Source of the DNA: a virus
Lineage: Duplodnaviria > Heunggongvirae > Uroviricota > Caudoviricetes
IMG/VR virus record: IMGVR_UViG_2563366964_000008
Coordinates: 1 to 32,667 of that record
Reading direction: 5' to 3' (one strand)
Length of the DNA stretch: 32,667 bases
In this document: one piece after another, positions 1 to 32,667 of the stretch
Numbering within the stretch: the first letter of the stretch is position 1
Layout: the number at the start of each line of letters is the position of its first letter
Notes under the pieces: model-generated
Told to the model about the DNA's origin: nothing
Database searches by the model: none
The model's input: the letters and a program-made list of their open reading frames with translations, nothing else
Translations under genes and position numbers: made by a program

Positions 1-1128
1 TCACAACGCTACTTTGCTCCATCCTTTACCTCGATCATCATGATAACGATCGGTTTGTTGTTGTGTTTTATGACCAAGTAGTTTTTGTGTGTCTAACCCC
101 TGTTCTTTGTACAGACGTTCAGATAAAGACCTTTGTTCATGGAATGTCGCGGGCGAGCCATCACCCCAGTCGATTCCTGCCAAATCCCTCGCTTTACTGA
201 AATTCATCGTCAATGTGTTGGATTTAACCTGTGCCCCACGTTCTGCCTGTGAAGTAGTACGGAAAAAATGTACAAGGTATGGGCTGACTGCATAGTCACG
301 GCAGCGGGCAACTACATCGCGTAAACTCCAGTTAATCGCGTTGAGACGAAGAGAAAGAGGAATTGCGATTTTGCTCCCGGTCTTTTCCTGAATGACATGG
401 AGATGATCATCCCAAATATCACTAAATTTCATACGCGAGATATCACCTAACCGCTGGCCAGTAACCAGTGCTAACAGCATAGCATTCCCCATATAACGAT
501 GACTGGCATCTGCGATATCAAAGATTTTTTGCCATTCATCAAGATTCAACCGTTGTCGGGTAATTTTTCTTCTGGGCTGCTTTGTTGCTAATGCTGGATT
601 ATAGCCAGGAGGTACTTCTCCGTAGTGTTGCGCCTCCTTGAATACATCAATCAGGACGGAACGAACTACTTGTGCCATTCTTGGTTGTCCGGCAGCTATA
701 TACTCATCAAGCAATTGTGCTATATCCCTTACATCAACGGCTGAGATCAACTTCATTCCTGCTCGCTCCCTGAGCAAAGATACTGGTTTTGCTTTCTGCT
801 TATAGGTGTTGAGTCTTATATCACCACTTTTCAGCCTGTTATCCTGGATCGCTTGATAGCGATCTAACCAGGTTGACGTTGTGATTGATTTCACTTTGCT
901 GGTTGCGATCCTGTCACTGATAGCTAGAATCTGTCGAGTTCTTTGCTCAGCTAGGCGTGTATTGGCTTCAGTGGCAATAGCAATGGCTTCGGCTTCGTTC
1001 GTTCCCAACGCATGAAATTTCCCTGTCACGGGATGCTTATACCGCCAATAGACTTTATTTACCTTTCTACTATAAAGCGGATATAAGTTAGGGACTGAAA
1101 CATTATTCTTACGCGGTCTGGCTGCCAT
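1..1128 (-). CDS. int: Tyrosine integrase (phage integrase family). The ATG at 1126..1128 is preferred over the GTG at 1129..1131.
   Basis: Track ORF of 376 aa on the minus strand; N-terminal Arg/Lys-rich arm-binding region and a C-terminal catalytic-domain pattern typical of lambda-type integrases; overlapped by an excisionase-like ORF. Confidence 0.9.
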   Translation of the reverse strand: MAARPRKNNVSVPNLYPLYSRKVNKVYWRYKHPVTGKFHALGTNEAEAIAIATEANTRLAEQRTRQILAISDRIATSKVKSITTSTWLDRYQAIQDNRLKSGDIRLNTYKQKAKPVSLLRERAGMKLISAVDVRDIAQLLDEYIAAGQPRMAQVVRSVLIDVFKEAQHYGEVPPGYNPALATKQPRRKITRQRLNLDEWQKIFDIADASHRYMGNAMLLALVTGQRLGDISRMKFSDIWDDHLHVIQEKTGSKIAIPLSLRLNAINWSLRDVVARCRDYAVSPYLVHFFRTTSQAERGAQVKSNTLTMNFSKARDLAGIDWGDGSPATFHEQRSLSERLYKEQGLDTQKLLGHKTQQQTDRYHDDRGKGWSKVAL

Positions 1129-1354
1129 CACTCAAAATCCGTTGCAAAAGTAATGAGTCATTTTTCTTGATTACTGGTGTTACCAACTCCCCAACTAACT
1201 CGGCGTCCTCACGCACTCGCCATAACCGGCCTTGCTTCATGGCTGGTGGACAAAATAAATTCTGCTTAGCATAACGACGCAATGTGGACACACTTGGAGG
1301 ATTACTTCTGTATTTTTCAGCAGCCCATTCTTCAAGAGTTAACATTTGAAGCAT
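1109..1354 (-). CDS. xis: Excisionase-like small DNA-binding protein
   Basis: 81-aa ORF immediately upstream of and overlapping int by about 20 nt; AAGGTGA Shine-Dalgarno 6 nt before the ATG; basic, Trp-containing small protein typical of Xis/AlpA-type proteins. Confidence 0.7.
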   Translation of the reverse strand: MLQMLTLEEWAAEKYRSNPPSVSTLRRYAKQNLFCPPAMKQGRLWRVREDAELVGELVTPVIKKNDSLLLQRILSDGSQTA

Positions 1355-1368
1355 ATGCGATCACCTTA

Positions 1369-1551
1369 TTACTGCACTAACTGCTGAGTCTCAGCATCGA
1401 CCCAACAAGATCGGTTAGTTTCTCCACAAAACAGAGAAGAACACCTGCGGTGGATGGATTGGGTTATGACCCTGTCATCTGGAGATACTCTTCTCTGTTT
1501 TGTAAAAAGGGCGGTGCCAGAAAGGACTAAGGAAAAAACAGACACCTCCAA
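1369..1551 (-). CDS. Hypothetical small protein upstream of xis (doubtful)
   Basis: 60-aa ORF whose stop abuts the xis ribosome-binding site; sequence not strongly protein-like. Confidence 0.2.
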   Translation of the reverse strand: MEVSVFSLVLSGTALFTKQRRVSPDDRVITQSIHRRCSSLFCGETNRSCWVDAETQQLVQ

Positions 1552-1655
1552 AGCAGCGGCTGTTGTTACTGGATTATCACAATGTTAAAGGTTCTCATTC
1601 CTGAAAACATTTAGCCGTTGTATGCCTGCTTTTAGCCACATCAGGCGAGGTGGAC

Positions 1656-1707
1656 CTGGTTATTCCCCAACAACAAGGATTCGGTTAATCTGGTTATCCC
1701 CAACAAC
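1656..1707. repeat. Two imperfect direct repeats (ctggttattccccaacaaca at 1656..1675 and ctggttatccccaacaac at 1690..1707) just upstream of the 1723 ORF
   Basis: Read directly from the sequence; spaced about 34 bp start to start. Confidence 0.45.
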
Positions 1708-1722
1708 GCAAAAGGAAAAGAA

Positions 1723-2157
1723 ATGTCCGGTAATATCTACACGTTGTACAAATCCCACTGTGAAAATGTTGGAAAGTATCGGGGCATTGAAATCAGTGGG
1801 GTAGTGTCATCAGTCGAAATAAGCAAAGTGGAATCAAGGGCAACATTACTTACTCTTCTGGATCTTGTCTTACATGAGCACCGGAAGAAATTCGGCACTC
1901 CCTATAATCAGTTGAATGGAAAAAAGGCTCTGGTTCACCTTATTCTGATGAAGCATCACTGGATGCCAAAACAGATTAATGAGATGAAATTTGATGAACT
2001 TCTTCTTTCAATTCAGGATGAACTCACGCTTGATAAAATAAGCGTAACCGCCCAGAAATTTTTAGATTATCGAGACTGGAGATCACAAATTCATCACTTT
2101 GATGATTTTGACGAAAATGAATGGGATCCTAATTTGTCTGCACAATATCTAAAGTAG
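1723..2157 (+). CDS. Hypothetical 144-aa protein, antisense to the int-xis early-left operon (accessory gene candidate)
   Basis: ORF with an AAAGGA Shine-Dalgarno before the ATG; plausible protein composition; no family recognised. Confidence 0.5.
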   Translation: MSGNIYTLYKSHCENVGKYRGIEISGVVSSVEISKVESRATLLTLLDLVLHEHRKKFGTPYNQLNGKKALVHLILMKHHWMPKQINEMKFDELLLSIQDELTLDKISVTAQKFLDYRDWRSQIHHFDDFDENEWDPNLSAQYLK

Positions 2158-2335
2158 CATCCTGTGATAAAACTGTGATTTCCTGATCCAGTTTTTTTAA
2201 GGAGCCTATTGTTTCCTGTCGATAAGACAGCAATTCACGAAGCTGGTTTATAGCTGCCAGCTTCTTTGTCATCCACTCGTAAATTTCCTCATCTGTGTAG
2301 CTAGGCGCGACGATTTTTGGTTCTGTTTTGTGCAT
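2129..2335 (-). CDS. Hypothetical small protein (68 aa from the ATG at 2335), first gene of the leftward early transcript
   Basis: GAGGAGG Shine-Dalgarno 6 nt upstream of the internal ATG on the minus strand; 3' end converges on and overlaps the 1723..2157 ORF. Confidence 0.4.
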   Translation of the reverse strand: MHKTEPKIVAPSYTDEEIYEWMTKKLAAINQLRELLSYRQETIGSLKKLDQEITVLSQDATLDIVQTN

Positions 2336-2583
2336 TTCACACCTCCTCAAGTTATCAGTTACTTGTTGATGGGGACCAGATTGTTAAAGAGCTAAGTGTC
2401 CTGTAGGGCGCTTTTTTGTTGCTAACGAATCATCCTGGACTTCATATGCCCCAGGCGGCTACTTCGTGGGCGTCCTGCCTGTTCGTTTTTGACATTTACT
2501 GACTGCTTACGACACATGCACCGTGTTGCAACCAGATTTTGTTGTAATCCTGTAGTTGGTCTGGAACAAAAGATAAAATTAAA

Positions 2584-2620
2584 TTGCGAGATATGCAAGT
2601 TATATTTGCGAGATATGCAA
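2584..2620. promoter_or_regulatory. Two identical 15-bp direct repeats, TTGCGAGATATGCAA (2584..2598 and 2606..2620), operator-like (candidate OL)
   Basis: Seen in sequence; 13/15 identical to TTGCGTGATAAGCAA in the cI-cro intergenic region. Confidence 0.45.
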
Positions 2621-2630
2621 ATTTATGGGT

Positions 2631-2654
2631 AATAAAAAGCCACCTTTCGGTGGC
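2631..2654 (-). terminator. Rho-independent terminator downstream of cI (stem gccacc/ggtggc, loop of 4, U-run on the minus strand)
   Basis: Hairpin 2639..2654 followed on the minus strand by a T-run (plus-strand aataaaaa, 2631..2638). Confidence 0.5.
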
Positions 2655-2674
2655 CGATGGATGGGATATTGAGG

Positions 2675-3367
2675 TTAATTATGTCTCTTAAGGGTTTGCG
2701 ACTGACTGATTAAGACCTTTCCAAAGACCATGAATCGGTGTTCGTTTTCGCTAGTAATTCCCCATTCACGGTAAATCTGGTTATCAGAAATCACCAGCAG
2801 TTTGTCAGGAATCATTTGAAGTCTTTTAACGTATATTTTGTCATCAAAACCAAAGACATATATACCATCACCATCAAACTGATTGATGCTGACATCAACG
2901 AAGATGAGATCTCCTGGCTCAATGGTTGGACACATACTGTCCCCACGAACGTTGATAACTTTGATGTGATTGGCTGGTCGTCCGCCGAACATTGATACAG
3001 CATTATCAGTTCTGTATTCGATGGCATGAATCACATCAATGACATCACCGCCCTGGATAAGGCCATTTCCCGCACTGGCACTGATATCCAGCATTTCAAT
3101 ACGGAACACATCCTTCACCTGCGCAACATCCTCATTATTACTGTTTTTATATACAGTATTACTTTTGTGGGCAGAGGTAAAGAGATCAGCAATATCAACA
3201 CCTAAGCTCTTGGCAATATTACTCAGTGTTTGTTCGGTAAATTGTTTTTGCTTACCCGTTTCTAAGCGCGAGATGTTCGCCGCATCTACTCCTATCGCTT
3301 CAGCGAGATCGGCGATTTTCATGTTCTTCGCTTGGCGAAGTTGTCTGACTCGGTTTCCTATGTTCAT
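2675..3367 (-). CDS. cI: CI-type prophage repressor (N-terminal HTH, C-terminal LexA-like S24 autopeptidase domain)
   Basis: 230-aa ORF; N-terminal HTH pattern (QLRQAKNMKIADLAEAIGVDAANISRLE); C-terminal GDSM serine motif and downstream Lys (YVKRL); divergent from a Cro-like gene. Confidence 0.9.
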   Translation of the reverse strand: MNIGNRVRQLRQAKNMKIADLAEAIGVDAANISRLETGKQKQFTEQTLSNIAKSLGVDIADLFTSAHKSNTVYKNSNNEDVAQVKDVFRIEMLDISASAGNGLIQGGDVIDVIHAIEYRTDNAVSMFGGRPANHIKVINVRGDSMCPTIEPGDLIFVDVSINQFDGDGIYVFGFDDKIYVKRLQMIPDKLLVISDNQIYREWGITSENEHRFMVFGKVLISQSQTLKRHN

Positions 3368-3464
3368 GCGTTTATTACATTTCTTTATTGCGTGATAAGC
3401 AAATCAACTTGCGCAAAATAATTGCGTGAAATAACATGCATAACGCGCAATATTTGGAGGGCGT
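3368..3464. promoter_or_regulatory. Immunity-switch intergenic region (candidate OR with divergent promoters for cI and cro)
   Basis: 97-bp gap between divergent cI and cro; repeated TTGCG/CGCAA motifs including TTGCGTGATAAGCAA (3388..3402) and the palindrome TTGCGCAA (3409..3416); GGAGG Shine-Dalgarno before cro. Confidence 0.6.
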
Positions 3465-3725
3465 ATGCAATCACCATTACGAAATGTGCGTAAGGCGCAT
3501 GGTTTCACTTTGCAACATGTTGCTGCGGGTGTTCAAGTCAATCCAGCGACGTTGAGTCGTATTGAGAGGCTGGAGCAGATTCCATCTATCGAGCTTGCAG
3601 AACGTTTAGCCAATTTTTTTAAGGGTGAAGTCAGCGAAATGCAGATTCTTTATCCGGCACGTTTTCAATCTAGCCAAAACCAGAATGGGTTTAAACCACA
3701 GGAACAGGAGGTGAACCGTGGGTAA
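3465..3725 (+). CDS. cro: Cro-like HTH regulator
   Basis: 86-aa ORF divergent from cI; HTH pattern (FTLQHVAAGVQVNPATLSRIE). Confidence 0.75.
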   Translation: MQSPLRNVRKAHGFTLQHVAAGVQVNPATLSRIERLEQIPSIELAERLANFFKGEVSEMQILYPARFQSSQNQNGFKPQEQEVNRG

Positions 3726-4269
3726 GCATCACTGGAAAGTAGAAAAACAGCCTGAGTGGTACGTGAAAGCTGTCAGAAAAACTATCGCAGCGTTGCCGGG
3801 GGGGTACGCTGAAGCTGCTGACTGGCTGGATGTAACAGAGAACGCATTATTTAACCGCCTTCGTGCCGATGGCGATCAGATTTTCCCGCTGGGATGGGCA
3901 ATGATTTTGCAACGTGCTGGTGGAACTCACTTCATTGCTGACGCTGTGGCGCAGTCTGCAAATGGCGTCTTTGTGTCTCTTCCTGATGTCGAGGATGTGG
4001 ACAACGCCGATATCAACCAACGCCTGCTGGAGGTCATTGAACAGATCGGCAGTTATTCAAAACAGATTCGTTCAGCAATTGAAGACGGTGTAGTGGAACC
4101 GCATGAGAAGACAGCAATTAACGACGAGCTGTACCTCTCAATTTCGAAGCTGCAGGAGCATGCAGCACTGGTCTACAAAATTTTTTGCATTTCAGAAAGT
4201 AATGACGCCCGCGAGTGTGCAGCTCCGGGCGCCGTGGCGTGTCGTGACTGTGGAGAAACTAACGCATGA
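3718..4269 (+). CDS. CII-like early regulatory protein (recalled resemblance to the CP76/YdaT-type family); GTG start
   Basis: 183-aa ORF directly after cro; AGGAGG Shine-Dalgarno 6 nt before the GTG at 3718; position equivalent to cII. Confidence 0.5.
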
Positions 4270-4604
4270 ACAGTTTAACAACACACTACCGTCGCTCGCA
4301 ACTGATTGCGCTTCCTGTACCGGGTGGAAAAGCGAAGGTGGAGTATTGCTATGCAGTAAATGTACCAGGTGGCAGGGTAATTGTAACCCACAGCTTTGCA
4401 GAGTGGGCTGTGGGTGATTTTAACCGGCAAAAGGAGACAGTCCTTTGCGACAAGTTAACCGCTGGTTCAAAGATCACTACGGAGTACCCGTCAGAGTCAT
4501 TCGTTGGGAGCCGGAAACACAACGGGTTATCTACCTCCGCGAAGGCTATGAGCATGAATGCTTCAGTCCGCTCGAACAGTTTCGTCGTAAATTCAGGGAA
4601 ATAG
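4266..4604 (+). CDS. Hypothetical protein; the 3' third is probably not coding in this frame (see the 4445..4624 ORF)
   Basis: Track ORF of 112 aa; the N-terminal about 58 aa look protein-like, the C-terminal part is Ser/Asn-rich and low-complexity. Confidence 0.35.
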
Positions 4605-4624
4605 AGGTCGGTCATGAGCACTAA
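4445..4624 (+). CDS. Hypothetical 59-aa protein with a TTG start, absent from the ORF track
   Basis: AAGGAG (4431..4436), 8-nt spacer, TTG (4445); translation [59 protein letters not shown] is strongly protein-like; stop at 4622..4624 overlaps the start of the next gene. Confidence 0.35.
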
Positions 4625-5555
4625 ATTAACCGGCTATGTATGGGATGGTTGCGCTGCGTCAGGCATGAAATTATCCAGCGTGGCAATTATGGCCCGCCTG
4701 GCTGATTTCAGTAATGACGAAGGTGTGTGCTGGCCATCAATTGAAACCATTGCCCGTCAGATTGGCGCGGGGATGAGTACCGTCAGAACGGCTATCGCAC
4801 GGCTGGAAGCAGAAGGCTGGTTAACGCGTAAGGCGCGTCGCCAGGGTAACCGCAATGCGTCGAATGTTTATCAGCTTAACGTTGCGAAGCTTCAGGCAGC
4901 GGCATTTTCTCAATTGTCAGATTCTGACCCGTCAAAATCTGACGCATCAAAATCTGACCCGTCAAAATTTGATGCGTCGAAATCTGGCAAAAAAGCGGGT
5001 TTTCACCCGTCAGAATCTGGCGGGGATCCGTCAGTAAAATCAAAACATGATCCGTCAGATAAAAAAACTTCTCGTCCGGACGCTTCGCAACCGGACACGC
5101 AGACGGCTGAACAGGAGTTTTTAACTCGCCATCCTGATGCGGTTGTATTCAGCCCTAAAAAGCGCCAGTGGGGAACGCAGGATGATTTGACCTGCGCACA
5201 GTGGCTCTGGAAAAAAATCATCGCCCTGTACGAGCAGGCCGCCGAATGTGACGGCGAGGTGGTTCGTCCCAAAGAACCGAACTGGACAGCCTGGGCAAAC
5301 GAAATTCGCCTGATGTGTGTGCAGGATGGTCGTACTCACAAACAAATCTGCGAGATGTACAGCCGCGTCAGCCGCGATCCGTTCTGGTGCCGTAACGTGC
5401 TCAGCCCGTCGAAGCTGCGGGAAAAATGGGATGAGCTTTCCCTGCGCTTATCGCCGTCCGTCAGCACGTACACCGAAAAACGCGAAGACCCGTACTTCAA
5501 AGCCAGTTACGACAACGTGGACTACAGCCAGATCCCGGCAGGATTCAGGGGGTGA
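4614..5555 (+). CDS. Replication initiator / replisome organiser (O-like; N-terminal HTH, internal iteron-encoded repeat linker)
   Basis: 313-aa ORF; N-terminal winged-HTH-like region; central low-complexity repeats (DPSKSDASKSDPSKFDASKS) encoded by tandem 15-bp DNA repeats; position after cII-like gene. Confidence 0.8.
   Translation: MSTKLTGYVWDGCAASGMKLSSVAIMARLADFSNDEGVCWPSIETIARQIGAGMSTVRTAIARLEAEGWLTRKARRQGNRNASNVYQLNVAKLQAAAFSQLSDSDPSKSDASKSDPSKFDASKSGKKAGFHPSESGGDPSVKSKHDPSDKKTSRPDASQPDTQTAEQEFLTRHPDAVVFSPKKRQWGTQDDLTCAQWLWKKIIALYEQAAECDGEVVRPKEPNWTAWANEIRLMCVQDGRTHKQICEMYSRVSRDPFWCRNVLSPSKLREKWDELSLRLSPSVSTYTEKREDPYFKASYDNVDYSQIPAGFRG
4914..5068. repeat. Candidate origin of replication: about 5 tandem 15-bp iterons (CCGTCAAAATCTGAC-like, 4914..4988) plus 3 degenerate copies (5006..5066) and an A-run
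   Basis: Direct tandem repeats read from the sequence, located inside the initiator gene as in lambda ori. Confidence 0.6.
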
Positions 5556-5557
5556 TC

Positions 5558-6046
5558 ATGAGTCTTTTGAATGAAGTTCAGAAATACATTGAAGCCCATC
5601 CGGGGTGTACTTCCGGAGACATTGCGGATGCTTTTGCAGGTTACTCACGGCAGCGCGTTCTGCAGTCAGCAAGCAAGTTACGTCAGAGTGGTCGTGTGGC
5701 TCACCGTTGTGAAGGGGATACACGCAGACATTTCCCGCGCCTGACTGAGAGAGCGCAGGAGGCGGAACCACAACCAGTTCGTGAAACCAGACCTGTGCGC
5801 AATTTCTATGTCGGCACTAACGACCCGCGGGAGATTTTGTGCCTGACCCGCCAGGCTGAAGAACTGGAGTCCAGGGGCTTATACCGTCGTGCTGCAACGG
5901 TGTGGATGGCGGCATTCCGTGAAAGCCACTCCCAGCCAGAACGAAACAATTTTCTGGCGCGTCGTGAGCGGTGCTTACGGAAAAGCAGCAAGCGCGCTGC
6001 ATCGGGTGAAGAGTGGTATCTGTCAGGGAATTACGTGGGGGCTTAA
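5558..6046 (+). CDS. PerC-family-like transcriptional regulator (C-terminal PerC-like motif)
   Basis: AGGGGG Shine-Dalgarno 6 nt before the ATG at 5558; C-terminal segment AEELESRGLYRRAATVWMAAF matches my recollection of the PerC/Pch signature. Confidence 0.55.
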   Translation: MSLLNEVQKYIEAHPGCTSGDIADAFAGYSRQRVLQSASKLRQSGRVAHRCEGDTRRHFPRLTERAQEAEPQPVRETRPVRNFYVGTNDPREILCLTRQAEELESRGLYRRAATVWMAAFRESHSQPERNNFLARRERCLRKSSKRAASGEEWYLSGNYVGA

Positions 6047-6372
6047 TGACGACGTTAACTCAATGCCAGCAGCAGGTGCTGGATATGCTGATTTCTTATC
6101 AGAAAGAACGTGGCTTCCCACCAACCAATCAGGAGGTGGCAACCATGCTGGGATACCGTTCGGTGAATGCAGCGGTGGAGCATCTTCGTGCGCTGGAGAA
6201 AAAAGGCGTCATCACGATAAAGCGTGGCGTGGCCCGGGGGATAACGCTTCATACCGCGGTGAAGGACGACGACAGCGAGGCGGTCGGGATTATCCGCTCA
6301 CTGCTTGCCGGTGAGGAAAACGCCAGGCTGCGTGCAGCCCACTGGTTACATGAGAGGGGCCTGAAAGTATGA
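6046..6372 (+). CDS. LexA-N-terminal-like winged-helix DNA-binding protein
   Basis: ATG at 6046 overlaps the upstream stop (TAATG); sequence QQQVLDMLISYQKERGFPPTNQEVATMLGYRSVNAAVEHLRALEKKGVI resembles the LexA DNA-binding domain. Confidence 0.55.
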   Translation: MTTLTQCQQQVLDMLISYQKERGFPPTNQEVATMLGYRSVNAAVEHLRALEKKGVITIKRGVARGITLHTAVKDDDSEAVGIIRSLLAGEENARLRAAHWLHERGLKV

Positions 6373-6758
6373 AGCTAATACTGCCTTTTCCGCCCAGCGT
6401 GAACACGTACTGGCGACACCCTAACAAAGGGGCGTTTGCTGGTAAGAGCCTGATAAGCGCAGCGGGGCACAAATTCCAGAGCGCGGCGTGTGCAGCAATA
6501 GTTGAGCAGTTACGTCGTCTGCCAAAACCAACGTCGGCACCTGCTTCAGTGGAGATCGTGTTGTTTCCTCCGGATAACCGGATCCGCGATCTGGACAACT
6601 ATAACAAGGCGCTGTTTGACGCCCTGACCCACGCGGGTGTGTGGGAAGACGACAGTCAGGTGAAAAGAATGCTGGTGGAGTGGGGACCGGTTATCCCGGA
6701 AGGGAAGGTCGAGATCACTATCAGTAAGTACGAGAAACCGGCGGGTGCAGCCGCCTGA
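6369..6758 (+). CDS. rusA: RusA-family Holliday junction resolvase
   Basis: 129-aa ORF; N-terminal MKLILPFPPSVNTYWR and conserved acidic residues typical of RusA. Confidence 0.9.
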   Translation: MKLILPFPPSVNTYWRHPNKGAFAGKSLISAAGHKFQSAACAAIVEQLRRLPKPTSAPASVEIVLFPPDNRIRDLDNYNKALFDALTHAGVWEDDSQVKRMLVEWGPVIPEGKVEITISKYEKPAGAAA

Positions 6759-6777
6759 TTAAGAGGAGAAACGAAGT

Positions 6778-7575
6778 ATGAATAATCTGATGGTTATTGA
6801 TGGTATTGAAGTTCGTCGTGATGCTTATGGGCGTTACAGCCTGAACGATCTGCACAGGGCTGCTGGTTCTCTGGATAAGCATAAGCCTGCATTCTGGCTC
6901 CGCAATGAGCAAACTGAACGTTTAATAAGCGAGTTGCAGATTTGCAACTCGGTCAATATAGAACCAGTTAACGTTATTCGTGGCGGAAATAACCAGGGGA
7001 CGTATGTCTGCAAAGAACTGGTGTATGCCTATGCAATGTGGATCAGCCCGTCATTCCATCTGAAGGTGATCCGTACTTTCGACATGGTAACCAGTGCACC
7101 GGAAAAATTATCCGGACAGGCTGCTGACAAGATGCAGGCTGGTGTGATTCTGCTGGACTTTATGCGCCGGGAATTAAACCTGTCTAACTCTTCAGTGCTT
7201 GGAGCCTGTCAGAAGCTTCAGGAGGCTGTTGGCTTACCGAATCTGGCACCGCGCTATGCCATTGATGCTCCTGCTGACGCGCCTGATGGCTCAAGTCGCC
7301 CCACGCTGTCGCTGAGTGCACTGCTGAAACAGTATGGTATCCGCCTGACGGCTAATCAGGCATATCACCAGATGGCGAAGCTGGGGATCGTTGAACAACG
7401 CGAACGATACAGCCGTACCGCGATTAACAACATCAAAAAATTCTGGTCGCTGACAGCGAAAGGCTGCATGTTCGGCAAGAACATCACCAGTCCCGCAAAT
7501 CCGCGCGAGACGCAGCCGCATTTCTTCGAATCCCGATTCCCTGAGCTGTTAAAGCTGCTCGATACCGTTCATTGA
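6778..7575 (+). CDS. KilA-N domain protein / putative antirepressor
   Basis: AAGAGGAG Shine-Dalgarno; N-terminal KilA-N-like pattern (YGRYSLNDLHRAAG...KPAFWLRNEQTERLI). Confidence 0.7.
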   Translation: MNNLMVIDGIEVRRDAYGRYSLNDLHRAAGSLDKHKPAFWLRNEQTERLISELQICNSVNIEPVNVIRGGNNQGTYVCKELVYAYAMWISPSFHLKVIRTFDMVTSAPEKLSGQAADKMQAGVILLDFMRRELNLSNSSVLGACQKLQEAVGLPNLAPRYAIDAPADAPDGSSRPTLSLSALLKQYGIRLTANQAYHQMAKLGIVEQRERYSRTAINNIKKFWSLTAKGCMFGKNITSPANPRETQPHFFESRFPELLKLLDTVH

Positions 7576-7576
7576 G

Positions 7577-8572
7577 GTGACCGTGAGAGCATTACTGACC
7601 CCTGAAATTGCCCCGCGTATGGGGATCGTATTGTTCAGGCCAGGTTCAGAGCTGATGCCCCTGTTTATGCAGGGGCGTGTCCTGCTGGAGCCTGAGCCAG
7701 AACGTTATTCATCTTTCGCCAGTGGTGCCGTTCCGGCGGCATCACAACCGCTGGCGGATGATCCTGCCGTTCGCGCCGTGTTCCGCAATGAGGCAGTGAT
7801 CCGTCGTGCTGGTGGCGTGGAATGTCTTGAAAGCTGGTTACTTCGTGAAAAGGGCTGTCAGTGGCCTCATTCCAACTGGCACAGCGAGAACATGACCACA
7901 ATGCGACACGCGCCGGGAGCAATTCGTCTGTGCTGGCACTGCGATAACCAGCTGCGCGATCAGTTCACGGAACGGCTGGAATCAATGGCAACGGATAACT
8001 GTGCCCGCTGGGTGTTGTCTGTTGTGCGTCGGGATCTCGGTTTTGATGACAGTCACGTTGTGACAATGCCGGAACTGTGCTGGTGGCTGATTCGTAATGA
8101 TCTGGCGGATGCCTTACCGGAAAGTGCAGCCCGTAAGGCACTGAGATTACCGAAGCCTGTTGTGCCGTCTGTTACCCGGGAAAGTGACCTTGTGCCTTCG
8201 GTTCCTGCCACCAGCATCATCCAGGATAAGGCGAAAAAGGTGCTGGCGCTGAAAGTGGATCCGGAGTCGCCGGAGTCTTTTATGTTACGCCCAAAACGTC
8301 GCCGCTGGGTTAATGAAAAGTACACGCGCTGGGTTAAGACACAGCCGTGTGCATGTTGTGGAAAGCCTGCTGATGATCCCCACCACTTGATAGGCCACTG
8401 TCAGGGTGGAATGGGTACAAAAGCGCATGACCTCTTTGTATTGCCTTTGTGCAGAAAGCATCACGACGAGTTGCATGCGGACACTGTGGCATTTGAAGAG
8501 AAGTATGGTTCCCAACTGGAGCTAATTTTTCGATTTATCGATCGCGCGCTGGCAATTGGTGTGCTGGCCTGA
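7577..8572 (+). CDS. DUF968-like protein with C-terminal HNH-like Cys/His motif
   Basis: 331-aa ORF; C-terminus PCACCGKPADDPHHLIGHCQGG...LCRKHHDELH; start may be the GTG at 7583 rather than 7577. Confidence 0.55.
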   Translation: MTVRALLTPEIAPRMGIVLFRPGSELMPLFMQGRVLLEPEPERYSSFASGAVPAASQPLADDPAVRAVFRNEAVIRRAGGVECLESWLLREKGCQWPHSNWHSENMTTMRHAPGAIRLCWHCDNQLRDQFTERLESMATDNCARWVLSVVRRDLGFDDSHVVTMPELCWWLIRNDLADALPESAARKALRLPKPVVPSVTRESDLVPSVPATSIIQDKAKKVLALKVDPESPESFMLRPKRRRWVNEKYTRWVKTQPCACCGKPADDPHHLIGHCQGGMGTKAHDLFVLPLCRKHHDELHADTVAFEEKYGSQLELIFRFIDRALAIGVLA

Positions 8573-8589
8573 TTTTGTGGAGAGATTTG

Positions 8590-8937
8590 ATGCGTGATAT
8601 GTACGAGGTTTTGGACCGCTGGGGAGCATGGGCAGCAGCAGATAACAGCGGAGTGGACTGGCAGCCGATCGCGGCAGGCTTCAAGGGGCTTTTACCACAC
8701 GGTAAAAAGTCACGCCTCCAGTGTGATGATGATGAAGGGATCATGATAGACGGTTGTGTGGTGCGGTTGCGTAAATATAAACCAGAAGAATATGAACTGA
8801 TCATTGCTCACTTTGTTATAGGTATCTCACTGCGTTCTATCGCGAAGAAACGCAGATGCTCGGATGGCACAATTAGGAAGGAGCTGCAAACTGCAATGGG
8901 ATTTGTTGAGGGATGCATATCAATTTTGTTTTGGTGA
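8590..8937 (+). CDS. Q: Late-gene antiterminator Q (QuuD-like family)
   Basis: Sequence MRDMYEVLDRWGAWAA...FKGLLP...CDDDEG resembles recalled Q/QuuD proteins; GGAG Shine-Dalgarno before the ATG at 8590 (track start 8575). Confidence 0.7.
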   Translation: MRDMYEVLDRWGAWAAADNSGVDWQPIAAGFKGLLPHGKKSRLQCDDDEGIMIDGCVVRLRKYKPEEYELIIAHFVIGISLRSIAKKRRCSDGTIRKELQTAMGFVEGCISILFW

Positions 8938-8941
8938 TTGC

Positions 8942-8963
8942 AGAAGCCGCTTCAGCGGCTTCT
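8942..8963. terminator. Hairpin (9-bp stem agaagccgc/gcggcttct, loop ttca) between convergent Q and the accessory cassette
   Basis: Perfect inverted repeat read from the sequence; no clear U-run on either side, so possibly a bidirectional terminator or RNA-stability element. Confidence 0.4.
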
Positions 8964-8965
8964 AA

Positions 8966-9448
8966 TTAAGTATTCATGTTTTTCTTCTCTTCAAACAATT
9001 CCTTTATTTTCAATGGAATGAAAGTTGATTGTATGAATGAGAAACATGTTAAAAATGAGATTGAATATGCAATAGTGGTTTTTGTATATTCAAAATAAAT
9101 ACCTGAATGTGTTTTATCCTTGGATAAAAGATAAAATACAAATATTAATGCAAGTGTAATTATATACATCAAGAATAGAGTATAGCTTTTTACAAAGCGC
9201 ATATAAAATCGAGTGCTCTGGTTGGCTTTGTCTAATGCATTAAGTGATTTCGAAATTGAGGAGTTCTCACCAGACATAGTAATGACTAGCAATAAAAAAC
9301 CGGATAGGATTGAGAAAACATTTGCAACAAGATTTAATGCGTCATTGTTATTTGTTAAGCTGTTTGTGAGATATTTTGAGAAAAAGAAGGAGGCTAGGAA
9401 GTTTCCTGTGGTAATTATAATTCCCGTCCAGTTATAATCTTTAAACAT
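8966..9448 (-). CDS. Hypothetical membrane protein with four hydrophobic segments, second gene of the accessory cassette
   Basis: 160-aa ORF; hydrophobic stretches WTGIIITTGNFLASFFF, LVANVFSILSGFLLLVITM, YTLFLMYIITLALIFVFYLL, IAYSISFLTCFSFIQSTFIPL; GGGGAGG Shine-Dalgarno; visibly AT-rich DNA. Confidence 0.7.
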   Translation of the reverse strand: MFKDYNWTGIIITTGNFLASFFFSKYLTNSLTNNNDALNLVANVFSILSGFLLLVITMSGENSSISKSLNALDKANQSTRFYMRFVKSYTLFLMYIITLALIFVFYLLSKDKTHSGIYFEYTKTTIAYSISFLTCFSFIQSTFIPLKIKELFEEKKNMNT

Positions 9449-9472
9449 ATGGCCTCCCCGTTTTTAAGTATA

Positions 9473-10294
9473 TTATAACTCATTTGTGACAAAATGCTCT
9501 AAAATTTCATGAGCATATTTGCTGGAAATTGTTTGCGAGCCGTATGGTAACGTGTAGTAAATCTTTGTAAGTTTCATGTCATCGCTAGTGATTTTCTCTC
9601 CTTTTTTAGTTTCAAAGTAAAAGTCACTGTTTAAATCAGATATCCAAGGCGTCGGATTGTTTTCAATTGATGCAGCAACGGCAGGGTTTCCTCTGGCATC
9701 GATAGTAAAATGGCCACTTATTCCTGTTTGTTTTAATTTTGGCTCTTTTTTTACAAACACAGATAAGAAACTAGGCTTGTTAACAAAATCTGATTCATGC
9801 ACGTTGAAATTCACATGTACAGCGCGCAAACCATCATCTTTGACTTTTTGGATTACATTTTTCTTTAAGATAGCTGACGGTATAATATCTATGCCATAGC
9901 ATTTGAAGATTTTTGCTATTTTGACTTCACTCCAGTTAGTGGATATTTGAAGGAGTGAAGCAATTTGATTATCCTTAACCATAAAGAAGGCATGTAAATT
10001 GTCAAAATTTTCAACATCTAACAAATCTTTAGTGTTAGGTTTATTTGGGGTGATCGACACTTCTTCTTTCGGATTGTATAAAGAAAAATGTAAGTAATGG
10101 ATATTACCTTTAGTGCTAAATTCTTTTAATTTTAAATGCCTGTTAGTTGATAACTGGATTATGGAACCCTGTACAAATTTATTATTTGTTGATATTTGCT
10201 GAAATAAATTACCCTTCCCGTCAAGGTTCACATTAAAAGCCCTAACTTGACATTTCTTTGTTAAATTGTTTTTTTTGGTATTAGAAAAGTTCAT
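9473..10294 (-). CDS. Hypothetical 273-aa soluble protein, first gene of the accessory cassette
   Basis: ORF with AAGGGA Shine-Dalgarno; Lys/Asn-rich, no hydrophobic segments, no motif I recognise; 24-nt gap to the downstream membrane-protein gene. Confidence 0.7.
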   Translation of the reverse strand: MNFSNTKKNNLTKKCQVRAFNVNLDGKGNLFQQISTNNKFVQGSIIQLSTNRHLKLKEFSTKGNIHYLHFSLYNPKEEVSITPNKPNTKDLLDVENFDNLHAFFMVKDNQIASLLQISTNWSEVKIAKIFKCYGIDIIPSAILKKNVIQKVKDDGLRAVHVNFNVHESDFVNKPSFLSVFVKKEPKLKQTGISGHFTIDARGNPAVAASIENNPTPWISDLNSDFYFETKKGEKITSDDMKLTKIYYTLPYGSQTISSKYAHEILEHFVTNEL

Positions 10295-10322
10295 AGTTTT
10301 CCCTTATTCGCTGTGTGTCCTT

Positions 10323-10351
10323 ATTGTAAAAAAAAACTAACGCGTACGCAA
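10323..10351 (-). promoter_or_regulatory. Candidate sigma70 promoter for the accessory cassette: -35 TTGCGT, 17-bp spacer, -10 TACAAT on the minus strand
   Basis: Minus-strand -35 at 10346..10351 and -10 at 10323..10328, about 30 nt upstream of the 273-aa gene start. Confidence 0.5.
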
Positions 10352-10396
10352 AAACTATTGTATCGTGTTAAGAGTGGTTACTTCGCCACACAACTT

Positions 10397-10420
10397 AAAC
10401 CCGCCGTCGAGCGGGTTTTG
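10397..10420 (+). terminator. Stem-loop with U-run (aaacccgc/gcgggttt, then tttg); possible tR'-like terminator in the late leader
   Basis: 8-bp stem, 6-nt loop, followed by a T-run on the plus strand, located upstream of the holin gene. Confidence 0.4.
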
Positions 10421-10569
10421 TCATTTCTAGGCCTTGGTATTCGTTGGGCTTGGTCTATCTGGTACTTAGCCATTGGCTCGACTTCTTTTACGTTTCCGCT
10501 TCTGATTTGCGGTACATGATGTTCCCTCAATTTGCACCTCCTGTATTGCGAGGTGAGAGATAACTACAA

Positions 10570-10896
10570 ATGCCTCATAACCCAAATACCTGGCTGGAGT
10601 TGGTCCAGAGCTGGTGGCGTGGAGACACACCGCTGGGCGCAGTGATTATGTCGATTGTTATGGCTGGTTTACGTATCGCCTATTTTGGCGGTGGTGGCGG
10701 CTGGAAGCGAAAAACACTCGAAATTCTACTCTGTGGCGCTCTGACGCTGACTTTTGCATCCGCTCTTGAGTATGTCGGATGGCCTAAATCACTATCTGTT
10801 GCCATTGGTGGTGGGGTGGGGCTGATCGGTGTCGATGCTATTCGTGGGGCTGCAATGCGAGTAATCGGTAACAAATTTGGTGGCTCTAAGGAGTAA
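10570..10896 (+). CDS. S: Holin (lambda S-like class, multiple hydrophobic segments)
   Basis: 108-aa ORF immediately upstream of the endolysin; hydrophobic segments and a Gly-rich motif (AYFGGGGGW); charged C-terminus. Confidence 0.8.
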   Translation: MPHNPNTWLELVQSWWRGDTPLGAVIMSIVMAGLRIAYFGGGGGWKRKTLEILLCGALTLTFASALEYVGWPKSLSVAIGGGVGLIGVDAIRGAAMRVIGNKFGGSKE

Positions 10897-10899
10897 TTT

Positions 10900-11376
10900 A
10901 TGCAGGTACTAAATTCCCAGCGTAAAGCTTTCCTTGATATGGTGGCTTGGTCAGAAGGAACGGATAACGGGCGACAACCGACACGTAACCACGGTTATGA
11001 TGTTATTGTCGGTGGAGAACTCTTCACTGATTACTCCGATCACCCTCGCAAGCTTGTCACGCTAAACCCGAAACTCAAATCAACAGCTGCAGGCCGTTAT
11101 CAACTTCTTTCGCGCTGGTGGGATGCTTACCGCAAGCAGTTAGGGCTGACAGACTTCTCTCCTAAAAGCCAGGATGCTGTTGCATTACAGCAGATTAAAG
11201 AGCGTGGCGCTTTACCGATGATTGATCGCGGCGATATTCGTCAGGCTATCGATCGTTGCAGCAATATCTGGGCGTCGTTACCTGGTGCAGGTTACGGTCA
11301 GTATGAACATAAAATCGGTGACCTGATTTCCCGGTTTAAAGAGGCTGGTGGGGTGGTAAATGAAGTTGAGCTATAA
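10900..11376 (+). CDS. R: Endolysin, lambda R-type lytic transglycosylase
   Basis: 158-aa protein near-identical, as recalled, to lambda R (QRKAFLDMVAWSEGTDNGRQPTRNHGYDVIVGGELFTDYSDHPRK...). Confidence 0.95.
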   Translation: MQVLNSQRKAFLDMVAWSEGTDNGRQPTRNHGYDVIVGGELFTDYSDHPRKLVTLNPKLKSTAAGRYQLLSRWWDAYRKQLGLTDFSPKSQDAVALQQIKERGALPMIDRGDIRQAIDRCSNIWASLPGAGYGQYEHKIGDLISRFKEAGGVVNEVEL

Positions 11377-11752
11377 GCTGGCTATCTCTGCATTCTTCTT
11401 TACTGTCATCGGTTCTTTCATCTGGTCTGCCAACCACTACTACAGCAAATATCAGCACGAAAAGAAACGTGCTGATGAGGCTGTACGAAATGCTGAATCA
11501 GCAACAGCCATTACCAATAACGTCCTGCAATCACTACAAATCGTCAATACAGTTCTGGAGGCTAACCAGCATGCAAAACAGCAGATCGCACTGGAGTCAC
11601 AGAGAACCCAGGAAGATATCAAAGTGGCTGTTGCGGATGATGATTGTGCTTCACGTCCTGTGCCTGCTGCCGCTGCTGACCGGTTGCGGAAGTACGCGGA
11701 CAGTTTACGTGAACACTCCGGCGGTACCACTGCCAGCCAGCCTGACTTCTGA
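11360..11752 (+). CDS. Rz: Rz-like inner-membrane spanin (i-spanin)
   Basis: 130-aa ORF with an N-terminal hydrophobic segment and coiled-coil-like remainder; position after the endolysin; contains an out-of-frame lipoprotein ORF. Confidence 0.75.
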   Translation: MKLSYKLAISAFFFTVIGSFIWSANHYYSKYQHEKKRADEAVRNAESATAITNNVLQSLQIVNTVLEANQHAKQQIALESQRTQEDIKVAVADDDCASRPVPAAAADRLRKYADSLREHSGGTTASQPDF

Positions 11753-11888
11753 AACACCGATTCCAGTTGTACCTAGTCCACTGACATATGGTGCTAGCCT
11801 GGAACTGAATGCGAGTTTGTTATCTGCATTAGCGCAATGCAATAGAGATAAAAAGGATATTCTAAAAATAGGATATCAAAATGAATAA
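11637..11888 (+). CDS. Rz1: Rz1-like outer-membrane lipoprotein spanin (o-spanin), +1 frame, overlapping and extending past Rz
   Basis: MMIVLHVLCLLPLLTGC signal peptide with LTGC lipobox; Pro-rich mature region. Confidence 0.7.
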   Translation: MMIVLHVLCLLPLLTGCGSTRTVYVNTPAVPLPASLTSETPIPVVPSPLTYGASLELNASLLSALAQCNRDKKDILKIGYQNE

Positions 11889-11954
11889 ATATTTTCCGGA
11901 AAATGATTGTAACTGTGCTATAAATATAATCATCAAATAATATAAAGGTGAGTT

Positions 11955-12464
11955 ATGGAAAGGTTTATAAAATCAATTGAATCTTCAATTGAAAGTGAGA
12001 ATTGGTTAGCGGCATTGTTTATGGCTCTTGCTATGCCTGATATTTGCAGGAGCGTTGAACGTCCCAAAATAGGTAAGGGTGAAACAGGGAAATGGTATAA
12101 AGATTGGGTTTCTCGTTATCTTGAAAATAAATATACATCCGGTACACATGAACAGTGTCGATTTTATGCGGATGATTTTTGGCTGTATCGTTGTTCTTGT
12201 TTACATGCTGGACAGGATCCAGAGAACAGGAAAAGAATGATGCAGTTTAATTTTACACCACCACCTAGGCCAAATTGCCAAGTGCATTTAAATCACTTAA
12301 ATGGCAAACTTCAGTTGCAAATAGATGTGTTTTGTCGAGATATGATTGAGGCAGTCAATCAATGGCGTACTGAGGTCGAGGATACGCCAGAAATTAAGGC
12401 TCGTATGGATTCTCTGATAAATATATCATTAGCATCTTTTGGAACATTCATTGTATTTGGTTAA
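11955..12464 (+). CDS. Hypothetical 169-aa protein in an AT-rich island between the lysis and packaging modules (accessory gene candidate)
   Basis: ORF with AAGGTGA Shine-Dalgarno; Cys-containing (about six Cys); flanked by AT-rich non-coding DNA; no family recognised. Confidence 0.6.
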   Translation: MERFIKSIESSIESENWLAALFMALAMPDICRSVERPKIGKGETGKWYKDWVSRYLENKYTSGTHEQCRFYADDFWLYRCSCLHAGQDPENRKRMMQFNFTPPPRPNCQVHLNHLNGKLQLQIDVFCRDMIEAVNQWRTEVEDTPEIKARMDSLINISLASFGTFIVFG

Positions 12465-12571
12465 ATATTAATGAAGTGAATTTTACAGTGGGTACTAAAA
12501 GGTTCATTTCATTTAATGATTTCCCTAACACAAATTAGTTTTTAGAGAGGAAACTATTTAGGACATTAATA

Positions 12572-12922
12572 ATGCCCCCTCGAACCCCAAAAGCCTGCCG
12601 TGTTCGCGGCTGCCGCTCTACAACCACAGACCCGTCAGGCTACTGCGAAAGCCACAAAAGCGAAGGCTGGAAGCAATACAAACCAGGACAATCCCGTCAT
12701 CAGCGCGGCTACGGTTCGAAGTGGGACAGTATCCGCGCGCGTGTCCTGAAGCGTGACAAAGGCCTGTGTCAGTTATGTCTGCGCGCTGGTGTGGTGCGTG
12801 AGGCGAAAACTGTTGACCACATCATCCCTAAAGCGCATGGCGGCACTGATGCCGACTGTAATCTGCAGAGTCTGTGCTGGCCGTGTCATAAGGCGAAGAC
12901 GGCCCGTGAACGGCTTAAGTGA
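12572..12922 (+). CDS. HNH endonuclease (terminase-associated)
   Basis: 116-aa ORF; Cys pairs and HNH motif (DHIIPKAHGGTDADCNLQSLCWPCHKAK); immediately upstream of the small terminase. Confidence 0.85.
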   Translation: MPPRTPKACRVRGCRSTTTDPSGYCESHKSEGWKQYKPGQSRHQRGYGSKWDSIRARVLKRDKGLCQLCLRAGVVREAKTVDHIIPKAHGGTDADCNLQSLCWPCHKAKTARERLK

Positions 12923-12948
12923 TAATAATTCTCAACTGTCTGAGGGGA

Positions 12949-13008
12949 GGGGCGGGTCAAATCTCTGCGGGCTGACGTCTTCCGGACTGCCCGCCCCATC
13001 GTTTTTTT
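12949..13008 (+). terminator. GC-rich nested inverted repeats followed by T7; terminator and/or cos-region candidate
   Basis: ggggcggg (12949..12956) pairs with cccgcccc (12990..12997); inner gcgggc (12967..12972) pairs with gcccgc (12989..12994); T-run 13002..13008. Confidence 0.4.
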
Positions 13009-13047
13009 ATACCCGCGAAAAATGAAATTTAACCAGGAGTGCCGCAT

Positions 13048-13542
13048 ATGGCTGGAACGGCGGGGCGTTCCGGGCGTCGCCCCAAGCCAACGGCGCGCAA
13101 GGCGCTGGCCGGAAACCCCGGCAAGCGAGCCCTGAATAAAGATGAACCTGTTTTTACGCCCATCAAAGGTGTTGAGCCACCGGAGTGGTTCGCTGAAGAA
13201 GATCTCCCTCTCGCTACGATCATGTGGCAACTGACAACTAAAGAACTCTGCGGTCAGGGCCTGCTGTGCGTGACTGACCTCGCGGTGCTTGAGCGGTGGT
13301 GCGTGGCCTACGAGTTCTGGCGACGTGCCGTGAAAAATATTGCCAGACAGGGCAACACCATCACCGGTGCAATGGGCGGTATGGTCAAAAATCCGGAGCT
13401 GACCGCCAAAAAAGAACAGGAGTCCGAGATGAGCAGTACGGGGGCAATGCTCGGACTCGACCCCAGCAGCCGCCAACGTCTGATTGGCCTGGCGGGGCAG
13501 AAGAAAGCCACTAACCCGTTTCTGAAAATCATCGAATCATGA
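13048..13542 (+). CDS. Terminase small subunit (P27 family)
   Basis: N-terminus [34 protein letters not shown] typical of P27-family small terminase; AGGAG Shine-Dalgarno 8 nt before the ATG at 13048. Confidence 0.85.
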
Positions 13543-15272
13543 GCCGGAAATCTTACCCCAACGTAAATGCTGCCAATCAGTATGCCCGTGATGTCGTGCG
13601 CGGAAATATTGTGGCCTGCCAGTTTGTGATTCAGGCCTGCCAGCGCCATCTTGATGACCTGATGGCGGAAAAAAGTAAGTCGTTTCGTTACCGCTTCGAC
13701 AAGGACCTGGCTGAACGGGCCGCCAAATTTATTCAGCTGTTGCCACACACCAAGGGGGAGTGGGCATTCAAGAGGATGCCCATCACGCTGGAGCCGTGGC
13801 AGCTCTTTGTGATCTGCTGTGCGTTTGGCTGGGTCAATAAAGGTACCCGGCTGCGCCGCTTCCGGGAGGTGTATACCGAAATCCCCCGTAAGAACGGCAA
13901 ATCGGCAATCTCTGCCGGTGTCGCCCTGTATTGTTTTGCCTGTGATAACGAGTTTGGCGCGGAAGTGTATTCCGGTGCCACGACAGAGAAACAGGCGTGG
14001 GAAGTCTTTCGCCCGGCGCGACTGATGTGTAAACGCACACCCATGCTGACGGAAGCGTTCGGGATTGAGGTTAACGCCTCAAACATGAACCGTCCGGAGG
14101 ATGGCGCGCGGTTTGAACCGCTGATCGGTAACCCCGGTGATGGTTCATCACCCCACTGTGCGGTGGTGGATGAATATCACGAGCACGCCACCGATGCGCT
14201 TTACACCACGATGCTTACCGGGATGGGGGCGCGACGTCAGCCACTGATGTGGGCCATTACTACTGCAGGGTACAACATTGAGGGGCCGTGCTACGACAAG
14301 CGACGGGAAGTTATCGAGATGCTCAACGGGTCGGTACCCAACGATGAACTGTTCGGGATCATCTATACCGTTGACGAAGGCGATGACTGGACCGACCCGC
14401 AGGTGCTGGAAAAAGCCAACCCGAATATTGGCGTGTCGGTTTATCGCGAATTTTTGTTAAGTCAGCAGCAGCGTGCGAAAAATAACGCCCGTCTGGCAAA
14501 CGTCTTTAAAACAAAACACCTCAATATCTGGGTGTCGGCGCGTTCGGCGTATTTCAACCTGGTGAGCTGGCAGAGCTGCGAGGATAAATCACTGACCCTT
14601 GAGCAGTTCGAGGGGCAGCCGTGCATTCTGGCCTTTGACCTGGCGCGTAAGCTGGATATGAACAGTATGGCGCGACTTTATACCCGCGAGATTGACGGTA
14701 AAACGCATTACTACAGTGTGGCTCCGCGCTTCTGGGTACCGTATGACACGGTGTACAGCGTCGAGAAAAATGAAGATCGCCGGACAGCCGAACGCTTTCA
14801 GAAATGGGTGGAAATGGGCGTTCTGACCGTTACCGCTGGTGCGGAGGTGGATTATCGCTACATCCTCGAGGAGGCCAAAGCGGCGAACAAAATCAGCCCG
14901 GTCAGCGAGTCACCCATCGACCCCTTCGGGGCGACCGGGCTCTCACATGACCTTGCTGATGAAGACCTGAACCCCATCACTATCATTCAGAACTACACCA
15001 ACATGTCCGACCCGATGAAAGAGCTGGAAGCGGCAATTGAATCGGGGCGCTTTCATCATGATGGCAATCCCATCATGACCTGGTGTATCGGCAACGTGGT
15101 CGGCAAAACCATTCCGGGTAACGATGATGTGGTGAAGCCCGTCAAAGAGCAGGCGGAAAACAAAATCGATGGTGCAGTTGCGCTGATTATGGCGGTTGGC
15201 AGAGCCATGCTGTACGAGAAAGAAGACACGTTGTCTGACCACATTGAGTCCTATGGGATCCGCTCGCTTTAA
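13539..15272 (+). CDS. Terminase large subunit
   Basis: 577-aa ORF overlapping the small-terminase stop; ATPase and nuclease domain patterns. Confidence 0.95.
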
Positions 15273-15283
15273 CTGAGGTAATT

Positions 15284-15466
15284 ATGATCATGCTGATTCT
15301 CGCGCCTCTGGTGGGCGTGCTGGGGGCGCTTTTGCTGGCGTATGGTGCCTGGCTGATTTATCCCCCGGCGGGGTTTGTTGTTGCCGGGGCGTTGTGCCTG
15401 TTCTGGTCGTGGCTGGTGGCGAGATATCTTGACCGTACACAGTCGTCTGTCGGCGGAGGTAAATAG
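15284..15466 (+). CDS. Hypothetical small hydrophobic protein
   Basis: 60-aa ORF with two hydrophobic segments between large terminase and portal. Confidence 0.35.
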
Positions 15467-16707
15467 TGTTCTTTTCGGGATTATTTCAACGAAAAAGTGA
15501 CGCACCGGTGACCACGCCAGCAGAGCTGGCGGATGCTATCGGGTTGTCCTACGACACCTATACCGGAAAGCAGATCAGCAGCCAGCGGGCCATGCGACTG
15601 ACGGCGGTTTTTTCCTGTGTCAGGGTGCTGGCGGAGTCGGTCGGGATGTTGCCCTGCAACCTGTATCACCTGAACGGCAGCCTGAAGCAGAGAGCCACTG
15701 GCGAACGTCTGCATAAGCTGATCTCCACGCATCCCAATGGCTATATGACGCCGCAGGAGTTCTGGGAGCTGGTGGTCACCTGTCTGTGCCTGCGGGGAAA
15801 CTTTTACGCCTACAAAGTGAAAGCATTTGGCGAAGTGGCTGAACTGCTGCCCGTCGATCCCGGCTGTGTGGTACCGAAGCTTAACAGTAGCTGGGAGCCG
15901 GTCTATCAGGTCACATTCCCGGACGGCTCCACGGATGTGCTGAGCCAGGAGGATATCTGGCATGTGCGCACGCTGACGCTGGACGGACTGGTGGGGCTGA
16001 ATCCCGTCGCCTATGCCCGCGAGGCAATATCGCTGGCGGCAGCGACTGAAGAGCACGGGGCCAGACTGTTCAGCAATGGTGCGGTGACGTCGGGTGTGTT
16101 GCGTACAGAGCAGACGCTGTCAGATCAGGCTTATGAGCGCCTGAAGAAAGATTTTGAGGAGCGTCACACCGGGCTTGGCAATGCTCACCGCCCGATGATC
16201 CTTGAGATGGGGCTGGACTGGAAGTCGATGGCGCTGAACGCCGAGGACAGCCAGTTCCTGGAAACCCGCAAGTTTCAGCTTGAAGAAATCTGTCGTCTGT
16301 TCCGGGTACCGTTGCACATGGTGCAGAACACCGATCGCGCCACCTTCAACAATATCGAAGAACTGGGGCTCGGATTTATCAACTATTCACTGGTGCCGTA
16401 TCTGACCCGCATCGAACAGCGGATCAACACCGGACTGGTACGAAAAAGTAAGCAGGGCGTTTATTACGCCAAATTTAACGCCGGGGCGTTACTGCGCGGG
16501 GATATGAAGTCCCGTTTTGAAGCCTACGCCACCGGGATTAACTGGGGAATTTACTCTCCCAATGACTGCCGCGACCTGGAAGATATGAATCCGCGTCCCG
16601 GTGGGGATGTCTATCTCACACCGATGAACATGACCACGAAACCCTCCGATGGCAGTAAAGCCGGTAAGCAGAAGGATAACGCCAATGCAGACGAAACAAC
16701 GTCTTGA
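15466..16707 (+). CDS. Portal protein (HK97 family)
   Basis: 413-aa ORF between terminase and prohead protease; conserved portal-like regions. Confidence 0.9.
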   Translation: MFFSGLFQRKSDAPVTTPAELADAIGLSYDTYTGKQISSQRAMRLTAVFSCVRVLAESVGMLPCNLYHLNGSLKQRATGERLHKLISTHPNGYMTPQEFWELVVTCLCLRGNFYAYKVKAFGEVAELLPVDPGCVVPKLNSSWEPVYQVTFPDGSTDVLSQEDIWHVRTLTLDGLVGLNPVAYAREAISLAAATEEHGARLFSNGAVTSGVLRTEQTLSDQAYERLKKDFEERHTGLGNAHRPMILEMGLDWKSMALNAEDSQFLETRKFQLEEICRLFRVPLHMVQNTDRATFNNIEELGLGFINYSLVPYLTRIEQRINTGLVRKSKQGVYYAKFNAGALLRGDMKSRFEAYATGINWGIYSPNDCRDLEDMNPRPGGDVYLTPMNMTTKPSDGSKAGKQKDNANADETTS

Positions 16708-17335
16708 TGTACCGCTGAGTCTGAAATCTGTCAGTGACTCCGGTGAGTTTGAAGGGTATGGCTCCGTCTTTGGTGTAAAGGACAGCCACGATGATGTGGT
16801 GATGTCCGGGGCATTTGCTGCTTCCCTGCGGGCGTGGAGTGACAGAAAAGCGTTACCTGCGCTGCTCTGGCAGCACCGCATGGATGAGCCCATCGGTGTT
16901 TACACCGAAATGAAGGAAGACGATGTCGGGCTTTACGTCAGGGGGCGGTTGCTCATTGATGATGATCCTCTGGCAAAACGCGCACATGCACACATGAAGG
17001 CCGGTTCGTTAACCGGCCTTTCTATTGGGTACGTCCTGAAGGACTGGGAATACGACCAGACGAAAGAAGCCTTTCTGCTGAAAGAAATCGACCTCTGGGA
17101 AGTCAGTCTGGTGACGTTTCCGTCTAACGACGAGGCGCGGATCAGCGACGTCAAGAACGCGCTGGCCCGCGGGGAAATCCCCGAACAGAAAAAAATCGAA
17201 AGAGTCCTGCGTGATGTCGGACTCTCCCGTACCCAGGCCAAAGCATTCATGGCCGGGGGCTATGGCGCACTGTCCCTGCGCGACGCTGAGGATGTGGGCT
17301 CTGCACTGAATGCACTGAAAAATCTGAACTTCTAA
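16685..17335 (+). CDS. Prohead maturation protease (HK97 family)
   Basis: AAGGA Shine-Dalgarno before the ATG at 16685 (track ORF begins at 16649); protease-like region (HDDVVMSGAF...); overlaps the portal 3' end. Confidence 0.85.
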   Translation: MQTKQRLDVPLSLKSVSDSGEFEGYGSVFGVKDSHDDVVMSGAFAASLRAWSDRKALPALLWQHRMDEPIGVYTEMKEDDVGLYVRGRLLIDDDPLAKRAHAHMKAGSLTGLSIGYVLKDWEYDQTKEAFLLKEIDLWEVSLVTFPSNDEARISDVKNALARGEIPEQKKIERVLRDVGLSRTQAKAFMAGGYGALSLRDAEDVGSALNALKNLNF

Positions 17336-17349
17336 TCAGGAGAAATACG

Positions 17350-18555
17350 ATGGCGGTTGATATTAAAGATGTCGAACAGGTCGCGCAGGAGCTGCAGCAG
17401 AAGTTTGACGACTTCAAAGCAAAGAACGACAAGCGCGTGGATGCGATTGAGCAGGAAAAAGGCAAACTTGCCGGGCAGGTGGAAACCCTGAACGGGAAAC
17501 TCAGCGAGCTGGAAAACCTCAAAAGCGATCTTGAAAAAGAGCTGCTTGAGCTGAAACGTCCGGCAGGTGGTGCGCAAAATAAACTGGCCACCGAGCATAA
17601 AGAGGCGTTTGTGGGCTTCCTGCGTAAAGGCCGTGAAGACGGTCTGCGCGATCTGGAGCGTAAGGCATTGCAGGTGGGCACCGATGAAGACGGTGGCTAC
17701 GCCGTGCCGGAAGAACTGGATCGCAACATTCTTAACCTGCTGAAAGATGAAGTGGTGATGCGTCAGGAAGCCACGGTGATCACCGTTGGTGGTTCCGACT
17801 ACAAAAAACTGGTGAATCTGGGCGGCACGGCTTCCGGATGGGTTGGCGAGACTGACGCGCGCTCCCAGACTGCCACCTCAAAACTGGGGCTGATTGAACC
17901 TTTCATGGGGGAAATCTACGGTAACCCGCAGGCCACCCAGAAAATGCTGGATGATGCCTTTTTCAACGTGGAGGCCTGGATCAACAGCGAGCTGGCAACC
18001 GAATTTGCCGAACAGGAAGAAATTGCCTTTACCACCGGCGATGGTACCAAGAAGCCGAAAGGGTTCCTGGCGTATGAATCCACGGATGAAACCGATAAGG
18101 TCCGGGCGTTCGGCAAACTTCAGCATATTGTATCCGGCGACGCGACTGCGGTGACCGCAGACGCCATTATCAAACTGATTTACACGCTGCGAAAGGCACA
18201 CCGCACTGGCGCGAAGTTCATGATGAACAACAACAGCCTGTTTGCCATCCGTCTGCTGAAAGACACCGAGGGTAACTATCTGTGGCGTCCGGGGCTGGAA
18301 CTGGGGCAGCCGTCCTCTCTGGCGGGTTACGGTATCGCTGAAAACGAACAGATGCCGGATATCGCCGCTGATGCGAAAGCCATTGCATTTGGTAACTTCA
18401 AACGGGGTTACACCATCGTTGACCGTATCGGCACCCGCATTCTGCGTGACCCGTACACCAATAAACCGTTTGTCGGTTTTTATACCACCAAACGCACCGG
18501 CGGCATGCTGGTCGATTCGCAGGCCATCAAACTGCTGAAGATTGCAGTGGCGTAA
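17350..18555 (+). CDS. Major capsid protein (HK97 fold) with N-terminal coiled-coil delta/scaffold domain
   Basis: 401-aa ORF; N-terminal 100 aa coiled-coil (scaffold-like); C-terminal region typical of HK97-family capsid proteins. Confidence 0.95.
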   Translation: MAVDIKDVEQVAQELQQKFDDFKAKNDKRVDAIEQEKGKLAGQVETLNGKLSELENLKSDLEKELLELKRPAGGAQNKLATEHKEAFVGFLRKGREDGLRDLERKALQVGTDEDGGYAVPEELDRNILNLLKDEVVMRQEATVITVGGSDYKKLVNLGGTASGWVGETDARSQTATSKLGLIEPFMGEIYGNPQATQKMLDDAFFNVEAWINSELATEFAEQEEIAFTTGDGTKKPKGFLAYESTDETDKVRAFGKLQHIVSGDATAVTADAIIKLIYTLRKAHRTGAKFMMNNNSLFAIRLLKDTEGNYLWRPGLELGQPSSLAGYGIAENEQMPDIAADAKAIAFGNFKRGYTIVDRIGTRILRDPYTNKPFVGFYTTKRTGGMLVDSQAIKLLKIAVA

Positions 18556-18561
18556 TCACTC

Positions 18562-18583
18562 AGGGGCGCGGAACCGCGCCCCT
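18562..18583 (+). other. Hairpin after the capsid gene (aggggcgcg gaac cgcgcccct)
   Basis: Perfect 9-bp GC-rich stem; weak T-run, so possibly an attenuator or mRNA-stability element. Confidence 0.35.
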
Positions 18584-18603
18584 GTTCTGATGGGTGAAGA
18601 ATC

Positions 18604-18804
18604 ATGATCCTGAAACAAGATCTGAAATGGTCACCGGACGGTATGCGTGTTGAGGTCATTCGGGCCGGTGAGTATGACGACGGGGCGCTTCCTGCCCGGG
18701 TGCAGGAGGTTGCACTTCAGGCCGGGTTAGCAGAGCGCGGAACCAGTGCAAAAAGCAGTAAAGCGACAAAAGAGAAAAAAGCCACGACCAGTAAAGAGGG
18801 CTGA
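18604..18804 (+). CDS. Hypothetical small protein with Lys-rich C-terminus
   Basis: 66-aa ORF between capsid and connector genes. Confidence 0.4.
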   Translation: MILKQDLKWSPDGMRVEVIRAGEYDDGALPARVQEVALQAGLAERGTSAKSSKATKEKKATTSKEG

Positions 18805-18806
18805 GT

Positions 18807-19130
18807 ATGCTTCTGACAATGGAAGAGATTAAAGCCCAACTCCGGCTGGATGAGGATTTCGATGCTGATGACCGCCATCTGCAACTGCTGGCCTGTGCGG
18901 CACAAAAGCGGACGGAAACGTATCTGAACCGGAAGCTCTATGCACCGGATGAAACCATTCCGGACAGCGATCCGGACGGGCTGCACCTGCCGGATGATAT
19001 TCGTCTGGGGATGCTGATGCTTATCAGCCATTTTTACGAAAACCGCTCGTCGGTTACGGAAGTGGAGAAACTCGACATGCCGCAGAGTTTTGGCTGGCTT
19101 GTCGGCCCGTACAGGTACTTTCCGCAATGA
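18807..19130 (+). CDS. Head-tail connector / DNA-packaging protein (gp6-like)
   Basis: 107-aa ORF; N-terminal EEIKAQLRLDEDFDADD motif typical of gp6-like connectors. Confidence 0.75.
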   Translation: MLLTMEEIKAQLRLDEDFDADDRHLQLLACAAQKRTETYLNRKLYAPDETIPDSDPDGLHLPDDIRLGMLMLISHFYENRSSVTEVEKLDMPQSFGWLVGPYRYFPQ

Positions 19131-19537
19131 AAATTCGTCAGGCGCAGACCAGCGCAACCTACATTCTGCCGGACCCCGGTGAACTGAATAAACGCGTCCT
19201 GATCCGCCAGCGGGTGGATATGCCCGCGGATAACTTTGGCGTGGAGCCTCAATACCCGGTTACGTTCCGGACATGGGCGAAGGTTATCCAGACCAGTGCC
19301 ACCACCTGGCAGGAAACCGCGCAGACCGGGGACGCCATCACCCATTACATCACCATTCGTTACCGCCGGGGGATCACCGCTGATTATGAGGTGGTCTGCG
19401 GTGACAGTGTGTACCGGGTGAAACGTCAGCGCGATCTGAACGGGGCGCGGCGCTTTCTGCTGCTGGAGTGTACGGAGCTGGGCGAATGTAGGCAGAGTCA
19501 CGGAGGCAACAATGACGACTTCCTTTTTGCACGTTGA
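19127..19537 (+). CDS. Head closure / head-tail joining protein
   Basis: 136-aa ORF; conserved position and size; HYITIRYR motif. Confidence 0.7.
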   Translation: MKIRQAQTSATYILPDPGELNKRVLIRQRVDMPADNFGVEPQYPVTFRTWAKVIQTSATTWQETAQTGDAITHYITIRYRRGITADYEVVCGDSVYRVKRQRDLNGARRFLLLECTELGECRQSHGGNNDDFLFAR

Positions 19538-20018
19538 TTTTCAGCAGCCCGCGGAGATGCGCTTTAACCGCGCCCGTGTCCGGCGGGCGTTTGTCACGAT
19601 TGGTCAGCGTCATATGCGTGATGCCCGTCGGCTGGTGATGCGCCGTGCGCGGTCGGCACCGGGTGAAAACCCCGGTTATCAGACCGGACGCCTGGCTCGT
19701 TCGATTGGTTACATGGTACCCAGAGCCAGTAAACATCGCCCTGGTTTTATGGCACGTATAGCCCCTAACCAGCGTAATGGAGAGGGAAACCGCCGTATCA
19801 CCGGTGATTTTTATCCGGCTTTTTTGTTCTATGGCGTGAGGCGAGGGGCAAAGCGTCGTCGCAGCCATCATCGTGGTGCATCCGGTGGCAGCGGCTGGCG
19901 ACTGGCTCCACGTAATAACTTCATGGTGGAAACGCTTGAAAAGAACCGCAGCTGGACACGCTATTTTCTGGCGCGGGAATTGCGTAAATCACTGAAGCCG
20001 GAGCGACGACACAGATGA
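19512..20018 (+). CDS. HK97 gp10-like head-tail component
   Basis: 168-aa basic protein; ENPGYQTGRLARSI motif. Confidence 0.7.
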   Translation: MTTSFLHVDFQQPAEMRFNRARVRRAFVTIGQRHMRDARRLVMRRARSAPGENPGYQTGRLARSIGYMVPRASKHRPGFMARIAPNQRNGEGNRRITGDFYPAFLFYGVRRGAKRRRSHHRGASGGSGWRLAPRNNFMVETLEKNRSWTRYFLARELRKSLKPERRHR

Positions 20019-20575
20019 AACTGACGCCTGTTATTGCTGCACTGCGTGCCCGCTGTCCGTATTTTGAAAACCGGGTCGCAGGCGCGGCCCAGTTCAAAAA
20101 TCTGCCGGAGGTCGGAAAGCTGAAACTCCCGGCGGCATATGTTGTACCGGGTGATGATTCTCCGGGAGAAAACAAAAGCCAGACCGACTACTGGCAGGAG
20201 CTGAAAGAGGGTTTCTCCGTGGTTGTCATACTGAGTAACGGGCGTGATGAGCGCGGTCAGTTTGCCTCGTATGATGTGGTGGACGATGTCCGGCAGATGC
20301 TCTTTAAGGCTCTGCTGGGCTGGAACCCGGAGGCGTGCGGTAACCCGATTACCTATGACGGCGGCACGCTGCTGGATCTGAATCGTCATGAGCTGATTTA
20401 TCAGTTCGATTTTTCGGTCATCAGCGAGCTGACTGAAGACGATACCCGCCAGCAGGATGATCTGAACAGTCTGGATGAACTGCAAACGCTGGCGATTGAT
20501 GTTGATTATCTCGAGCCCGGTAACGGGCCTGACGGCGATATCGAACATCACACCGAAATAACCCTTCCTTCCTGA
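20015..20575 (+). CDS. Tail completion / tail terminator-like protein (Mu gp37-like, tentative)
   Basis: 186-aa acidic protein positioned between head-tail joining genes and the sheath gene. Confidence 0.5.
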   Translation: MKLTPVIAALRARCPYFENRVAGAAQFKNLPEVGKLKLPAAYVVPGDDSPGENKSQTDYWQELKEGFSVVVILSNGRDERGQFASYDVVDDVRQMLFKALLGWNPEACGNPITYDGGTLLDLNRHELIYQFDFSVISELTEDDTRQQDDLNSLDELQTLAIDVDYLEPGNGPDGDIEHHTEITLPS

Positions 20576-20583
20576 GGATCCTC

Positions 20584-20754
20584 ATGTTTGTCAAACCTGT
20601 TAAAGGGCGGTCAGTTCCTGACCCTGCCCGCGGCGACCTTTTGCCCGCCGAAGGGCGAAATGTTGACGAGAACAACTACTGGCTGCGCCGTGAAGCAGCG
20701 GGTGATATCCGGCGCGTGAATAAAAAGGTGAATACCGATGACGATAAGCTTTAA
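20584..20754 (+). CDS. Hypothetical 56-aa protein upstream of and overlapping the sheath gene; absent from the ORF track
   Basis: GAGG Shine-Dalgarno about 6 nt before the ATG at 20584; translation MFVKPVKGRSVPDPARGDLLPAEGRNVDENNYWLRREAAGDIRRVNKKVNTDDDKL. Confidence 0.35.
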   Translation: MFVKPVKGRSVPDPARGDLLPAEGRNVDENNYWLRREAAGDIRRVNKKVNTDDDKL

Positions 20755-22234
20755 CACCATTCCGTCGAATACGCTGGTTCCGTTGTTTTATGCGGAAATG
20801 GATAACCAGGCGGCGAATACTGCACAGGACAGCGGAGCATCGCTGCTGATTGGTCATGCCAATAACGGTGCAGAGATTGTTGCCAACAGTCTGGTACTGA
20901 TGCCGTCGGCAGACTATGCACGCCAGATTTGTGGTGCGGGAAGTCAGCTGGCGCGTATGGTCGAGGCTTATCGCCAGACTGACCCGTTTGGCGAGCTGTA
21001 TGTGATTGCCGTTCCTGAATCCACAGGCGCGGCGGCAACGGTTACGCTGACGGTGACCGGGGCGGCAACCGAAACCGGCACGGTGAATGTGTATGTGGGA
21101 CGTACCCGCGTGCAGGCACCGGTGACTAACGGCGATAACGTCACGATGATTGCCAGCAGTATCCAGGATGCCATCAATGCCGTTCCGACCCTGCCGTTTA
21201 CGGCTTCATCTTCGGCAGGCGTGGTCACACTGACCGCGCGTCATAAGGGGCTTTGCGGGAATGAAATTCCTGTCAGCCTCAATTACTACGGCTTTGGTGG
21301 GGGCGAAGTGCTGCCAGCGGGCGTACAGATTGCCGTGGCGACGGGTACCGCCGGAACGGGTGCTCCGGTTCTCACCGGCGCGGTGGCTGCAATGGCGGAT
21401 GAGCCGTTTGATTATATCGGCCTGCCGTTCAACGACACGGCCTCCGTTAACACGCTGGTGACCGAGATGAACGATACCAGCGGTCGCTGGAGCTATGCGC
21501 GTCAGCTGTATGGTCATGTGTATACGGCAAAGATCGGCACGCTGTCAGAACTGGTGACCGCAGGTGACCAGTTTAACCAGCAGCACATTACCCTGGCGGG
21601 GTACGAAAAAGACACCCAGACGCCTGCCGACGAGCTGGCGGCAAGCCGTACCGCCCGCGCAGCGGTGTTTATCCGCAACGATCCGGCACGTCCCACGCAG
21701 ACCGGTGAGCTGGTGGGTATGCAGCCTGCGCCGAAGGGGAAACGGTTCACGATGACCGAACAACAGACCTTGCTGTCTCATGGCGTGGCAACGGCGTATG
21801 TCGAAAGCGGGGTACTGCGCATTCAGCGTGATGTCACCACGTACAGGAAAAACGCTTACGGGGTTGCGGATAACAGCTACCTCGACAGCGAGACGCTGCA
21901 TACCAGTGCGTATGTACTGCGCAAACTGAAATCCGTCATTACCAGTAAGTACGGGCGTCACAAGCTTGCCAGCGACGGTACCCGCTTTGGTCCCGGTCAG
22001 GCGATTGTCACCCCGGCGGTGATCAAAGGGGAACTGCTGGCAACCTACCGTCAGCTTGAGCGTGCGGGGATCGTGGAAAACTACGAACTTTTTAAGCAGT
22101 ACCTGGTTGTGGAGCGTGATGCCAGCGATCCGAACCGCCTGAACACGCTGTTCCCGCCTGACTATGTTAACCAGTTGCGTGTCTTTGCCGTGGTTAACCA
22201 GTTCCGTCTTCAGTATTCAGAGGAGTCCGCATAA
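20738..22234 (+). CDS. Contractile tail sheath protein (Mu gpL-like)
   Basis: 498-aa ORF; sheath-family pattern; followed by tube and chaperone genes. Confidence 0.9.
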   Translation: MTISFNTIPSNTLVPLFYAEMDNQAANTAQDSGASLLIGHANNGAEIVANSLVLMPSADYARQICGAGSQLARMVEAYRQTDPFGELYVIAVPESTGAAATVTLTVTGAATETGTVNVYVGRTRVQAPVTNGDNVTMIASSIQDAINAVPTLPFTASSSAGVVTLTARHKGLCGNEIPVSLNYYGFGGGEVLPAGVQIAVATGTAGTGAPVLTGAVAAMADEPFDYIGLPFNDTASVNTLVTEMNDTSGRWSYARQLYGHVYTAKIGTLSELVTAGDQFNQQHITLAGYEKDTQTPADELAASRTARAAVFIRNDPARPTQTGELVGMQPAPKGKRFTMTEQQTLLSHGVATAYVESGVLRIQRDVTTYRKNAYGVADNSYLDSETLHTSAYVLRKLKSVITSKYGRHKLASDGTRFGPGQAIVTPAVIKGELLATYRQLERAGIVENYELFKQYLVVERDASDPNRLNTLFPPDYVNQLRVFAVVNQFRLQYSEESA

Positions 22235-22590
22235 TGGCCCGTATCGGGGGAACCTGTTATTTCAAAATTGACGGTCAGCAGCTATCGCTGACCGGCGGCA
22301 TTGAGGTGCCCATGAACAGGACGGTCAATGATGACATCATCGGCCTGGACGGTTCAGTGGACCGCAAGGAAACTCACCGTGCGCCTTATGTTAAAGGGAC
22401 CTTCAAGGTGCCGAAGAATTTTCCGGTGAGCAAAATCACCTCGTCTGATGAGATGACCATCACTGCCGAGCTGGCGAACGGTCAGGTCTATGTACTGTCG
22501 TCTGCCTGGCTGCACGGCGAAGCGAACCATAATGCCGAAGAAGGGACGGTTGATCTTGAGTTCCACGGTGAAGAAGGGGATTACCAGTAA
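22234..22590 (+). CDS. Tail tube protein (Mu gpM-like)
   Basis: 118-aa ORF immediately after the sheath gene. Confidence 0.8.
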   Translation: MARIGGTCYFKIDGQQLSLTGGIEVPMNRTVNDDIIGLDGSVDRKETHRAPYVKGTFKVPKNFPVSKITSSDEMTITAELANGQVYVLSSAWLHGEANHNAEEGTVDLEFHGEEGDYQ

Positions 22591-22859
22591 TGAAAGAGCT
22601 TGAGTTAAAGAAACCGATTACCGCTCATGGCGAGACACTCTCCGTACTGGAGTTTGATGAGCCCACCGGGAAAGATGTCCGCGAGCTGGGGTATCCCTAC
22701 CAGATGAATCAGGATGAGTCCGTCAGACTTCTGGCGCATGTGGTATCGAAATACATTGTGCGGCTGGCGAAAGTGCCGCAAAACTCTGTCGACCAGATGT
22801 CTCCGGCAGACCTGAATGCAGCGGCGTGGCTTGTGGCTGGTTTTTTCCTCCAGGCCTGA
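22590..22859 (+). CDS. Tail assembly chaperone (G-like)
   Basis: 89-aa ORF between tube and tape measure genes; contains the slippery heptamer TTTTTTC near its 3' end. Confidence 0.7.
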   Translation: MKELELKKPITAHGETLSVLEFDEPTGKDVRELGYPYQMNQDESVRLLAHVVSKYIVRLAKVPQNSVDQMSPADLNAAAWLVAGFFLQA

Positions 22860-23008
22860 CGGCTGAATACCTCACTGATCGCTTCTTTGACTGCGCCAGC
22901 TACTGGCGCATTAATCCCTTCGAATTGCTGAATATGCCGATCAGTGAAATTCCCTTGCTGGTCAGTCAGGCAAACAGGATAGAGCAGGAGAAACGCACAC
23001 ATGGCTGA
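22590..23008 (+). CDS. Tail assembly chaperone -1 frameshift product (G-T-like fusion), shift at TTTTTTC 22841..22847
   Basis: The -1 frame is open from the slippery site to 23008 (track ORF 22826..23008), ending at the tape-measure start. Confidence 0.5.
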
Positions 23009-24836
23009 ATTTGAGCTTAAGGCGTTGATCACCGGTGTCGACAGGCTTTCTCCCGCGCTGTCGAAAATGCAAAAGAAAATCCGGGGATTTAAACGCCAGG
23101 CGGAAGAAGCGTCACAGGGTGGGCTGGCGCTTGGTGGCGGATTGGCAGCGGGTCTGACGCTTTCCCTGAAATCTTATGCCGATCAGGAAAACGCCGCCAC
23201 CGGGCTGAAAGTCGCCATGATGGATGCGAACGGCGAGGTTGGAAAGCGCTTTCAGGACATCAATAAACTGGCTATTGGCCTGGGTAACCAGCTACCCGGT
23301 ACAACAGCTGATTTTCAGAACATGATGCAGATGCTGGTGCGTCAGGGGATCCCGGCAGAAAACATTCTTGGCGGTGTGGGTAAAGCGACAGCTTATCTTG
23401 CGGTACAACTGAAAAAAACACCGGAAGCGGCTGCCGAGTTTGCCGCAAAGATGCAGGATGCTACCGGAACGGTCTCAGAAGACATGATGGGGCTGTTCGA
23501 CACAATTCAGAAGGCGTTTTATCTGGGCGTTGACGACACCAACATGCTGTCATTCTTCACTAAAACCAGCTCTGTTCTGAAGATGGTGAACAAGGACGGT
23601 CTTCAGGCTGCACAGAGTCTTGCCCCCATCAGTGTCATGATGGATCAGATGGGGATGAACGGGGAGTCGGCAGGTAATGCCCTGCGAAAAGTTATCCAGT
23701 CCGGATTAAGCGTTAAGAAAATCAGGGACGTCAATAAAGTCATGGCCCGCCAGAAACTCGGGGTACAGCTCGATTTTACTGACGGCAAAGGAAGTTTTGG
23801 CGGTCTTGATAACATGTTCAGGCAACTGGCAAAGCTGCGAAAACTGACCGACGTTAAGCGAACAGGTGTACTTAAGGCAATATTTGGTGATGATGCCGAA
23901 ACCCTTCAGGTGGTCAATGCACTGATCGATAAAGGAAAGGATGGCTACGATCAGATCCAGCAGAAGATGAATAAACAGGCCAGCCTGAATAAACGTGTTC
24001 AGGCCCAGCTTGGTACGCTGTCCAACCTGTGGGAGGCAATGACGGGGACCGCAACTAACGGCCTTGCGGCTATTGGCGGCGCATTTTCTGGTGACGCCAA
24101 AAATATCACGCAATGGCTGGGGGAGTTGGGGGAAAAATTCACGAAGTTTGCGGATGAAAATCCCCGGGTTATTCGCGGCGTCGTCGGGCTTGCTGCCGGT
24201 CTTGCGATTCTGAAACTGGGATTGATGGGCGTTGGCGGTGCCATCAGTATTGTCAGCAGGATCATGTCGATGACGCCGATTGGAATGATTGCGACGGCGA
24301 TAGCCCTGGCTGCGGGATTAATTATCACTAACTGGGATGTTGTCGGACCTTATTTCAAGAAGCTCTGGGAAACCATTGGTCCTTATTTTGAGGCTGGCCG
24401 GGAACGTCTGAAGAAGGTTTTTGCCTGGTCGCCGCTGGGGATGGTAATCAATAACTGGGGACCGGTTGTTAAGTGGTTTCAGGATATGTGGGACAAACTG
24501 AAGCCAATTATTGAGTGGTTTACCGACAGTTCCGGTGACACGGTCGATGCCATTAACTCTGCGCAGTGGGGCGCGGGTGCTTATGATGCTTATGGGACGG
24601 GAATACCGGCACGGGGATACACACCTTATCAGGCGGTAGATCCGGCTCAGTCAAACAACGCCTCCGGTGCCACAGGCCCGAATCCCTTCATGATTAACAA
24701 AGCTTCTGCGCCAAAAGTTGATGGTGAGATCAAGGTCTCTTTTGTGAATTCGCCTCCGGGTATGCGGGTTATGGAAACGCGATCCAGCGGTTTTGATGTC
24801 AGCCATGATGTTGGCTATACGCGCTTTGGCAGGTAA
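23001..24836 (+). CDS. Tail tape measure protein
   Basis: 611-aa ORF, Ala/Gly-rich with hydrophobic segments, located after the chaperone genes. Confidence 0.9.
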   Translation: MAEFELKALITGVDRLSPALSKMQKKIRGFKRQAEEASQGGLALGGGLAAGLTLSLKSYADQENAATGLKVAMMDANGEVGKRFQDINKLAIGLGNQLPGTTADFQNMMQMLVRQGIPAENILGGVGKATAYLAVQLKKTPEAAAEFAAKMQDATGTVSEDMMGLFDTIQKAFYLGVDDTNMLSFFTKTSSVLKMVNKDGLQAAQSLAPISVMMDQMGMNGESAGNALRKVIQSGLSVKKIRDVNKVMARQKLGVQLDFTDGKGSFGGLDNMFRQLAKLRKLTDVKRTGVLKAIFGDDAETLQVVNALIDKGKDGYDQIQQKMNKQASLNKRVQAQLGTLSNLWEAMTGTATNGLAAIGGAFSGDAKNITQWLGELGEKFTKFADENPRVIRGVVGLAAGLAILKLGLMGVGGAISIVSRIMSMTPIGMIATAIALAAGLIITNWDVVGPYFKKLWETIGPYFEAGRERLKKVFAWSPLGMVINNWGPVVKWFQDMWDKLKPIIEWFTDSSGDTVDAINSAQWGAGAYDAYGTGIPARGYTPYQAVDPAQSNNASGATGPNPFMINKASAPKVDGEIKVSFVNSPPGMRVMETRSSGFDVSHDVGYTRFGR

Positions 24837-24896
24837 TGAAAAATTAATCTGTTAATGAGTCCCACTCCGGTGGGATTTTTTATGTACGGAGTTTAT

Positions 24897-26225
24897 ATGA
24901 CGTGGAAAGACAGACTTCAGGACGCGTCATTTCGCGGTGTGCCGTTTAAGGTTGAAGAAGAAAGTGCGGGAACCGGTCGTCGTGTGGAAACGCACGAATA
25001 CCCGAACCGCGACAAACCCTATACCGAAGACCTGGGGAAAATCACTTTCCGCCCGTCCATCACAGCTTATGTGGTGGGAGATGACTGCTTTGACCAGCGC
25101 GATCGCCTGATTGACGCGCTGAATAAACCCGGTCCCGGCACGCTTGTCCATCCGACTTACGGTGAGCTGAAAGTCTGTGTTGACGGGGAAGTTCGGGTCA
25201 GCACATCGAAGAGTGAAGGGCGTATTGTCCGCTTTGACCTGAAGTTTGTCGAAGCGGGAGAACTCTCTTACCCCACTTCAGGTGCGGCGACGGCGCAGAC
25301 GCTGATGTCATCCTGTTCTGCACTGGATGACTGCATCAGTGACAGCTTCAGTGGTTTCAGTATCGATGGCGTGGCAGATTTTGTGCAGAACGACGTCGTC
25401 GGTAATGCCAGCACAATGCTTGGGTATGTTTCTGATGCGATGAAAGTGGTGGATTCTGCCGTATCGGATGCCGCCAGGCTGTTGCAGGGGGATATCTCGG
25501 TACTTCTGCCGCCACCATCGTCAGGCAAAAATTTCGTTGAGCAGGTGCAGAAAATGTGGCGTACCGGGAAACGCCTTTATGGTAACGCCAGCGACCTGGT
25601 CACCATGATCAAAACGCTTTCCGGTGTCAGCCTCGGCAGCGATCTGCAACCGCGCGGCGTCTGGAAAACGGACAGTAAAACTACCGCCACGGCGACGCAG
25701 CAGCGTAACGTGGTTGCCAGCACCCTTCGTACGACCGCAATCAGCGAAGCGGCGTATGCCGTCACACGATTGCCTGCGCCCACAACTTCCGCGGTGATGC
25801 AGAATGCCACAGTGGGGCCGTCAACAACACCCGCGCAGAGTACCGGCTGGCCTTCTGTCACGCATCCGGCACTGAACAATGCACCGGCGGTGAAAAACAC
25901 GGTTGACCTGCCAACGTGGGAAGAACTGACCGACATTCGCGACACACTGAATACGGCAATTGATAAGGAGTTGTCCCGTACAACCAGTGATGCGCTGTTT
26001 CTGGCGCTGCGCCGGGTGAAAGCAGATCTGAATGCGGATATCAACACGCGCCTTGAACAGTCTGCACGGATCATTCAGCGCACGCCGGATGAGGTTTTAC
26101 CCGCGCTGGTGCTGGCGGCGACCTGGTTTGATAACGCGGCGCGTGACGCGGACATTATCCGGCGTAATGCCATTACGCATCCCGGCTTTGTGCCGGTGAT
26201 CCCTCTGAAGGTGCCAGTGCAATGA
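24897..26225 (+). CDS. DNA circularisation protein N-like (Mu gp43-like) tail/baseplate protein
   Basis: N-terminus WKDRLQDASFRGVPFKVEEE...HEYPNRDKPYTEDLG matches the recalled DNA_circ_N pattern; GGAG Shine-Dalgarno before the ATG at 24897 (track start 24855). Confidence 0.7.
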   Translation: MTWKDRLQDASFRGVPFKVEEESAGTGRRVETHEYPNRDKPYTEDLGKITFRPSITAYVVGDDCFDQRDRLIDALNKPGPGTLVHPTYGELKVCVDGEVRVSTSKSEGRIVRFDLKFVEAGELSYPTSGAATAQTLMSSCSALDDCISDSFSGFSIDGVADFVQNDVVGNASTMLGYVSDAMKVVDSAVSDAARLLQGDISVLLPPPSSGKNFVEQVQKMWRTGKRLYGNASDLVTMIKTLSGVSLGSDLQPRGVWKTDSKTTATATQQRNVVASTLRTTAISEAAYAVTRLPAPTTSAVMQNATVGPSTTPAQSTGWPSVTHPALNNAPAVKNTVDLPTWEELTDIRDTLNTAIDKELSRTTSDALFLALRRVKADLNADINTRLEQSARIIQRTPDEVLPALVLAATWFDNAARDADIIRRNAITHPGFVPVIPLKVPVQ

Positions 26226-27301
26226 ACGACAATGTCACGCTACGGGTAAATGGCCGGGAGTGGAATGGCTGGACATCGGTGCGCATCGGTGCCGGTATTG
26301 AACGGCTGGCGCGGGATTTCAGTGTGGAGATCACCCGCCAGTGGCCGGGAGATGAGGGTATCACCACGCTTCAGCCGCGCATTAAAAACGGTTCAAAAGT
26401 GGAAGTGCTGATTGGTGATGAGCTGGTGATCACCGGCTGGGTGGAGGCGACTCCCGTTCGTTACGATGCCCGTTCGGTCAGCACCGGTATTGCCGGACGT
26501 AGTCTGACGGCTGACCTGATTGACTGTGCAGCCGAACCGACACAGTTTAACGGACGCTCGCTGGTGCAGATTGTGCAGGCGCTTGCTGCGCCTTTTGGCA
26601 TTGAGGTGGTGAACAGCGGTGCGCCGTCGGGTGTTATTCCTGATGTTCAGCCTGATCACGGTGAAACGGTGATTGAGGTAATCAACAAAATACTCGGTCA
26701 GCAGCAGGCGCTGGCTTACGACGACCCGCACGGCAGGCTGGTGATTGGCGGTATTGGCTCAACGCGGGCACATACCGCGCTGGTACTTGGGGAAAACATC
26801 CTTTCCTGTGATACGGAGAAGAGTATCCGGGAGCGGTTTTCTGTTTACCAGGTGGCGGGGCAGCGTGCCGGAAACGACGATGATTTCGGTGAGGCCACCA
26901 CCACCGCGCTGCGGGCCCGCACAGAGGACGCATTTATTGCCCGTTACCGTCCGATGTATATCAGGCAGACAGGGCAGGCCACGGGGGCAGGCTGTATTGC
27001 GCGTGCTGACTTTGAAGCCCGACAACGGGCGGCGCGGACGGATGAAACCACCTATGTGGTGCAGGGCTGGCGACAGGGTAACGGTACGCTGTGGCAGCCC
27101 AACCAGCGGGTGATTGTCTTCGATCCGGTCTGTGGTTTCGACAATACCGAACTGCTTGTTTCGGAAGTCACGTTTACTCAGGACCAGAACGGAACCCTGA
27201 CGGAAATCCGTGTCGGCCCGCCTGATGCTTATCTGCCTGAACCCGAAGATCCCGGCGCGCGGAAAAAGAAAAAAGCCAGAGTACAGGAGGACCCGTTCTG
27301 A
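26222..27301 (+). CDS. Baseplate hub protein (Mu P-like / P2 D-like)
   Basis: 359-aa ORF in conserved Mu-type order. Confidence 0.7.
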   Translation: MNDNVTLRVNGREWNGWTSVRIGAGIERLARDFSVEITRQWPGDEGITTLQPRIKNGSKVEVLIGDELVITGWVEATPVRYDARSVSTGIAGRSLTADLIDCAAEPTQFNGRSLVQIVQALAAPFGIEVVNSGAPSGVIPDVQPDHGETVIEVINKILGQQQALAYDDPHGRLVIGGIGSTRAHTALVLGENILSCDTEKSIRERFSVYQVAGQRAGNDDDFGEATTTALRARTEDAFIARYRPMYIRQTGQATGAGCIARADFEARQRAARTDETTYVVQGWRQGNGTLWQPNQRVIVFDPVCGFDNTELLVSEVTFTQDQNGTLTEIRVGPPDAYLPEPEDPGARKKKKARVQEDPF

Positions 27302-27849
27302 TGAGGGCGATTGAAACCATACAGCGACAACTTCTCGGCCTGATTGGGCGGGCAGTGGTGAAAAGCATCAGTGCCGCCACGAAATGTCAGACCGTGGATG
27401 TGTCCCTGATTGCCGGTGAACCCAAAGCCGGGGTTGAACATCTTGAACCCTACGGTTTTACCGCAAGGGCAAACAGCGGTGCGGAAGCGGTGGTGTTGTT
27501 TCCGGATGGCGACCGTTCTCATGCGGTGGTTGTTACGGTGTCGGACCGGCGCTACCGCCTGAAAGGGCTGCAGACGGGTGAGGTGGCGGTCTATGACGAT
27601 CAGGGGCAGTCCGTGACGCTGACCCGGGAGGGGATCGTGGTGGACGGTGCAGGTAAAACGATCACGTTTCGCAATTCACCTGAAGCACGTTTTGAAATGG
27701 ACCTGGAAGTGACCGGACAGGTGAAAGACCTGTGCGACTCCGGCGGCACCACCATGTCAGCGATGCGGCTTGCCTATAACGGGCATCGTCACAGAGAGAA
27801 CGGTCAGGGCAGTAACACCGACAAACCTGATAAAGCGATGGAGGCATGA
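27301..27849 (+). CDS. Baseplate assembly protein V (spike)
   Basis: 182-aa ORF; gpV-like pattern; conserved position. Confidence 0.75.
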   Translation: MRAIETIQRQLLGLIGRAVVKSISAATKCQTVDVSLIAGEPKAGVEHLEPYGFTARANSGAEAVVLFPDGDRSHAVVVTVSDRRYRLKGLQTGEVAVYDDQGQSVTLTREGIVVDGAGKTITFRNSPEARFEMDLEVTGQVKDLCDSGGTTMSAMRLAYNGHRHRENGQGSNTDKPDKAMEA

Positions 27850-28271
27850 TGGAACTGTGGCTGACGGTGAACGGTAAACGCACCTGCGCCAGCGCACCGC
27901 TGGATCCGCTGACCCGCGCCGTGGTGATTTCCCTGTTTACCTGGCGGCGGGCGGAGCCTGATGACAACGCCGACGTCCCGATGGGATGGTGGGGGGATAC
28001 CTGGCCTGCGGTACAGAATGACCGTTACGGCTCCCGGCTGTGGCTGCTTCAGCGCAGCAAACTGACCAATCAGCTGGTGCAGACGGTAAGGGGATATATC
28101 CGCGAATGCCTGCAATGGATGACTGATGACGGCGTGGTGTCCCGTATTGATCTGGATATCCGCCGCACCGGGATTAATGAACTGGGTAACAGTATCACTC
28201 TCTGGCGTCGTGACGGACCGGTAATGATTTCTTTTGATGATCTGTGGAGTGCGATAACGCATGGCGGATAG
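27846..28271 (+). CDS. GP46-family baseplate protein (gp25/W-like)
   Basis: 141-aa ORF; conserved position. Confidence 0.7.
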   Translation: MMELWLTVNGKRTCASAPLDPLTRAVVISLFTWRRAEPDDNADVPMGWWGDTWPAVQNDRYGSRLWLLQRSKLTNQLVQTVRGYIRECLQWMTDDGVVSRIDLDIRRTGINELGNSITLWRRDGPVMISFDDLWSAITHGG

Positions 28272-29319
28272 TGAATTTCAGCGCCCGACGCTGGCAGAAA
28301 ATATCAGTATGCTCCGTAACGATTTATTCGCCAGGCTGGACGTCAGCGACACGCTCCGGCGCATGGATGAAGACGTGCGGGCAAAGGTGTATGCGGCGGC
28401 GCTGCATACGGTTTACGGTTACATCGATTATCTGGCAATGAACATGCTGCCTGACCTGTGCGATGAGTCCTGGCTGGCGCGACATGCTGCGATGAAACGG
28501 TGTCCGCGCAAGGGGGCCACTGCTGCCAGCGGGTATATGCGCTGGGAAGGTGTCAGCGATGGGCTGAAGGTGACCGCCGGGAGTGTTATTCAACGCGATG
28601 ACCTGGTTCAGTACACGGCAACTGCCGATGCAACCAGCTCCGGTGGTGTCCTGCGCGTGCCGATCGCCTGCTCAAGTGCAGGTGCGGTCGGTAACGCTGA
28701 CGACGGTACGTCATTAATCCTGGTCACGCCGGTGAATGGTCTGCCGTCTTCCGGTGTGGCAGATACCCTGACTGGCGGATTCGATACTGAAGATCTGGAA
28801 ACGTGGCGCGCCCGCGTCATTGAGCGATATTACTGGACGCCTCAGGGCGGGGCTGACGGGGACTATGTTGTCTGGGCTAAAGAAGTGCCCGGCATTACCC
28901 GCGCATGGACATACCGACACTGGATGGGAACGGGGACTGTCGGTGTGATGATTGCCGGCAGTGACCTGATTAATCCCATTCCGGAAGAATCAACGGAAAC
29001 GGCGGCAAGACAACATATCGGGCCACTGGCCCCGGTGGCAGGCTCTGATTTGTATGTGTTCAGGCCGGTGGCACATACGGTGGATTTTCATATCCGTGTG
29101 ACGCCGGACACACCGGAAATACGGGCTGCCATTACCGCGGAGTTGCGTTCGTTCCTGCTGCGTGATGGTTATCCGCAGGGAGAACTGAAGGTATCGCGTA
29201 TCAGTGAGGCGATTTCCGGTGCGAACGGGGAATACAGCCATCAGTTGCTTGCACCGGCAGACAATATCTCCATTGCAAAAAATGAACTGGCGGTACTGGG
29301 GACGATTTCATGGACGTGA
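28261..29319 (+). CDS. Baseplate J-like protein (Mu gp47-like)
   Basis: 352-aa ORF; conserved position and size. Confidence 0.85.
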
Positions 29320-29894
29320 CAAACGATGATTACATCCGTCTGTTGTCGGCACTGTTGCCCCCCGGTCCGGCGTGGTCAGCCAGCGATCCGGCGATTGCCG
29401 GTGCGGCACCGTCATTAACCCGCGTTCATCAGCGTGCGGATGCCCTGATGCGGGAGCTGGATCCGCGCACCACCAATGAACTGATAAACCGCTGGGAGCG
29501 TCTGTGCGGTCTGCCGGATGAATGTATTCCCGCAGGGACACAGACCCTTCGCCAGCGTCAGCAACGGCTGGATGCGAAGGTTAACCTGGCGGGCGGCATC
29601 AACGAGGATTTTTATCTTGCACAGCTTGCTGCCCTGGGCAGACCGGATGCCACCATCACGCGATACGACAAAAGCACGTTCACCTGCTCATCGGCCTGTA
29701 CTGACGCGGTGAACGCGCCTGAATGGCGGTATTACTGGCAGGTCAACATGCCAGCCGCCACCAACACCACCTGGATGACATGTGGCGATCCCTGTGATTC
29801 CGCACTGCGTATCTGGGGCGACACCGTTGTCGAATGTGTGCTTAACAAACTCTGCCCGTCGCATACCTACGTAATTTTTAAATATCCGGAGTAA
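29310..29894 (+). CDS. Mu gp48-like tail protein (DUF2313 / YmfQ-like)
   Basis: 194-aa ORF preceding the tail-fibre gene; Cys-containing C-terminus. Confidence 0.7.
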
Positions 29895-29897
29895 TCC

Positions 29898-30680
29898 ATG
29901 CATCGTATAGACACGAAAACCGCGCAGAAGGATAAGTTCGGCGCGGGTAAGAACGGTTTTACCCGTGGTAACCCCCAGACCGGCACGCCTGCCACCGATC
30001 TGGATGATGACTACTTTGACATGTTGCAGGAAGAGCTTTGTGGCGTGGTGGAGGCATCCGGTGCCAGCCTGGAGAAGGGGCGAAACGACCAGTTGCTTAC
30101 CGCGCTTCGTGCGCTGCTGTTAAGCCGCAAGAATCCGTTTGGTGATATCAAATCGGATGGCACGGTGAAAACGGCTCTCGAAAACCTTGGTTTGGGAGAA
30201 GGCTCAGCATTACCCGTTGGTGTGCCTGTTCCGTGGCCTTCAGCCACTCCGCCAACAGGCTGGCTGAAATGCAACGGAGCAGCTTTTTCTGCTGAAGAAT
30301 ACCCGGAACTGGCAAAGGCTTATCCGACAAATAAATTACCTGATTTACGCGGTGAGTTTATTCGTGGCTGGGATGACGGACGTGGAGTGGATAACGGAAG
30401 GGGATTATTAACGCTTCAGGACGGTGCGATTGTCAGTCATAACCACTATTGGGGAATCTGGACTTCACGAACTAACGACCAGACTCTGGGAAGTTTTACA
30501 GGCACCACGATTTTAAAACAAATCACGCCCCTGTCTCCGGCCATTGACTTCGATAATTACCCAATTCCCAACCCGGCTATTACAGAGGGTGGTGTTGTTG
30601 CGGCAACGACTAAACCTGCAGGTGCGAATGAAACACGCCCACGAAATGTCGCTTTTAACTATATTGTGAGGGCTGCATAA
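29898..30680 (+). CDS. Tail fibre protein: constant N-terminal part (to about 30187) fused to the currently expressed variable C-terminal segment
   Basis: 260-aa ORF; contains the crossover site 30175..30200 in-frame; followed by a tail-fibre assembly gene. Confidence 0.8.
30175..30200. repeat. Invertase crossover site 1 (CTCTCGAAAACC-TT-GGTTTGGGAGAA), inside the tail-fibre gene
   Basis: 26-bp site with a 2-bp core; 15-nt inverted identity (TTGGTTTGGGAGAAG) with site 2. Confidence 0.65.
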
Positions 30681-31282
30681 TGAATAACGCAGAATTAAAC
30701 AGTGAATTAATTGCCACTATGGCAGGAGAAATTACTGTTTATAACTTTGACGTCATGAGTCGGGAGTATATTTCAGCTTCAACTGAATATCTTGCTGTTG
30801 GTGTCGGCATTCCGGCATATTCCTGTTTAGATGCTCCAGGCACCTACAAAGCTGGTTATGCAATCTGCCGCTCTGCAGATTTTAACTCATGGGAATATGT
30901 ACCAGACCATCGCGGTGAAATCGTCTATAACACCGAAACGGGAGACGCCAAAGAAATCACAACTCCGGGTGATTACCCCGAAAAAACAACCACTATCGCC
31001 CCGTTAACGCCATACGATAAATGGGATGGTGAGAAATGGGTGACGGATACTGAGACACAGCATAGCGCCGCAGTAGACGCGGCAGAAGCACAACGTCAGT
31101 CACTGATTGATACTGCAATGGCTTCCATTAGTCTGATTCAACTGAAATTGCAGGCCGGGCGGAAGCTGATGCAGGCAGAGACCACCCGACTTAACACTGT
31201 GCTGGATTACATTGACGCGGTGACGGCAACAGATACCAGTACCGCGCCGGATGTCATCTGGCCTGAACTGCCGGAGGAGTAG
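30680..31282 (+). CDS. Tail-fibre assembly protein (U-like), expressed orientation
   Basis: 200-aa ORF immediately after the fibre gene (ATGA-type overlap). Confidence 0.8.
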   Translation: MNNAELNSELIATMAGEITVYNFDVMSREYISASTEYLAVGVGIPAYSCLDAPGTYKAGYAICRSADFNSWEYVPDHRGEIVYNTETGDAKEITTPGDYPEKTTTIAPLTPYDKWDGEKWVTDTETQHSAAVDAAEAQRQSLIDTAMASISLIQLKLQAGRKLMQAETTRLNTVLDYIDAVTATDTSTAPDVIWPELPEE

Positions 31283-31685
31283 GCCATTCAATATCTGGCG
31301 CACTGGAAGTATCGACCAGTTCCAGTGCGTCCAGATAATCCAGCCACAAATTATATTGCGCCAGTTCCTCACCTTTCAGACGACCAATCGCCGCTTTACC
31401 AGGCCATTGTTTACTGTTCATGTATTCGTTGGCCTGATTAACTAATCGCTGTTTATTTGATTCAGCGATTGAGATTAATTCTTCGCTGGTAAGTGGTGGC
31501 GCATCCTGCCATGCTGGAAAACCATTTTTATCTGAACCAAGTATTTTACCATCAGGCCATGCAACTCCTGCGAACTCAGAATAAATAGTAAAGTTTATTT
31601 TCGTAGCGTTCTCAGGAATGGTTTGGCTATCTGGTGAAATATAAAATCCCGAATCAGAGGGATTAAAATAATATGTCTTTTCCAT
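31254..31685 (-). CDS. Alternative tail-fibre assembly protein (U'-like), silent orientation
   Basis: 143-aa minus-strand ORF; C-terminal motif (DTSSAPDIEWPTPP) parallels the plus-strand assembly protein (DTSTAPDVIWPELP). Confidence 0.75.
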   Translation of the reverse strand: MEKTYYFNPSDSGFYISPDSQTIPENATKINFTIYSEFAGVAWPDGKILGSDKNGFPAWQDAPPLTSEELISIAESNKQRLVNQANEYMNSKQWPGKAAIGRLKGEELAQYNLWLDYLDALELVDTSSAPDIEWPTPPAVQAR

Positions 31686-31687
31686 AG

Positions 31688-32086
31688 TTAATACCCCACA
31701 GCCATCCAGTAAATTGAATTTGTTGTAGCAGAAGTGTAAGTAAATCTGATTTTAGTTCTGTTGGTACTTCCAATATCAAAGCCCACAGAACGGGCAGAAG
31801 GATCATTAGTTGAAATAAGAGCGTTTACCGAACGACAAGCAGCAGGGAAAGCTACAGGTAATGTTATATCAACTGTTCCAACACTTCCTCCGGTTGGTGA
31901 GACATAAAAACTCCCCCATTGAATAATCATCCCCCCAGGTAATTTCTGGTATCCATTGGCGGTCAATGAGTTACCAAAGCTGTTCATATCCGGTACCTGA
32001 TTTTCTCCTGTCCCCACATTCCTCTTTGCCGCTTCTCCCAAACCAACGTTTATGAAAATGCAGAAATAACGAGCAAATGGCATCAT
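31688..32086 (-). CDS. Alternative tail-fibre variable C-terminal segment (Sv'-like), promoterless until inversion; the functional part begins at the crossover site (about 32045)
   Basis: Minus-strand ORF in the same frame, relative to the shared repeat, as the constant part of the fibre gene. Confidence 0.7.
   Translation of the reverse strand: MMPFARYFCIFINVGLGEAAKRNVGTGENQVPDMNSFGNSLTANGYQKLPGGMIIQWGSFYVSPTGGSVGTVDITLPVAFPAACRSVNALISTNDPSARSVGFDIGSTNRTKIRFTYTSATTNSIYWMAVGY
32033..32058. repeat. Invertase crossover site 2 (TTCTCCCAAACC-AA-CGTTTATGAAAA), upstream of the invertase gene
   Basis: Inverted copy of site 1; 55 nt upstream of the invertase ATG. Confidence 0.65.
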
Positions 32087-32112
32087 TCCTGCTTTTGTCA
32101 GGGAGATCTACC

Positions 32113-32667
32113 ATGCTTATTGGCTATGTACGTGTGTCAACAAATGACCAGAACACAGATCTACAACGTAATGCGCTGAACTGTGCAGGATGCGAGCTGA
32201 TTTTTGAAGACAAGATAAGCGGTACAAAGTCCGAAAGGCCGGGACTGAAAAAACTGCTCAGGACATTATCGGCAGGTGATACGCTGGTGGTCTGGAAACT
32301 GGACCGACTGGGGCGCAGTATGCGGCATCTTGTCGTGCTGGTGGAGGAGTTGCGCGAACGAGGCATCAACTTTCGTAGTCTGACGGATTCAATTGATACC
32401 AGTACCCCAATGGGGCGCTTTTTCTTTCATGTGATGGGTGCCCTGGCTGAAATGGAGCGTGAACTGATTGTTGAAAGAACAAAAGCTGGACTGGAAGCTG
32501 CTCGCGCACAGGGACGAATTGGTGGACGTCGTCCCAAACTTACACCAGAACAATGGGAACAGGCCGGACGATTAATTGCATCAGGAGTTCCTCGCCAGAA
32601 GGTGGCGATTATCTATGATGTTGGTGTGTCAACTTTGTATAAGAGGTTTCCTGCAGGGGATGAATAA
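32113..32667 (+). CDS. pin: Serine DNA invertase (Gin/Pin/Hin/Cin family)
   Basis: N-terminus MLIGYVRVSTNDQNTDLQRNAL with catalytic Ser and a C-terminal HTH, matching recalled Gin/Pin sequences; the ATG at 32113 is preferred over the track start 32077. Confidence 0.9.
   Translation: MLIGYVRVSTNDQNTDLQRNALNCAGCELIFEDKISGTKSERPGLKKLLRTLSAGDTLVVWKLDRLGRSMRHLVVLVEELRERGINFRSLTDSIDTSTPMGRFFFHVMGALAEMERELIVERTKAGLEAARAQGRIGGRRPKLTPEQWEQAGRLIASGVPRQKVAIIYDVGVSTLYKRFPAGDE

What the first reader, a model, noticed from the sequence alone, without database searches (positions are those of the whole stretch)
1552..2350. Antisense accessory ORF with upstream direct repeats inside the early-left (int-xis) region
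Seen in sequence: a 144-aa plus-strand ORF (1723..2157) is embedded antisense in the leftward int/xis operon and converges with, and overlaps by about 29 bp, a 68-aa minus-strand ORF (2129..2335) that has a strong GAGGAGG ribosome-binding site. Two near-identical direct repeats (1656..1675 and 1690..1707) lie immediately upstream of the 144-aa ORF. Inference: an independently regulated cargo gene (possible exclusion, anti-defence or toxin-like function); the convergent overlap could give antisense regulation between the two genes.
Basis: partly seen in the sequence, partly recalled or inferred. Interest (0 to 1): 0.55.

Follow-up and report, generated by a model that had tools for sequence, protein, structure and literature searches.

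The report
Two-gene cargo cassette beside phage repressor
Two small, conserved prophage accessory genes of unknown function face each other inside a swap-in cargo slot next to the repressor gene, and the "upstream repeats" belong to that slot rather than to the gene.

Summary
ORF144 (1723..2157 +), ORF68 (2129..2335 -), the 29-nt overlap, the GAGGAGG site and both repeats are present, and a third, inverted copy lies at 2362-2382.

ORF144 belongs to the NCBIfam "ECs1072 family", whose function is unknown. Its AlphaFold model is confident and all-helical, with no structural relative found. ORF68 is predicted as one long helix.

Both genes are under purifying selection. They recur as a convergent pair in Escherichia, Proteus, Providencia and Enterobacter prophages. 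ECs1072 is always antisense to a lytic operon and the partner is always sense to it.

In SfIV/SfV/CPS-53-like phages the pair occupies a variable cargo slot left of cI. The slot has a conserved leader that contains repeat 1, a plus-strand terminator (2394-2420) and a perfect rrn-type boxA on the pL transcript (2381-2392). Repeat 2 and the inverted copy form a covarying inverted repeat that brackets every cargo type.

Best reading (inferred): ECs1072 is a lysogen-expressed effector. At induction it is shut off by pL antisense transcription, and it may be neutralised by ORF68. What the proteins do biochemically is unknown. The repeats are not integrase arm sites and are not private operators of ORF144.

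The parts
1578..1690 (+). Conserved leader of the cargo slot. It is shared by all cargo types and contains the motif GCCTG..CCACATCAGGC..GTGG and repeat 1.
   Evidence: Homology with SfIV-like and PhiR29-like loci starts at 1578 and, for PhiR29, ends at 1707 where the cargo differs. Alignment of 44-76 distinct leaders.
1656..1675 (+). Direct repeat 1 (CTGGTTATTCCCCAACAACA). It holds a candidate -35 (TTCCCC, 1663-1668).
   Evidence: D3, D9. It does not change when the inverted-repeat arms change. The promoter assignment was made by eye and the consensus scan does not call it.
1686..1691 (+). Candidate -10 (TAATCT) for rightward cargo transcription. Inferred only.
   Evidence: The variants TAATCT, TAATAT, TATTCT and TATTAT all keep TA...T, and some loci read TATAAT or GATAAT one register upstream. 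No transcript data.
1687..1708 (+). Direct repeat 2, which is also the left arm of the cargo-bracketing inverted repeat (AATCTGGTTATCCCCAACAACG).
   Evidence: I2. Covariation with the right arm across 26 distinct arm pairs.
1723..2157 (+). ORF144, an ECs1072-family protein (NF033230, phrog_5286). All-helical, with no known fold relative.
2129..2335 (-). ORF68 (phrog_1744), the conserved convergent partner. An extended N-terminus carrying the EPxI..P...W motif is followed by one long helix.
2342..2348 (-). Shine-Dalgarno sequence GAGGAGG of ORF68.
   Evidence: It lies 6 nt before the ATG at 2335.
2362..2382 (-). Third, inverted copy of the motif, which is the right arm of the inverted repeat (minus strand: AATCTGGTCCCCATCAACAAG).
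   Evidence: I2, I5.
2381..2392 (-). Perfect rrn-type boxA (GCTCTTTAACAA) on the leftward pL transcript, 45 nt upstream of the ORF68 ATG.
   Evidence: Only match in the window to GYTCTTTAANA, with 0.01 expected. The consensus comes from PMC5725501. Present in 92 of 129 fetched loci.
2394..2420 (+). Intrinsic terminator for rightward cargo transcripts (hairpin AAGTGTCCTGTAGGGCGCTT followed by a T run).
   Evidence: In relatives, G.U wobbles make the hairpin stable on the plus strand only: -11.5 to -13.7 versus -7.2 to -7.9 kcal/mol.
2570..2598 (-). Candidate pL promoter: -35 TTGCAT (2598-2593), 17-nt spacer, -10 TATCTT (2575-2570).
   Evidence: Read by eye. It overlaps the operator copies.
2584..2620 (.). 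Two OL operator copies (TTGCGAGATATGCAA), related to the OR copies at 3388-3402 and 3436-3450.
   Evidence: (D2).

Best explanation
The finding is a two-gene accessory (moron-type) cassette sitting in a dedicated cargo slot of an SfIV/SfV/CPS-53-like lambdoid prophage. The slot lies between the start of the cI-repressed leftward pL transcript and the rest of the early-left genes.

Shown:
- ORF144 is an ECs1072-family protein, and ORF68 is its conserved partner.
- The two genes converge and overlap at their 3' ends.
- ORF144 is antisense to pL, and ORF68 is the first gene on the pL transcript.
- A plus-strand terminator at 2394-2420 ends rightward cargo transcripts. The ORF144 mRNA should therefore run antisense across the whole of ORF68.
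- A perfect rrn-type boxA lies on the pL RNA immediately before the cassette.
- Repeat 1 is part of the slot's invariant leader. Repeat 2 and the inverted copy form a covarying inverted repeat that brackets whatever cargo sits in the slot.

Inferred:
- In the lysogen, cI shuts pL. Only ORF144 is then made, from a weak or regulated promoter in the leader (-35 in repeat 1, -10 TAATCT just before repeat 2). There it acts as a lysogen-phase effector, most likely protecting the host and prophage.
- At induction, pL fires. Collision and full-length antisense RNA silence ORF144. ORF68 is translated and probably binds or neutralises ECs1072, so that the phage does not hinder its own lytic growth.
- BoxA with host Nus factors keeps the pL transcript resistant to Rho while it crosses the largely untranslated antisense cargo.
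- The bracketing stem pairs in RNA, most likely the pL RNA. It loops out or processes the antisense insert, much as the rrn leader and spacer stem encloses 16S rRNA.
For: Gene identity and reality:
- NF033230 at 157.8 bits against a cutoff of 70.
- phrog_5286 for ORF144 and phrog_1744 for ORF68.
- 65 family members found by exhaustive HMMER search.
- AlphaFold pLDDT 93.8 for ORF144 and 89 for ORF68.
- dN/dS between 0 and 0.35.

Conserved module:
- A partner ORF lies convergent to every ECs1072 homologue examined: E. coli L038 and L100; Proteus L125/L126 and L210; Enterobacter L127/L128; Providencia L129 and L213; metagenome L212. L211 carries a truncated remnant.
- The partners are homologous: phrog_1744 directly, or phrog_3501 linked to it by hhalign at 91% probability, E = 1e-6.
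- Orientation rule: in the late-region copies the partner is co-oriented with the Q antiterminator, holin and lysis genes, and ECs1072 is antisense to them. In the copies left of cI the partner is co-oriented with cI and the early-left genes.

Slot:
- Different cargo lies between the same flanks in SfIV, SfII, SfV and PhiR29.
- 19 cargo clusters were found in viral contigs.
- GC content is 36-40% in the cassette against 44-46% in the flanks.

Terminator: it is stable on the plus strand only.

BoxA:
- One perfect site against 0.01 expected.
- BoxA with Nus factors is known to prevent Rho termination of untranslated RNA such as rRNA and CRISPR arrays (PMC7665894 and PMC5725501).

Inverted repeat:
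- 87% of cells are paired.
- 7 of 14 pairs carry double changes.
- 0 of 500 shuffles reach the observed score.
- Slid controls pair 13-52% of cells.
- Own-arm duplexes average -25.2 kcal/mol against -21.6 for cross-cassette pairs.

Operators shared by OL and OR place pL under cI control.

A microarray study lists ECs1072 of O157 Sakai among genes changing 2.1-fold at a growth transition in uninduced culture (PMC2241611).
Against: - There are no transcript, protein or phenotype data for this locus. Expression in the lysogen is inferred.
- No sigma-70 promoter is called upstream of ORF144. The proposed -35 and -10 match only 6 of 12 consensus positions.
- No defence, toxin or anti-defence family matches either protein, and there is no fold relative. 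The effector-plus-antidote roles are therefore a guess from gene arrangement.
- G.U versus A.C counts do not show which strand the bracketing stem forms in: 22 versus 32. DNA-level explanations remain possible.
- The inverted repeat and the leader are absent around ECs1072 modules in other slots. Any role for the repeats is therefore a property of the slot, not of the gene pair.
- Whether these phages have an N-like protein was not established.
Confidence: 0.55

Rival explanations
1. The pair is a toxin-antitoxin or addiction module that stabilises the prophage. One protein is toxic, the other is its antidote, and both are made in the lysogen.
For: The module is a small, tightly linked, co-inherited two-gene unit that moves between prophage slots. 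ORF68 is a single helix of the kind that often acts as a binder. It has a strong ribosome-binding site.
Against: No toxin or antitoxin family matches in Pfam, NCBIfam or PADLOC. The genes converge rather than forming an operon. ORF68 has no recognisable promoter of its own and sits behind cI-controlled pL here. In Enterobacter it sits behind a terminator hairpin in the late operon. It should therefore be off in the lysogen, which does not fit a constitutive antitoxin.
Confidence: 0.12
2. ECs1072 regulates the phage's own development, for example by delaying or blocking induction or by modulating a host factor. ORF68 is its antagonist. The pair is not a host-benefit or defence function.
For: Its position in or next to the immunity region here and in Proteus, Providencia and L211. 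The orientation rule fits any lysogeny-versus-lytic switch component.
Against: The same module also sits between Q and the lysis genes in other phages. It is replaced by unrelated cargo in close relatives that keep the same cI, cro and operators. It is present in only 8% of E. coli genomes, whereas parts of the 1400-2700 query (mainly the slot flanks) match in 51%. A core regulator would not be dispensable in this way.
Confidence: 0.15
3. The three motif copies are protein-binding DNA sites. They could be operator or activator sites that control the cargo promoter. Alternatively they could be the ends of a mobile or recombining cassette, with two direct copies on the left and one inverted copy on the right, as in transposon ends. 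On this view they are not RNA pairing partners.
For: Two direct copies flank the candidate -10, with a 33/34-bp period of about three helical turns. The CCCCAACAAC core is kept in most left arms even where the right arm pairs with it only partly. The cargo boundaries fall inside repeat 2 and the inverted copy.
Against: The arms covary, with compensatory changes in at least 5 independent cassette types. Sites bound by one protein would be conserved instead. No recombinase or transposase lies in any cassette. All copies of a given cargo have the same orientation and sit in the same slot. Repeat 1 does not change when the arms change.
Confidence: 0.2
4. The repeats are integrase arm-type sites, or ORF144 is a spurious antisense ORF.
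For: Proximity to xis and int in this window.
Against: The same repeats occur about 3 kb from a different int/xis module in SfIV-like prophages. The attachment site should lie beyond the 3' end of int, outside the window (established lambda-type layout). ORF144 has a curated family, 65 homologues, a confident fold and dN/dS of 0.18 or below.
Confidence: 0.02

Closest known systems
Lambdoid "morons" and lysogenic-conversion cassettes next to the repressor (for example lambda rexAB, or sieB-type genes)
   Same: An accessory unit not needed for the phage life cycle. It is present or absent among close relatives, has lower GC than its flanks, carries its own terminator, is set against or beside an early operon, and lies adjacent to cI.
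   Different: The proteins are unrelated to any characterised moron product. The unit is a convergent, 3'-overlapping gene pair. The slot has a fixed leader, a bracketing inverted repeat and a boxA.
BstA-aba (prophage BTP1): an abortive-infection gene beside cI with a cognate self-immunity element
   Same: A gene next to the repressor locus, expressed in lysogeny, with its own terminator. It also needs a way to spare the prophage's own lytic cycle. The aba element spans the upstream region and gene start and has terminal direct repeats (bioRxiv 10.1101/2020.07.13.199331).
   Different: No sequence similarity to BstA. PADLOC gives no hit for either protein. The repeats here are shared by unrelated cargo, so they are not cognate to the gene. 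The proposed antidote here is a protein (ORF68) plus antisense transcription, not a DNA element.
rrn-operon leader: boxA plus the long-range leader/spacer stem around 16S rRNA. Also boxA upstream of CRISPR arrays and suhB.
   Same: A perfect GCTCTTTAACA(A) boxA on a transcript that must cross a long, largely untranslated stretch. It is followed directly by one strand of a long-range, covarying duplex that encloses that stretch (PMC5725501 and PMC7665894).
   Different: Binding of NusB/NusE, resistance to Rho and RNase III cleavage are all untested here. The enclosed RNA is the antisense of a protein-coding cargo. The duplex is only about 13-21 bp.
Lambda nutL (N-dependent antitermination site)
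   Same: A boxA located downstream of pL in the immunity region.
   Different: No boxB hairpin follows boxA. The adjacent hairpin lies upstream of boxA and is stable only on the opposite strand, where it acts as a terminator. No N-like gene was recognised in the leftward region. No second boxA lies on the pR side.
Antisense-regulated convergent gene pairs (type I toxin-antitoxin loci and convergent-promoter switches such as the coliphage 186 pR/pL interference; from my own knowledge)
   Same: Convergent transcription units with overlapping 3' ends, so that firing of the strong lytic promoter can silence the opposing gene.
   Different: Both partners here are conserved proteins. Neither is known to be toxic, and nothing has been measured.

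Membership tests
NCBIfam NF033230, ECs1072 family phage-associated protein | Full-length HMM score above the curated cutoff of 70 bits. | tested here: met
   157.8 bits, E = 1.7e-46, residues 4-144 matched to profile positions 2-142. PGAP gives the same name in relatives.
PHROG 5286 and PHROG 1744 (phage protein families of unknown function) | Significant full-length profile match. | tested here: met
   ORF144 matches phrog_5286 at 1.5e-90. ORF68 matches phrog_1744 at 4.7e-34.
Moron (accessory transcription unit in a lambdoid phage) | Present or absent, or replaced by other genes, between otherwise homologous flanks in related phages. | tested here: met
Moron (accessory transcription unit in a lambdoid phage) | Its own terminator. 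| tested here: met
   Plus-strand hairpin and T run at 2394-2420, stable on the plus strand only.
Moron (accessory transcription unit in a lambdoid phage) | Its own promoter. | tested here: inconclusive
   The consensus scan finds none. There is a conserved TA...T hexamer at 1686-1691 and TTCCCC at 1663-1668.
Moron (accessory transcription unit in a lambdoid phage) | Base composition different from the surrounding phage DNA. | tested here: met
   GC is 36-40% across 1800-2400, against 44-46% in the flanks and over 50% further right.
Moron (accessory transcription unit in a lambdoid phage) | Expressed from the repressed prophage. | not testable with these tools
   The only indirect evidence is that ECs1072 of O157 Sakai is listed as changing 2.1-fold in an uninduced-culture microarray (PMC2241611).
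BoxA (NusB/NusE binding site) | Match to the gamma-proteobacterial consensus GYTCTTTAANA on the transcribed strand. | tested here: met
   GCTCTTTAACA at 2382-2392 (-). It is the only match in the window, with 0.01 expected. It lies downstream of the OL operators and candidate pL.
BoxA (NusB/NusE binding site) | Binds NusB/NusE and confers Nus-dependent resistance to Rho. | not testable with these tools
   Needs ChIP, a reporter, or nusB/nusE mutants.
Structured RNA (long-range stem) | Compensatory base changes that keep the pairing. | tested here: met
   7 of 14 pairs carry double changes, 18 cells in total. No shuffle of 500 reaches the observed score. Slid controls are far lower. Caveat: the arms were aligned without gaps and the sequences are related.
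Structured RNA (long-range stem) | Assignment to one strand through G.U pairs. | tested here: inconclusive
   22 G.U-type against 32 A.C-type cells. Duplex energies are similar on both strands.
Known RNA families (Rfam 15) | Covariance-model hit at or near the gathering score. | tested here: not met
   Only chance-level hits in 1300-3500.
Known anti-phage defence systems (PADLOC 2.0) and toxin-antitoxin families (Pfam) | Profile match of either protein. | tested here: not met
   No families matched either protein. There was also no PDB sequence or fold relative.
Integrase arm-type sites | Repeats specific to one integrase and placed in the arms of attP. | tested here: not met
   The same repeats occur with a different int/xis module about 3 kb away. 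In this window they lie more than 500 bp beyond the 5' end of int, on the side away from att.
Type III toxin-antitoxin (tandem RNA repeats upstream of the toxin gene) | Precise tandem repeats of about 36 nt, cognate to an endoribonuclease toxin downstream. | tested here: not met
   Only about 20 nt of each 34-nt period is repeated. The repeats persist upstream of unrelated cargo. No ToxN/AbiQ-like match was found.

The most novel reading that the evidence does not exclude
The slot is an engineered "insulated socket" for antisense cargo in a phage early operon. A host-type (rrn-like) boxA recruits Nus factors to the pL transcript. The Nus-tethered RNA loop then helps the covarying flanking arms to pair across the 0.45-0.85 kb antisense insert. 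That duplex is processed, for example by RNase III, or otherwise neutralises the insert. As a result, any cargo can be dropped in without polarity on downstream early genes. Within this socket, ECs1072 and its helical partner form a new class of prophage function: an effector active only in lysogeny, with an antidote made only in the lytic phase.
Probability: 0.2. Interest if true: 0.7.

Novelty: new variant of a known kind. Interest (0 to 1): 0.45.

Why it matters
Accessory genes beside prophage repressors have repeatedly turned out to be defence or exclusion functions. How a prophage avoids harming its own lytic cycle is a current question, with BstA-aba and HepS as recent examples.

This locus offers a clean, widespread candidate. 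It is in about 8% of complete E. coli genomes and also occurs in Proteus, Providencia and Enterobacter. It has a testable logic: the effector is antisense to the lytic operon and the partner is sense to it.

The slot itself is a compact case of how phages might accommodate antisense cargo without polarity. It matched, at least in part, in about half of complete E. coli genomes. It combines a host-type boxA, a covarying bracketing stem and a one-strand terminator.

If none of this holds, the finding is still an ordinary moron carrying two proteins of unknown function.

Tried and rejected

2. Complex prediction.

3. Wider locus search. The search for related loci with the family alignments failed because no conserved stretch was long enough. 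I used exact-protein look-ups instead.

4. tRNA idea. A tRNA-3'-like fragment lies left of the leader in some loci, but ARAGORN finds no tRNA there or in the window. Dropped.

5. Leader as a structured RNA. RNAalifold finds only a weak GCCTG/CAGGC hairpin, Rfam finds nothing, and the pL leader is not unusually stable (z = +1.26).

6. Leader as a coding leader peptide. The frame is broken by indels between variants. Rejected.

7. Anti-sRNA or GcvB-sponge idea. It was prompted by the CA-rich CCCCAACAAC motif. AgvB sits in a different slot (PR') and its consensus CACAACA is not matched exactly. Left as an untested thought.

8. Invertible segment. Every copy of a given cargo has the same orientation. 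Rejected.

9. Hairpin next to boxA as a boxB. It is stable only on the opposite strand. Rejected.

10. Inverted repeat as a property of the ECs1072 module. No such repeat surrounds the module in Proteus, Enterobacter or Providencia. Rejected.

11. Literature. There are no papers on ECs1072 function, the protein accessions or the PHROG identifiers. The SfIV paper lists the homologues as unknown. The mEpimmI phages are a different group.
Full report
**1. The observation**

The window is a lambdoid prophage. Its left end reads as follows.
- int: 1..1131, minus strand.
- An Exc-type xis: 1109..1354, minus strand.
- The region of interest.
- An S24/HTH repressor (cI): 2675..3367, minus strand.
- cro: 3465..3725, plus strand.
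- A CP76-type cII: 3718..4269, plus strand.

- ORF144 lies at 1723..2157 on the plus strand.
- ORF68 starts at the ATG at 2335, ends at 2129, and is preceded by GAGGAGG at 2348-2342.
- The two ORFs overlap by 29 nt.
- The two direct repeats lie at 1656-1675 and 1690-1707 and differ by one indel.

The motif core occurs only at these three places in 32.7 kb. The expected count is 0.79, and 6 of 100 shuffles reach three. That is weak on its own. Conservation in relatives, described below, makes it convincing.

**2. Both ORFs are real genes of unknown function**

- ORF144 matches NCBIfam NF033230 ("ECs1072 family phage-associated protein") at 157.8 bits against a cutoff of 70. It also matches phrog_5286.
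- ORF68 matches phrog_1744.
- Neither protein has a Pfam or PADLOC match.
- An exhaustive HMMER search found 65 relatives of ORF144, 33 of them below 1e-10. Nearly all are 145-155 aa long.
- With 51 of these as an alignment, AlphaFold gives a confident seven-helix model, with pLDDT 93.8 and pTM 0.88.
- ORF68 is predicted as an extended N-terminus followed by one long helix spanning residues 15-67, with pLDDT 89.
- dN/dS against diverged copies is 0.00-0.18 for ORF144 and 0.18-0.35 for ORF68.
- The pair is annotated by PGAP in 430 of 5426 complete E. coli genomes, almost always at 95-99% identity.
- The SfIV genome paper lists the homologues, orf35 and orf36, as unknown and unique among Shigella phages (PMC3851460).
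- The only other literature trace is a 2.1-fold change of ECs1072 in an uninduced O157 Sakai microarray (PMC2241611).

**3. A conserved convergent two-gene module**

I looked up nine further ECs1072 contexts.
- In two diverged E. coli cassettes (L038 and L100), a small minus-strand ORF converges on the ECs1072 homologue.
- In Proteus (L125/L126), Enterobacter (L127/L128), a metagenome contig (L212) and Providencia (L213), an 85-93-aa ORF converges on the gene and overlaps it by 83-107 nt.
- In Providencia L129 and Proteus L210, a 69-73-aa partner lies a little further away.
- L211 keeps only a truncated remnant.

The partners share an "EPxI..P....W" N-terminus followed by a helix. Some are phrog_1744 and the others are phrog_3501. 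The two PHROG groups are linked by hhalign at 91% probability with E = 1e-6.

One rule holds in every case.
- Left of cI, the partner has the orientation of cI and the early-left genes.
- In the late region, the partner has the orientation of the Q antiterminator, holin and lysozyme genes.
- ECs1072 is always antisense to that lytic operon.

In one Enterobacter locus the partner is preceded by a terminator hairpin. That fits expression only under antitermination. This orientation rule is the strongest clue to how the pair is used.

**4. The pair sits in a cargo slot**

- The closest phages are SfIV-like and the closest E. coli prophages are CPS-53-like.
- SfII, SfV and PhiR29 share the flanks but carry other genes in this interval.
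- BLAST places the PhiR29 breakpoints at window 1707 and 2376, which is inside repeat 2 and inside the inverted copy.
- A scan of viral contigs with a leader word gave more than 119 loci and 19 cargo clusters between the same flanks.
- The other cargo types are:
  - a coiled-coil protein with two CxxC pairs;
  - a small ORF plus a two-transmembrane protein;
  - a secreted LprI-like protein;
  - proteins of 167 and 75 aa;
  - another convergent pair of 78 and 108 aa.
- None of these has a significant Pfam or PADLOC match.
- The cassette is poorer in GC than its surroundings.
- Compared with relatives, this window lacks the yfdP-yfdT early-left genes, so xis abuts the slot.

**5. What the repeats are**

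Repeat 1 lies in a leader of about 110 nt (1578-1690). The leader is shared by all cargo types and hardly varies.

Repeat 2 is the left arm of an inverted repeat, and the copy at 2362-2382 is its right arm. Together the arms bracket every cargo. They change together in several cassette types:
- CTGGATGACT with AGTCATCCAG;
- CTGAAT with ATTCAG;
- AATCTT...TAACA with TGTTA...AAGATT;
- CAATG with CATTG;
- GTAACCCTC with GAGGGTTAC.

A formal count on 26 distinct arm pairs gave these results.
- 87% of cells are paired.
- 7 of 14 pairs carry changes on both sides.
- No shuffle of 500 reaches the observed values.
- Slid controls pair only 13-52% of cells.

Duplexes between a cassette's own arms are more stable than duplexes between arms of different cassettes, at -25.2 against -21.6 kcal/mol.

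Repeat 1 does not follow these changes, so it is not the pairing partner. G.U counts do not decide which strand pairs.

The repeats are therefore a property of the slot. They are not operators private to ORF144. They are not integrase arm sites either, because they are unchanged next to a different int/xis module 3 kb away.

No such inverted repeat surrounds the module in its other slots.

**6. The right flank: a terminator on one strand and boxA on the other**

The hairpin at 2394-2413 with its T run is an intrinsic terminator for rightward transcripts. In relatives, G.U wobbles make it 4-6 kcal/mol more stable on the plus strand than on the minus strand.

This is indirect evidence that the cargo is transcribed rightward. 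It also means the ORF144 mRNA should extend antisense across the whole of ORF68, not just the 29-nt overlap.

Immediately to the left of the hairpin, on the minus strand, lies GCTCTTTAACAA (2381-2392).
- It is a perfect match to the E. coli rrn boxA (from my own knowledge).
- It matches the consensus GYTCTTTAANA of Baniulyte et al. (PMC5725501).
- It is the only match in the window, with 0.01 expected.
- It is present in 92 of 129 fetched loci.

BoxA lies downstream of two OL operators (TTGCGAGATATGCAA, related to the OR copies) and of a plausible pL promoter, TTGCAT-17-TATCTT. It therefore sits on the cI-controlled leftward transcript, 45 nt before the ORF68 start codon.

BoxA with Nus factors is known to protect untranslated RNAs from Rho termination, including rRNA and CRISPR arrays (PMC7665894). 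Here it directly precedes a stretch that is mostly untranslated in the pL direction. The right arm of the inverted repeat begins at the 3' end of boxA.

A contig scan anchored on boxA shows that this boxA occurs in further phage contexts. The leader and inverted repeat go together with plus-strand cargo.

**7. Proposed mechanism**

Shown:
- the anatomy above;
- the orientation rule;
- the covariation of the arms;
- the strand asymmetry of the terminator.

Inferred:
- In the lysogen, cI represses pL. ORF144 is transcribed rightward from a weak or regulated promoter in the leader and ends at 2394-2420. A conserved TA...T hexamer at 1686-1691 lies 17 bp after TTCCCC in repeat 1. The consensus scan does not call this promoter.
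- At induction, pL transcription, made Rho-resistant by boxA, runs through the cassette. It produces ORF68 and a full-length antisense RNA to ORF144, which switches the effector off. ORF68 may also neutralise ECs1072 protein.
- The arms pair in RNA, probably the pL RNA, because their outer halves lie upstream of the likely cargo start site. They loop out or process the antisense insert.

The closest formal analogue for the arms is the rrn leader, where boxA precedes the long-range stem that encloses 16S rRNA.

The biochemical activity of ECs1072 is unknown. By analogy with other genes beside prophage repressors, such as BstA with its self-immunity element aba, I favour a host- or prophage-protective role.

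**8. Rivals and limits**

- A toxin-antitoxin module is less likely. The partner appears to be wired to lytic promoters, and no toxin or antitoxin family matches.
- A core developmental regulator is unlikely for a unit that is dispensable, swappable and found in two different slots.
- Protein-binding or cassette-end roles for the motif copies cannot be excluded, but the covariation argues for pairing.

There are no expression or phenotype data. The ORF144-ORF68 complex could not be modelled. I did not establish whether an N-like factor acts at this boxA.

**9. Verdict**

This is an already-named but uncharacterised gene family in a moron-type cassette, which is a known kind of thing.

Three features were not found described in the literature searched: a conserved convergent partner with a strict orientation rule, a cargo slot bracketed by a covarying inverted repeat, and a host-type boxA at its entrance. 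Interest is moderate.

Noticed in passing
window 2381-2392 (-): Perfect rrn-type boxA (GCTCTTTAACAA) on the leftward transcript. It is the only consensus match in the window, and no counterpart lies on the pR side.
   Followed up: partly
window 1426-1440 / 1489-1503: Perfect 15-bp inverted repeat with a 48-nt loop. It sits inside a block (1396-1520) that is 82-84% conserved just left of the slot in SfIV, SfII, SfV and PhiR29. Function unknown; the only Rfam match is a chance-level miRNA-type hit.
   Followed up: no
window 1355-1580: The window lacks the yfdP-yfdT early-left genes that relatives carry between the cargo slot and xis. Its int/xis module (Exc-type xis) also differs from that of SfIV-like prophages. 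Only a 60-aa remnant ORF (1369-1551, minus strand) remains.
   Followed up: partly
window 2584-2620 and 3388-3450: Operator copies TTGCGAGATATGCAA (two at OL) and TTGCGTGATAAGCAA / TTGCGCGTTATGCAT (at OR). The cI terminator hairpin lies at 2655-2638 (-). A candidate pL promoter, TTGCAT-17-TATCTT, lies at 2598-2570 (-).
   Followed up: partly
window 2239-2264 (+): Terminator-like hairpin (GAAGCTGG...CCAGCTTC followed by TTTG) inside the ORF68 coding sequence, 80 nt after the ORF144 stop codon. It could be an internal stop for the ORF144 mRNA or a chance palindrome.
   Followed up: no
L005, L025, L009, L027, L046, L075, L110, L007 and others (same slot in viral contigs): At least eight other cargo types occupy the same slot, all small uncharacterised proteins. 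They include a coiled-coil protein with two CxxC pairs, a two-transmembrane "M(T/D)RDD" protein preceded by a small proline-rich ORF, a secreted LprI-like protein, and a second convergent pair (78 aa on the plus strand, 108 aa on the minus strand).
   Followed up: partly
L125-L128, L212, L213: The ECs1072-plus-partner module also lies between the Q antiterminator and the holin and lysis genes in Proteus, Providencia and Enterobacter prophages. This is the classic PR' moron site.
   Followed up: yes
L129 3202-3500 (Providencia rettgeri): A csrA-like gene lies next to the ECs1072 homologue. The intergenic region keeps the leader motif GCCTG..CCACATCAGGC..GTGG seen in the E. coli slot, followed by TGGTATTCT, which resembles an extended -10.
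   Followed up: no
L007, L033, L079 (left of the leader): A second long-range complementary pair (CACAAC-GAAGAGAGCACTG ... CAATGCTCTCATC-GTTGTG) encloses a fragment resembling the 3' part of a tRNA on the minus strand. ARAGORN calls no tRNA there.
   Followed up: partly

Follow-up and report, generated by a model that had tools for sequence, protein, structure and literature searches.

Gene content of the immunity region

The window, by which we mean the whole analysed stretch of 32,667 nucleotides, carries a leftward cI gene and a rightward cro gene on either side of a 97-bp intergenic region, with a cII-like gene after cro and with xis and int at the left end (Table 1). The cI product matches HTH_3 (PF01381, 1.2e-11) and Peptidase_S24 (PF00717, 6e-19), and its translation contains both an Ala-Gly pair (SASAGNG) and a GDSM serine motif; judged by these features, it is a CI/LexA-type self-cleaving repressor. 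A search of the PDB found no close solved homologue of CI. The recognition helix of Cro (PATLSRIE) is similar to that of CI (AANISRLE), so that Cro probably binds the same sites. The cI gene ends in an intrinsic terminator, which the first-pass annotation had drawn as a hairpin at 2631..2654; the terminator is real and these coordinates are roughly right, with the stem itself running from 2655 to 2638.

The left arm of the window (1-2350) is very short and consists of a 68-aa leftward ORF without a Pfam match, a convergent ECs1072-family gene (1723-2157, rightward), xis, and int. In an E. coli prophage that is 99.5% identical over 2100-3800, additional genes, yfdR and yfdT among them, intervene, and the int/xis pair is not the same. 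Two further hairpins were observed in this arm. A rightward intrinsic terminator, AAGTGTCCTGTAGGGCGCTT followed by TTTTGTTG, lies on the plus strand at 2394-2413, between the 68-aa ORF and the leader RNA described below; its hairpin relies on G-T pairs and is therefore weaker on the leftward strand, and it may insulate the immunity region from rightward transcription of the ECs1072-family gene. A leftward terminator-like hairpin, TGGGCGGTTACGCTTA followed by TTTTATCAAG, lies on the minus strand at 2039-2054, downstream of the 68-aa ORF and antisense within the ECs1072-family gene, and is possibly a tL, which PL transcripts would have to get past on the way to xis and int.

Table 1. Genes, candidate promoters, dyads, and RNA features of the immunity region and left arm, in window positions.
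Feature	Position	Strand	Remarks
int	1131..1	-	
xis	1354..1109	-	
First leftward ORF, 68 aa	2129..2335	-	ATG at 2335 after GGAGG; hypothetical protein in RefSeq
Structured RNA, 62 nt	2425..2486	-	three helices; in the putative PL leader
Candidate PL	2570..2598	-	-35 TTGCAT (2598..2593), 17-bp spacer, -10 TATCTT (2575..2570); predicted start near 2563
Putative OL dyad, promoter-proximal, TTGCGAGATATGCAA, 15 bp	2584..2598		exact copy; joint top matrix score, 17.7; arms nearly invariant
Putative OL dyad, promoter-distal, TTGCGAGATATGCAA, 15 bp	2606..2620		identical copy, 22 bp start to start; arms kept, centre hypervariable
cI intrinsic terminator	2630..2655	-	stem 2655..2638, then TTTTATT; annotated in the SfII record
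cI repressor gene, 230 aa	2675..3367	-	HTH_3 and Peptidase_S24
Candidate PRM	3402..3397 and 3379..3374	-	-35 TTGCTT, 17 bp, -10 TGTAAT; read from the sequence
Putative OR dyad, cI-proximal, TTGCGTGATAAGCAA	3388..3402		overlaps the candidate PRM -35; 13/15 match to the OL repeat
Candidate PR	3409..3437	+	-35 TTGCGC (3409-3414), 17 bp, -10 TAACAT (3432-3437)
Putative OR dyad, cro-proximal, ATGCATAACGCGCAA	3436..3450		covers the 3' part of the candidate PR -10 and the area of the start; 12/15 match
cro	3465..3725	+	HTH_3
Weaker third right dyad, GTGCGTAAGGCGCAT	3486..3500		within cro codons 8-12; fifth-best matrix match, 11.4
CP76-type cII-like gene	3718-4269		after cro

Immunity type and its relatives

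The window represents a common lambdoid prophage of the SfII/mEp460 type. Its immunity region is 99.3% identical to that of Shigella phage SfII, with homology starting at position 2424, and the CI proteins of the two are 100% identical. From 2515 on, identity is about 90% to mEp460, the PhiR63_1 group, the Stx2a phages 1447 and WGPS2, 1720a-02, and one Stx2k phage; CI of the mEp460 group is 96% identical. Part of 2100-3800 is matched in 2,648 of 5,426 complete E. coli genomes, and most of it in 397. A graded series of more distant CI proteins is available in ST64B (83% amino acid identity), Kp4871-1 (71%), Eeyore (67%), and ENT47670 (50%). An IMG/VR search with the CI protein returned near-identical copies only, all but one at 100% identity, and this set is usable for population variation and not for divergence.

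The left flank is common with the heteroimmune phages SfIV, SfV, and vB_EcoS-569R4 up to about 2490-2495. Because this sharing stops there, the repeats described below fall within the part that is specific to the immunity type and moves together with the cI/cro allele.

Public records of SfII, mEp460, and the Stx2a types annotate cI, cro, and the terminator, and no operators. We found no operator description and no report of binding or transcription for this immunity type in the records and literature searched, and the operator sequences had no match in that literature. A 2025 paper describes the repressor specificity of a phage whose closest CI relative is mEp460_4F5 as unknown and mEp460_4F5 itself as unstudied; the CI concerned is not necessarily of the window type (PMC12315714).

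Paired dyads beyond the cI terminator

Starting 10 bp past the T tract of the cI terminator, TTGCGAGATATGCAA occurs twice in exact copies on the plus strand. The first-pass annotation had reported this pair, its place just beyond the terminator, and a 13/15 match in the cI-cro region, and all three observations held: the right-hand sequence, TTGCGTGATAAGCAA, differs at 2 of 15 positions. It had also described the similarity as one to an OR half-site, which proved mistaken. Each repeat is an imperfect palindrome (TTGCG-N5-yGCAA) that matches whole OR dyads and is thus a full operator rather than half of one; with arms TTGCG and TGCAA around the centre AGATA, the repeat and its reverse complement agree at 10 of 15 positions overall and at 9 of the 10 in the arms (TTGCG vs TTGCA). 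A search of the whole window with up to three mismatches found four copies only, all flanking cI (2675-3367). The fourth, at 3436-3450, reads TTGCGCGTTATGCAT on the minus strand and has three mismatches to the OL repeat.

Given the length and composition of the window, chance would yield about 0.001 cases of an exact 15-mer repeated directly at an offset of up to 30 bp. The bare pattern TTGC-N7-GCAA with one mismatch occurs in the window no more often than expected (17 times vs 22); the signal is the fuller motif and its placement. We then scored the window with a symmetric weight matrix built solely from sites of ST64B, Kp4871-1, and Eeyore, leaving the window sites out. The OL pair and the two OR dyads came out as the top four: 2606 and 2584 (17.7 bits each), 3436 (16.6 bits), and 3388 (15.9 bits), followed by a fifth hit at 11.4 and a sixth at 8.4. 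Markov-random sequences contain 0.15 sites at or above the fourth-best score vs the 4 observed. Left of cI, two sites rise above background, and a third, comparable to lambda OL3, was not found there. We consider it very probable that the two repeats are OL operators for CI and Cro.

On the right, the two strong dyads lie 48 bp apart, with the palindrome TTGCGCAA (3409-3416), at the candidate PR -35, midway between them. A candidate for an adjacent middle site (OR2), TTGCGCAAAATAATT at 3409-3423, scores below 9 in the window, 15.3 in Kp4871-1, and 10.4 in Eeyore, and a middle OR site is recognisable only in the latter two phages. The weaker third right dyad is near-perfect in Eeyore (TTGCGAAAATCGCAA) despite amino acid changes. 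We infer PR and PRM from their hexamers and their relation to the dyads; the candidate PR hexamers are kept in ST64B, Kp4871-1, and Eeyore with differing spacers, and the position read for PRM would leave almost no leader ahead of the cI ATG.

Conservation of the layout across phages

The DNA flanking cI in ST64B, Kp4871-1, Eeyore, and ENT47670 for the most part cannot be aligned with the window, and each of these four phages has two TTGCG-N5-CGCAA-type dyads directly after the cI terminator and the same dyad in the cI-cro region. Across seven phages with CI identities of 50-100%, OL consists of two dyads, 22 bp apart in the window, 22-24 bp apart in five relatives, and 15 bp apart in ENT47670. 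The first two OR dyads keep a fixed spacing of 48 bp in all seven, and a third right dyad stands 50 bp beyond the cro-proximal one in six, ENT47670 being the exception. The OL-to-OR distance is 782-785 bp in six of the seven and 860 bp in ENT47670. SfII, mEp460, and the Stx2a phages WGPS2 and 1447 have the same OL/OR layout as the window, with no difference in kind. In alignments of phages of the same immunity, TTGCG and GCAA are invariant and the dyad centres differ.

Heteroimmune phages carry different repeats at the same place, and the left pair co-varies with OR at the level of the module. SfV and SfIV have their own repeat pair, TGTAyCTCnTGGGTACA, which matches their own cI-cro region, and 569R4 has CTAACTTAACTTAG, which matches its own OR. 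Pantoea AH07, Yersinia YeP1, Pectobacterium ZF40, and Salmonella SW-37 likewise have their own repeat pairs at this position, and these surround strong TTGACA-17/18-TACATT or TAATAT promoters.

Variation within the immunity type

Population variation was assessed in 62 IMG/VR contigs with essentially identical CI, which include 45 indel-free haplotypes. Nucleotide diversity (pi) across the 62 contigs is 0-0.013 in the dyad arms, 0.19 in the centre of the distal dyad, and 0.13 in the 7-bp inter-operator spacer; at cI third codon positions it is 0.004, a baseline that may be biased because the contigs were picked by CI identity. Natural variants of the distal centre include ATCTC, ACCTC, ATTTC, and ATCAC. 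Conserved arms around a free centre are the pattern expected for a site of a dimeric HTH protein. The -10-like TATCTT does not vary among the 45 indel-free haplotypes.

Diversity peaks at the distal centre and spacer (2599-2615) and at the 3-base stretch that separates the cro Shine-Dalgarno sequence from the ATG (3461-3463), and several of these hypervariable sites have three alleles. This hypervariability may fine-tune the switch, or it may mark a hot spot of mutation or recombination. Diversifying selection may act on the dyad centres and the cro spacer and so adjust the lysis-lysogeny threshold. One contig (L031) has a single operator copy through a 22-bp deletion at the equivalent of 2584-2620, which looks like recombination or slippage between the direct repeats.

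A candidate leftward promoter at OL

The first-pass annotation had placed the repeats over a leftward early promoter. The comparisons above support its OL assignment; the promoter is softer. Read on the minus strand, the order is TTGCATATCTCGCAA-ATATAAC-TTGCATATCTCGCAA-TTTAATTT-TATCTT, and the candidate -35, TTGCAT, is formed by the first six minus-strand bases of the proximal operator. This promoter matches the consensus at 7 of 12 positions, and a promoter and terminator consensus scan of 1100-3800 at a threshold of 9/12 reported no promoter at OL; the PL assignment is therefore made purely from comparative position. The TTGCnn-17-TATCTT geometry is present in five of six close relatives (the window, mEp460, Stx2a_1447, Kp4871-1, and Eeyore); the hexamer at the -10 position of ST64B is TAATTT. 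Both dyads of ENT47670 overlap a 10/12 promoter that precedes an N-like gene. In mEp460, the annotated ORFs immediately left of OL run on the opposite strand. About 75 nt separate the candidate PL from the leader RNA, and in other phages the RNA starts 10-25 nt after a strong promoter. On balance, we favour the exact PL as assigned, with appreciable room for doubt.

Two other promoter placements were considered and rejected. One puts a -10 or a -35 between the two operators, where SfIV or Kp4871-1 has it; in the window this spacer is hypervariable, and its sequence is not conserved in the mEp460 group. The other is a rightward promoter with TAAAAT (2574-2579), which has no acceptable -35 and would fire into the cI terminator.

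A conserved structured RNA in the putative PL leader

Downstream of the candidate PL, the minus strand encodes a structured RNA with three helices: P1 (ACGAA/UUCGU) closes the junction, P2 surrounds the invariant GGCAGGACGCCCACGAAGUAGCC, and P3 (CCUGG/CCAGG) carries a conserved 12-nt loop. Searching IMG/VR for the invariant core as a pattern recovered 112 different variants, 38 of which were used for covariation. In these 38, pairing holds in 97.4% of cells vs 73% in shuffles, and double-sided changes number 116 vs 35. The covariation score is 0.639 vs 0.168 in shuffled alignments, none of 500 shuffles reached it, and slid controls gave at most 0.144. On the leftward strand, the helices contain 29 G-U pairs and 32 mismatches, and on the opposite strand 18 and 43, which is only a slight leftward preference.

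A covariance model (R1) finds one copy in the window, at 89.5 bits, and no second copy in the PR operon. The RNA is common to heteroimmune lambdoid phages of Escherichia, Salmonella, Klebsiella, Yersinia, Pantoea, and Pectobacterium. In all annotated cases examined (AH07, YeP1, ZF40, and SPN3UB), it lies 100-170 nt downstream of the repressor gene, past the terminator, and in AH07, YeP1, ZF40, and SW-37 it is preceded by the repeat pair around PL. Such a position favours leftward transcription that begins at OL/PL. No arginine-rich N-like ORF was found after the RNA in the relatives.

A search of 1300-4700 against Rfam 15 with E up to 1 gave no match, and the sequence of the RNA had none in the literature searched. 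Model R1 did not match HK022 putL or putR and scored 7.5 bits (E 5.4) on the HK639 leader. We rejected an identity with HK022 put or the HK639 leader, with which short words (GAAC, AGGATGA) are shared without a structural match.

Alternative explanations

The soft promoter invites a reading in which the repeats, at the 3' end of cI, are CI/Cro sites without a promoter of their own; they would then serve only to anchor a loop or assist OR as an auxiliary operator, or to block transcription that enters cI from the left. The 7/12 match and its absence from the scan are in keeping with this, and OR dyads 48-50 bp apart might need a remote partner. The nearly constant OL-to-OR distance (782-785 bp in six of seven phages) also fits, though cI length alone explains that constancy. 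Against it, TATCTT is positionally kept 17 bp from the operator TTGCnn and invariant in the population, relatives and heteroimmune phages of the same layout have unmistakable promoters under their repeats, and the oriented, conserved RNA just downstream needs a leftward promoter. We regard a promoterless role as unlikely.

The sites might instead belong to another regulator, for example a CII-like (CP76/YmfL) activator, with a PI- or PRE-like promoter as the result. The lambda CII promoters PI and PRE use TTGC-N6-TTGC; the repeats do contain TTGC tetramers, a CP76-family cII-like gene is present, and xis and int follow further along that strand. However, the tetramers form inverted arms 7 bp apart and direct copies 22 bp apart, and TTGC-N6-TTGC does not occur. 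The same dyad on the PR -10/+1 and the PRM -35 is a CI/Cro pattern, and the motif changes with the cI/cro allele, whereas the cII-like gene is about 95% identical in heteroimmune SfIV. A CII-like regulator is thus highly improbable as the owner of these sites. Least credible is that the repeat arose by a recent tandem duplication and has no function, or that it matches by chance. The window copies are identical and one contig has a single copy, as such an origin might produce, but chance predicts almost no repeats of this kind, the copies differ from each other in relatives with their arms kept, the pair persists at 50-83% CI identity between unalignable flanks, and variation avoids the arms. 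Operators for CI and Cro remain our preferred reading of the repeats.

Comparison with known lambdoid switches

The arrangement resembles lambda OL/PL in its odd-length dyads left of cI, which share the OR motif and lie downstream of the cI terminator over a candidate leftward promoter, and in a repressor that combines an HTH with a self-cleaving S24 domain. Adjacent OL sites in lambda are spaced by about 24 and about 20 bp, comparable with the 22 bp of the window. The differences are several. Lambda has three OL sites (OL1-OL3) and the window two; the lambda operator is a 17-mer and that of the window a 15-bp TTGCG-N5-CGCAA. The lambda proximal site covers the -10 and spacer, whereas that of the window covers the -35 and spacer of the candidate PL. 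OL and OR are about 0.8 kb apart in the window vs 2.3 kb in lambda. The lambda OR sites are adjacent (OR1-OR2-OR3), whereas the OR dyads of the window stand 48-50 bp apart with the PR -35 between the strong pair. Lambda N and nutL are absent from the window, which has a different, conserved leader RNA instead. With two OL sites and an OR spacing of 48-50 bp, details of lambda such as OL3 and the octamer loop cannot simply be assumed.

The 933W repressor reportedly binds adjacent sites non-cooperatively, and the operator sequence and repressor allele of that phage are unrelated to those of the window. Phage 933W resembles the window in having a lambdoid immunity region with two left operators, OL3 being absent (PMC3317979); three left operators are a feature of lambda and not of the class.

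N is reportedly absent from SfII, SfV, and SfIV (PMC3851460). Like HK022 put, the leader RNA is structured, encoded in cis, and located shortly after PL in a lambdoid phage without N. It differs in that put consists of two stem-loops, whereas the RNA of the window is a three-helix junction closed by P1, in single copy, with none in the PR operon. By analogy, it may be an antiterminator of a new class that acts in cis and needs no protein, equivalent to put in function but with another fold; we offer this as a tentative suggestion that is doubtful at present.

Proposed regulation of leftward transcription

In a lysogen, dimers of the LexA-like CI would occupy both OL dyads. The proximal dimer would cover the PL -35 and half of the spacer and so keep RNA polymerase off PL. 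The second site lies two helical turns upstream, and cooperative binding would probably raise occupancy; cooperativity is plausible because identical sites 22 bp (about two turns) apart are on the same face of the DNA. A loop between OL and OR is carried over from lambda as an analogy and may apply here. RecA-stimulated self-cleavage of CI would free PL, and the transcript would run leftward through a leader of about 230 nt that contains the structured RNA, through the 68-codon ORF, and on toward xis and int.

Implications for SfII/mEp460-type phages

The proposed mechanism is textbook; what is new is that the operators have been read out for an immunity type that seems to have had no earlier description of them. 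This type is also found in the Shigella serotype-converting phage SfII and in Stx2a-converting phages. The operator motif TTGCG-N5-CGCAA provides a handle for predicting homo- and heteroimmunity, and operators of this type, once known (two at OL and two to three at OR), are targets for binding studies and a basis for prophage-induction reporters, Stx phages included. The hypervariable operator centres are also worth a further look. The leader RNA is the part that could add something new: if it is an antiterminator, an RNA widespread in lambdoid phages without N would let PL transcripts reach xis and int.

Follow-up and report, generated by a model that had tools for sequence, protein, structure and literature searches.

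Genes nested out of frame within other genes are well known in phages, as in Rz/Rz1 of lambda, B within A and E within D of phiX174, and L of MS2. Phage and bacterial operons also couple the translation of neighboring genes through the proximity of stop and start codons, as in ATGA overlaps and in the termination-reinitiation of the trp operon. Two described prophage proteins are related to the locus considered here. For YmfM, or SfiC, of the K-12 cryptic prophage e14 (b1148), expression of the ORF leads to filamentation, and Z-ring inhibition has been reported for the whole 339-nt ORF (bioRxiv 10.1101/2020.11.19.390815). RgdR (ECs1581), from prophage CP-933C of EHEC O157:H7, is a pleiotropic regulator of LEE1 and motility that binds DNA non-specifically; it is 99 aa long, its RGD tripeptide matters for T3SS activation, and it is itself unannotated in EDL933 (PMC3378721).

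The window (the whole stretch of 32,667 nt that was analysed) represents an e14/SfIV-type lambdoid early region, with the order ymfK (cI-like), ymfT (cro-like), ymfL (CII-like), ymfM and replication initiator (Table 1). The gene upstream of ymfM had been described as CII-like from its sequence, and the Pfam match of ymfL bears this out. The product of the replication initiator, which shares its reading frame with ymfM, is called 'primosomal protein' or 'O-like' in database records. Orthology with ymfM of e14 is indicated by 96.7% DNA identity to K-12 over 701 nt and by the same flanking genes, and the YmfM protein is 94-99% identical to YmfM in the databases. The sequence-only reading had pointed to a second ORF at the 3' end of ymfM, with a TTG start, a canonical ribosome-binding site and a stop overlapping the initiator start, and had offered two explanations: an independent small gene, or a single gene disrupted by a 1-nt indel. 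Both ORFs are present, in different frames, and the AAGGAG, spacer, TTG and overlapping stop are as described. The comparisons below point, with good confidence, to two independently initiated genes that share positions 4445-4604 in different frames, and not to a frameshifted pseudogene.

Table 1. Features of the ymfL-replication initiator interval, in window coordinates.
Feature	Position	Strand	Remarks
ymfL, CII-like (Phage_CP76 / YmfL family)	3718..4269	+	Pfam PF06892, E 1.5e-13; NCBIfam NF041471, E 9e-50
ymfM, whole ORF	4266-4604	+	112 aa, ATG start
ymfM N-terminal domain, codons 1 to ~60	4266..4445	+	stretch of the annotated YmfM (112 aa; SfiC, cell division inhibitor) that is conserved and folded
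ymfM tail, codons 61-112 plus TAG 4602-4604	4446..4604	+	+1 frame of the DUF4222 gene
Shine-Dalgarno AAGGAG of the DUF4222 gene	4431-4436	+	read from sequence; 8-nt spacer 4437-4444
DUF4222-family gene	4445-4624	+	59 aa; TTG 4445-4447, TAA 4622-4624; Pfam PF13973
Replication-initiator ribosome-binding region	4604..4616	+	GAGG 4604-4607, ATG 4614-4616 (read from sequence)
Replication initiator (HTH_36 / DnaD-N-like)	4614..5555	+	Pfam PF13730, E 4e-11; record annotations

The TGA stop of ymfL (4267-4269) and the ATG of ymfM form an ATGA overlap. The DUF4222 ORF lies in the -1 frame relative to ymfM, with 160 of its 180 nt inside ymfM, and extends 20 nt beyond the ymfM stop. Its TAA ends 8 nt after the initiator ATG, which gives an 11-nt overlap. 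The last base of the ymfM TAG (G4604) is also the first base of the initiator GAGG, with three in-frame codons ahead of the ATG. Upstream, the DUF4222 frame is closed by a TAA at 4421-4423, 21 nt before the TTG, and the TTG is thus the only start that preserves the conserved N-terminus. A promoter scan yielded no internal promoter for the TTG ORF.

The translation of the TTG frame had been judged a convincing protein, and it matches Pfam PF13973 (DUF4222) over residues 2-53 (model positions 3-52 of 53; E 8.6e-19), scoring 67.3 bits against a curated gathering threshold of 27 bits. The encoding DNA is 100% identical to that of E. coli XH990, in which the ORF is listed by PGAP as WP_001250269.1; PGAP uses this accession in a K-12 MG1655 assembly as well, and the K-12 protein is identical. 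Among the best 120 of 139 database homologues, nearly all carry PF13973 and most are stand-alone proteins of 59-70 aa, named DUF4222 by NCBI. The gene is located directly upstream of the replication gene or of an ash/rha gene in lambdoid phages, and is also found in phages without the ymfM N-terminal domain. Synonymous sites of the DUF4222 frame are saturated among relatives (pS 0.66-0.86), with a dN of 0.04-0.2, and identity among clusters is 0.63-0.96, 0.71-0.98 and 0.37-0.76 at codon positions 1, 2 and 3, respectively. The start codon occupies one aligned position in 181 unique relatives (ATG 115, TTG 48 and GTG 20 among 183 unique sequences) and is preceded by GGAG/GAGG-like purine-rich motifs. 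Judged by these comparisons, the TTG ORF is a genuine, conserved phage gene under strong purifying selection. Its product is predicted to form an SH3-like small beta-barrel (AF2 pLDDT 84). Foldseek searches with this model returned generic SH3/KOW/Tudor barrels and no significant PDB match (best E 0.04), PDB sequence searches with the DUF4222 and YmfM profiles gave no match, and NCBIfam holds no model for either protein.

The 112-aa ymfM ORF has no match in Pfam or NCBIfam, and only its N-terminal ~60 residues are conserved. This domain is coding, as a dN of 0.30 and a dS of 1.13 relative to Klebsiella phage L171 correspond to an omega of ~0.27. It occurs as a stand-alone ORF of 59-78 aa in five lineages (Hafnia yong2, Providencia PSTRCR_117lys, Citrobacter phiNP, Atlantibacter and Entomohabitans). 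In the AlphaFold model of YmfM, with which Foldseek found only noise, residues 1-66 have a pLDDT of 58-77 and residues 68-112 one below 40. This agrees with the observation that frame 0 becomes low in complexity after about residue 58, as does the drop in conservation among relatives after about residue 61. The tail frame shows an inverted pattern (pN 0.25 vs pS 0.04), and its residues vary column by column. On this evidence the amino acid sequence of the tail is unconstrained and predicted to be disordered. Compared with stop-free synonymous randomisations, tails of the e14/Klebsiella type show lower hydrophobicity (z of about -1.5 to -3.6), which is not so in the SfV type; this is suggestive, and could reflect either protein-level selection or a preference for C-ending codons in DUF4222.

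A scan of genome contigs with an alignment of the N-terminal domain yielded only 7 loci, and a metagenome scan and a first viral scan retrieved almost exclusively sequences at least 97% identical; the diverse relatives were supplied by later scans that started from DUF4222 variants and by phage records, of which 111 contain DUF4222 and 42 the ymfM N-terminal domain. The two-frame layout and the ATGA junction of ymfL and ymfM are each kept in 175 of 178 unique relatives, and the -1 offset is identical in phages of E. coli, Shigella, Klebsiella, Enterobacter, Phytobacter and Pantoea. The two modules stand apart in Citrobacter phage phiNP and Hafnia phage yong2, as genes separated by ~850 nt. PHROG 20047 (63 aa) was considered as a natural short YmfM and rejected, as the 63-aa proteins examined (P0064, P0067 and P0078) are indel variants that enter the third frame. 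The comparison with related phages thus shows that the TTG frame is conserved and a continuous single ORF is rare, and the fixed start, the separable modules and the PGAP annotation favor the first of the two original explanations, an independent nested gene.

The function of a frame that is open but not conserved is less obvious. One explanation is that only DUF4222 and a short YmfM are meaningful, with the open ymfM frame an inherited accident, which is in effect the view taken by PGAP. The lack of both sequence conservation and predicted structure in the tail fits such an accident, as do the stand-alone N-terminal domains that function without a tail in other phages. However, the ymfM frame is stop-free for at least 52 codons in all but one of 180 unique close relatives (44 codons in the exception), which were retrieved via DUF4222 similarity and not ORF length. 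The probability of an open frame by chance is 0.03-0.15 per sequence, although the sequences are related, so that inheritance inflates the counts and a product of per-lineage probabilities overstates independence; for comparison, among 52-codon segments in the other genes of the window only 7.6% lack a stop in the +1 frame. Between clusters, DUF4222 is close to saturation at third positions (0.37-0.57 identity for most), yet stop-creating synonyms are absent from at-risk codons: none of 614 at-risk Val/Leu codons (next base A) has a purine ending, against 160 of 449 in safe contexts, where the same codon types take such endings freely, and 214 of 353 such codons in the other genes of the window. 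Inferred third-position changes to purine number 0 of 19 at at-risk sites (all T<->C) and 16 of 37 at safe sites (Fisher p 4e-4), counted by parsimony on a poorly resolved neighbor-joining tree built from ~180 nt; stop avoidance within the e14/Klebsiella type alone gives a p of 0.0014. At-risk sites do turn over (CTC/CTT/GTT/ATC; GTC/GTT), within the limits of safe codons, and one Val codon is GTG or GTA only where the following Arg codon begins with C. Among distant DUF4222 genes, five of six have 2-7 stops in the +1 frame. Permutation of synonymous codons within single genes gave no significant result (0.07-0.69), because the codon pool of each gene is already poor in dangerous codons.

These patterns render the inherited accident improbable and suggest that the ymfM frame is held open by selection across DUF4222. 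Given the absence of stop-creating synonyms, both frames are probably translated. Selection thus appears to differ by frame, with strong purifying selection on the inner one, and stop avoidance with no amino acid constraint on the outer. The implication of the sequence-only reading that the frame-0 tail is meaningless holds for its amino acid sequence, but not for the frame, which is apparently kept stop-free and probably read. Similarly, of the pattern that would favor frame 0 over the TTG frame, namely conservation of the former and not of the latter, only the openness of frame 0 was seen, and purifying selection sits on the TTG frame.

In the preferred arrangement of two independently initiated genes, the 59-aa DUF4222 protein would be made from its own ribosome-binding site and would represent the conserved and older member of the pair. 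Translation of ymfM would start at its own ATG, coupled to ymfL through the ATGA overlap, and the functional part of YmfM would be the N-terminal domain of ~60 residues. Ribosomes on ymfM would then continue across DUF4222 in its +1 frame, adding an unconserved, disordered tail of ~50 residues, and would halt at the TAG, adjoining the Shine-Dalgarno sequence of the replication gene and 9 nt ahead of its ATG. We infer that the tail matters by virtue of being translated, either through ribosome delivery or as a harmless disordered appendage. Of 13 e14/Klebsiella-type clusters scored, 12 have the frame-0 stop 9 nt ahead of the next ATG, and in Pantoea AH07 the gap is 3 nt, independent of the length of the DUF4222 C-terminus. 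Going by this geometry, the tail might, as a tentative suggestion, bring ribosomes from upstream to where the replication gene starts or, in SfV-type phages, into the ash/rha gene. As the DUF4222 stop overlaps the replication-gene start too, a second route for coupling looks redundant. A stronger version, that the ymfM frame over the nested DUF4222 gene is selected only for the act of translation, as a sequence-independent 'conveyor' of ribosomes from ymfL/ymfM to the replication-gene start or into ash/rha, is rather doubtful; as a corollary, the SfiC phenotype may be due wholly or partly to DUF4222.

The position of the DUF4222 frame at -1 relative to ymfM would also be compatible with a programmed -1 ribosomal frameshift near 4424-4445, fusing the YmfM N-terminal domain to DUF4222 and leaving the 59-aa ORF mainly as the C-terminus of the fusion. 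An A-AAG site (4430-4433) is present in a 21-nt stretch open in both frames, beside the SD-like AAGGAG. However, the ymfM frame of the window and of most cluster representatives contains no X XXY YYZ heptamer, no heptamer is conserved in position, and the junction sequence varies among clusters. A local 6-bp hairpin in which the TTG pairs with the SD is weak and not significant (z -1.5), and relatives lack it. In addition, ST64B-type and Stx-type phages have a stop in the DUF4222 frame just 3 nt upstream of the start, and the alternation of ATG, GTG and TTG at the exact aligned first codon is a signature of initiation. Such a frameshift is therefore very unlikely.

Even less probable is the second of the original explanations, in which a single ancestral gene comprising the N-terminal domain and DUF4222 has been broken here by a 1-nt indel or sequencing error, leaving a pseudogene. 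One-frame fusions of 102-119 aa do occur in read-derived assemblies (P0032, P0051, P0060 and P0063), but they number 1-14 member sequences, against over 1,500 in the standard forms, and each arose from a different indel. The two-frame layout of nearly all relatives, the identical offset across phages of different genera, the fixed position of the DUF4222 start with an in-frame stop 3-72 nt upstream, and the existence of the modules as separate genes elsewhere all oppose it. Finally, it is hardly conceivable that the 112-aa YmfM is the only real product and the TTG frame a chance ORF, as annotation of the long ORF alone in NC_000913.3 and most phage GenBank records and the filamentation upon its expression might suggest. 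The family match in Pfam, the dN/dS pattern, a start codon that is conserved and the occurrence of DUF4222 genes in phages without the ymfM N-terminal domain are all opposed to it, and the expression construct, which carries the DUF4222 signals as well, does not discriminate.

The two genes have been annotated in a complementary manner. NC_000913.3 and the records of SfIV, SfII, mEp390, LLS and Eeyore annotate only the long ORF, while PGAP calls the DUF4222 gene and not ymfM; the K-12 reference therefore displays ymfM alone and PGAP genomes DUF4222 alone, and the overlap is visible in neither. What is new is that ymfM of K-12 also holds a DUF4222 gene. The published filamentation construct includes the SD and TTG start of DUF4222 together with 53 of its 59 codons, and ymfM was identified as SfiC with the complete ORF and a deletion of the complete gene, which likewise add or remove the DUF4222 gene. 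As the construct contains nearly all of this gene, the phenotype does not discriminate between the products, and the division phenotype published for ymfM could belong to either. Among the papers searched, none mentions ymfM together with ribosome profiling.

The locus corresponds to that of ymfM/SfiC in e14, an orthologue placed equally between ymfL and the replication gene, with no difference at the level of the locus. RgdR, a small prophage regulator, is the only studied relative of the 59-aa protein; the two belong to the same Pfam family (PF13973) and are small, prophage-encoded and often missed by annotators. However, RgdR has 99 aa and is encoded in a P4-like element, whereas the protein described here has 59 aa, is encoded between the CII-like and replication genes of a lambdoid phage, and lacks the RGD tripeptide, and so departs from the RgdR subfamily in both length and tripeptide. 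By analogy, the regulation exerted by RgdR may give a lead to the role of the 59-aa protein, and the family resemblance means that many enterobacterial prophages carry a relative of a virulence regulator in their early operon. Stop/start-proximity coupling of the kind known from other operons is resembled by the ATGA at ymfL/ymfM, by the ymfM stop 9 nt ahead of the replication-gene ATG and by the DUF4222 stop 8 nt after it; the difference is that here ~160 nt of another gene would be read purely as a spacer. We know of no functional partnership between the YmfM and DUF4222 products. As in Rz/Rz1-type nesting, nearly all of one gene, which has a ribosome-binding site and start of its own, lies inside another ORF, in a different frame of the same strand. 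In contrast to that type, the inner gene is here the conserved one and runs 20 nt past the outer stop, and the outer frame shows stop avoidance only. The locus thereby offers a well-sampled natural overlap, in which one frame is conserved as a protein and the other only as an uninterrupted frame, and bears both on the origin of overlapping genes and on how annotation misses or mis-merges small phage genes.

The stretch at 2675-5555 is the immunity and early-right region of a lambdoid prophage of the e14/SfIV type. Over a 701-nt query covering the overlap region, identity is 100% to E. coli XH990, ~98% to the Shigella phages SfIV and SfII, and 96.7% to the K-12 e14 element. Within it, the 59-aa TTG ORF lies in the -1 frame relative to the 112-aa ORF, ymfM, and TTG is its sole usable start because an upstream TAA closes the frame. 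The replication initiator shares the reading frame of ymfM, from which only the TAG and three codons separate it, and the last base of this TAG belongs also to the initiator's GAGG Shine-Dalgarno sequence. Every detail described in the sequence-only reading (AAGGAG, 8-nt spacer, TTG start, and a stop overlapping the initiator start) is present. A 6-bp hairpin (AAAGGA with UCCUUU) would mask the DUF4222 Shine-Dalgarno sequence together with the leading two bases of the TTG codon; it folds with a z-score of just -1.5, and the same pairing is impossible in the Klebsiella-type junction sequence.

Positions of the features discussed (window coordinates, except for collected relative loci marked L, which have their own)
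Feature	Coordinates	Remarks
LexA/cI-like repressor	2675-3367	minus strand
cro-like HTH gene	3465-3725	
CII/YmfL-family gene (ymfL)	3718-4269	
112-aa ORF (ymfM)	4266-4604	ATG 4266, overlaps ymfL stop as ATGA
TAA closing the TTG ORF frame	4421-4423	just upstream of the TTG
Hairpin	4430-4447	6 bp
DUF4222 Shine-Dalgarno AAGGAG	4431-4436	then 8-nt spacer, TTG 4445
DUF4222 gene (TTG ORF)	4445-4624	59 aa
ymfM stop TAG	4602-4604	
HTH replication initiator	4614-5555	ATG at 4614
DUF4222 gene stop TAA	4622-4624	
Six direct repeats	4902-5024	within initiator ORF
PerC-like ORF	5552-6046	
119-aa LexA-domain ORF	6013-6372	overlaps 3' end of PerC-like ORF
SfV orf37	L183 1052-1888	MNSL... ORF through DUF4222 into Phage_ASH
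ST64B sb41	L182 1058-2215	MNSL... ORF through DUF4222 into Phage_ASH
L426	802-1489	MNSL... ORF through DUF4222 into Phage_ASH
Atlantibacter MAG deletion variant	L008 1501-1741	YmfM N-terminal domain, 75-aa ORF

Sequence comparison identifies the TTG ORF as a genuine gene, as the sequence-only reading had proposed in one of its two versions, an independent small nested gene. Its product matches Pfam DUF4222 (E 8.6e-19), while the 112-aa ORF has no match in Pfam or NCBIfam. A database search returns 139 homologues, and among the 120 listed nearly all carry PF13973 and most are stand-alone proteins of 59-70 aa. Approximately 420 loci that resemble either the DUF4222 protein or the YmfM N-terminal domain were gathered; they yield 183 unique coding sequences, whose first codon is, at the same aligned position, ATG (115), TTG (48) or GTG (20). 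Such interchange of start codons at a constant position is the mark of genuine initiation. Purifying selection on this frame is evident in 19 clusters (90% nucleotide identity) compared with the e14 type, where first codon positions are 0.63-0.96 identical, second positions 0.71-0.98 and third positions 0.37-0.76 (≤0.57 in most clusters), and against Klebsiella phage 1 LV-2017 dN is 0.04 with saturated synonymous sites (pS 0.80). The AlphaFold model of the protein is an SH3-like barrel of five strands and one helix (pLDDT 84); the nearest folds in the PDB are KOW, Tudor, SH3, KorB-C and DUF1653 barrels, none of them significant.

Codon comparison also demonstrates purifying selection on the N-terminal domain of ymfM, whose first ~55 codons evolve in a protein-like manner (dN 0.30, dS 1.13 against Klebsiella); its model is a small alpha/beta unit (pLDDT 58-77). 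Read in the ymfM frame, the overlap gives an inverted pattern (pN 0.25, pS 0.04), because the second codon position of ymfM is the free third position of DUF4222. Together with residues that vary almost column by column among relatives and with predicted disorder (pLDDT below 40), this pattern argues that the tail holds no conserved amino-acid information. Compared with synonymous randomisations kept free of stops, tails of the e14/Klebsiella type have lower hydrophobicity (z -1.5 to -3.6), a difference confounded by codon preference and absent from the same comparison in the SfV type. In a natural deletion variant from the Atlantibacter MAG, the N-terminal domain is followed only by similarity to the last ~13 codons of DUF4222, just before the replication-gene start.

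What is conserved in the tail is its openness. The ymfM frame runs stop-free for at least 52 codons over the DUF4222 gene in all but one of 180 unique close relatives (44 codons in the exception), and the ATGA junction with an MNS(L/V) start occurs at 175 of 178 loci. The open frame is found in e14-type and Klebsiella/Enterobacter-type phages, in Hafnia yong2, in phages whose N-terminal module has diverged (Eeyore, LLS, mEp390), and in SfV, ST64B and Stx-type phages, where it extends into an antirepressor ORF (Ash or Ash-Rha, 277-387 aa). With the DUF4222 amino acids and the local codon usage taken as given, each sequence would have an open +1 frame with a probability of 0.03-0.15; among 52-codon windows from the window's other long ORFs, only 7.6% lack stops in +1. 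The codons at risk are Val and CTN-Leu before a codon starting with A, where a purine ending would create TAA or TGA. Such an ending occurs in 0 of 614 at-risk codons, against 160/449 for the same codon types before C or T and 214/353 before A in other genes of the window. On a neighbour-joining tree all 19 third-position changes at at-risk sites are T<->C, whereas 16 of 37 in safe contexts are to a purine (Fisher p 4e-4; p 0.0014 in the e14/Klebsiella type alone), p-values that are approximate, as the sequences are related and the tree weak. The direction is consistent at every at-risk site, and one Val codon is GTG or GTA only in lineages whose next Arg codon begins with C rather than A. These statistics show that stops are excluded from the tail beyond chance; since five of six distant DUF4222 genes carry 2-7 stops in +1, an open frame there is not a general trait of DUF4222 genes.

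Ribosomes loaded on ymfM through coupling to ymfL would have to translate across the DUF4222 gene, terminating, in the e14/Klebsiella type, at a TAA or TAG abutting the Shine-Dalgarno sequence of the replication gene; in the SfV type the frame would pass directly into ash. The distance from the ymfM-frame stop to the replication-gene ATG is exactly 9 nt (three in-frame codons) in 12 of 13 e14/Klebsiella-type clusters scored, and 3 nt (one codon) in Pantoea AH07, and does not depend on how long the DUF4222 C-terminus is. This geometry suggests, tentatively, that the tail is a translated spacer through which translation of the genes before it is coupled to the essential early gene that follows. 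Alternatively, it may be a disordered C-terminal appendage selected only for harmlessness or flexibility.

A single gene broken by a 1-nt indel was the other version offered by the sequence-only reading, and on the distribution of the two modules it is wrong. The DUF4222 module is present in 111 phage records, against just 42 for the N-terminal module. Citrobacter phage phiNP and Hafnia phage yong2 encode them as separate genes, ~850 nt apart and with a further gene in the interval; DUF4222 stands alone directly upstream of the replication gene in Yersinia YeP2, Elizabethkingia EKP1 and Providencia PSTCR8lys, and the N-terminal module alone (ORFs of 59-78 aa) in yong2, Providencia PSTRCR_117lys, phiNP, an Atlantibacter MAG and Entomohabitans. 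One-frame fusions (database proteins P0032, P0051, P0060 and P0063) are rare, come from read-derived assemblies and carry a different indel in each; proteins of the P0060 and P0063 type (118-119 aa), mostly from such assemblies, join the N-terminal domain to DUF4222. A search for slippery heptamers at the locus and in relatives found none conserved. The 63-aa proteins P0064, P0067 and P0078, which match the N-terminus of YmfM, are likewise rare indel variants, mostly from read-derived assemblies, and enter the third frame; the match of PHROG 20047 (63 aa) is to this N-terminal stretch too.

Annotations divide the pair. PGAP calls only the 59-aa ORF ('DUF4222 domain-containing protein', WP_001250269.1) in XH990 and in a K-12 MG1655 assembly, leaving 4270-4444 blank in both; the K-12 reference NC_000913.3 lists only ymfM (b1148, 'cell division inhibitor YmfM'), as do most phage GenBank records, and PHROGs keeps separate families for the 112-aa ORF, the 63-aa N-terminal form and the 59-aa protein. 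Of five papers mentioning DUF4222, none appears among the results of searches for ymfM. RefSeq and Pfam already include the 59-aa ORF; its overlap with the experimentally named ymfM, the display of just one gene of the pair by each of the two major annotation sources, and the conservation of the outer frame only as an open frame all appear undescribed. In SfV, ST64B and Stx-type phages the Ash domain starts right after the DUF4222 stop and PGAP starts ash at an internal GTG instead of the MNSL... start, leaving the true N-terminus of these antirepressor-like proteins uncertain.

The overlap bears on SfiC, the cell-division inhibition function of e14. Its filamentation phenotype was assigned to ymfM by expression of the ORF from pBAD24 and by ymfM deletion, with the overlap unmentioned (Ansari et al., bioRxiv 10.1101/2020.11.19.390815). 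The expressed ORF includes the DUF4222 Shine-Dalgarno sequence, the TTG and 53 of 59 codons, enough to cover the entire Pfam domain, and the deletion takes out both genes; the N-terminal domain of YmfM, full-length YmfM and the DUF4222 protein are therefore all candidates for SfiC.

Downstream, the 119-aa ORF holds only a LexA DNA-binding domain (PF01726, E 3.7e-19) without the S24 peptidase domain, and its product may be a non-cleavable LexA mimic. The six direct repeats within the initiator ORF, TCAAAATCTGAC(C/G)C(G/A), have a 15-nt spacing, the last of 33 nt, and translate as the repetitive peptide SDPSKSDASKSDPSKFDASKS. They resemble iterons of an origin located inside the initiator gene, as in lambda O. 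Among DUF4222 proteins only RgdR has been studied, a prophage regulator with pleiotropic effects that binds DNA non-specifically (PMC3378721, PMC10877973); as the 59-aa protein lacks its RGD motif and is 40 residues shorter, it is not filed as an RgdR orthologue. The ymfM/DUF4222 locus is, with good support, a new member of a class already known, that of phage genes nested out of frame.

Follow-up and report, generated by a model that had tools for sequence, protein, structure and literature searches.

In the origins of plasmids such as pSC101, RK2, R6K and P1, directly repeated initiator sites adjoin an A+T-rich unwinding region. These iterons are usually 17-22 bp long, about two helical turns apart, and lie outside the rep gene together with DnaA boxes. 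GATC sites occur in the unwinding region of P1 and of oriC. In the Gram-positive phages SPP1 (gene 38, oriL), TP901-1 (repB) and Tuc2009 (rep), the initiator binds direct repeats that are part of its own gene. Among lambda, phi80, 82 and P22 (gene 18), the N-terminal part of the initiator and the iterons are exchanged together, as ori-specificity cassettes. In lambda, the iterons, annotated in NC_001416, and an AT-rich tract are found in the middle of gene O; lambda has 4 iterons, whereas 6 are present in Stx phages (PMC7466680). Finally, DopC, a domesticated lambda-O-like protein of some gamma-proteobacteria, joins an HTH_36 N-domain to a DnaT C-terminus motif, is devoid of iterons and marks no origin (Brezellec et al. 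2017, PMC5509034).

Here, we analysed a 32.7-kb stretch of phage DNA (32,667 nucleotides, referred to as the window). Our results suggest that positions 4908-5097, within the interdomain linker of the phage's own initiator gene, are very probably the replication origin of an SfIV/SfII-type lambdoid prophage; that this origin fires, we infer. The original prediction had read the repeats of this gene as the phage origin, and all its computationally testable parts held; the analysis covered the identity of the initiator, the constraint on the DNA, inheritance as a cassette, the lambda layout and the variation in copy number. In the literature that we searched, this origin is not described, and no experiment on its autonomous replication was found. 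Neither iterons nor an origin are mentioned in the genome paper of SfIV or in the 'Eru' replication-region paper, and the motif, searched as text in the literature, returned unrelated primers only.

The initiator gene (4614-5555, plus strand) was delineated from the list of open reading frames and from Pfam, PHROG and BLASTP matches. It encodes 313 residues, arranged as an N-terminal winged-helix domain, an iteron-encoded linker, a lambda-O-like C-domain and a DnaT-like tail. The protein matches PHROG 391 'replication initiation O-like' (1.6e-135), and the gene is 99% identical to that of the Shigella phage SfIV replication protein. The N-terminal domain (4614-4910, plus strand) is presumed to be the iteron-binding module. 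It matches Pfam HTH_36, GntR, MarR-like and DnaD_N families, with HTH_36 (PF13730) at residues 23-70 scoring 42.9 bits as compared to a gathering cut-off of 25, and a PDB sequence search with the whole protein returned MarR-type winged-helix (wHTH) regulators only. In contrast to lambda O, which matches Phage_rep_O (PF04492) at 5.7e-36, the window protein gives no match to this family at E <= 0.01, though HHpred reportedly finds HTH_36 in lambda O too (PMC5509034). The C-terminal part (5094-5552, plus strand) consists of a helical domain followed by a low-confidence segment. Pfam and NCBIfam gave no match to this domain, and its homology to the lambda O C-domain emerged on direct comparison only (BLASTP E 1e-25), with WGT..DLT.A.W, PN...WAN.IRLM..DGR.H and FW..NVLSP.KLR.KW conserved in this order. 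Its predicted model weakly resembles the fold of SPP1 G39P and of DnaD-like helical domains.

Five head-to-tail 15-bp iterons, each containing a 13-bp near-palindrome, occupy positions 4916-4988 on the plus strand, as found by TRF, repeat search, motif scan and a position matrix built from 282 units. They start at 4916 (GTCAGATTCTGAC, 4916-4928), 4931 (GTCAAAATCTGAC, 4931-4943), 4946 (ATCAAAATCTGAC, 4946-4958), 4961 (GTCAAAATTTGAT, 4961-4973) and 4976 (GTCGAAATCTGGC, 4976-4988), with the core TCA-R-A-W-T-Y-TGA. TRF reported a 15-bp array at 4923-4986 (4.3 copies, 81% match) and gave a better score to a 30-bp period on the same array (2.1 copies, 88%). About five tandem 15-bp direct repeats had been proposed at 4914-4988, in agreement with TRF and with the units in register. 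The repeats are in frame, as also proposed, and encode the repetitive linker of the initiator, the units in the open reading frame 4614-5555 encoding DSDPSKSDASKSDPSKFDASKS. One correction is that every 15-bp unit is itself near-palindromic. Of the three degenerate copies thought to extend to 5066, one is a full sixth site and the other two are half-site repeats (5025-5039 and 5049-5063). The sixth site, GTCAGAATCTGGC (5009-5021, plus strand), was found by repeat search and motif scan. It stands isolated, one 33-bp step after iteron 5, and is a perfect dyad, TCAGA-A-TCTGA; its codons 133-135, TCA GAA TCT, are conserved among relatives. When the 13-mer GTCAAAATCTGAC was searched with up to 2 mismatches, 7 strand-hits were obtained at 6 sites, all inside 4916-5021, and the motif was absent from the rest of the 32.7-kb window. 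Shuffled controls gave 0.79 +/- 0.89 strand-hits and reached 7 in 0 of 100 cases.

The half-site centres inside one iteron are 6 bp apart. Such a distance is unusual for a winged-helix dimer and counts against the origin reading. The dyad is imperfect in most units, 145 of the 282 having an A/C mismatch at positions 5/9. Positions 5 and 9 also covary (Fisher p 2e-5); we left this out as evidence because the units are non-independent and because coding constraints (Lys/Glu, Ser/Phe) could produce covariation.

Between the array and the sixth site lies a spacer (4989-5008) made of A6 (4989-4994) and a small G+C hairpin, CGGGTTTTCACCCG (4996-5009). Beyond the sixth site, repeat search revealed two GATC-bearing half-site repeats on the plus strand (5025-5063), GATCCGTCAGTAAAA (5025-5039) and GATCCGTCAGATAAA (5049-5063), with GATC sites at 5025 and 5049 and, over the two copies, the consensus GATCCGTCAG(T/A)(A/T)AAA. 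They overlap an A+T-rich stretch (5030-5069; A20/T8), a candidate unwinding region, which includes the A-run predicted to follow the repeats (A7, 5061-5067). This A+T-rich part is modest, 70% over 40 bp, which corrects the original picture. Its value in the nearest-neighbour profile, -46.8 kcal/mol, puts it in the least stable 3.7% of the 40-mers of the window; the true stability minimum of the gene is at 5033-5072 (-46.2). A G+C-rich pair of repeats spaced by 15 bp, CTTCTCGTCCGGAC and CTTCGCAACCGGAC (5068-5096, plus strand), was found by repeat search and forms the right edge of the cassette. Its GTCCGG and CCGGAC can pair, this hairpin appears in predicted folds, and the DNA at 5070-5109 is very stable (-64.0). 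As in plasmid origins, the array thus adjoins an A+T-rich stretch, and this stretch carries GATC sites as in P1 and oriC. It differs from plasmid origins by its 15-bp period and its location inside the gene. Scans for DnaA boxes and IHF sites gave nothing convincing, with no strict DnaA box in 4300-5800, another difference from plasmids and a point against the origin reading. A promoter scan was uninformative (1 match as compared to 1.8 expected).

The arrangement is closest to that of lambda. In both phages, the initiator gene holds the origin (a candidate one here) in its middle part, between the N-terminal DNA-binding domain and a C-terminal domain, the two C-terminal domains being homologous. 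In both, several iterons with dyad symmetry precede the least stable stretch of the gene, which is A-rich. Gene O has four annotated iterons beginning at 39% of its length, those of the window gene begin at 32%, and in each case the least stable 40-mer of the gene comes next. The sites nevertheless differ, with 13 bp and a 15-bp in-frame period in the window as compared to 18 bp, a spacing of 20-24 bp and three frames in lambda. At the same relative position, the A+T tract is also weaker, 70% as compared to 78% in lambda. Further differences are the absence of a P gene after the window initiator and the presence of a DnaT-like tail, which lambda O does not have. The predicted initiator sites share with the direct repeats of the Gram-positive phages their position inside the initiator gene. 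As in DopC, the window initiator joins an HTH_36 N-domain to a DnaT C-terminal motif; it differs in having iterons, a candidate origin and a lambda-O-like C-domain.

Constraint on the DNA was assessed with 67 distinct genes from many Enterobacterales genera, by comparing pairwise the sites encoding the same residue. Synonymous codon difference was 0.573 in the N-domain as compared to 0.148 in codons 99-161. It fell to 0.053 in codons 138-152, corresponding to the GATC/A+T part, and was 0.462 after codon 162. The spacer was constrained also (0.181 in codons 126-137). The fraction of the top synonymous codon was 0.83-0.98 in codons 99-161 as compared to 0.47-0.62 in codons 1-100. These frozen synonymous sites set the bounds of the whole cis-acting element, codons 99-161 (4908-5097). 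Within it, GAT CCG TCA GTA is fixed in 64-67 of the 67 relatives. Some 70 loci carry the motif at the same position in the gene and in the same 15-bp register, the genera ranging from Escherichia to Yersinia, Proteus, Providencia, Rahnella and Pantoea; the flanks gave 2 matches only. Overall, the repeats are a cis-acting DNA element, more than the code for a repetitive linker.

Such an element could be a binding site of the initiator or of another regulator, used for autoregulation, copy control or as a transcription roadblock, with the true origin elsewhere in the phage. Plasmid iterons do serve control as well as initiation, and the A+T content of the candidate unwinding stretch is modest. 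On the minus strand, the gap of the array contains a terminator-like hairpin (5009 to 4996) followed by a T-run. Moreover, the nearest-neighbour profile shows far less stable DNA at 9-12.6 kb of the window. However, this low-G+C DNA is found past the Q gene, in the neighbourhood of the lysis genes. The synonymous constraint is stronger in the A+T/GATC stretch than in the iterons, and the layout of ori-lambda is matched point for point. Since the window holds no other copy of the motif, an initiator recognising it would have no other place to act. We consider a purely regulatory site improbable.

Alternatively, the element could act as a folded single strand, either as an mRNA hairpin tuning the expression of the initiator or as a single-stranded DNA hairpin at which, after opening of the duplex, a PriA-type primosome would assemble. 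Taken as a whole, the array forms an imperfect inverted repeat of 36 nt, the segment 4908-5097 folds far better than shuffled sequences (z -6.7 as RNA, -6.05 as DNA), and the DnaT-like tail is a hint of some connection with the primosome. However, any tandem array of palindromes folds in this way by construction. Because most units are imperfect dyads, pairing is not optimised, which argues against a folded strand. The strongest constraint falls in the A-rich stretch, which is largely unpaired, copy number changes freely, and Rfam gave no match over the whole window. A role of this kind is still less probable.

The in-frame repeats encode a peptide rich in Ser, Asp, Pro and Lys (DPSKS/DASKS), as is typical of flexible linkers, and their number varies as in many peptide repeats. 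They might then be a low-complexity protein linker only, with no function in the DNA. This is contradicted by codon choice, which stays fixed while the peptide varies. In 258 units delimited from the peptide alone in the 67 distinct genes, the codon of the first serine was TCA in 241, always TCA or TCG and never AGY, and that of the second was TCT in 228, with TCT and TCC used. Lysine was encoded by AAA in 136 units out of 136. In comparison, 2-6 codons are found in conserved serine columns of the N-domain. Amino-acid difference is higher in the linker than in the N-domain (0.393 vs 0.202); divided by synonymous difference, it gives ratios of 2.66 and 0.35, respectively. In addition, the units are DNA palindromes, of no use to a peptide. 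A linker-only explanation is therefore highly improbable, and the contrast at synonymous sites provides a clean worked example of how a DNA signal can be separated from a peptide repeat. The chance that the synonymous constraint stems from an additional gene, read in another frame across the linker, is negligible. Two ORFs are open in the window (4855-5037, plus strand; 4876-5043, minus strand), but in none of 66 relatives is frame +2, +3 or -1 open across the element; frames -2 and -3 are open in 2 and 33, respectively, and the ATG of the plus-strand ORF is found in only 30 of 67 relatives.

The reading of the element as an origin also agrees with its inheritance. Natural mosaics show a single cassette, at about 4615-5058/5092, in which the N-domain, the iterons and the A+T stretch travel together. 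Thus, mEp460_4F5 matches the window at 4205-4619 and 5059-6049 (94-98%), whereas in place of 4620-5058 it has an unrelated N-domain with repeats of its own (about 23 bp). Citrobacter phage phiNP has only 4615-5092 in common with the window. The breakpoints are therefore at 4619/4620 on the left and at 5058/5059 and 5092 on the right. Linkage alone would give some co-inheritance of adjacent DNA. As in the classical lambdoid cassettes, the N-domain, iterons and A+T tract form one exchangeable unit; the difference is that the present boundaries come from database genomes and the classical ones from tested hybrids, and that the helicase-loading partner is not the same. Relatives from SfV, Psychrobacter, Phlomobacter, Thorsellia and Thermomonas have their own arrays at the same place in the gene, different N-domains accompanying different arrays. 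A first IMG/VR scan contained contigs with an identical N-domain only and was used for copy number, not for diversity. The scan was repeated with a distant relative as lead sequence; in IMG/VR, 69 of 74 diverse HTH_36 initiator genes have their own arrays at this place.

Variation of the repeat number between relatives had been anticipated, and the comparison gave 4, 5, 6, 7 or 8 iterons in close relatives, always in 15-bp steps. Iteron number likewise varies from 4 to 6 between lambda and the Stx phages 933W and P27. Because 15 bp is a multiple of three, gain or loss of units leaves the reading frame intact; this accounts for the repetitive peptide as well as for the variation in copy number.

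On the model of lambda O acting at ori-lambda, the N-terminal domain would bind the iterons, with dimers probably sitting on the dyads. This nucleoprotein complex would then open the adjoining A+T stretch (5030-5069), and the lambda-O-like C-domain, aided by the DnaT-like tail, would bring in the host DnaB-DnaC complex. Recruitment of the host complex is proposed since the phage lacks a P, DnaC or helicase gene of its own. No gene of these kinds was found in the window, the best tblastn hit with lambda P and E. coli DnaC having an E value of 0.96, and the initiator is followed by PerC-like, LexA-DBD-like, RusA, KilA-N, DUF968 and Q genes. With no P-like helicase loader encoded, helicase recruitment must differ from that of lambda; the lack of a candidate for this step, essential in the lambda model, counts against the origin reading. 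The extreme C-terminal tail of the initiator, SQIPAGFRG (5526-5552, plus strand), is identical at 8 of 9 positions to the tail of E. coli DnaT, SQIPPGFRG (MG1655; BLASTP). In both proteins it sits at the very end, with the motif ..D..IP.GFRG-COOH, and the alignment of relatives with DnaT covers its last 21 residues (RERDINAISRPDTSIPPGFRG). Most initiators carry the tail, regardless of the type of C-domain. The likeness is confined to these last 9-21 residues, with no Pfam or NCBIfam DnaT match in the initiator, and a PDB search with the last 50 residues returned nothing. The preprimosome papers that we checked do not discuss the extreme C-terminal residues of DnaT, and according to a 2017 review of replication restart it is not known whether DnaT contacts DnaB or DnaB-DnaC.

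Going further, one may speculate, though we think it rather unlikely, that these origins form a distinct 'initiator-solo' class. Such a class would combine contiguous 15-bp dyad iterons, GATC repeats acting as sequence-specific unwinding elements and an initiator with a lambda-O-like domain but without a P partner, the host DnaB-DnaC complex (or the PriA/PriB primosome) being recruited by mimicry of the DnaT tail. If so, a short peptide tail would replace a whole phage-encoded helicase loader, and the GAWCC..TCA repeats, common to initiators with different iterons, would mark a shared step after recognition.

The candidate origin belongs to a very common prophage replication module, for which the present map is precise and testable. 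Among 5,426 complete E. coli genomes, the segment 4614-5110, which spans the N-domain and the iterons, has a match in 2,107; in 1,576 of these, the match covers 80% or more of the segment. The serotype-converting Shigella phages SfII and SfIV carry the same module. The map should be useful for replicon design and supports the study of how replication starts in a phage without any helicase loader. It also helps prophage annotation, in separating intact from orphan origins: in the K-12 prophage CPS-53, the sites are kept and the DNA-binding domain is lost.

The repeat region, described in the original prediction as tandem 15-bp iterons inside the initiator gene, reads in the sequence as described. 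Five head-to-tail units start at positions 4916, 4931, 4946, 4961 and 4976, in 15-bp register, and a sixth site starts at 5009, after a 33-bp step. TRF placed the 15-bp array at 4923-4986 (4.3 copies); as CC and GC take turns in the two-base spacers, a 30-bp period gave a better score. Every unit contains a near-palindrome of 13 bp, GTCAAAATCTGAC, and in sites one and six the dyad is perfect, TCAGA-N-TCTGA. Downstream of the iterons, two repeats GATCCGTCAG(T/A)(A/T)AAA at 5025 and 5049 each include one half-site and a GATC, and A7 follows at 5061-5067. The A+T stretch is followed by very stable G+C-rich DNA holding a GTCCGG/CCGGAC repeat. When up to two mismatches were allowed, the 13-mer was confined to 4916-5021 across the 32.7-kb window (7 strand-hits observed against 0.79 expected, a number reached in 0 of 100 shuffles). 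The units are in frame with the 313-aa ORF 4614-5555 and encode the peptide DSDPSKSDASKSDPSKFDASKS. With a period of 15 bp, divisible by three, the array can grow or shrink by whole units and stay in frame. In a set of 80 IMG/VR contigs whose initiator N-terminal domain (N-domain) is identical, 74 carry five tandem units, two carry four, three carry six and one carries seven; E. coli EC31 has eight and SC487 four. This range of 4-8 units bears out the expectation, to be checked by such a comparison, that repeat number may vary among relatives.

The organisation was compared with that of the lambda origin (PMC7466680), both being measured with the same tools. Lambda has four annotated sites of 18 bp, spaced start to start by 20-24 bp and lying in three different frames, whereas the window has six sites of 13 bp, spaced by 15 bp (33 bp ahead of the sixth) and all in one frame. 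The first site lies at 39% of the gene in lambda and at 32% in the window. What follows the sites is, in lambda, the 40-mer of lowest stability in gene O (78% A+T) and, in the window, the least stable part of the initiator gene (70% A+T). The array could be a control site, with the true origin elsewhere. This possibility is disfavoured, because the iteron motif occurs at no other place in the window and because the layout of the element is that of ori-lambda. By analogy with lambda, the original reading of the array as the phage origin is supported. An iteron origin inside a lambdoid initiator gene is of a textbook kind.

To separate a DNA signal from a peptide repeat, 80 loci with the same N-domain were collected from a single genome for each species; their N-domains range in identity from 100% to 34%. 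The iteron motif occupied the same gene position and 15-bp register in about 70 of the 80 loci, from Escherichia and Citrobacter to Yersinia, Proteus, Providencia, Rahnella, Pantoea and Erwinia, and the flanks (about 2.3 kb per locus) gave just two matches. To keep the codon test free of circularity, units in 67 distinct genes were recognised by their peptide pattern only (S-x-S-[DEGV]). The first serine is encoded by TCA in 241 of 258 units (remainder TCG) and the second by TCT in 228 of 258 (remainder TCC); lysine is AAA in 136/136 and aspartate GAC in 140/174. In contrast, conserved serine columns of the N-domain use two to six codons, AGC and AGT among them. Along the aligned codons, the most frequent synonymous codon accounted for a fraction of 0.47-0.62 over codons 1-100, 0.83-0.98 over codons 101-160 and about 0.70 beyond. 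Pairwise comparison gave the same regional contrast: amino-acid and synonymous-codon differences were 0.202 and 0.573 in the N-domain (codons 1-98), 0.393 and 0.148 over codons 99-161, 0.355 and 0.053 in the GATC/A-rich part (codons 138-152), and 0.498 and 0.462 over codons 162-178. Therefore, about 190 bp, 4908-5097, are selected as DNA, the encoded peptide being free to vary.

Such selection might act on a folded RNA or single-stranded DNA, as the element folds far better than shuffled sequences (z -6.7 as RNA, -6.05 as DNA). However, any tandem palindrome array yields such folding, most iteron units are imperfect dyads, the strongest constraint falls in the unpaired A-rich part and Rfam gave no match; we hold this explanation to be of low probability. 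An overlapping gene behind the synonymous constraint is contradicted by the reading frames of 66 relatives, since +2, +3 and -1 are open over the element in none of them, -2 in two and -3 in 33. A pure peptide repeat is contradicted by the codon data and the palindromes. Dyad sites and an A-rich, GATC-bearing stretch make up this conserved cis element.

Natural mosaics indicate what travels with this element. In the Escherichia virus mEp460_4F5, 4205-4619 and 5059-6049 of the window are matched at 94-98% identity, and in place of 4620-5058 stands an unrelated N-domain with repeats of its own behind it, four or five of about 23 bp and three of 12 bp. Citrobacter phage phiNP has only 4615-5092 in common with the window (82%); beyond, it carries another C-terminal domain (C-domain; Phg_2220_C) and other neighbours. 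SfV orf39 has a third N-domain and a third repeat set, and joins the window only from 5480 onward. These mosaics show that N-domain, iterons and A-rich stretch are exchanged together as a single unit, which includes neither the upstream genes nor the C-domain nor the PerC-like gene downstream. The element is inherited with the winged-helix domain. In distant initiators with the same Pfam domain, HTH_36 (Psychrobacter, Phlomobacter, Thermomonas, Thorsellia), this place is occupied by an array particular to each. Among 74 distinct, diverse HTH_36 initiator genes from IMG/VR, 69 carry a tandem array whose start falls at about nt 243-370 (e.g. L186, nt 315-424 of the gene; L234, nt 282-380), with periods of 15-23 bp or double and dyad-symmetric cores. 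Many of these arrays (contigs L168-L247) have units like CACCCCCGCAGCAGCTGCACCC (22 bp), and a few have window-like 15-bp periods. For this family, iterons inside the gene seem to be the norm, a regularity that could serve for automatic origin annotation.

The initiator N-terminus is a winged helix (HTH_36, 42.9 bits, with secondary MarR/GntR-like matches). Pfam Phage_rep_O did not match the window initiator, lambda O being positive at 5.7e-36, and the C-domain found nothing in Pfam or NCBIfam. By direct comparison, the C-domain is homologous to that of lambda O (BLASTP E 1e-25, alignment up to aa 277), in agreement with a full-length match of the initiator to PHROG 391 'replication initiation O-like'. 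Its last nine residues, SQIPAGFRG (5526-5552), are identical at 8/9 positions to the C-terminus of E. coli DnaT, SQIPPGFRG. Gene ends were compared in the window and loci L005, L008, L010, L014, L019, L024 and L071. Most initiators of this family have the tail, independently of C-domain type, and in some relatives the alignment to DnaT spans 21 residues; some longer initiators, of 335-350 aa and ending in ..WNAIWKE.., are devoid of it. As a short motif, the tail may serve to hijack the helicase-loading machinery of the host.

Following the lambda paradigm, the N-domain would bind the iteron sites, the resulting complex would open 5030-5069 and the O-like C-domain would recruit the helicase. 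For helicase loading, lambda has P, whereas the window contains no P, DnaC or helicase gene (best tblastn E 0.96 with lambda P and E. coli DnaC), so that the host DnaB-DnaC complex would have to serve. The DnaT-like tail is the obvious candidate for contacting it. This is a conjecture, because a 2017 replication-restart review gives direct recruitment of DnaB or DnaB-DnaC by DnaT as unknown, and the relevant passages of preprimosome papers do not discuss the last residues of DnaT. The domesticated protein DopC (PMC5509034) resembles the window initiator in having HTH_36 and the DnaT C-terminal motif but lacks iterons. The literature searched yielded no description of this origin; its contiguous 15-bp in-frame iterons, lack of a phage-encoded loader and DnaT-like tail are worth noting as variant traits.

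Several observations concern the vicinity of the array. The first GATC site (5025-5028) is kept in 67/67 relatives and the second (5049-5052) in about 58/67. Many relatives, including phiNP, mEp460_4F5 and SfV, have a Dam-type methylase gene directly past the initiator (L001, 3369-4250; L002, 3198-3851; L003, SfV, 3067-3720), and the window has none. Together, these features suggest control of the origin by methylation or SeqA. Short repeats of a second class (loosely GAWCC-N1-2-TCA) occur directly past the iterons in 2-3 copies, 11-24 bp apart, in the window (5025-5063), SfV (L003, 2130-2169), Psychrobacter, Phlomobacter and Thorsellia (L077, 1882-1920; L079, 1866-1891; L081, 1907-1950), despite quite different iterons. 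In the window's subfamily, synonymous sites are most strongly frozen in this stretch; mEp460_4F5 has a different triple repeat at this place. The second-class repeats could be unwinding-element repeats recognised by a shared factor. The 33-bp gap between iterons five and six, whose synonymous sites are constrained too, holds a small G+C hairpin (4996-5009) and then a T-run on the minus strand, resembling an intrinsic terminator against antisense transcription entering the array.

The window is a lambdoid prophage, with integrase (1-1131, minus), cI-like repressor (2675-3367, minus), cro (3465-3725), a CII/CP76 protein gene (3718-4269), two small genes and the initiator (4614-5555), followed by PerC-like, LexA-DNA-binding-domain, RusA, KilA-N, DUF968, Q and holin genes. 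At the place of P in lambda, 5552-6372 encodes a yfdN-like PerC-family protein (164 aa, N-terminus weakly MarR-like) and a 119-aa protein consisting of a LexA DNA-binding domain only; neither resembles a helicase loader. For positions 4400-5700, identity is 99% with Shigella phage SfIV and 98% with SfII and with several E. coli phages. Of 5,426 complete E. coli genomes, 2,107 match N-domain plus iterons (4614-5110), and in 1,576 of these the match covers 80% of the length or more. Contigs labelled Vagococcus sp. WN89Y (L011; Firmicute) and Chryseobacterium sp. 18061 (L035; Bacteroidete) carry enterobacterial-type initiator genes with 86-89% N-domain identity and the window's iterons, probably through assembly contamination or mislabelling. 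The most A+T-rich, least stable DNA of the whole window, about 9000-12600 (e.g. 11856-11895 and 9127-9166), surrounds the lysis genes and two minus-strand ORFs in 8966-10294, one with a sub-threshold DUF4064 match and the other without Pfam match, and looks like low-G+C accessory cargo. In K-12 CPS-53/KplE1, the yfdO pseudogene (L086, 2502-3210) is a truncated copy matching window 4847-6049; the entire iteron array and the C-domain are retained and the N-terminal DNA-binding domain is gone, leaving an orphan origin that lacks the module for binding.

Follow-up and report, generated by a model that had tools for sequence, protein, structure and literature searches.

A candidate Rex-type two-gene phage-exclusion module carried as prophage cargo beside the Q gene

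Analysis of a 32,667-nt stretch of DNA from an E. coli prophage (IMG/VR record IMGVR_UViG_2563366964_000008; hereafter the window) led to two minus-strand genes, A and B, which we interpret, with a probability of roughly 0.6, as prophage cargo of Rex type: a two-component module that would exclude other phages by abortive infection. Most likely, A-B belongs to the classic Rex system as a sequence family not recognised so far. The first-pass annotation had suggested a Rex-like pair or a new family of cargo, a suggestion now backed by four independent lines: the predicted fold of A, the predicted topology of B, synteny with the rexAB slot and the defence-type cassettes that relatives carry in the slot. 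Sequence homology to RexA or RexB was not detectable for A or B by Pfam or hhalign, or for A by a PDB profile search; the profile comparisons being non-significant, the resemblance is confined to fold, architecture and synteny. Discovered about 70 years ago, Rex was the earliest abortive-infection system to be found, and we know of no settled answer so far as to its trigger and mechanism. Only five Rex-like systems have been described (PMC12894663). If our reading is true, E. coli and other Enterobacterales have a sequence-distinct RexA-fold family, which would make essential features easier to recognize by comparison over a broader base; candidates for such features are the invariant polar motif in TM2 of B and the residues of its central loop.

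Layout and expression signals of the cassette

Gene A (9473..10294, minus strand) encodes a soluble, basic protein of 273 aa (pI 9.2) with a predicted RexA/RdgC-type fold, proposed as sensor or activator. Gene B (8966..9448, minus strand) encodes a 160 aa protein with four TM helices and a C-terminal amphipathic helix, proposed as inner-membrane effector. Both ORFs were recovered with exactly the coordinates, strand and length given in the first-pass annotation, as was the 24-nt gap between them. The pair has a GC content of about 31% (0.325 for A, 0.296 for B) and lies between Q and the holin gene; its AT-richness relative to these neighbours, noticed earlier, is borne out by a GC of 0.30-0.35 over 8800-10400 vs 0.50-0.57 in the flanks. 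To the left, the slot is bordered by the Q antiterminator gene (8590..8937, plus strand; PF06530, E-value = 1.5e-45), which is convergent with the cassette and also annotated in RefSeq at a 99.9%-identical locus. To the right, the first late lysis gene is a lambda-family holin (10570..10896, plus strand), assigned from its ORF and annotation. A and B are real genes under strong purifying selection and not chance ORFs, given their dN/dS relative to an E. coli copy with 87% identity (A, 0.079; B, 0.064) and the presence of 59 and 136 homologue clusters, respectively, across Enterobacterales. The A-B spacer (9449..9472, minus strand) contains a GGGGAGG Shine-Dalgarno motif, and most of the 12 close loci compared retain a motif of GGAGG type in this spacer, which measures 14-29 nt among them. 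A spacer of 24 nt with a ribosome-binding site implies that A and B would share one bicistronic mRNA.

Upstream of gene A, a Shine-Dalgarno sequence (AAGGGA, 10305-10300, minus strand) was read from the sequence, and a candidate sigma-70 promoter is located at 10323..10351 (minus strand), with a -35 TTGCGT (10351-10346), a 17-bp spacer and a -10 TACAAT (10328-10323). These elements are where they had been placed before, but their description as near-consensus was overstated, since only 8 of the 12 positions agree with the consensus (3/6 in the -35, 5/6 in the -10) and the score falls below the threshold of the promoter scanner. The -35 context TTTTGCGTACGCGTTAG is invariant across the compared A-B loci, and a TAnAAT hexamer is found 17 bp from TTTTGCGTACGCGTTAG in 10 of 11 A-B loci, covering at least 8 genera; judged by this comparison, the candidate promoter is phylogenetically conserved across genera. 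The same -35 is also invariant at loci with other cargo. It therefore lies within backbone DNA common to phages with different cargo, and the promoter is not strictly the cassette's own, as the first-pass annotation had it. Additionally, part of the candidate promoter coincides with an invariant palindrome in the Q-linked block described below.

A hairpin with a perfect 9-bp stem and a 4-nt loop (8942..8963, minus strand) is established 3 nt past the B stop codon, between the convergent B and Q genes. The stem is exactly as annotated before; folded as RNA, the hairpin reaches -16.6 kcal/mol (z = -4.9), a stability that none of 200 shuffles attained. Of 12 loci, 7 retain its GCCGC-N4-GCGGC core at the B stop codon, with differing loops and stem extensions. 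The hairpin is not followed by a U-tract on the cassette strand, which sets it apart from canonical intrinsic terminators, and we propose a role as 3'-end stabiliser or weak bidirectional terminator. Rfam returned no RNA family within 8400-11000. Convergence with Q, together with a hairpin devoid of a U-tract, makes antisense read-through into Q possible.

Predicted fold of A and topology of B

The AlphaFold2 model of protein A (pLDDT 81, pTM 0.74) is a prediction built on a shallow alignment of 35 sequences. In the model, residues 1-135 and 237-273 form seven strands with flanking helices (in DSSP order, six strands within 13-115, then strand 243-248 and helix 258-271), and this globular part is interrupted at about 139-229 by an insert of four strands and four helices. 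Lambda RexA has a split globular domain (1-139 and 248-279) and an inserted four-strand, four-helix dimerisation domain (143-234; PMC11077077). The model of A thus displays the split-domain layout of the RexA/RdgC structural superfamily, its domain elements having been counted on the predicted model and the match to RexA involving no domain-by-domain superposition. In the structural search the top match was RexA and the whole list of neighbours was the same as that of RexA itself, which assigns A to a RexA-type fold; the fold is of a DNA-binding type common to RdgC. Protein A is also basic (pI 9.24 vs 8.61 for lambda RexA). Against viral models, the best Foldseek matches were uncharacterised phage proteins and one RdgC-like protein, and lambda RexA was absent from the best 50.

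Concerning sequence, neither protein A (E ≤ 1) nor 10 distant members (E ≤ 0.1) gave an hmmscan match to Pfam RexA (PF15969), for which lambda RexA, as positive control, scored 1e-97. Hhalign comparison of the A family, distant members included, with lambda RexA or with a 24-sequence RexA profile yielded non-significant probabilities of 0.2-0.3%, and a PDB profile search (hmmsearch) with the A family did not recover 8TWQ (RexA). The weak A/RexA profile alignments are collinear with the structural equivalence, an observation that we do not count as evidence. Scans of both proteins with Pfam, NCBIfam and PADLOC returned nothing above noise, in keeping with the earlier remark that neither carries a recognisable family motif, and PHROGs returned one family with the function label unknown. 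PADLOC-DB v2, which holds models of known and candidate defence systems, did not match A, B or 10 distant A members. An exhaustive profile search with the A family retrieved 23 representatives among 1.84 billion proteins, none of which bears a Pfam or PADLOC annotation, and a genome scan with the close A alignment retrieved 5 species representatives only. Since Pfam and PADLOC are blind to the family, it is missed by current censuses of defence systems.

A likeness to RexA could also reflect merely a widespread RdgC/TBP-like fold, the pair then being a non-defence moron that serves host fitness, membrane physiology, stress tolerance or colonisation. We regard this as improbable, because RexA itself is the top match and the neighbour list is the same as RexA's, and because the obligate four-TM partner, the gene order, the protein sizes and the occurrence in the true rexAB slot would otherwise be a striking coincidence.

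For protein B, AlphaFold2 predicted helices at 7-32, 35-63, 71-110, 117-141 and 143-159, the first four of which coincide with the four hydrophobic segments reported at first reading. TM1 and TM4 of the window protein are moderately hydrophobic (KD 1.14 and 1.47), and each of six divergent B partners shows four hydropathy peaks. Lysine and arginine are enriched in B proteins at the N-terminus, in the TM2-3 loop and at the C-terminus; together with the model, this distribution predicts a four-TM protein with an N-in/C-in topology and a cytoplasmic central loop, an arrangement also described for RexB and Sbash gp31 (PMC6426596). Four-helix membrane proteins are, as such, a generic class. Within the B family, TM2 contains the invariant motif DALNLVAN.F..L.GFLLLVIT and the central loop the invariant residues Q77, F81, R84 and F85. 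In Sbash gp31, substitutions in the equivalent (central) loop abolish defence (PMC6426596). Pfam RexB (PF15968) gave no match at E ≤ 1 for B or the six divergent partners, while lambda RexB, as positive control, scored 8.5e-92; hhalign of the B family against RexB gave a non-significant probability of 0.3%. A fold search of B against viral models returned nothing significant; the third-best match was a 165-aa Sbash protein (TM-score 0.53, non-significant E-value of 0.18), whose identity with gp31 is unconfirmed. A holin or antiholin role was considered for B and rejected, as the gene is antisense to the lysis genes and is also found beside cI.

In the mechanism that we favour, A and B would be transcribed in the lysogen from the sigma-70 promoter, with its -35 in the Q-linked block, as one mRNA ending at the hairpin. 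B would insert into the inner membrane with four helices, N-in/C-in, and stay inactive at rest. Protein A, basic and probably dimeric, with its DNA-binding fold of RexA/RdgC type, would sense infection by another phage through replication or recombination intermediates or through a phage protein, and would activate B, probably via the conserved cytoplasmic TM2-TM3 loop. B would then dissipate the membrane potential, ATP would drop, growth would stop and the infecting phage would fail to multiply. Expression in lysogens, DNA binding by A, A-B interaction, channel activity of B and protection are what we infer from the features described.

The division of labour could be inverted, as in the Rex-like pair of phage Butters (gp30/gp31), which the P. 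putida paper summarises as having the cytosolic protein as effector and a membrane protein dispensable for defence (PMC12894663). A would then be a toxic or antiviral effector acting on DNA, and B would only sequester it until infection. The basic charge of A and its predicted fold of DNA-binding type, in common with RdgC, would suit such a role, and E. coli WEM25 has kept an intact B although an IS element cuts A short. Nevertheless, B is conserved at least as much as A (mean column identity of 73% for both, with the dN/dS of B at 0.064), and this conservation, together with the invariant polar motif within TM2, is more in line with B being an active channel or effector than with a passive anchor. 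Moreover, the membrane protein is the effector in four of the five described Rex-like systems (PMC12894663). The inverted arrangement is hence given a low probability.

Pairing, distribution and the cargo slot beside Q

All 18 A-family loci examined (12/12 close and 6/6 distant) have the A-then-B order, the two genes being adjacent and co-oriented, with the soluble protein first and the membrane protein second. In the six distant loci the partners were detected by the B profile at E-values from 1e-13 to 1e-41, with A identity down to about 20%. A is always paired with B, mostly on prophages. A PF06530-type Q flanks the pair in all 12 close loci, whereas the immunity-region location downstream of cI, from which the window pair departs by lying between Q and the holin gene, is found in distant members (L016, L017 and the one of phage PhiR11_1). 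Specifically, a distant pair is established at cro-cI-A'-B'-N-sieB-ral in one lambda-like prophage and in the phages PhiR11_1 and 2G7b, and another distant member directly follows a cI-like repressor. Other locations of the A-B pair are next to an integrase, within a P2-like element and on a chromosome, adjacent to a B12-dependent methionine-synthase-type gene. PhiR phages were reportedly isolated by Brenes and Laub in 2025. As the A-B family replaces rexAB in PhiR11_1 and 2G7b, which are viable isolated lambdoid phages, isogenic experiments in E. coli K-12 are immediately feasible. A literature search by protein accessions, PHROG, hotspot and Rex-like pairs found no description of the A-B family.

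These locations bear on two further explanations. RexA is known to tilt the lambda switch in favour of lysis, and effects of RexB on protease and toxin-antitoxin pathways have been reported. A-B could likewise serve the prophage's own development, tuning induction, late-gene timing or Q levels, for instance by antisense read-through into Q, which the convergence and the lack of a U-tract would permit; the overlap of the cassette promoter with the invariant palindrome of the Q-linked block and the action of RexA on the bistable switch independently of RexB (PMC11077077) are also in its favour. However, the occurrence of the pair in such unrelated places (following cI, adjoining an integrase, within a P2-like element, on a chromosome) indicates a self-contained module, and unrelated defence-type cargo in the slot of sister phages means that the position implies no Q-specific role, so we find a developmental function rather improbable.

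Prophage-encoded injection blockers such as SieA/SieB and Imm are common, and sieB adjoins the pair in its cI-slot version. An inner-membrane protein and a recruited protein with a DNA-binding fold could thus act at the envelope, blocking or trapping incoming DNA with neither killing nor arrest. We consider such superinfection exclusion very unlikely: family searches revealed no resemblance of the proteins to the known families Sie, Imm and Cor, and architecture and fold point to Rex, whose described mode is depolarisation and not an injection block (PMC12894663). Abortive infection of Rex type remains the reading that we prefer.

The slot that holds the pair in the window is bounded on the right by a Q-linked backbone block (10331..10420, plus strand), which carries ACGCGT/GCGTACGC palindromes and an intrinsic-terminator-like hairpin with a T-run (10397-10418, plus or late strand), found by terminator scan and folding. 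The block occurs in about 980 genomes of E. coli and in SfII and Stx2a phages, and it was aligned over 10 loci that differ in cargo and include two types of holin. Its terminator is kept in structure across genera while varying in sequence, and in Stx2a_1447 the block is followed by a methylase, tRNAs and stx2A. We infer that it represents the late promoter/qut/first-terminator leader. The scanner returned no late-strand promoter within it, and by eye a conserved TATnnT hexamer after GCAAAA was seen with no convincing -35; the assignment therefore rests on position, the terminator and the Stx2a arrangement. Since the slot is located between Q and this leader block, it appears to lie upstream of the late transcription unit. 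The first-pass annotation had called the Q-lysis junction a classic cargo site, citing stx; a variable slot does exist there, but it differs from the stx site in that stx sits inside the late unit and the slot apparently upstream of it.

Comparison of the junction among relatives showed that the occupant of this position next to Q changes from locus to locus: each of the 10 others sampled had a different cargo, invariably running antisense to the late genes, and some of the cassettes match known or candidate defence models. These were PDC-M53, NsnA/PD-T4-2_A (a PD-T4-2-like pair) with a HEPN nuclease, PDC-S20 (a KAP NTPase, KAP/PifA-like) and ThsB-TIR with a caspase. About half of the occupants other than A-B have no match to any defence model, so guilt by association is only moderate. 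At least about 1,000 genomes of E. coli contain such a variable antisense slot, and, with only 4 of 11 sampled cargoes recognisable, it offers a cheap source of more candidate systems. In some Stx2a phages the same slot is directly upstream of the region controlling Shiga-toxin expression.

A wider proposal, which we advance tentatively and hold to be unlikely, is that lambdoid phages of the Q(PF06530) type have in this slot a defence hotspot that has not been described before, in which the cargo -35 element TTGCGTACGC would couple the cargo to the late promoter. Interchangeable cargo would insert between Q and the late promoter/qut/terminator leader in host phages that include SfII-like, e14-like and some Stx2a phages, and each cargo's promoter would use the invariant palindromic backbone -35 (TTGCGTACGC) overlapping the late-promoter region. 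Cargo expression and occupancy at the late promoter or by Q would then be mutually exclusive, and this exclusivity, along with convergent read-through from Q, would turn off the prophage's own abortive-infection genes upon induction. If true, this would amount to a built-in self-immunity switch, and Rex would be a superfamily at the level of fold, with members that switch between the slots at cI and at Q. In a limited literature search, the slot beside Q was not described in the papers found.

Comparison with known systems

Among two-gene systems with a membrane component, Kiwa (KwaA/KwaB) was considered and rejected, as its models gave no match and its gene order is reversed, the membrane protein preceding the soluble one. 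Regarding the slot, the hotspots of P2 and P4 (Rousset et al., 2022; Vassallo et al., 2022) likewise consist of a fixed position with conserved borders and interchangeable, mostly uncharacterised cargo. In each, a minority of the cargo matches known defence systems (13/63 in the P2 hotspot). The slot described here differs in residing in lambdoid phages of SfII/e14/Stx type, between Q and the conserved Q-linked leader block. It is also distinct from the stx moron site of Stx phages, which is located further downstream, inside the late transcription unit.

RdgC (PDB 2OWL), which shares the predicted fold type of A, is encoded on the chromosome as a single protein and has no membrane partner, whereas A is always paired with B, is not a stand-alone chromosomal gene and gave no match to Pfam RdgC. 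The Rex-like pairs of actinobacteriophages (Sbash gp30/gp31, CarolAnn gp44/gp43 and Butters gp30/gp31) resemble A-B in joining a cytoplasmic protein and a four-TM membrane protein expressed from the prophage, and in their membrane proteins the central cytoplasmic loop is functionally important (PMC6426596). Their hosts belong to a phylum different from that of the A-B hosts, and their soluble proteins are longer (337-372 aa) and have a DUF4747 motif in common with RexA (PMC6426596), which had no match in A. Location beside Q is compatible with a Rex assignment, given that accepted Rex-like pairs can lie away from the repressor gene (Sbash, Butters; PMC11077077). In the RexABpp pair of Pseudomonas putida prophage P1 (PP_5643/PP_5644), defence, DNA binding and B-dependent membrane damage have been proven by experiment (Sci Rep 2026, PMC12894663). 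RexApp was recognized by HHpred (98%), in contrast to the negative profile comparisons of A, and the pair sits near a cI-like repressor (PMC12894663), whereas the window A-B is beside Q.

The closest parallel is lambda RexAB itself. There are differences: the window pair is antisense between Q and the late leader, outside the immunity region, and is probably driven by a sigma-70 promoter and not by pRM. Nonetheless, both systems consist of a soluble protein of about 275 aa followed by a co-oriented four-TM protein of about 150 aa (273/160 aa for A/B, 279/144 aa for RexA/RexB), with an intergenic gap of 24 nt in A-B and 15 nt in rexA-rexB, and both pairs are AT-rich relative to their phage. The predicted fold and split-domain layout of A are those of lambda RexA (PF15969; PDB 8TWQ), and the predicted topology of B is the one published for RexB (PF15968; PMC6426596). 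Finally, distant members of the A-B family take the identical place of rexA and rexB in the lambda cI-rexA-rexB-N slot.

The antisense cassette and the cargo slot beside Q

The window is an SfII/e14-like lambdoid prophage, and E. coli NT1F25 carries a 99.9%-identical copy of it adjoining tRNA-Thr/proA. The first-pass annotation had described an AT-rich antisense gene pair followed by a perfect 9-bp hairpin, and this observation was confirmed overall. Between Q (8590-8937, plus strand), a PF06530 antiterminator (E = 1.5e-45), and the lambda-family holin (10570-10896, plus strand) lie two minus-strand ORFs, gene A at 9473-10294 (273 aa) and gene B at 8966-9448 (160 aa), spaced by 24 nt and with a GGGGAGG ribosome-binding site ahead of B. 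GC content is 0.30-0.35 in the cassette vs 0.50-0.57 in its flanks, and the hairpin at 8942-8963 (-16.6 kcal/mol, z = -4.9) was matched by 0 of 200 shuffles, with no U-tract 3' of it on the cassette strand. A and B are real genes; compared with a copy from E. coli that is 87% identical (L002), A has a dN/dS of 0.079 and B one of 0.064, and their homologue clusters (59 and 136, respectively) are all from Enterobacterales and all labelled hypothetical.

Matches of other genomes to the cassette region start at position 10323, and the block to the right of it is common to about 980 E. coli genomes, SfII and some Stx2a phages. Ten other loci were sampled; each has a different cassette between its PF06530 Q gene and the block, and each cassette runs antisense to the late genes. 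PADLOC models matched SfII_50/49 of SfII (PDC-M53 A/B), a DUF262 protein with a HEPN-like nuclease in EcPF16 (NsnA, PD-T4-2_A), a KAP NTPase in WP8-S18-CRE-02 (PDC-S20, PifA-like) and a TIR plus caspase pair in UMNK88 (ThsB-like, caspase). None matched the SDH/Clp-fold protease of 914033, the TIGR04255 protein and two hypotheticals of 98197, the 'nucleoid-associated protein' and hypothetical of P19_598, the single 339-aa hypothetical of VTB97022v or the two hypotheticals of Stx2a_1447 (larger gene only scanned), while the three hypotheticals of FORC_028 were not PADLOC-scanned. Defence models match 4 of the 11 occupants, window included, a share comparable to that of the P2 hotspot, where known systems occur in 13 of 63 instances. 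The cargo of the Q slot is thus variable, and rich in defence genes. The UMNK88 pair (L028, 2054-3431) is a compact prophage cassette of 133 and 321 aa, which may deserve separate study. Past the lysis genes of the window, a second low-GC (0.33-0.40) ORF of 169 aa (11955-12464, plus strand) gave no Pfam or PADLOC match; it may mark a second cargo slot, because related prophages carry other genes there (a DUF6236 protein, iss/bor, hypotheticals).

The conserved block and the candidate promoter

The block sequence CTAACGCGTACGCAAAA...GTTAAGAGTGGTTACTTCGCCACACA.CTTAAACCCGCCG...CGGG plus T-run is nearly invariant across ten loci with different cargo, also where the downstream genes differ. Read on the late strand, it closes with a terminator-like hairpin (10397-10418) and its T-run. 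Other genera keep the structure and the T-run, with a different hairpin sequence. No convincing pair of late-strand -35/-10 hexamers was found in the block, and for this reason we infer, rather than observe, that it is a Q-linked late leader with late promoter, Q-utilisation site and first terminator. On this reading the slot would be flanked by Q and the late leader and fall outside the late transcription unit. The view of the Q-lysis junction as a cargo site, taken in the first-pass annotation, holds; its comparison with the stx site would not, since stx lies inside that unit. In Stx2a_1447 (L034, 890-2453 and 2501-2582) the order is Q, antisense two-gene cargo, block, methylase, tRNAs and stx2A; in some Stx2a-converting phages, therefore, the slot abuts the region controlling Shiga-toxin expression. 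A 68-aa GTG-start ORF across the block (10313-10519, plus strand), under which the mEp460_4F5, 569R4, PhiR40_1 and PhiR55_1 records annotate a hypothetical protein, is probably not a gene, because the terminator falls inside it.

Concerning the cassette promoter, TTGCGT-17-TACAAT is present at 10351-10323, although it matches the consensus at 8 of 12 positions, hardly 'near-consensus', and was not reported by a promoter scanner. Nor is it strictly the cassette's own, as had been proposed: with just 28 nt between the block and the ATG of A, a promoter for A has to draw on backbone sequence. TTTTGCGTACGCGTTAG, which holds the -35 TTGCGT, is invariant in 11 A-B loci from at least 8 genera, and a TAnAAT hexamer follows 17 bp downstream in 10 of these 11, while the 5' UTR and the sequence farther upstream diverge. 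This conserved footprint supports the candidate promoter as real. Within 10331-10420, AACGCGTACGCAAAA, with the overlapping palindromes ACGCGT and GCGTACGC, is invariant across genera and cargo. Its conservation is far stricter than a -35 hexamer requires, which together with its palindromic character suggests that it also binds a protein; it may be a site, such as a Q-binding element or an operator, that the divergent cargo and late promoters have in common.

Pairing and gene order

All 12 loci with a close A homologue (from E. coli, Citrobacter, Enterobacter, Pseudocitrobacter, Raoultella, Providencia, Lonsdalea and others) have B 14-29 nt after it; at three of them B had gone uncalled in the annotation. 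Six distant relatives, ~20-31% identical to A, had readable contigs, and in 6/6 the ORF that follows encodes a B homologue with four hydrophobic segments, matched by the B profile at E = 1e-13 to 1e-41. At the uncalled homologues (L006-L008, 10848-11339; L017, 6895-7383; one with a GTG start) gene-neighbourhood surveys would take A for an orphan.

In two of the distant pairs (A'-B'), a cI-type repressor gene immediately precedes A'. Specifically, locus L016 reads cro-cI-A'-B'-N-sieB-ral-cIII-kil-gam, which puts A'-B' exactly where lambda has rexA-rexB. PhiR11_1, an isolated lambdoid phage (the PhiR phages reportedly come from Brenes and Laub in 2025), shares this gene order up to ral, and 2G7b, also an isolated phage, encodes the same A' protein. 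Given these cI-linked pairs, the A-B-type module replaces rexAB in some lambdoid phages and uses the Q-proximal slot in others. A role of the pair in the phage's own switch or in Q control is regarded as improbable. Other distant pairs adjoin an integrase gene, belong to a P2-like element or lie on a chromosome. The cassette is rare: ~10 of 5,426 complete E. coli genomes carry it, as do 5 of 185,579 species-representative genomes. The cI-linked version is in 7 of 5,426 E. coli genomes. The A-B locus was also struck twice by IS5-family insertions. In two pig isolates of E. coli, Res13-Lact-EB12-05 (L032, 2188-3168) and PEB14-36 (near-identical H16), IS5 lies between the cassette promoter block and holin, leaving A and B intact and probably severing the late genes from the leader; in E. 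coli WEM25 (L033, 3688-4668) ISKpn26 truncates the 5' end of A with B intact, the remainder of the prophage is lost and ykgE comes next.

Predicted folds and relation to Rex

The AlphaFold models of A (pLDDT 81, pTM 0.74) and B (pLDDT 81) are usable. A is modelled as a 7-stranded globular domain into which a unit of four strands and four helices (~139-229) is inserted, with a C-terminal helix going back to the first domain. This reproduces the unusual split-domain element order of RexA, whose boundaries are 1-139, 143-234 and 248-279 (PMC11077077). RexA is the top structural match of the A model, and the wider neighbour list agrees with the relatives named for RexA, namely RdgC, an epimerase, IML3 and CHL4 (PMC11077077), so that the modelled A sits in RexA's own structural neighbourhood. 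When viral models were searched with Foldseek, the best matches of A were phage proteins of no known character and one that is RdgC-like, and lambda RexA was not in the top 50. B, for which four hydrophobic segments had been noted, is modelled as four long helices followed by an amphipathic one at the C-terminus, and a fold search against viral models gave nothing significant. Its Lys/Arg residues cluster at the C-terminus and in the loop joining TM2 to TM3, with the N-terminus as a further site in divergent relatives, from which an N-in/C-in topology is predicted, as published for RexB and Sbash gp31. In the latter, central-loop substitutions destroy defence (PMC6426596); in B, Q77, F81, R84 and F85 of this loop are invariant, as is a polar TM2 motif (D36-A-L-N-L-V-A-N43). 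With a membrane partner, A-B might instead exclude at DNA entry, which seems to us very unlikely.

At the sequence level, Pfam, NCBIfam and PADLOC matched neither protein, in agreement with the first-pass annotation, which recognised no family motif. A falls in phrog_23561, of unknown function, and an exhaustive profile search found only 23 relatives among 1.84 billion representatives, 0 of them with a Pfam or PADLOC assignment. Profile-profile probability was <1% for the A family, most divergent members included, against lambda RexA or a 24-member RexA profile, and <1% (not significant) for the B family against RexB. Pfam RexA and RexB, which recognise their lambda counterparts at 1e-97 and 8.5e-92, matched no A or B family member examined, and a PDB profile search with A did not recover the RexA structure 8TWQ. 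Because of these nulls and that of the viral fold search, the relationship is one of fold, architecture and synteny only: the distant Rex-like pair suggested earlier stands on those three counts and fails on sequence homology, common ancestry being plausible. A non-defence moron with only generic fold resemblance is considered unlikely.

A Rex-type two-component exclusion module is the most likely mechanism, with a confidence of about 0.6. The earlier proposal of Rex-like or new-family cargo is backed by what is established for A-B, namely gene reality, predicted fold and topology, pairing, synteny and hotspot context; expression, sensing, interaction, channel activity and protection are drawn from the Rex paradigm. 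The prophage would express both genes from the candidate promoter at 10351-10323, with B silent in the inner membrane. A, basic (pI 9.24), probably dimeric and with a DNA-binding fold, would sense infection by another phage and activate B via its cytoplasmic loop, upon which B would collapse the membrane potential and abort the infection. A Butters-like inversion would make A the effector, an arrangement that we regard as improbable.

A limited search found no publication on the A/B proteins, phrog_23561 or the Q slot. Five Rex-like systems have been described (PMC12894663, 2026); the A-B family escapes the RexA, RexB and PADLOC models, shares its architecture and predicted fold with Rex systems, and occupies a new genomic niche.

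Follow-up and report, generated by a model that had tools for sequence, protein, structure and literature searches.

A candidate stand-alone HEPN RNase carried as a putative defense moron at a cargo hotspot of an Escherichia coli prophage

Among the described systems closest to the gene discussed here is HepS (STM14_3211), a solo HEPN anticodon nuclease of the Salmonella prophage Gifsy-1. It has R100-N101...H105, and its N- and C-terminal strands bind the J tail-tip peptide (PMC13043305). Prophages of S. aureus encode another solo HEPN defense, Tha (301 aa), whose HEPN RNase domain (R265NSIMH270) is C-terminal and which has a cognate inhibitor, Ith (PMC11087260). Tai, from phi80-type prophages and PICIs, also defends as a single protein; it blocks tail assembly and is not a HEPN protein, and it is one example of the prophage immune genes already known upstream of the packaging module (PMC11364771). 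The HEPN superfamily as a whole has an R-x4-6-H motif at the end of core helix 3 and the start of the loop to helix 4. The canonical form is RN...H, with a polar residue (N, D or H) typical after the R. There is a second conserved acidic residue in helix 2, often within E-x3-[KR], and inserts occur between helices 2 and 3 (PMC3710099). In the EcoprrI locus, hsdS and hsdR flank the gene for PrrC (PMC3710099).

The gene we are concerned with is a 169-aa ORF (11955..12464, + strand, ATG start) in an E. coli prophage. By fold and motif its product is HEPN-like, and it falls in PHROG 18591. The gene lies in a window of 32,667 nucleotides, which is the whole stretch of DNA that was analysed, and the host element is a lambdoid prophage whose head is of the HK97 type and whose tail is of the Mu type. 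We favor the explanation that the protein is a stand-alone HEPN RNase that serves in defense, analogous to HepS, and that the region around its gene is a moron, a cassette complete in itself that was gained by horizontal transfer and consists of one gene with its Shine-Dalgarno and a putative extended -10 promoter. We put the probability of this explanation as a whole at roughly 0.55. The makeup of the cassette, its hotspot, the family, the similarity in fold, the invariance of the motif and the contexts in other genomes are observed; RNase activity, dimerisation, expression in the lysogen, trigger, target and defense phenotype are inferred.

The moron concept was defined by Hendrix and colleagues for lambdoid phages, with bor and lom as examples. 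The cassette resembles these lambdoid morons: it adds a gene of deviant composition, along with its own promoter-like DNA, between two genes that adjoin each other in related phages. It is a ~700-bp AT-rich insert (GC 0.34) between the Rz1/LysC and HNH endonuclease genes, and we place the variable cargo at about 11866..12569 (+ strand) using other alleles, the GC profile and alignment with an empty-site prophage, L087, in which the lysC-HNH gap is 26 bp. The left flank is the Rz1/LysC o-spanin gene (11640..11888, +), identified from the annotation of a 99.9%-identical locus (L001) along with BLAST and global alignment, the left neighbor being annotated Rz1/LysC in the near-identical prophage of strain 19A14. 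Homology of the left backbone to other prophages stops at ~11851-11865 by BLAST and by global alignment against L002, L003 and L087, so the last ~8 codons of Rz1 and its stop derive from the cassette. Alignments show right backbone homology restarting at 12570, next to the HNH endonuclease gene (12572..12922, +; Pfam PF01844, E 5e-15, and alignments), which is followed by a P27-type small terminase gene.

Within the cassette the ORF has a 66-bp spacer on its 5' side (11889-11954, GC 0.24) and a 107-bp spacer on its 3' side (12465-12571, GC 0.26). The ORF itself has a GC of 0.375 and a GC3 of 0.282. Rz, lysozyme and holin have GC 0.49-0.52 and GC3 0.43-0.50, while HNH, TerS and TerL have GC 0.55-0.58 and GC3 0.59-0.66. 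Two features by which a moron is recognized are seen here: a composition unlike that of the flanking phage genes (GC 0.34 and GC3 0.28 versus 0.49-0.58 and 0.43-0.66), and insertion between genes that are adjacent, 26 bp apart, in a related prophage. The cassette contains neither direct nor tandem repeats and matches nothing in Rfam, and its only inverted repeats are weak or imperfect (73-90% complementary). The ORF, its Shine-Dalgarno, the AT-rich spacers and the Rz1/HNH setting are all as the preliminary description had them, and a comparison of GC and GC3 separates the ORF from the core genes.

In related E. coli prophages the site between lysis and packaging genes is either empty, with its 26-bp spacer, or filled with unrelated AT-rich cargo, which makes it a true cargo hotspot. 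The other alleles hold at least six unrelated AT-rich cargoes (GC 0.31-0.42), including a GrlR-family regulator and a YodC-family protein. The 168-aa cargo of allele L002 was considered as a relative of the 169-aa protein and is unrelated. The cassette is present in 19 of 5,426 complete E. coli genomes and the flanking backbone in more than 1,200. The earlier reading of this gene as accessory is upheld by its rarity, by the single-gene form of the cassette and by the empty and other-cargo alleles. The cassette is also mobile. Homologues in other enterobacterial prophages have 55-78% identity, and orthologues of 60-75% identity sit at the lysis/packaging junction of phages with four different packaging modules: P27-TerS/HNH, Nu1/GpA, Terminase_2 and portal_3/Mu_F. 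Distant relatives are found in an SPbeta-like Bacillus prophage and, in temperate Arthrobacter phages, next to the integrase; phage records from Gordonia and Acinetobacter also match by tblastn, and 94 IMG/VR contigs encode relatives.

The Shine-Dalgarno, AAGGTGAG (11945..11952, +), is 3-4 nt ahead of the ATG, and the block AAAGGTGA is conserved among homologous loci. The sequence TGCTATAAA (11916..11924, +), 39 nt upstream of the ATG, matches the extended -10 consensus (TGn plus a -10), and from this match and its conservation we regard it as a putative promoter element. It occurs at -37 or -39 in seven of nine enterobacterial loci and again in most IMG/VR copies, with a one-base variant, TGCTATAAG, in its place at locus L017; the copies that share it otherwise diverge in their upstream DNA and in their phage setting. 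A perfect palindrome read from the sequence, TTTTCCGGAAAA (11892..11903, either strand), sits where a -35 element would fall. No -35 was found, and a generic promoter scan of the upstream spacer gave no two-hexamer sigma-70 site. The AT-rich 3' spacer (12465..12571, +) can form a long weak AT-rich hairpin at ~12466-12518, with a fold z-score of -1.58 that is not significant, and no conservation of this spacer was seen between orthologous loci. A terminator scan of the window found no convincing intrinsic terminator after the gene on the + strand, so in having no clear terminator within the window the cassette differs from the lambdoid morons. The Citrobacter orthologue has a clean terminator at the corresponding 3' position. 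The lack of a two-hexamer promoter and of a terminator following the gene in the window are both points that we counted against our explanation.

The sole library match of the protein, PHROG 18591, is labelled 'unknown function'. Scans of the protein against Pfam, NCBIfam and PADLOC gave no match, PADLOC-DB v2.0.0 (2023) matched neither it nor its distant relatives, and among 111 relatives Pfam gave 0 matches at E<=1 and thus no shared family. The family is new to the libraries in that no Pfam, NCBIfam or PADLOC (2023) model exists for it; the absence of a PADLOC model was counted as a point against. The homology search that the preliminary description called for turned up no homology to a structural or packaging protein. 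A profile search found ~2,850 cluster representatives (50% identity), which come from most bacterial phyla, CPR lineages, many temperate phages and soil actinophages. At its N-terminus, MERFIKSIESSIESENW, the protein is hydrophilic and without a lipobox Cys, and inspection by eye shows no evident signal peptide or long hydrophobic segment. We infer that the product is cytoplasmic, and modeling suggests a minimal protein of the HEPN superfamily that stands alone.

The predicted model has an all-alpha, up-down four-helix core that resembles known HEPN domains. Helices are predicted at 17-35 and 72-83 with a helical insert at 44-61 between them, and the last core helix is at 123-141. R79 falls in the final turn of helix 72-83 and H84 opens the loop that follows, which, in our own mapping of the core helices onto this model, is the HEPN position for the motif. 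We therefore treat R79 and H84 as putative equivalents of the catalytic HEPN R and H, judging from where they lie in the secondary structure. Directly 3' of the motif codons, both models place a beta-hairpin or sheet insert containing H111 (residues 98-122; codons 12246..12320, +), and Csx1-type HEPN domains have a beta-hairpin at the equivalent place (PMC3710099). All of the top 14 structural matches of the second model are HEPN proteins: Csx1-Crn2, HepT toxins, AF0298, Csm6, Las1, ST0689, HI0074, the kanamycin nucleotidyltransferase C-domain and AbiV. Foldseek against the PDB gave no match at E<1. Against PDB sequences a profile search returned nothing and a sequence search returned a chance match to a metalloendopeptidase (E 1.1), and hhalign of the family against one ApeA HEPN domain gave a probability of 0.3%, which indicates no relationship. 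Pfam, NCBIfam, the PDB profile search and the ApeA hhalign thus yield no profile link from the family to curated HEPN families, and this too was counted against our explanation.

The putative RNase active site is the R-x4-H motif R79-C80-S81-C82-L83-H84 (codons 12189..12206, +), assigned by invariance and by the model. It lies within the peptide CRFYADDFWLYRCSCLH. The preliminary description had quoted this peptide as part of a protein with about six Cys residues, and it was right on both counts (C31, C68, C80, C82, C107 and C127), but it saw no signature in the protein, whereas the quoted peptide holds the only residues that never vary in the family. R79 and H84 are the sole invariant columns in alignments of 111 and of 156 relatives (156/156), and 124 of 129 further unique sequences fit the R-x4-H pattern. 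The five exceptions are fragments, an R-x5-H variant, or have an altered form of the PDxC anchor used in the pattern; the complete ones retain R-x4(5)-H. The residue following the R is Cys in 148/156 relatives and Asn in 8/156, with similar counts in the further set (113/124 and 9/124), and we counted the usual Cys at this position against our explanation. The branch embedded in restriction-modification (R-M) loci often has the canonical R-N. D29, in the P-D-I-C sequence, is present in 155/156 relatives; it is located in helix 17-35, outside any E-x3-[KR] context. H111 (codon 12285-12287) is present in 151/156. Both are likely auxiliary residues, D29 from helix 2 and H111 from the beta-hairpin insert. 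The clade can be recognized by the signature P-D-I-C ... R-C-x-x-L-H-x-G together with the His-bearing hairpin insert.

It is useful to set the protein beside the described systems again with these features in hand. The residue two after the His is Gly in 95% of the family but Ile in HepS. The LT2 Gifsy-1 record lacks HepS, and the candidate found there, STM2620, is without the motif. That no PDB chain matches the family profile is indirect evidence against homology to HepS, provided that the HepS entries are in the PDB copy searched. PrrC and RloC have an N-terminal ABC ATPase regulatory domain and run from ~400 to more than 800 aa, whereas the 169-aa family is a bare HEPN-like domain, and Pfam gave no match for an ATPase domain in the protein. 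In contrast to Csx1 and Csm6 of type III CRISPR-Cas, it lacks a CARF sensor domain, is not associated with CRISPR and shows no detectable similarity to them in sequence. HepT (DUF86) and AbiV differ as well: neither an MNT gene nor any other antitoxin gene adjoins the gene, and the protein lacks both the RNxxxHxY AMPylation motif and a match in Pfam. An identity with Tha is ruled out by the 301-aa length and different architecture of that protein. Tai was rejected as a sequence relative as well: among the matches listed, tblastn of the phage collection gave Escherichia matches in phage ECP1 only.

The comparison with PrrC comes from the genomic context of relatives. In five Clostridial species (5 of 66 species loci) a branch of the family, with HMM E values of 1e-23 to 1e-27, is found within type I R-M operons, with spacing of -25 to +4 nt to the adjacent genes. 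In three of these five loci (L076, L080 and L081) the gene has hsdS on one side and hsdR on the other, as prrC does, with an uncharacterised 348-aa ORF intervening between hsdS and the gene in L076. In L085 it comes after hsdS and in L082 after hsdS and an ApeA gene, and no hsdR was identified downstream in either. By analogy with PrrC, the protein encoded at this position may be a second-line RNase that guards the R-M system or is guarded by it. The gene in the window occupies the prophage lysis/packaging slot instead of an hsdS-hsdR position and has no R-M linkage. A Melainabacteria homologue has a gene for an AAA_15/21 ATPase on one side and one for a DEAD/ResIII helicase on the other, and one relative carries fused TPR repeats. 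Apart from the Clostridial R-M genes, clustering of 344 neighbors from 61 loci revealed no conserved partner or antitoxin gene, which fits a solo system. The nearest neighbors in 56 diverse genomes are heterogeneous and include housekeeping genes, and Pfam and PADLOC scans of 150 neighbors gave no clear enrichment for defense islands; both points were counted against our explanation.

Other explanations accept the RNase and change whom it serves. The enzyme could work for the phage itself, expressed either with the lytic late operon or early from its own promoter; its possible roles would include shut-off of host or competitor RNA, processing of phage transcripts, and counter-defense by degrading RNA-based or cyclic-oligonucleotide immune signals, an activity of some Csm6/Csx1 HEPN domains. 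Lying between the lysis and packaging genes, the gene points the same way as the late operon, and since neither side has a strong terminator, late transcription under Q antitermination would read through it. Csx1 and Csm6 are also among the best structural matches, and the family is abundant on phage genomes. However, the empty-site and alternative-cargo alleles show that the backbone can dispense with the gene, the conserved, dedicated promoter-like element speaks for expression apart from the late operon, and many relatives are in chromosomal contexts that have nothing to do with phages, among them type I R-M operons and the vicinity of defense-type ATPase and helicase genes. Such contexts fit host defense better than a lytic phage function, so we consider a phage-serving RNase unlikely. 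The same enzyme could instead be the toxin of an addiction or stabilization module that keeps the prophage or the cassette, checked by an unrecognised antitoxin, which might be a small RNA, a host factor or a small ORF. HEPN is the toxin domain met most often in type VII (HepT/MntA) and other toxin-antitoxin systems, HepT toxins are among the best structural matches, and the cassette is small, mobile and AT-rich. Against this, the 61 loci have no conserved neighbor gene, the 3' spacer is unconserved, and the cassette has no tandem or direct repeats or Rfam match that would suggest an RNA antitoxin. We think addiction rather unlikely as the main role, and it overlaps with the explanation we favor since toxin-antitoxin and abortive-infection functions can coexist.

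The remaining explanations give up the RNase. The preliminary description raised the possibility that the protein binds metal, and a metal- or thiol-dependent four-helix-bundle protein, DinB-like or some other metalloprotein, might find its ligands among D29, C31, C80, H84, H111 and C127. The cysteines do not behave this way. C68, C82 and C107 are variable, leaving three of the six conserved, and C31, C80 and C127 are each lost singly in 5-12% of relatives, where Ala, Asn, Val, Ser or Gly takes the place of the Cys. A co-variation test found these losses uncorrelated, there is no jointly conserved set of three or four Cys/His ligands, and an obligate zinc site is thereby ruled out. A catalytic or auxiliary metal may still sit near H84 and H111, but a non-RNase metalloprotein seems quite improbable to us. 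Finally, the gene could be a lysogenic-conversion or virulence factor like bor or lom, or a regulator, that cleaves no nucleic acid. The slot matches the position of bor in lambda, and other alleles there hold the GrlR-family regulator and the YodC-family protein. So the bor/lom analogy first drawn for this region holds for position, but it fails for the type of protein: bor and lom encode envelope proteins, whereas this product is predicted to be cytoplasmic and HEPN-like, with an alpha-helical, soluble model and, by inspection, no evident signal peptide at the N-terminus, no lipobox Cys and no long hydrophobic stretch. The family is also spread over most bacterial phyla, CPR and soil actinophages, where host virulence makes no sense, and fold and motif indicate HEPN. 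We regard this last explanation as very improbable. The preliminary description also named defense cargo as frequent at such a site, and defense is the likeliest category for this cargo.

If the defense RNase explanation is right, the system would work along the following lines. The lysogen would make the 169-aa protein from its own promoter and keep it inactive. The protein would be a metal-independent endoribonuclease with R79 and H84 (R-C-x-x-L-H-x-G, at the end of core helix 3) as its active site, probably formed across a homodimer interface as in other HEPN enzymes. An infecting phage, through a phage protein or an infection-induced change, would activate it, and the activated protein would cleave tRNA or mRNA. 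Translation would then stop and the infection would be aborted, which would protect the lysogen population and its prophage by the same logic as in HepS, Tha, PrrC and RnlA. A broader proposal can be made, more tentatively and at somewhat less than even odds: the ORF may be the E. coli member of a large clade of minimal HEPN RNases, self-contained sensor-effector proteins of abortive infection that temperate phages shuttle as promoter-bearing morons and that in Clostridia are wired into type I R-M operons at the position of PrrC without its ATPase regulator.

The Rz1/HNH-terminase junction of SfV/HK97-like E. coli prophages can now be recorded as a hotspot, and its many uncharacterised alleles merit screening. 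If our explanation is true, a very common family without a name gains a function, and a single-domain HEPN RNase of 170 residues would be a one-gene immune system. Surveys of prophages and defense islands would undercount this family because PADLOC and Pfam-based annotation miss it. The hsdS-gene-hsdR arrangement of the Clostridia would be a natural test of R-M-guarded RNases that have no ATPase module. With its small size and lack of a partner, the protein would also make a tractable model for the question that HepS has opened: by what means a bare HEPN domain both detects an infection and holds itself in check.

The 169-aa gene lies in a cassette inserted at a true hotspot. The preliminary description had placed an ORF with a good Shine-Dalgarno between Rz1 and an HNH endonuclease, and this holds: the ORF (11955-12464, plus strand) starts with ATG, has AAGGTGAG 3-4 nt upstream, and encodes a protein with the six cysteines and the peptide quoted there. 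Rz1/LysC, so named in the annotation of a 99.9%-identical prophage of E. coli 19A14, ends at 11888, and on the right lies the HNH endonuclease gene (12572-12922; PF01844, E 5e-15), with a P27-type small terminase gene beyond it. The AT-rich spacers are real as well, 66 bp upstream (GC 0.24) and 107 bp downstream (GC 0.26). The ORF itself, with GC 0.375 and GC3 0.282, deviates from its neighbours, for which GC3 is 0.43-0.50 in the lysis genes and 0.59-0.66 in HNH, TerS and TerL.

The claim that this is an accessory island is borne out by the existence of empty and alternative-cargo alleles. Of 5,426 complete E. coli genomes, over 1,200 have the flanking backbone and just 19 the cassette. In an empty-site allele (L087) lysC is 26 bp from HNH. 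Other alleles carry a GrlR-family regulator, a YodC-family protein, or an unrelated hypothetical protein encoded on one strand or the other; several such proteins match no Pfam or PADLOC model. The E. coli slot takes at least six other, unrelated AT-rich cargo genes; alternative cargo lies at 3187-3953 in L002, 3187-3770 in L003, 648-1155 in L088 and 648-1577 in L089, and cargo GC is 0.31-0.42 across all slot alleles compared. In alignment to other prophages backbone homology stops at about 11851-11865, inside Rz1/LysC, and restarts at 12570, so the last few Rz1 codons are supplied by the cassette. It is for this reason that the o-spanin C-terminal tail and stop codon (11851-11888) differ with each cargo allele.

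The window is a mosaic in which colinearity with the 19A14 prophage is confined to 10918-28699; from the lysozyme gene onward, its late region shares 97.9% identity with that prophage. Positions 1-10917 (immunity, replication and nin) are unrelated to that prophage and encode CI (2675-3367, minus strand), CII, RusA, KilA-N, DUF968 and Q. A second AT-rich island lies at 8940-10400 (GC about 0.29-0.36), bounded by the Q antiterminator gene (8575-8937) and the holin gene (10570-10896). Both of its ORFs are on the minus strand: 8966-9448 (160 aa), with a weak DUF4064-like match (E 5e-5, below the Pfam cutoff), and 9473-10294 (273 aa), which belongs to PHROG 23561 ("unknown") and has no match in Pfam, NCBIfam, PADLOC or PDB. 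Elsewhere the Q/holin slot holds tRNA-Asn and tRNA-Thr (19A14 prophage) or an SDH-type ClpP-like protease (strain QDFD216). The two genes of the second island may form a defence or conversion module.

The cargo gene may have its own promoter. A generic two-hexamer scan of the window's upstream spacer gave no match, so we infer this promoter from conservation. The element TGCTATAAA, a TGn plus -10 hexamer (extended -10), lies 37-39 nt 5' of the ATG in seven of nine enterobacterial loci; in an eighth a single base differs (TGCTATAAG), and the element recurs in IMG/VR copies of the gene. It is kept though the surrounding upstream DNA and phage context differ among loci. By consensus match and conservation the putative extended -10 of the window is 11916-11924. 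Just 5' of it a perfect 12-bp palindrome, TTTTCCGGAAAA (11892-11903), occupies the place expected for a -35 element or operator; the orthologous loci do not share it and carry another inverted repeat at this place. A terminator scan and fold test found no good terminator after the gene in the window; the orthologue in a Citrobacter prophage (L011) does have a clean intrinsic terminator behind it. That prophage also has two copies (~5930-5975 and ~6545-6600) of a ~45-bp promoter-like block (GGCATTCACTGAGTGCCTGTGATAATGCTATAAAT...) with a short inverted repeat, one before the HEPN-like gene and the other before the next cargo gene, a DUF6979 gene. This duplication suggests a portable promoter/operator module common to morons.

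Pfam, NCBIfam and PADLOC have no model for the 169-aa protein; among the model libraries it matches only PHROG 18591 (unknown function), and a Pfam scan of 111 relatives matched none of them. Its AlphaFold model (pLDDT 88.4, pTM 0.84) has helices at residues 2-13, 17-35, 44-61, 72-83, 89-95, 123-141 and 145-152 and a three-stranded beta insert at 98-122. Two alignments of relatives (111 and 156 sequences) have just two invariant columns, R79 and H84; all complete members among 129 further unique sequences keep R-x4(5)-H, and the family consensus is L-R-[C/N]-x-x-L-H-x-G. In the published HEPN core helix 2 bears a conserved acidic residue, variable inserts separate helices 2 and 3, and in Csx1 a beta-hairpin directly follows the HEPN motif (Anantharaman et al. 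2013, PMC3710099). The model agrees with this description throughout: D29 (155/156 relatives) lies within helix 17-35, helix 44-61 matches the helix 2/3 insert, R79 is in the final turn of helix 72-83 with H84 the first loop residue, and the beta insert, with H111 (151/156), comes after the motif. On this basis we place the protein in the HEPN superfamily at the level of fold and motif, with a predicted R-x4-H active site (probability roughly 0.75), where it would found a new sequence family. The model of a 36%-identical Bacillus member (pLDDT 84.9), built from the same 18-sequence alignment, has HEPN proteins as all of its 14 top structure matches, with Cas13h1, LsoA, AbiA and MtlR lower down. 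Against the assignment, Foldseek on the PDB gave no match at E<1, and the sequence-profile tests (PDB profile search; hhalign against an ApeA HEPN domain) were all negative. A further weakness is that the residue after the motif Arg is usually Cys, not Asn. Some of the longer relatives (P0089, 328 aa; P0042 and P0087, ~325 aa) have a C-terminal TPR fusion and others an N-terminal extension of ~140 aa without a Pfam match; these additions may be sensor modules.

In lambdoid phages of Serratia, Citrobacter and Escherichia sp. and in metagenomic ones, orthologues with 60-75% identity sit at this same junction between lysis and packaging genes; four different packaging modules occur among these phages. 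Escherichia phage ECP1 has an unannotated 46%-identical homologue (L019 4001-4444, NC_049926.1 8614-9057) flanked by spanin/KilA-N genes and an HNH endonuclease gene. Distant relatives (30-36% identity) are found in an SPbeta-like Bacillus prophage, Gordonia and Acinetobacter phages, and ~35 temperate Arthrobacter phage records; in the one Arthrobacter phage examined the gene adjoins integrase genes, in opposite orientation to the tail genes. Two strict peptide patterns identify relatives on 94 IMG/VR contigs and in 66 species-representative genomes, spanning Proteobacteria, Firmicutes, Actinobacteria, Bacteroidota, Cyanobacteria, Chloroflexi, Planctomycetota, Verrucomicrobiota, Acidobacteriota, Nitrospira, candidate-phyla-radiation (CPR) lineages and one Woesearchaeote. 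Searched with the family profile, 1.84 billion cluster representatives yielded 2,853 proteins at E<=1e-3, of which 1,734 reach E<=1e-10.

By a wholly inferential argument, the likeliest function is anti-phage abortive infection, which we put slightly above even odds. A metal-dependent bundle protein is one rival, and the preliminary description had suggested metal binding. C31, C80 and C127 are conserved (88-95%), and C68, C82 and C107 are variable. The suggestion is not supported: losses of the conserved three are single and uncorrelated, with Ala, Asn, Val, Ser or Gly as substitutes, a pattern typical of small buried residues and not of co-ligands. An addiction toxin is another rival. Clustering of 344 neighbours (up to three genes per side, 61 genomic loci) found no conserved partner gene, which is why we regard the protein as a solo system; the one exception, and a telling one, is a Clostridial R-M branch. 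It could also be a phage-serving RNase or a counter-defence protein. The Melainabacteria homologue has an AAA_15/AAA_21 ATPase gene on one side and a DEAD/ResIII helicase gene on the other. In the 56 genomes outside the Clostridial branch the neighbours are mixed, housekeeping genes among them, and defence genes are not clearly enriched, which cautions against reading too much into genomic context.

A divergent branch (family HMM E 1e-23 to 1e-27; motif often R-N-x-x-L-H-Q-G) lies within type I R-M operons, recognized by Pfam, in five Clostridial species, adjacent genes being spaced -25 to +4 nt. In 3/5 loci it sits between hsdS and hsdR, the place of PrrC in the EcoprrI locus (PMC3710099); in the other two it is downstream of hsdS, with no hsdR identified further downstream. 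In L082, a rumen Acutalibacteraceae MAG, an ApeA gene (4541-5974; ApeA_NTD1 plus HEPN_Apea) adjoins the family gene (5998-6591), thus placing two different HEPN effectors in one type I R-M operon. The pair is downstream of hsdM and hsdS, and the contig ends shortly beyond, with hsdR not seen.

For abortive infection the closest functional model is HepS (STM14_3211), a solo prophage HEPN protein of Gifsy-1. HepS has at least 203 aa and the motif R100-N101...H105-x-I107 (PMC13043305), with Ile at H+2 where our family has a ~95% conserved Gly. Going by this description, the two seem to be separate families; the family profile also matched no chain in the PDB copy searched, which may not include HepS entries. 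Tha has 301 aa, carries its HEPN domain at the C-terminus and is paired with a cognate inhibitor (PMC11087260). The Tai genes share the location upstream of packaging (PMC11364771), and bearing on them, among the matches listed by tblastn of the phage collection, Escherichia appears only in ECP1. What is new here is the sequence family and not a principle; the family would belong with the known HEPN RNases of biological conflict and the solo HEPN defences of prophages. The Rz1/HNH slot is an unexplored cargo hotspot of SfV/HK97-like E. coli prophages.

Follow-up and report, generated by a model that had tools for sequence, protein, structure and literature searches.

Host-range switching by inversion of a tail-fibre segment is established for the G segment of phage Mu and the C segment of P1. 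The invertases that depend on Fis and an enhancer (Hin, Gin, Cin and Pin) require such an enhancer in cis; it has two binding sites for Fis and is separated by about 100 bp from whichever crossover site is closer. The P segment of e14 and its crossover sites are said to have been described by Plasterk and van de Putte in 1985.

More recent work has described the P-segment/PinE system further (Goldberg 2014; Kirigo 2025). Inversion of the e14 P segment takes place at TTGGTTTGGGAGAAGG and can be carried out by PinE, PinQ or PinR (PMC12529663), and clonal MG1655-derived cultures hold both e14 orientations together (PMC4272514). According to Kirigo et al. (2025), what the e14 inversion is for 'is not clear', and a role in host defence is proposed. 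A preliminary description of the DNA analysed here had listed Mu G, P1 C and e14 P together as segments that switch host range; this is established for the first two, but not for e14.

We analysed a 32,667-nucleotide stretch of viral DNA (the window), which ends at the stop codon of a pin gene. Its last part is very probably the P-segment/PinE inversion switch, carried by a prophage of the e14 type whose contractile tail resembles those of Mu and SfV. The features of the locus are as follows.

29898..30188, plus strand: constant 5' part of the tail-fibre gene, codons 1-97 (...ALENL), common to both fibre forms
30175..30200: crossover site 1, 26 bp, CTCTCGAAAACC-TT-GGTTTGGGAGAA, core TT at 30187-30188
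30187..32046: invertible segment, 1,860 bp core to core
30189..30680, plus strand: variable cassette A, Collar-domain fibre tip, joined to the constant part (ON); Pfam Collar, E 8e-16
30680..31282, plus strand: tail-fibre assembly gene of cassette A, TfaE-like, 200 aa; Pfam Caudo_TAP, E 5e-30
31254..31685, minus strand: tail-fibre assembly gene of cassette B, 143 aa; Pfam Caudo_TAP, E 5e-30
31688..32044, minus strand: variable cassette B, gp53-like C-terminal fibre tip, facing the invertase (OFF as fibre); Pfam Gp53-like_C, E 7e-19
31688..32086, minus strand: 132-aa ORF, uncertain as a gene, which starts in the spacer between the invertase and site 2 and crosses site 2 into cassette B ('StfE2' configuration)
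32033..32058: crossover site 2, 26 bp, TTCTCCCAAACC-AA-CGTTTATGAAAA, core AA at 32045-32046
32113..32667, plus strand: pinE-type DNA invertase, 184 aa, complete, Ser9 present; Pfam Resolvase and HTH_7
32131..32202, within the invertase gene: putative recombinational (Fis) enhancer, recognised by homology to the one at P1 cin nt 19-90

Comparison with e14, Mu, P1 and P2-like phages

By its sequence, the locus is an allelic variant of the e14 P segment and not another system; the switch is already known, and its difference from K-12 is confined to the cassette alleles. The kinship is closer than the likeness first pointed out, the invertase being 97% identical to K-12 PinE and both 26-bp sites being identical. 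The repeat, TTGGTTTGGGAGAAG(G), agrees with the published one (PMC12529663). The gene order (ymfQ, fibre, tfa, tfa', tip', pin) corresponds to that of K-12 (stfP-tfaP-tfaE-stfE'-pinE), with ymfQ/gp48 directly upstream of the fibre gene. As in K-12, the 3' end of the cassette B assembly gene overlaps the convergent cassette A tfa gene by 29 nt, and the product of the latter is 86% identical to K-12 TfaE. A 99.5%-identical element in strain 00-3076 is located at icd, with mcrA adjoining pinE (pinE-mcrA-icd'), again as in K-12.

The tips are less similar. The Collar tip is 58% identical to K-12 stfE' overall, with divergence after the first ~80 aa, and identity is as low as 33% between the gp53-like tip and the StfP tip. 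The 143-aa assembly protein matches TfaP in its C-terminal half only (68% identity over the C-terminal 78 aa), and the inverted identity is 15 nt in the window vs 16 nt in K-12. The window shows a single orientation, opposite to the K-12 reference, in which the Collar/StfE-type tip is fused to the constant part. The window prophage is also full-length, from integrase to fibre, whereas K-12 e14 is without most head and tail genes.

The Mu G segment has the same general plan: a constant Sc is followed by the Sv-U and U'-Sv' cassettes, and the invertase lies downstream and reads away from them. The half-sites are similar (TTATCCAAAACC / TTCCTGTAAACC), and the core of the proximal site (site 2 here, gixR in Mu) is 67 nt from the start codon of the invertase gene (gin in Mu) in both. 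Like the Mu enhancer, the putative one in the window is contained in the 5' end of the invertase gene, and the invertase aligns over its full length with the Gin structures 3UJ3 and 4M6F (E 6e-95), with Ser9 and the DRLGR motif present. The window differs from Mu in the length of the segment (1.86 kb vs ~3 kb) and of the constant part (97 codons vs ~170) and in its core (TT/AA vs TC/GA), and the fibre tips are unrelated. In Mu, experiments have demonstrated the change of host range, which is a prediction for the window.

The P1 C segment shares the site consensus (cixL, CAATCCTAAACC-TT-GGTTTAAGAGAA) with the same TT core. Its invertase is 84% identical, and the enhancer at cin nt 19-90 aligns with 32131-32202. 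In contrast, cin is upstream of its segment, with cixL overlapping its 3' end, while the window invertase is downstream, its start codon preceded by site 2. P2-like phages (pro483, Fels-2 with Fin) also carry invertible fibre cassettes. The Collar tip in the silent cassette of pro483 is 98.2% identical to the cassette A tip and lies beside an 86%-identical invertase, but on a P2-type tail and baseplate backbone rather than the Mu/SfV-type one of the window prophage. This argues for exchange of fibre-tip cassettes between phage families, the e14-like and the P2-like ones, and not for common descent of the whole locus.

Crossover sites, cassettes and invertase

Exactly two perfect copies of TTGGTTTGGGAGAAG were found in the 32.7-kb window, at 30187-30201 (plus strand) and 32032-32046 (minus strand); a repeat finder extended them to 20 nt at 95% (30182-30201 / 32032-32051). 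Both sites are gix/cix-like, that is, 26 bp long, imperfectly palindromic and in inverted orientation, with matching 2-bp cores (TT / AA) and half-sites that match those of Mu gix and P1 cix. It had been stated that the two sites share a 15-nt inverted identity around the 2-bp core. The repeat and the sites proved exact, but the identity is not symmetric about the core: it comprises the core, the inner half-site and one base, and the outer half-sites of sites 1 and 2 differ. Sequence comparison can locate the crossover only to within the 15-nt identity, and homology to gix, cix and hix would assign it to the 2-bp core.

Site 1 falls within codons 93-101 of the 260-aa fibre ORF (29898-30680), and site 2 ends ~54-55 nt upstream of the invertase ATG at 32113. 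The site pair is kept in ~50 related IMG/VR loci, with segments ranging from ~1.5 to 2.0 kb. In these relatives site 2, where the scan found it, is at a fixed distance of 80 or 81 nt (76 in one locus) before the invertase start. No third crossover site, as a shufflon-like multi-inversion system would have, is present in the window.

The two cassettes are convergent between the sites, and each consists of a fibre tip and its own assembly gene. PDB relatives are T4 gp37 and gp12 for the cassette A tip, and 4MTM and the R1 pyocin fibre 6CXB for the cassette B tip. When the segment was inverted in silico at the core, ...ALENL was joined in frame to GLGEAAKRNVG...MAVGY and a stop codon, giving a 211-aa fibre, with the 143-aa assembly gene starting 2 nt later. 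The preliminary description had claimed a complete switch with site 1 inside the tail-fibre gene, site 2 55 nt upstream of a Gin/Pin-family invertase, an in-frame fusion of ...ENL to GLGEAAKRNVG... and the assembly gene 31254..31685 brought into expression. The structural claims were all borne out: the constant fibre part, two cassettes with Caudo_TAP genes, inverted sites and an intact invertase are in place. A promoter and terminator scan of 29000-32667 gave no more promoter- or terminator-like sites than shuffles, so that promoters internal to the cassettes are neither supported nor excluded, and a search of the whole window with Rfam (gathering thresholds) and a tRNA scan found no RNA genes.

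The invertase has the make-up of a small serine recombinase, with an N-terminal resolvase domain (Pfam E 1.5e-51) containing the active-site serine and a C-terminal HTH that matches HTH_7. Residues that contact Fis and the enhancer have been mapped to helix B (Hin K47/R48/K51) and to helix 1 of the DNA-binding domain (Q151/R154/L155) (McLean et al. 2013). In the alignment with 3UJ3/4M6F the Fis-contact residues are conserved in the window invertase, as K46, K47 and R50, and its EQAGRL motif is the same as in Gin.

The enhancer-homologous region is identical to the annotated P1 cin enhancer at 55/72 positions. It contains two candidate 15-bp Fis cores, at 32134-32148 and 32183-32197. These G-N13-C cores have their centres 49 bp apart, the first ~95 bp from the core of site 2, and both Mu gin and e14 pinE have such cores at the corresponding places. 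The identity with P1 is 76% in this region vs 71% in the next 150 nt and is inseparable from coding conservation. Third-codon-position entropy among 70 distinct invertase genes showed a weak dip at the candidate cores (block 9th of 116). The stretch 32131-32202 may be a recombinational enhancer. As in this family of invertases generally, the switch would presumably depend on host Fis and on DNA supercoiling.

Possible uses of the inversion

The mechanism that we propose is as follows. PinE (32113-32667) would bind both 26-bp sites, with host Fis presumably bound to the enhancer in the first ~90 nt of the invertase gene. It would then cleave at the 2-bp cores (TT at 30187-8, AA at 32045-6), rotate and religate, thereby flipping the 1,860-bp segment. 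Other Pin paralogues in the genome may be able to stand in for PinE. The fibre promoter, the ribosome-binding site and the first 97 codons lie outside the segment, so that whichever cassette faces them would be read as tip plus matching assembly chaperone; the cassettes are presumably expressed solely from the upstream tail operon. In the state seen in the window, the tip would be of the Collar type and its partner the 200-aa TfaE-like protein; in the inverted state, they would be the gp53-like tip and the 143-aa Tfa. A hairpin at the centre of the segment, within 31190-31355, may act as a bidirectional terminator. Phage particles from a lysogen population would then carry one or the other of two receptor-binding tips of unrelated structure. 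Different receptors or hosts are likely, since the tips come from unrelated families (Collar vs gp53-like), and two receptor specificities may reasonably be inferred for them. We sought the receptors through phage homologues of both tips and found unannotated fibre proteins only.

It is also conceivable, but unlikely, that the switch serves the host. The ORF at 31688-32086 would then give a free 132-aa gp53-like tip that masks surface receptors and blocks adsorption by other phages, and inversion would toggle a defence phenotype. In K-12, inversion of e14 makes StfE2, composed of the stfE start and the StfP tip (Kirigo et al. 2025). Over-production of StfE2 reduced T2 adsorption and protected against several phages (Kirigo et al. 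2025). The window has exactly the StfE2 configuration, PGAP annotates the ORF as a CDS in strain 00-3076, and the ATGATG start is conserved in 20/21 distinct spacers of relatives. However, the published support consists of plasmid over-expression and docking, and with no more than 33% identity between the window tip and that of K-12 StfP, the T2 result is not transferable. Non-synonymous differences are seen in the leader peptide (FARYF, VSHNL, VARYL), and the AGGA directly abuts the ATG, which is unfavourable for a ribosome-binding site. For the conserved CATCAT there is another possible explanation: on the plus strand it is part of an extended -10-like element for pin, TGGCATCAT, and Mu carries TGGCATGAT at the same place. 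Furthermore, the window prophage appears complete, which argues that the phage-side function has not been lost. With PADLOC, neither the 132-aa read-through ORF nor the cargo ORFs had a defence match.

A combined version, in which the ORF is transcribed from the spacer in the orientation of the window, its free tip masks the receptor and the switch toggles superinfection exclusion together with the phage fibre, seems improbable. If true, the phages kept out would differ from those in K-12, as the window tip has only 33% identity with that of StfE2.

The inversion mechanism leaves room for a role in host defence; the difference from the fibre switch is one of pay-off only.

Natural inversion and state of the prophage

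Further evidence for a fibre switch was obtained from natural genomes. Both orientations, which the preliminary description had proposed to look for, were found: 21 complete E. coli genomes matched that of the window over its full length, and 10 contained the version inverted in silico, full-length and in one piece (identity up to 99.5%). A single study of pig faeces yielded two isolates, LCP30S3_I5 and HCP5S3_I2, with 0 mismatches over flanks of 10,289 + 10,605 nt, while the 1,860-bp segment was exactly reverse-complemented between them. The same fibre ATG starts a 783-nt fibre CDS in one of these clonal isolates and a 648-nt one in the other. The breakpoints in this pair are at the repeat, which agrees with the expectation that the repeat coincides with the junction in relatives. 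Among the IMG/VR relatives, the Collar junction likewise points either way.

We also considered whether the arrangement is a fossil in which the sites and the invertase are intact but no flipping takes place or no particles are made, so that it has no current consequence. K-12 e14 is a defective remnant, early genes are frameshifted in the close relative in strain 00-3076, and ymfQ is split by IS3 in the clonal pair LCP30S3_I5/HCP5S3_I2. Yet the prophage with the IS3 insertion flipped all the same, as the comparison of these two isolates, alike in the rest of the locus, makes plain. Pin has its full length and its catalytic serine, and the sites do not differ from those with activity proven by experiment. 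In the window, the structural ORFs from terminase to fibre are all open and collinear with an annotated relative at 98.4%, and the viable myovirus SfI is built by the same morphogenesis module. A loss of function of this kind is very unlikely, and the window prophage is probably viable.

Phage vB_EcoM-689R6, whose invertase is 96% identical, was discarded as evidence of viability, being an in-silico prophage call that includes the host genes icd and mnmA.

The idea that the inverted repeat is no recombination site, having arisen by chance or through the homology of two fibre genes, is refuted: both cassettes start with the same GLGE codons and coding alone could give some inverted identity, but an inverted repeat of at least 15 nt was reached in 0/500 first-order Markov resamplings of 29800-32667 (exact repeats with arms at least 100 nt apart; maximum 14, 3 times), the identity ends exactly at the divergence of the cassettes and at site 2 takes in non-coding sequence, the half-sites agree with those of gix and cix, and the natural inversion in the clonal pair breaks within them.

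The locus, read as the P-segment switch of an e14-type prophage, is a clean and complete case of the textbook swap of fibre tips by programmed DNA inversion, in a prophage of full length. Assemblies of the source strain may differ at this locus by switch state alone. The intact prophage offers a setting for two ideas, that inversion of the e14 type changes host range and that it contributes to the defence of the host against phages.

The fibre locus and its crossover sites

The Baseplate_J and Mu gp48/YmfQ genes stand directly upstream of a tail-fibre switch, which is the already known e14 P-segment/PinE system with other cassette alleles, here in an intact prophage. Its parts, with the integrase of the element, are as follows.

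1-1131, minus strand: integrase, lambda-type Arm-binding and integrase domains
29898-30680, plus strand: 260-aa fibre, residues 98-260 with Pfam Collar
30175-30200: site 1, 26-mer CTCTCGAAAACC-TT-GGTTTGGGAGAA
30680-31282, plus strand: 200-aa Caudo_TAP assembly protein (Tfa)
31254-31685, minus strand: 143-aa Caudo_TAP assembly protein (Tfa143)
31688-32044, minus strand: Gp53-like_C fibre tip
32033-32058: site 2, 26-mer TTCTCCCAAACC-AA-CGTTTATGAAAA
32113-32667, plus strand: 184-aa Resolvase and HTH_7 protein (invertase)

The tip of cassette A (Collar tip and 200-aa Tfa) matched the collar regions of T4 gp37 and gp12, and that of cassette B (gp53-like tip and Tfa143) matched AP22 gp53 (4MTM) and the R1 pyocin fibre; structurally, the tips come from unrelated families. 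Common to both Tfa proteins are only the C-terminal ~68 residues (35% identity). Because both tfa genes carry the same C-terminal motif, LDY[IL]DA..DTS[ST]APD..WP, on opposite strands, the centre of the segment (31190-31355) is a long imperfect palindrome, which folds to -67.5 kcal/mol (z = -5.2) and could terminate transcription in both directions, whichever way the segment lies. The 3' ends of the convergent tfa genes overlap by 29 nt (31254-31282), as they do in K-12 e14.

The inverted repeat reported in the preliminary description was recovered at the same places by exact-match search and with a repeat finder. Within the window, exact copies of TTGGTTTGGGAGAAG were found only at 30187-30201 (plus strand) and 32032-32046 (minus strand), and the repeat finder lengthened the pair to 20 nt at 95%. 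When 29800-32667 was resampled 500 times under a first-order Markov model, a separated exact inverted repeat of 15 nt never appeared; the largest was 14 nt, in 3 of the 500 runs. The 15-nt identity had been described as lying around a 2-bp core. The core is indeed inside it, but the identity spans the core and the inner half-site only, the outer half-sites of the two sites being unlike, a minor correction. Comparison of sequences narrows the crossover to these 15 nt and no further; its placement at the core dinucleotide rests on homology to other invertase sites. Site 1 falls within fibre codons 93-101, and the invertase ATG starts 54 nt beyond the end of site 2. A relaxed search for AAACCNNGGTTT revealed no further crossover site inside the segment.

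Inversion in E. coli genomes and in relatives

Inverting the segment in silico at the core dinucleotides yielded an in-frame 211-aa fibre ending in ...MAVGY*, in agreement with the predicted fusion, and the 143-aa tfa gene then started 2 nt past the fibre stop. Two observations had been named beforehand as speaking against a switch: a single orientation with a disrupted invertase, or junctions away from the repeat; neither was borne out. Among 5,426 complete E. coli genomes (coverage >=80%), both orientations occurred, that of the window in 21 and the inverted construct in 10, each matched in one piece and at up to 99.5% identity.

The strongest evidence for inversion came from LCP30S3_I5 and HCP5S3_I2, two isolates of one UK pig-faeces study (chromosomes of 5,270,552 and 5,270,553 bp), whose copies of the switch locus are 96% identical to the window. 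Their left (10,289 nt) and right (10,605 nt) flanks are identical to each other, while the repeat delimits a 1,860-bp segment that is exactly reverse-complemented, at 0 mismatches, from one isolate to the other; the breakpoints thus lie at the repeat. From one start codon, PGAP called a fibre of 783 nt in one isolate and of 648 nt in the other. In both isolates (8077-9997 of loci L086 and L087) the prophage lies near paoCD/ykgR, not icd, and ymfQ is interrupted by an IS3 element. The segment flipped despite this split gene, and therefore inversion goes on in a prophage that is probably unable to make a baseplate.

In ~50 IMG/VR relatives of the invertase, site 2 was fixed 80 or 81 nt (76 in one locus) before the invertase start and site 1 lay 1.6-2.1 kb upstream, so that the cassettes vary and the sites are constant. 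The Collar-cassette junction faced the constant part of the fibre in ~20 loci and the invertase in ~15. Some relatives had odd layouts: L016 (1590-2201) has an invertase gene on each side of the segment, the second being inverted and only 80% identical; the contig of L042 (1-52) breaks off after 52 nt of a second copy, in inverted orientation, of the invertase-proximal spacer; and in L011 (1747-2345) and L064 (1772-2642) the constant fibre 5' part and ymfQ are inverted relative to pin. Either larger rearrangements between prophages, mediated by Pin, or misassemblies could account for them.

Relation to e14 and content of the prophage

Both the observation and its interpretation as an inversion switch were correct. 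Plasterk & van de Putte (1985) reportedly described the P segment and Pin, and Mehta et al. (2004) described e14. The gene order is that of e14 in K-12 MG1655 (ymfQ, ycfK/stfP, tfaP, tfaE, stfE', pinE, mcrA, icd'), in which both 26-bp sites are identical to ours and PinE is 97% identical to the invertase. The identity of strain 00-3076 to the window was 99.5% across the switch and 98.4% across 20 kb, and there mcrA and then an icd remnant come after the element.

The window, which extends from the integrase to the pin stop codon with open ORFs for repressor, replication, Q, lysis, terminase, portal, capsid, sheath, tube, tape measure and baseplate, is therefore not the remnant seen in K-12 but a full-length e14-type prophage. 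Two antisense ORFs of 160 and 273 aa (8966-9448 and 9473-10294, both minus strand) lie between the Q antiterminator and holin genes, a typical cargo position; they gave no Pfam family above cutoff and no PADLOC match. In strain 00-3076, whose prophage is otherwise 94-98% identical, this slot holds other genes, including an MBL-fold hydrolase. An HNH endonuclease gene (12572-12922, annotated from a 98%-identical relative) directly precedes the small and large terminase genes, a gene order often seen in cos-packaging HK97-like head modules. The morphogenesis module of the window is also the one that builds the viable Shigella myovirus SfI (PMC3636060).

The alleles differ from those of K-12. In the K-12 reference it is the gp53-like (StfP) tip that is fused; in the window it is the Collar (StfE-type) tip, a state that corresponds to "inverted" in the terms of Kirigo et al. 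2025 (PMC12529663). The gp53-like tips are 33% identical; the Collar tips are identical over ~80 residues and diverge after (58% overall); TfaE is 86% identical to the 200-aa Tfa, while TfaP matches Tfa143 in the C-terminal 78 residues only. The Collar tip (30189-30680) is 98.2% identical in protein to the silent, invertase-proximal cassette of the P2-like pro483 (NC_028943, 21298-21786). Cassettes therefore move between phage families, and the sequence likeness indicates a recent exchange between e14-like and P2-like phages.

Invertase, candidate enhancer and possible benefit of the switch

The half-sites of both sites match Mu gix and P1 cix, and in Mu gixR-gin the distance from core to start codon is 67 nt, exactly as for site 2. 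The invertase aligned end to end with Gin crystal structures, with Ser9 kept, and retains the basic helix-B residues K46, K47 and R50 and the Q-x-x-R-L motif of DBD helix 1, residues specific to Fis/enhancer-dependent invertases (McLean et al. 2013). The annotated enhancer of P1 cin (nt 19-90) aligns with 32131-32202 (55/72 positions). Candidate G-N13-C cores lie at 32134-32148 and 32183-32197, positions shared with gin and pinE; their centres are 49 bp apart, the first ~95 bp from the site 2 core. Because the stretch also encodes protein, is hardly more identical to P1 (76%) than the 150 nt after it (71%) and shows a modest dip in third-position entropy, we call the enhancer present by homology and infer its function.

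Clonal MG1655-derived cultures hold both orientations side by side (Goldberg et al. 2014, PMC4272514). Kirigo et al. 2025 (PMC12529663) showed that the segment is flipped at TTGGTTTGGGAGAAGG by PinE, PinQ and PinR. They also detected inversions in 33% of a set of 562 E. coli genomes, and wrote that for e14 the function of inversion "is not clear". They proposed that the inverted state gives StfE2, a protein with its start in the pin-proximal spacer and the StfP tip as its end, which would block T2 adsorption. The window holds this configuration, as a 132-aa ORF (31688-32086, minus strand) starts with MMPFARYFCIFINV and crosses site 2 into the gp53-like tip, and its ATGATG start is kept in 20 of 21 distinct spacers of relatives. 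However, the peptide from ATGATG to site 2 has non-synonymous changes among these spacers, the tip is only 33% identical to that of K-12, and PADLOC gave no match for the read-through protein. Moreover, ATGATG is part of the reverse complement of TGGCATCAT, an extended -10-like element for pin on the plus strand. Relatives keep TGGCATCAT, which lies at 32078-32086 in the spacer (32059-32112), and the equivalent place in Mu reads TGGCATGAT; a consensus promoter scan did not report this element. A benefit through a read-through protein that blocks phage adsorption is a minor alternative, compatible with a change of fibre. As the tips are unrelated and each comes with its own chaperone, the two orientations would likely provide two receptor specificities, as the preliminary description had proposed.
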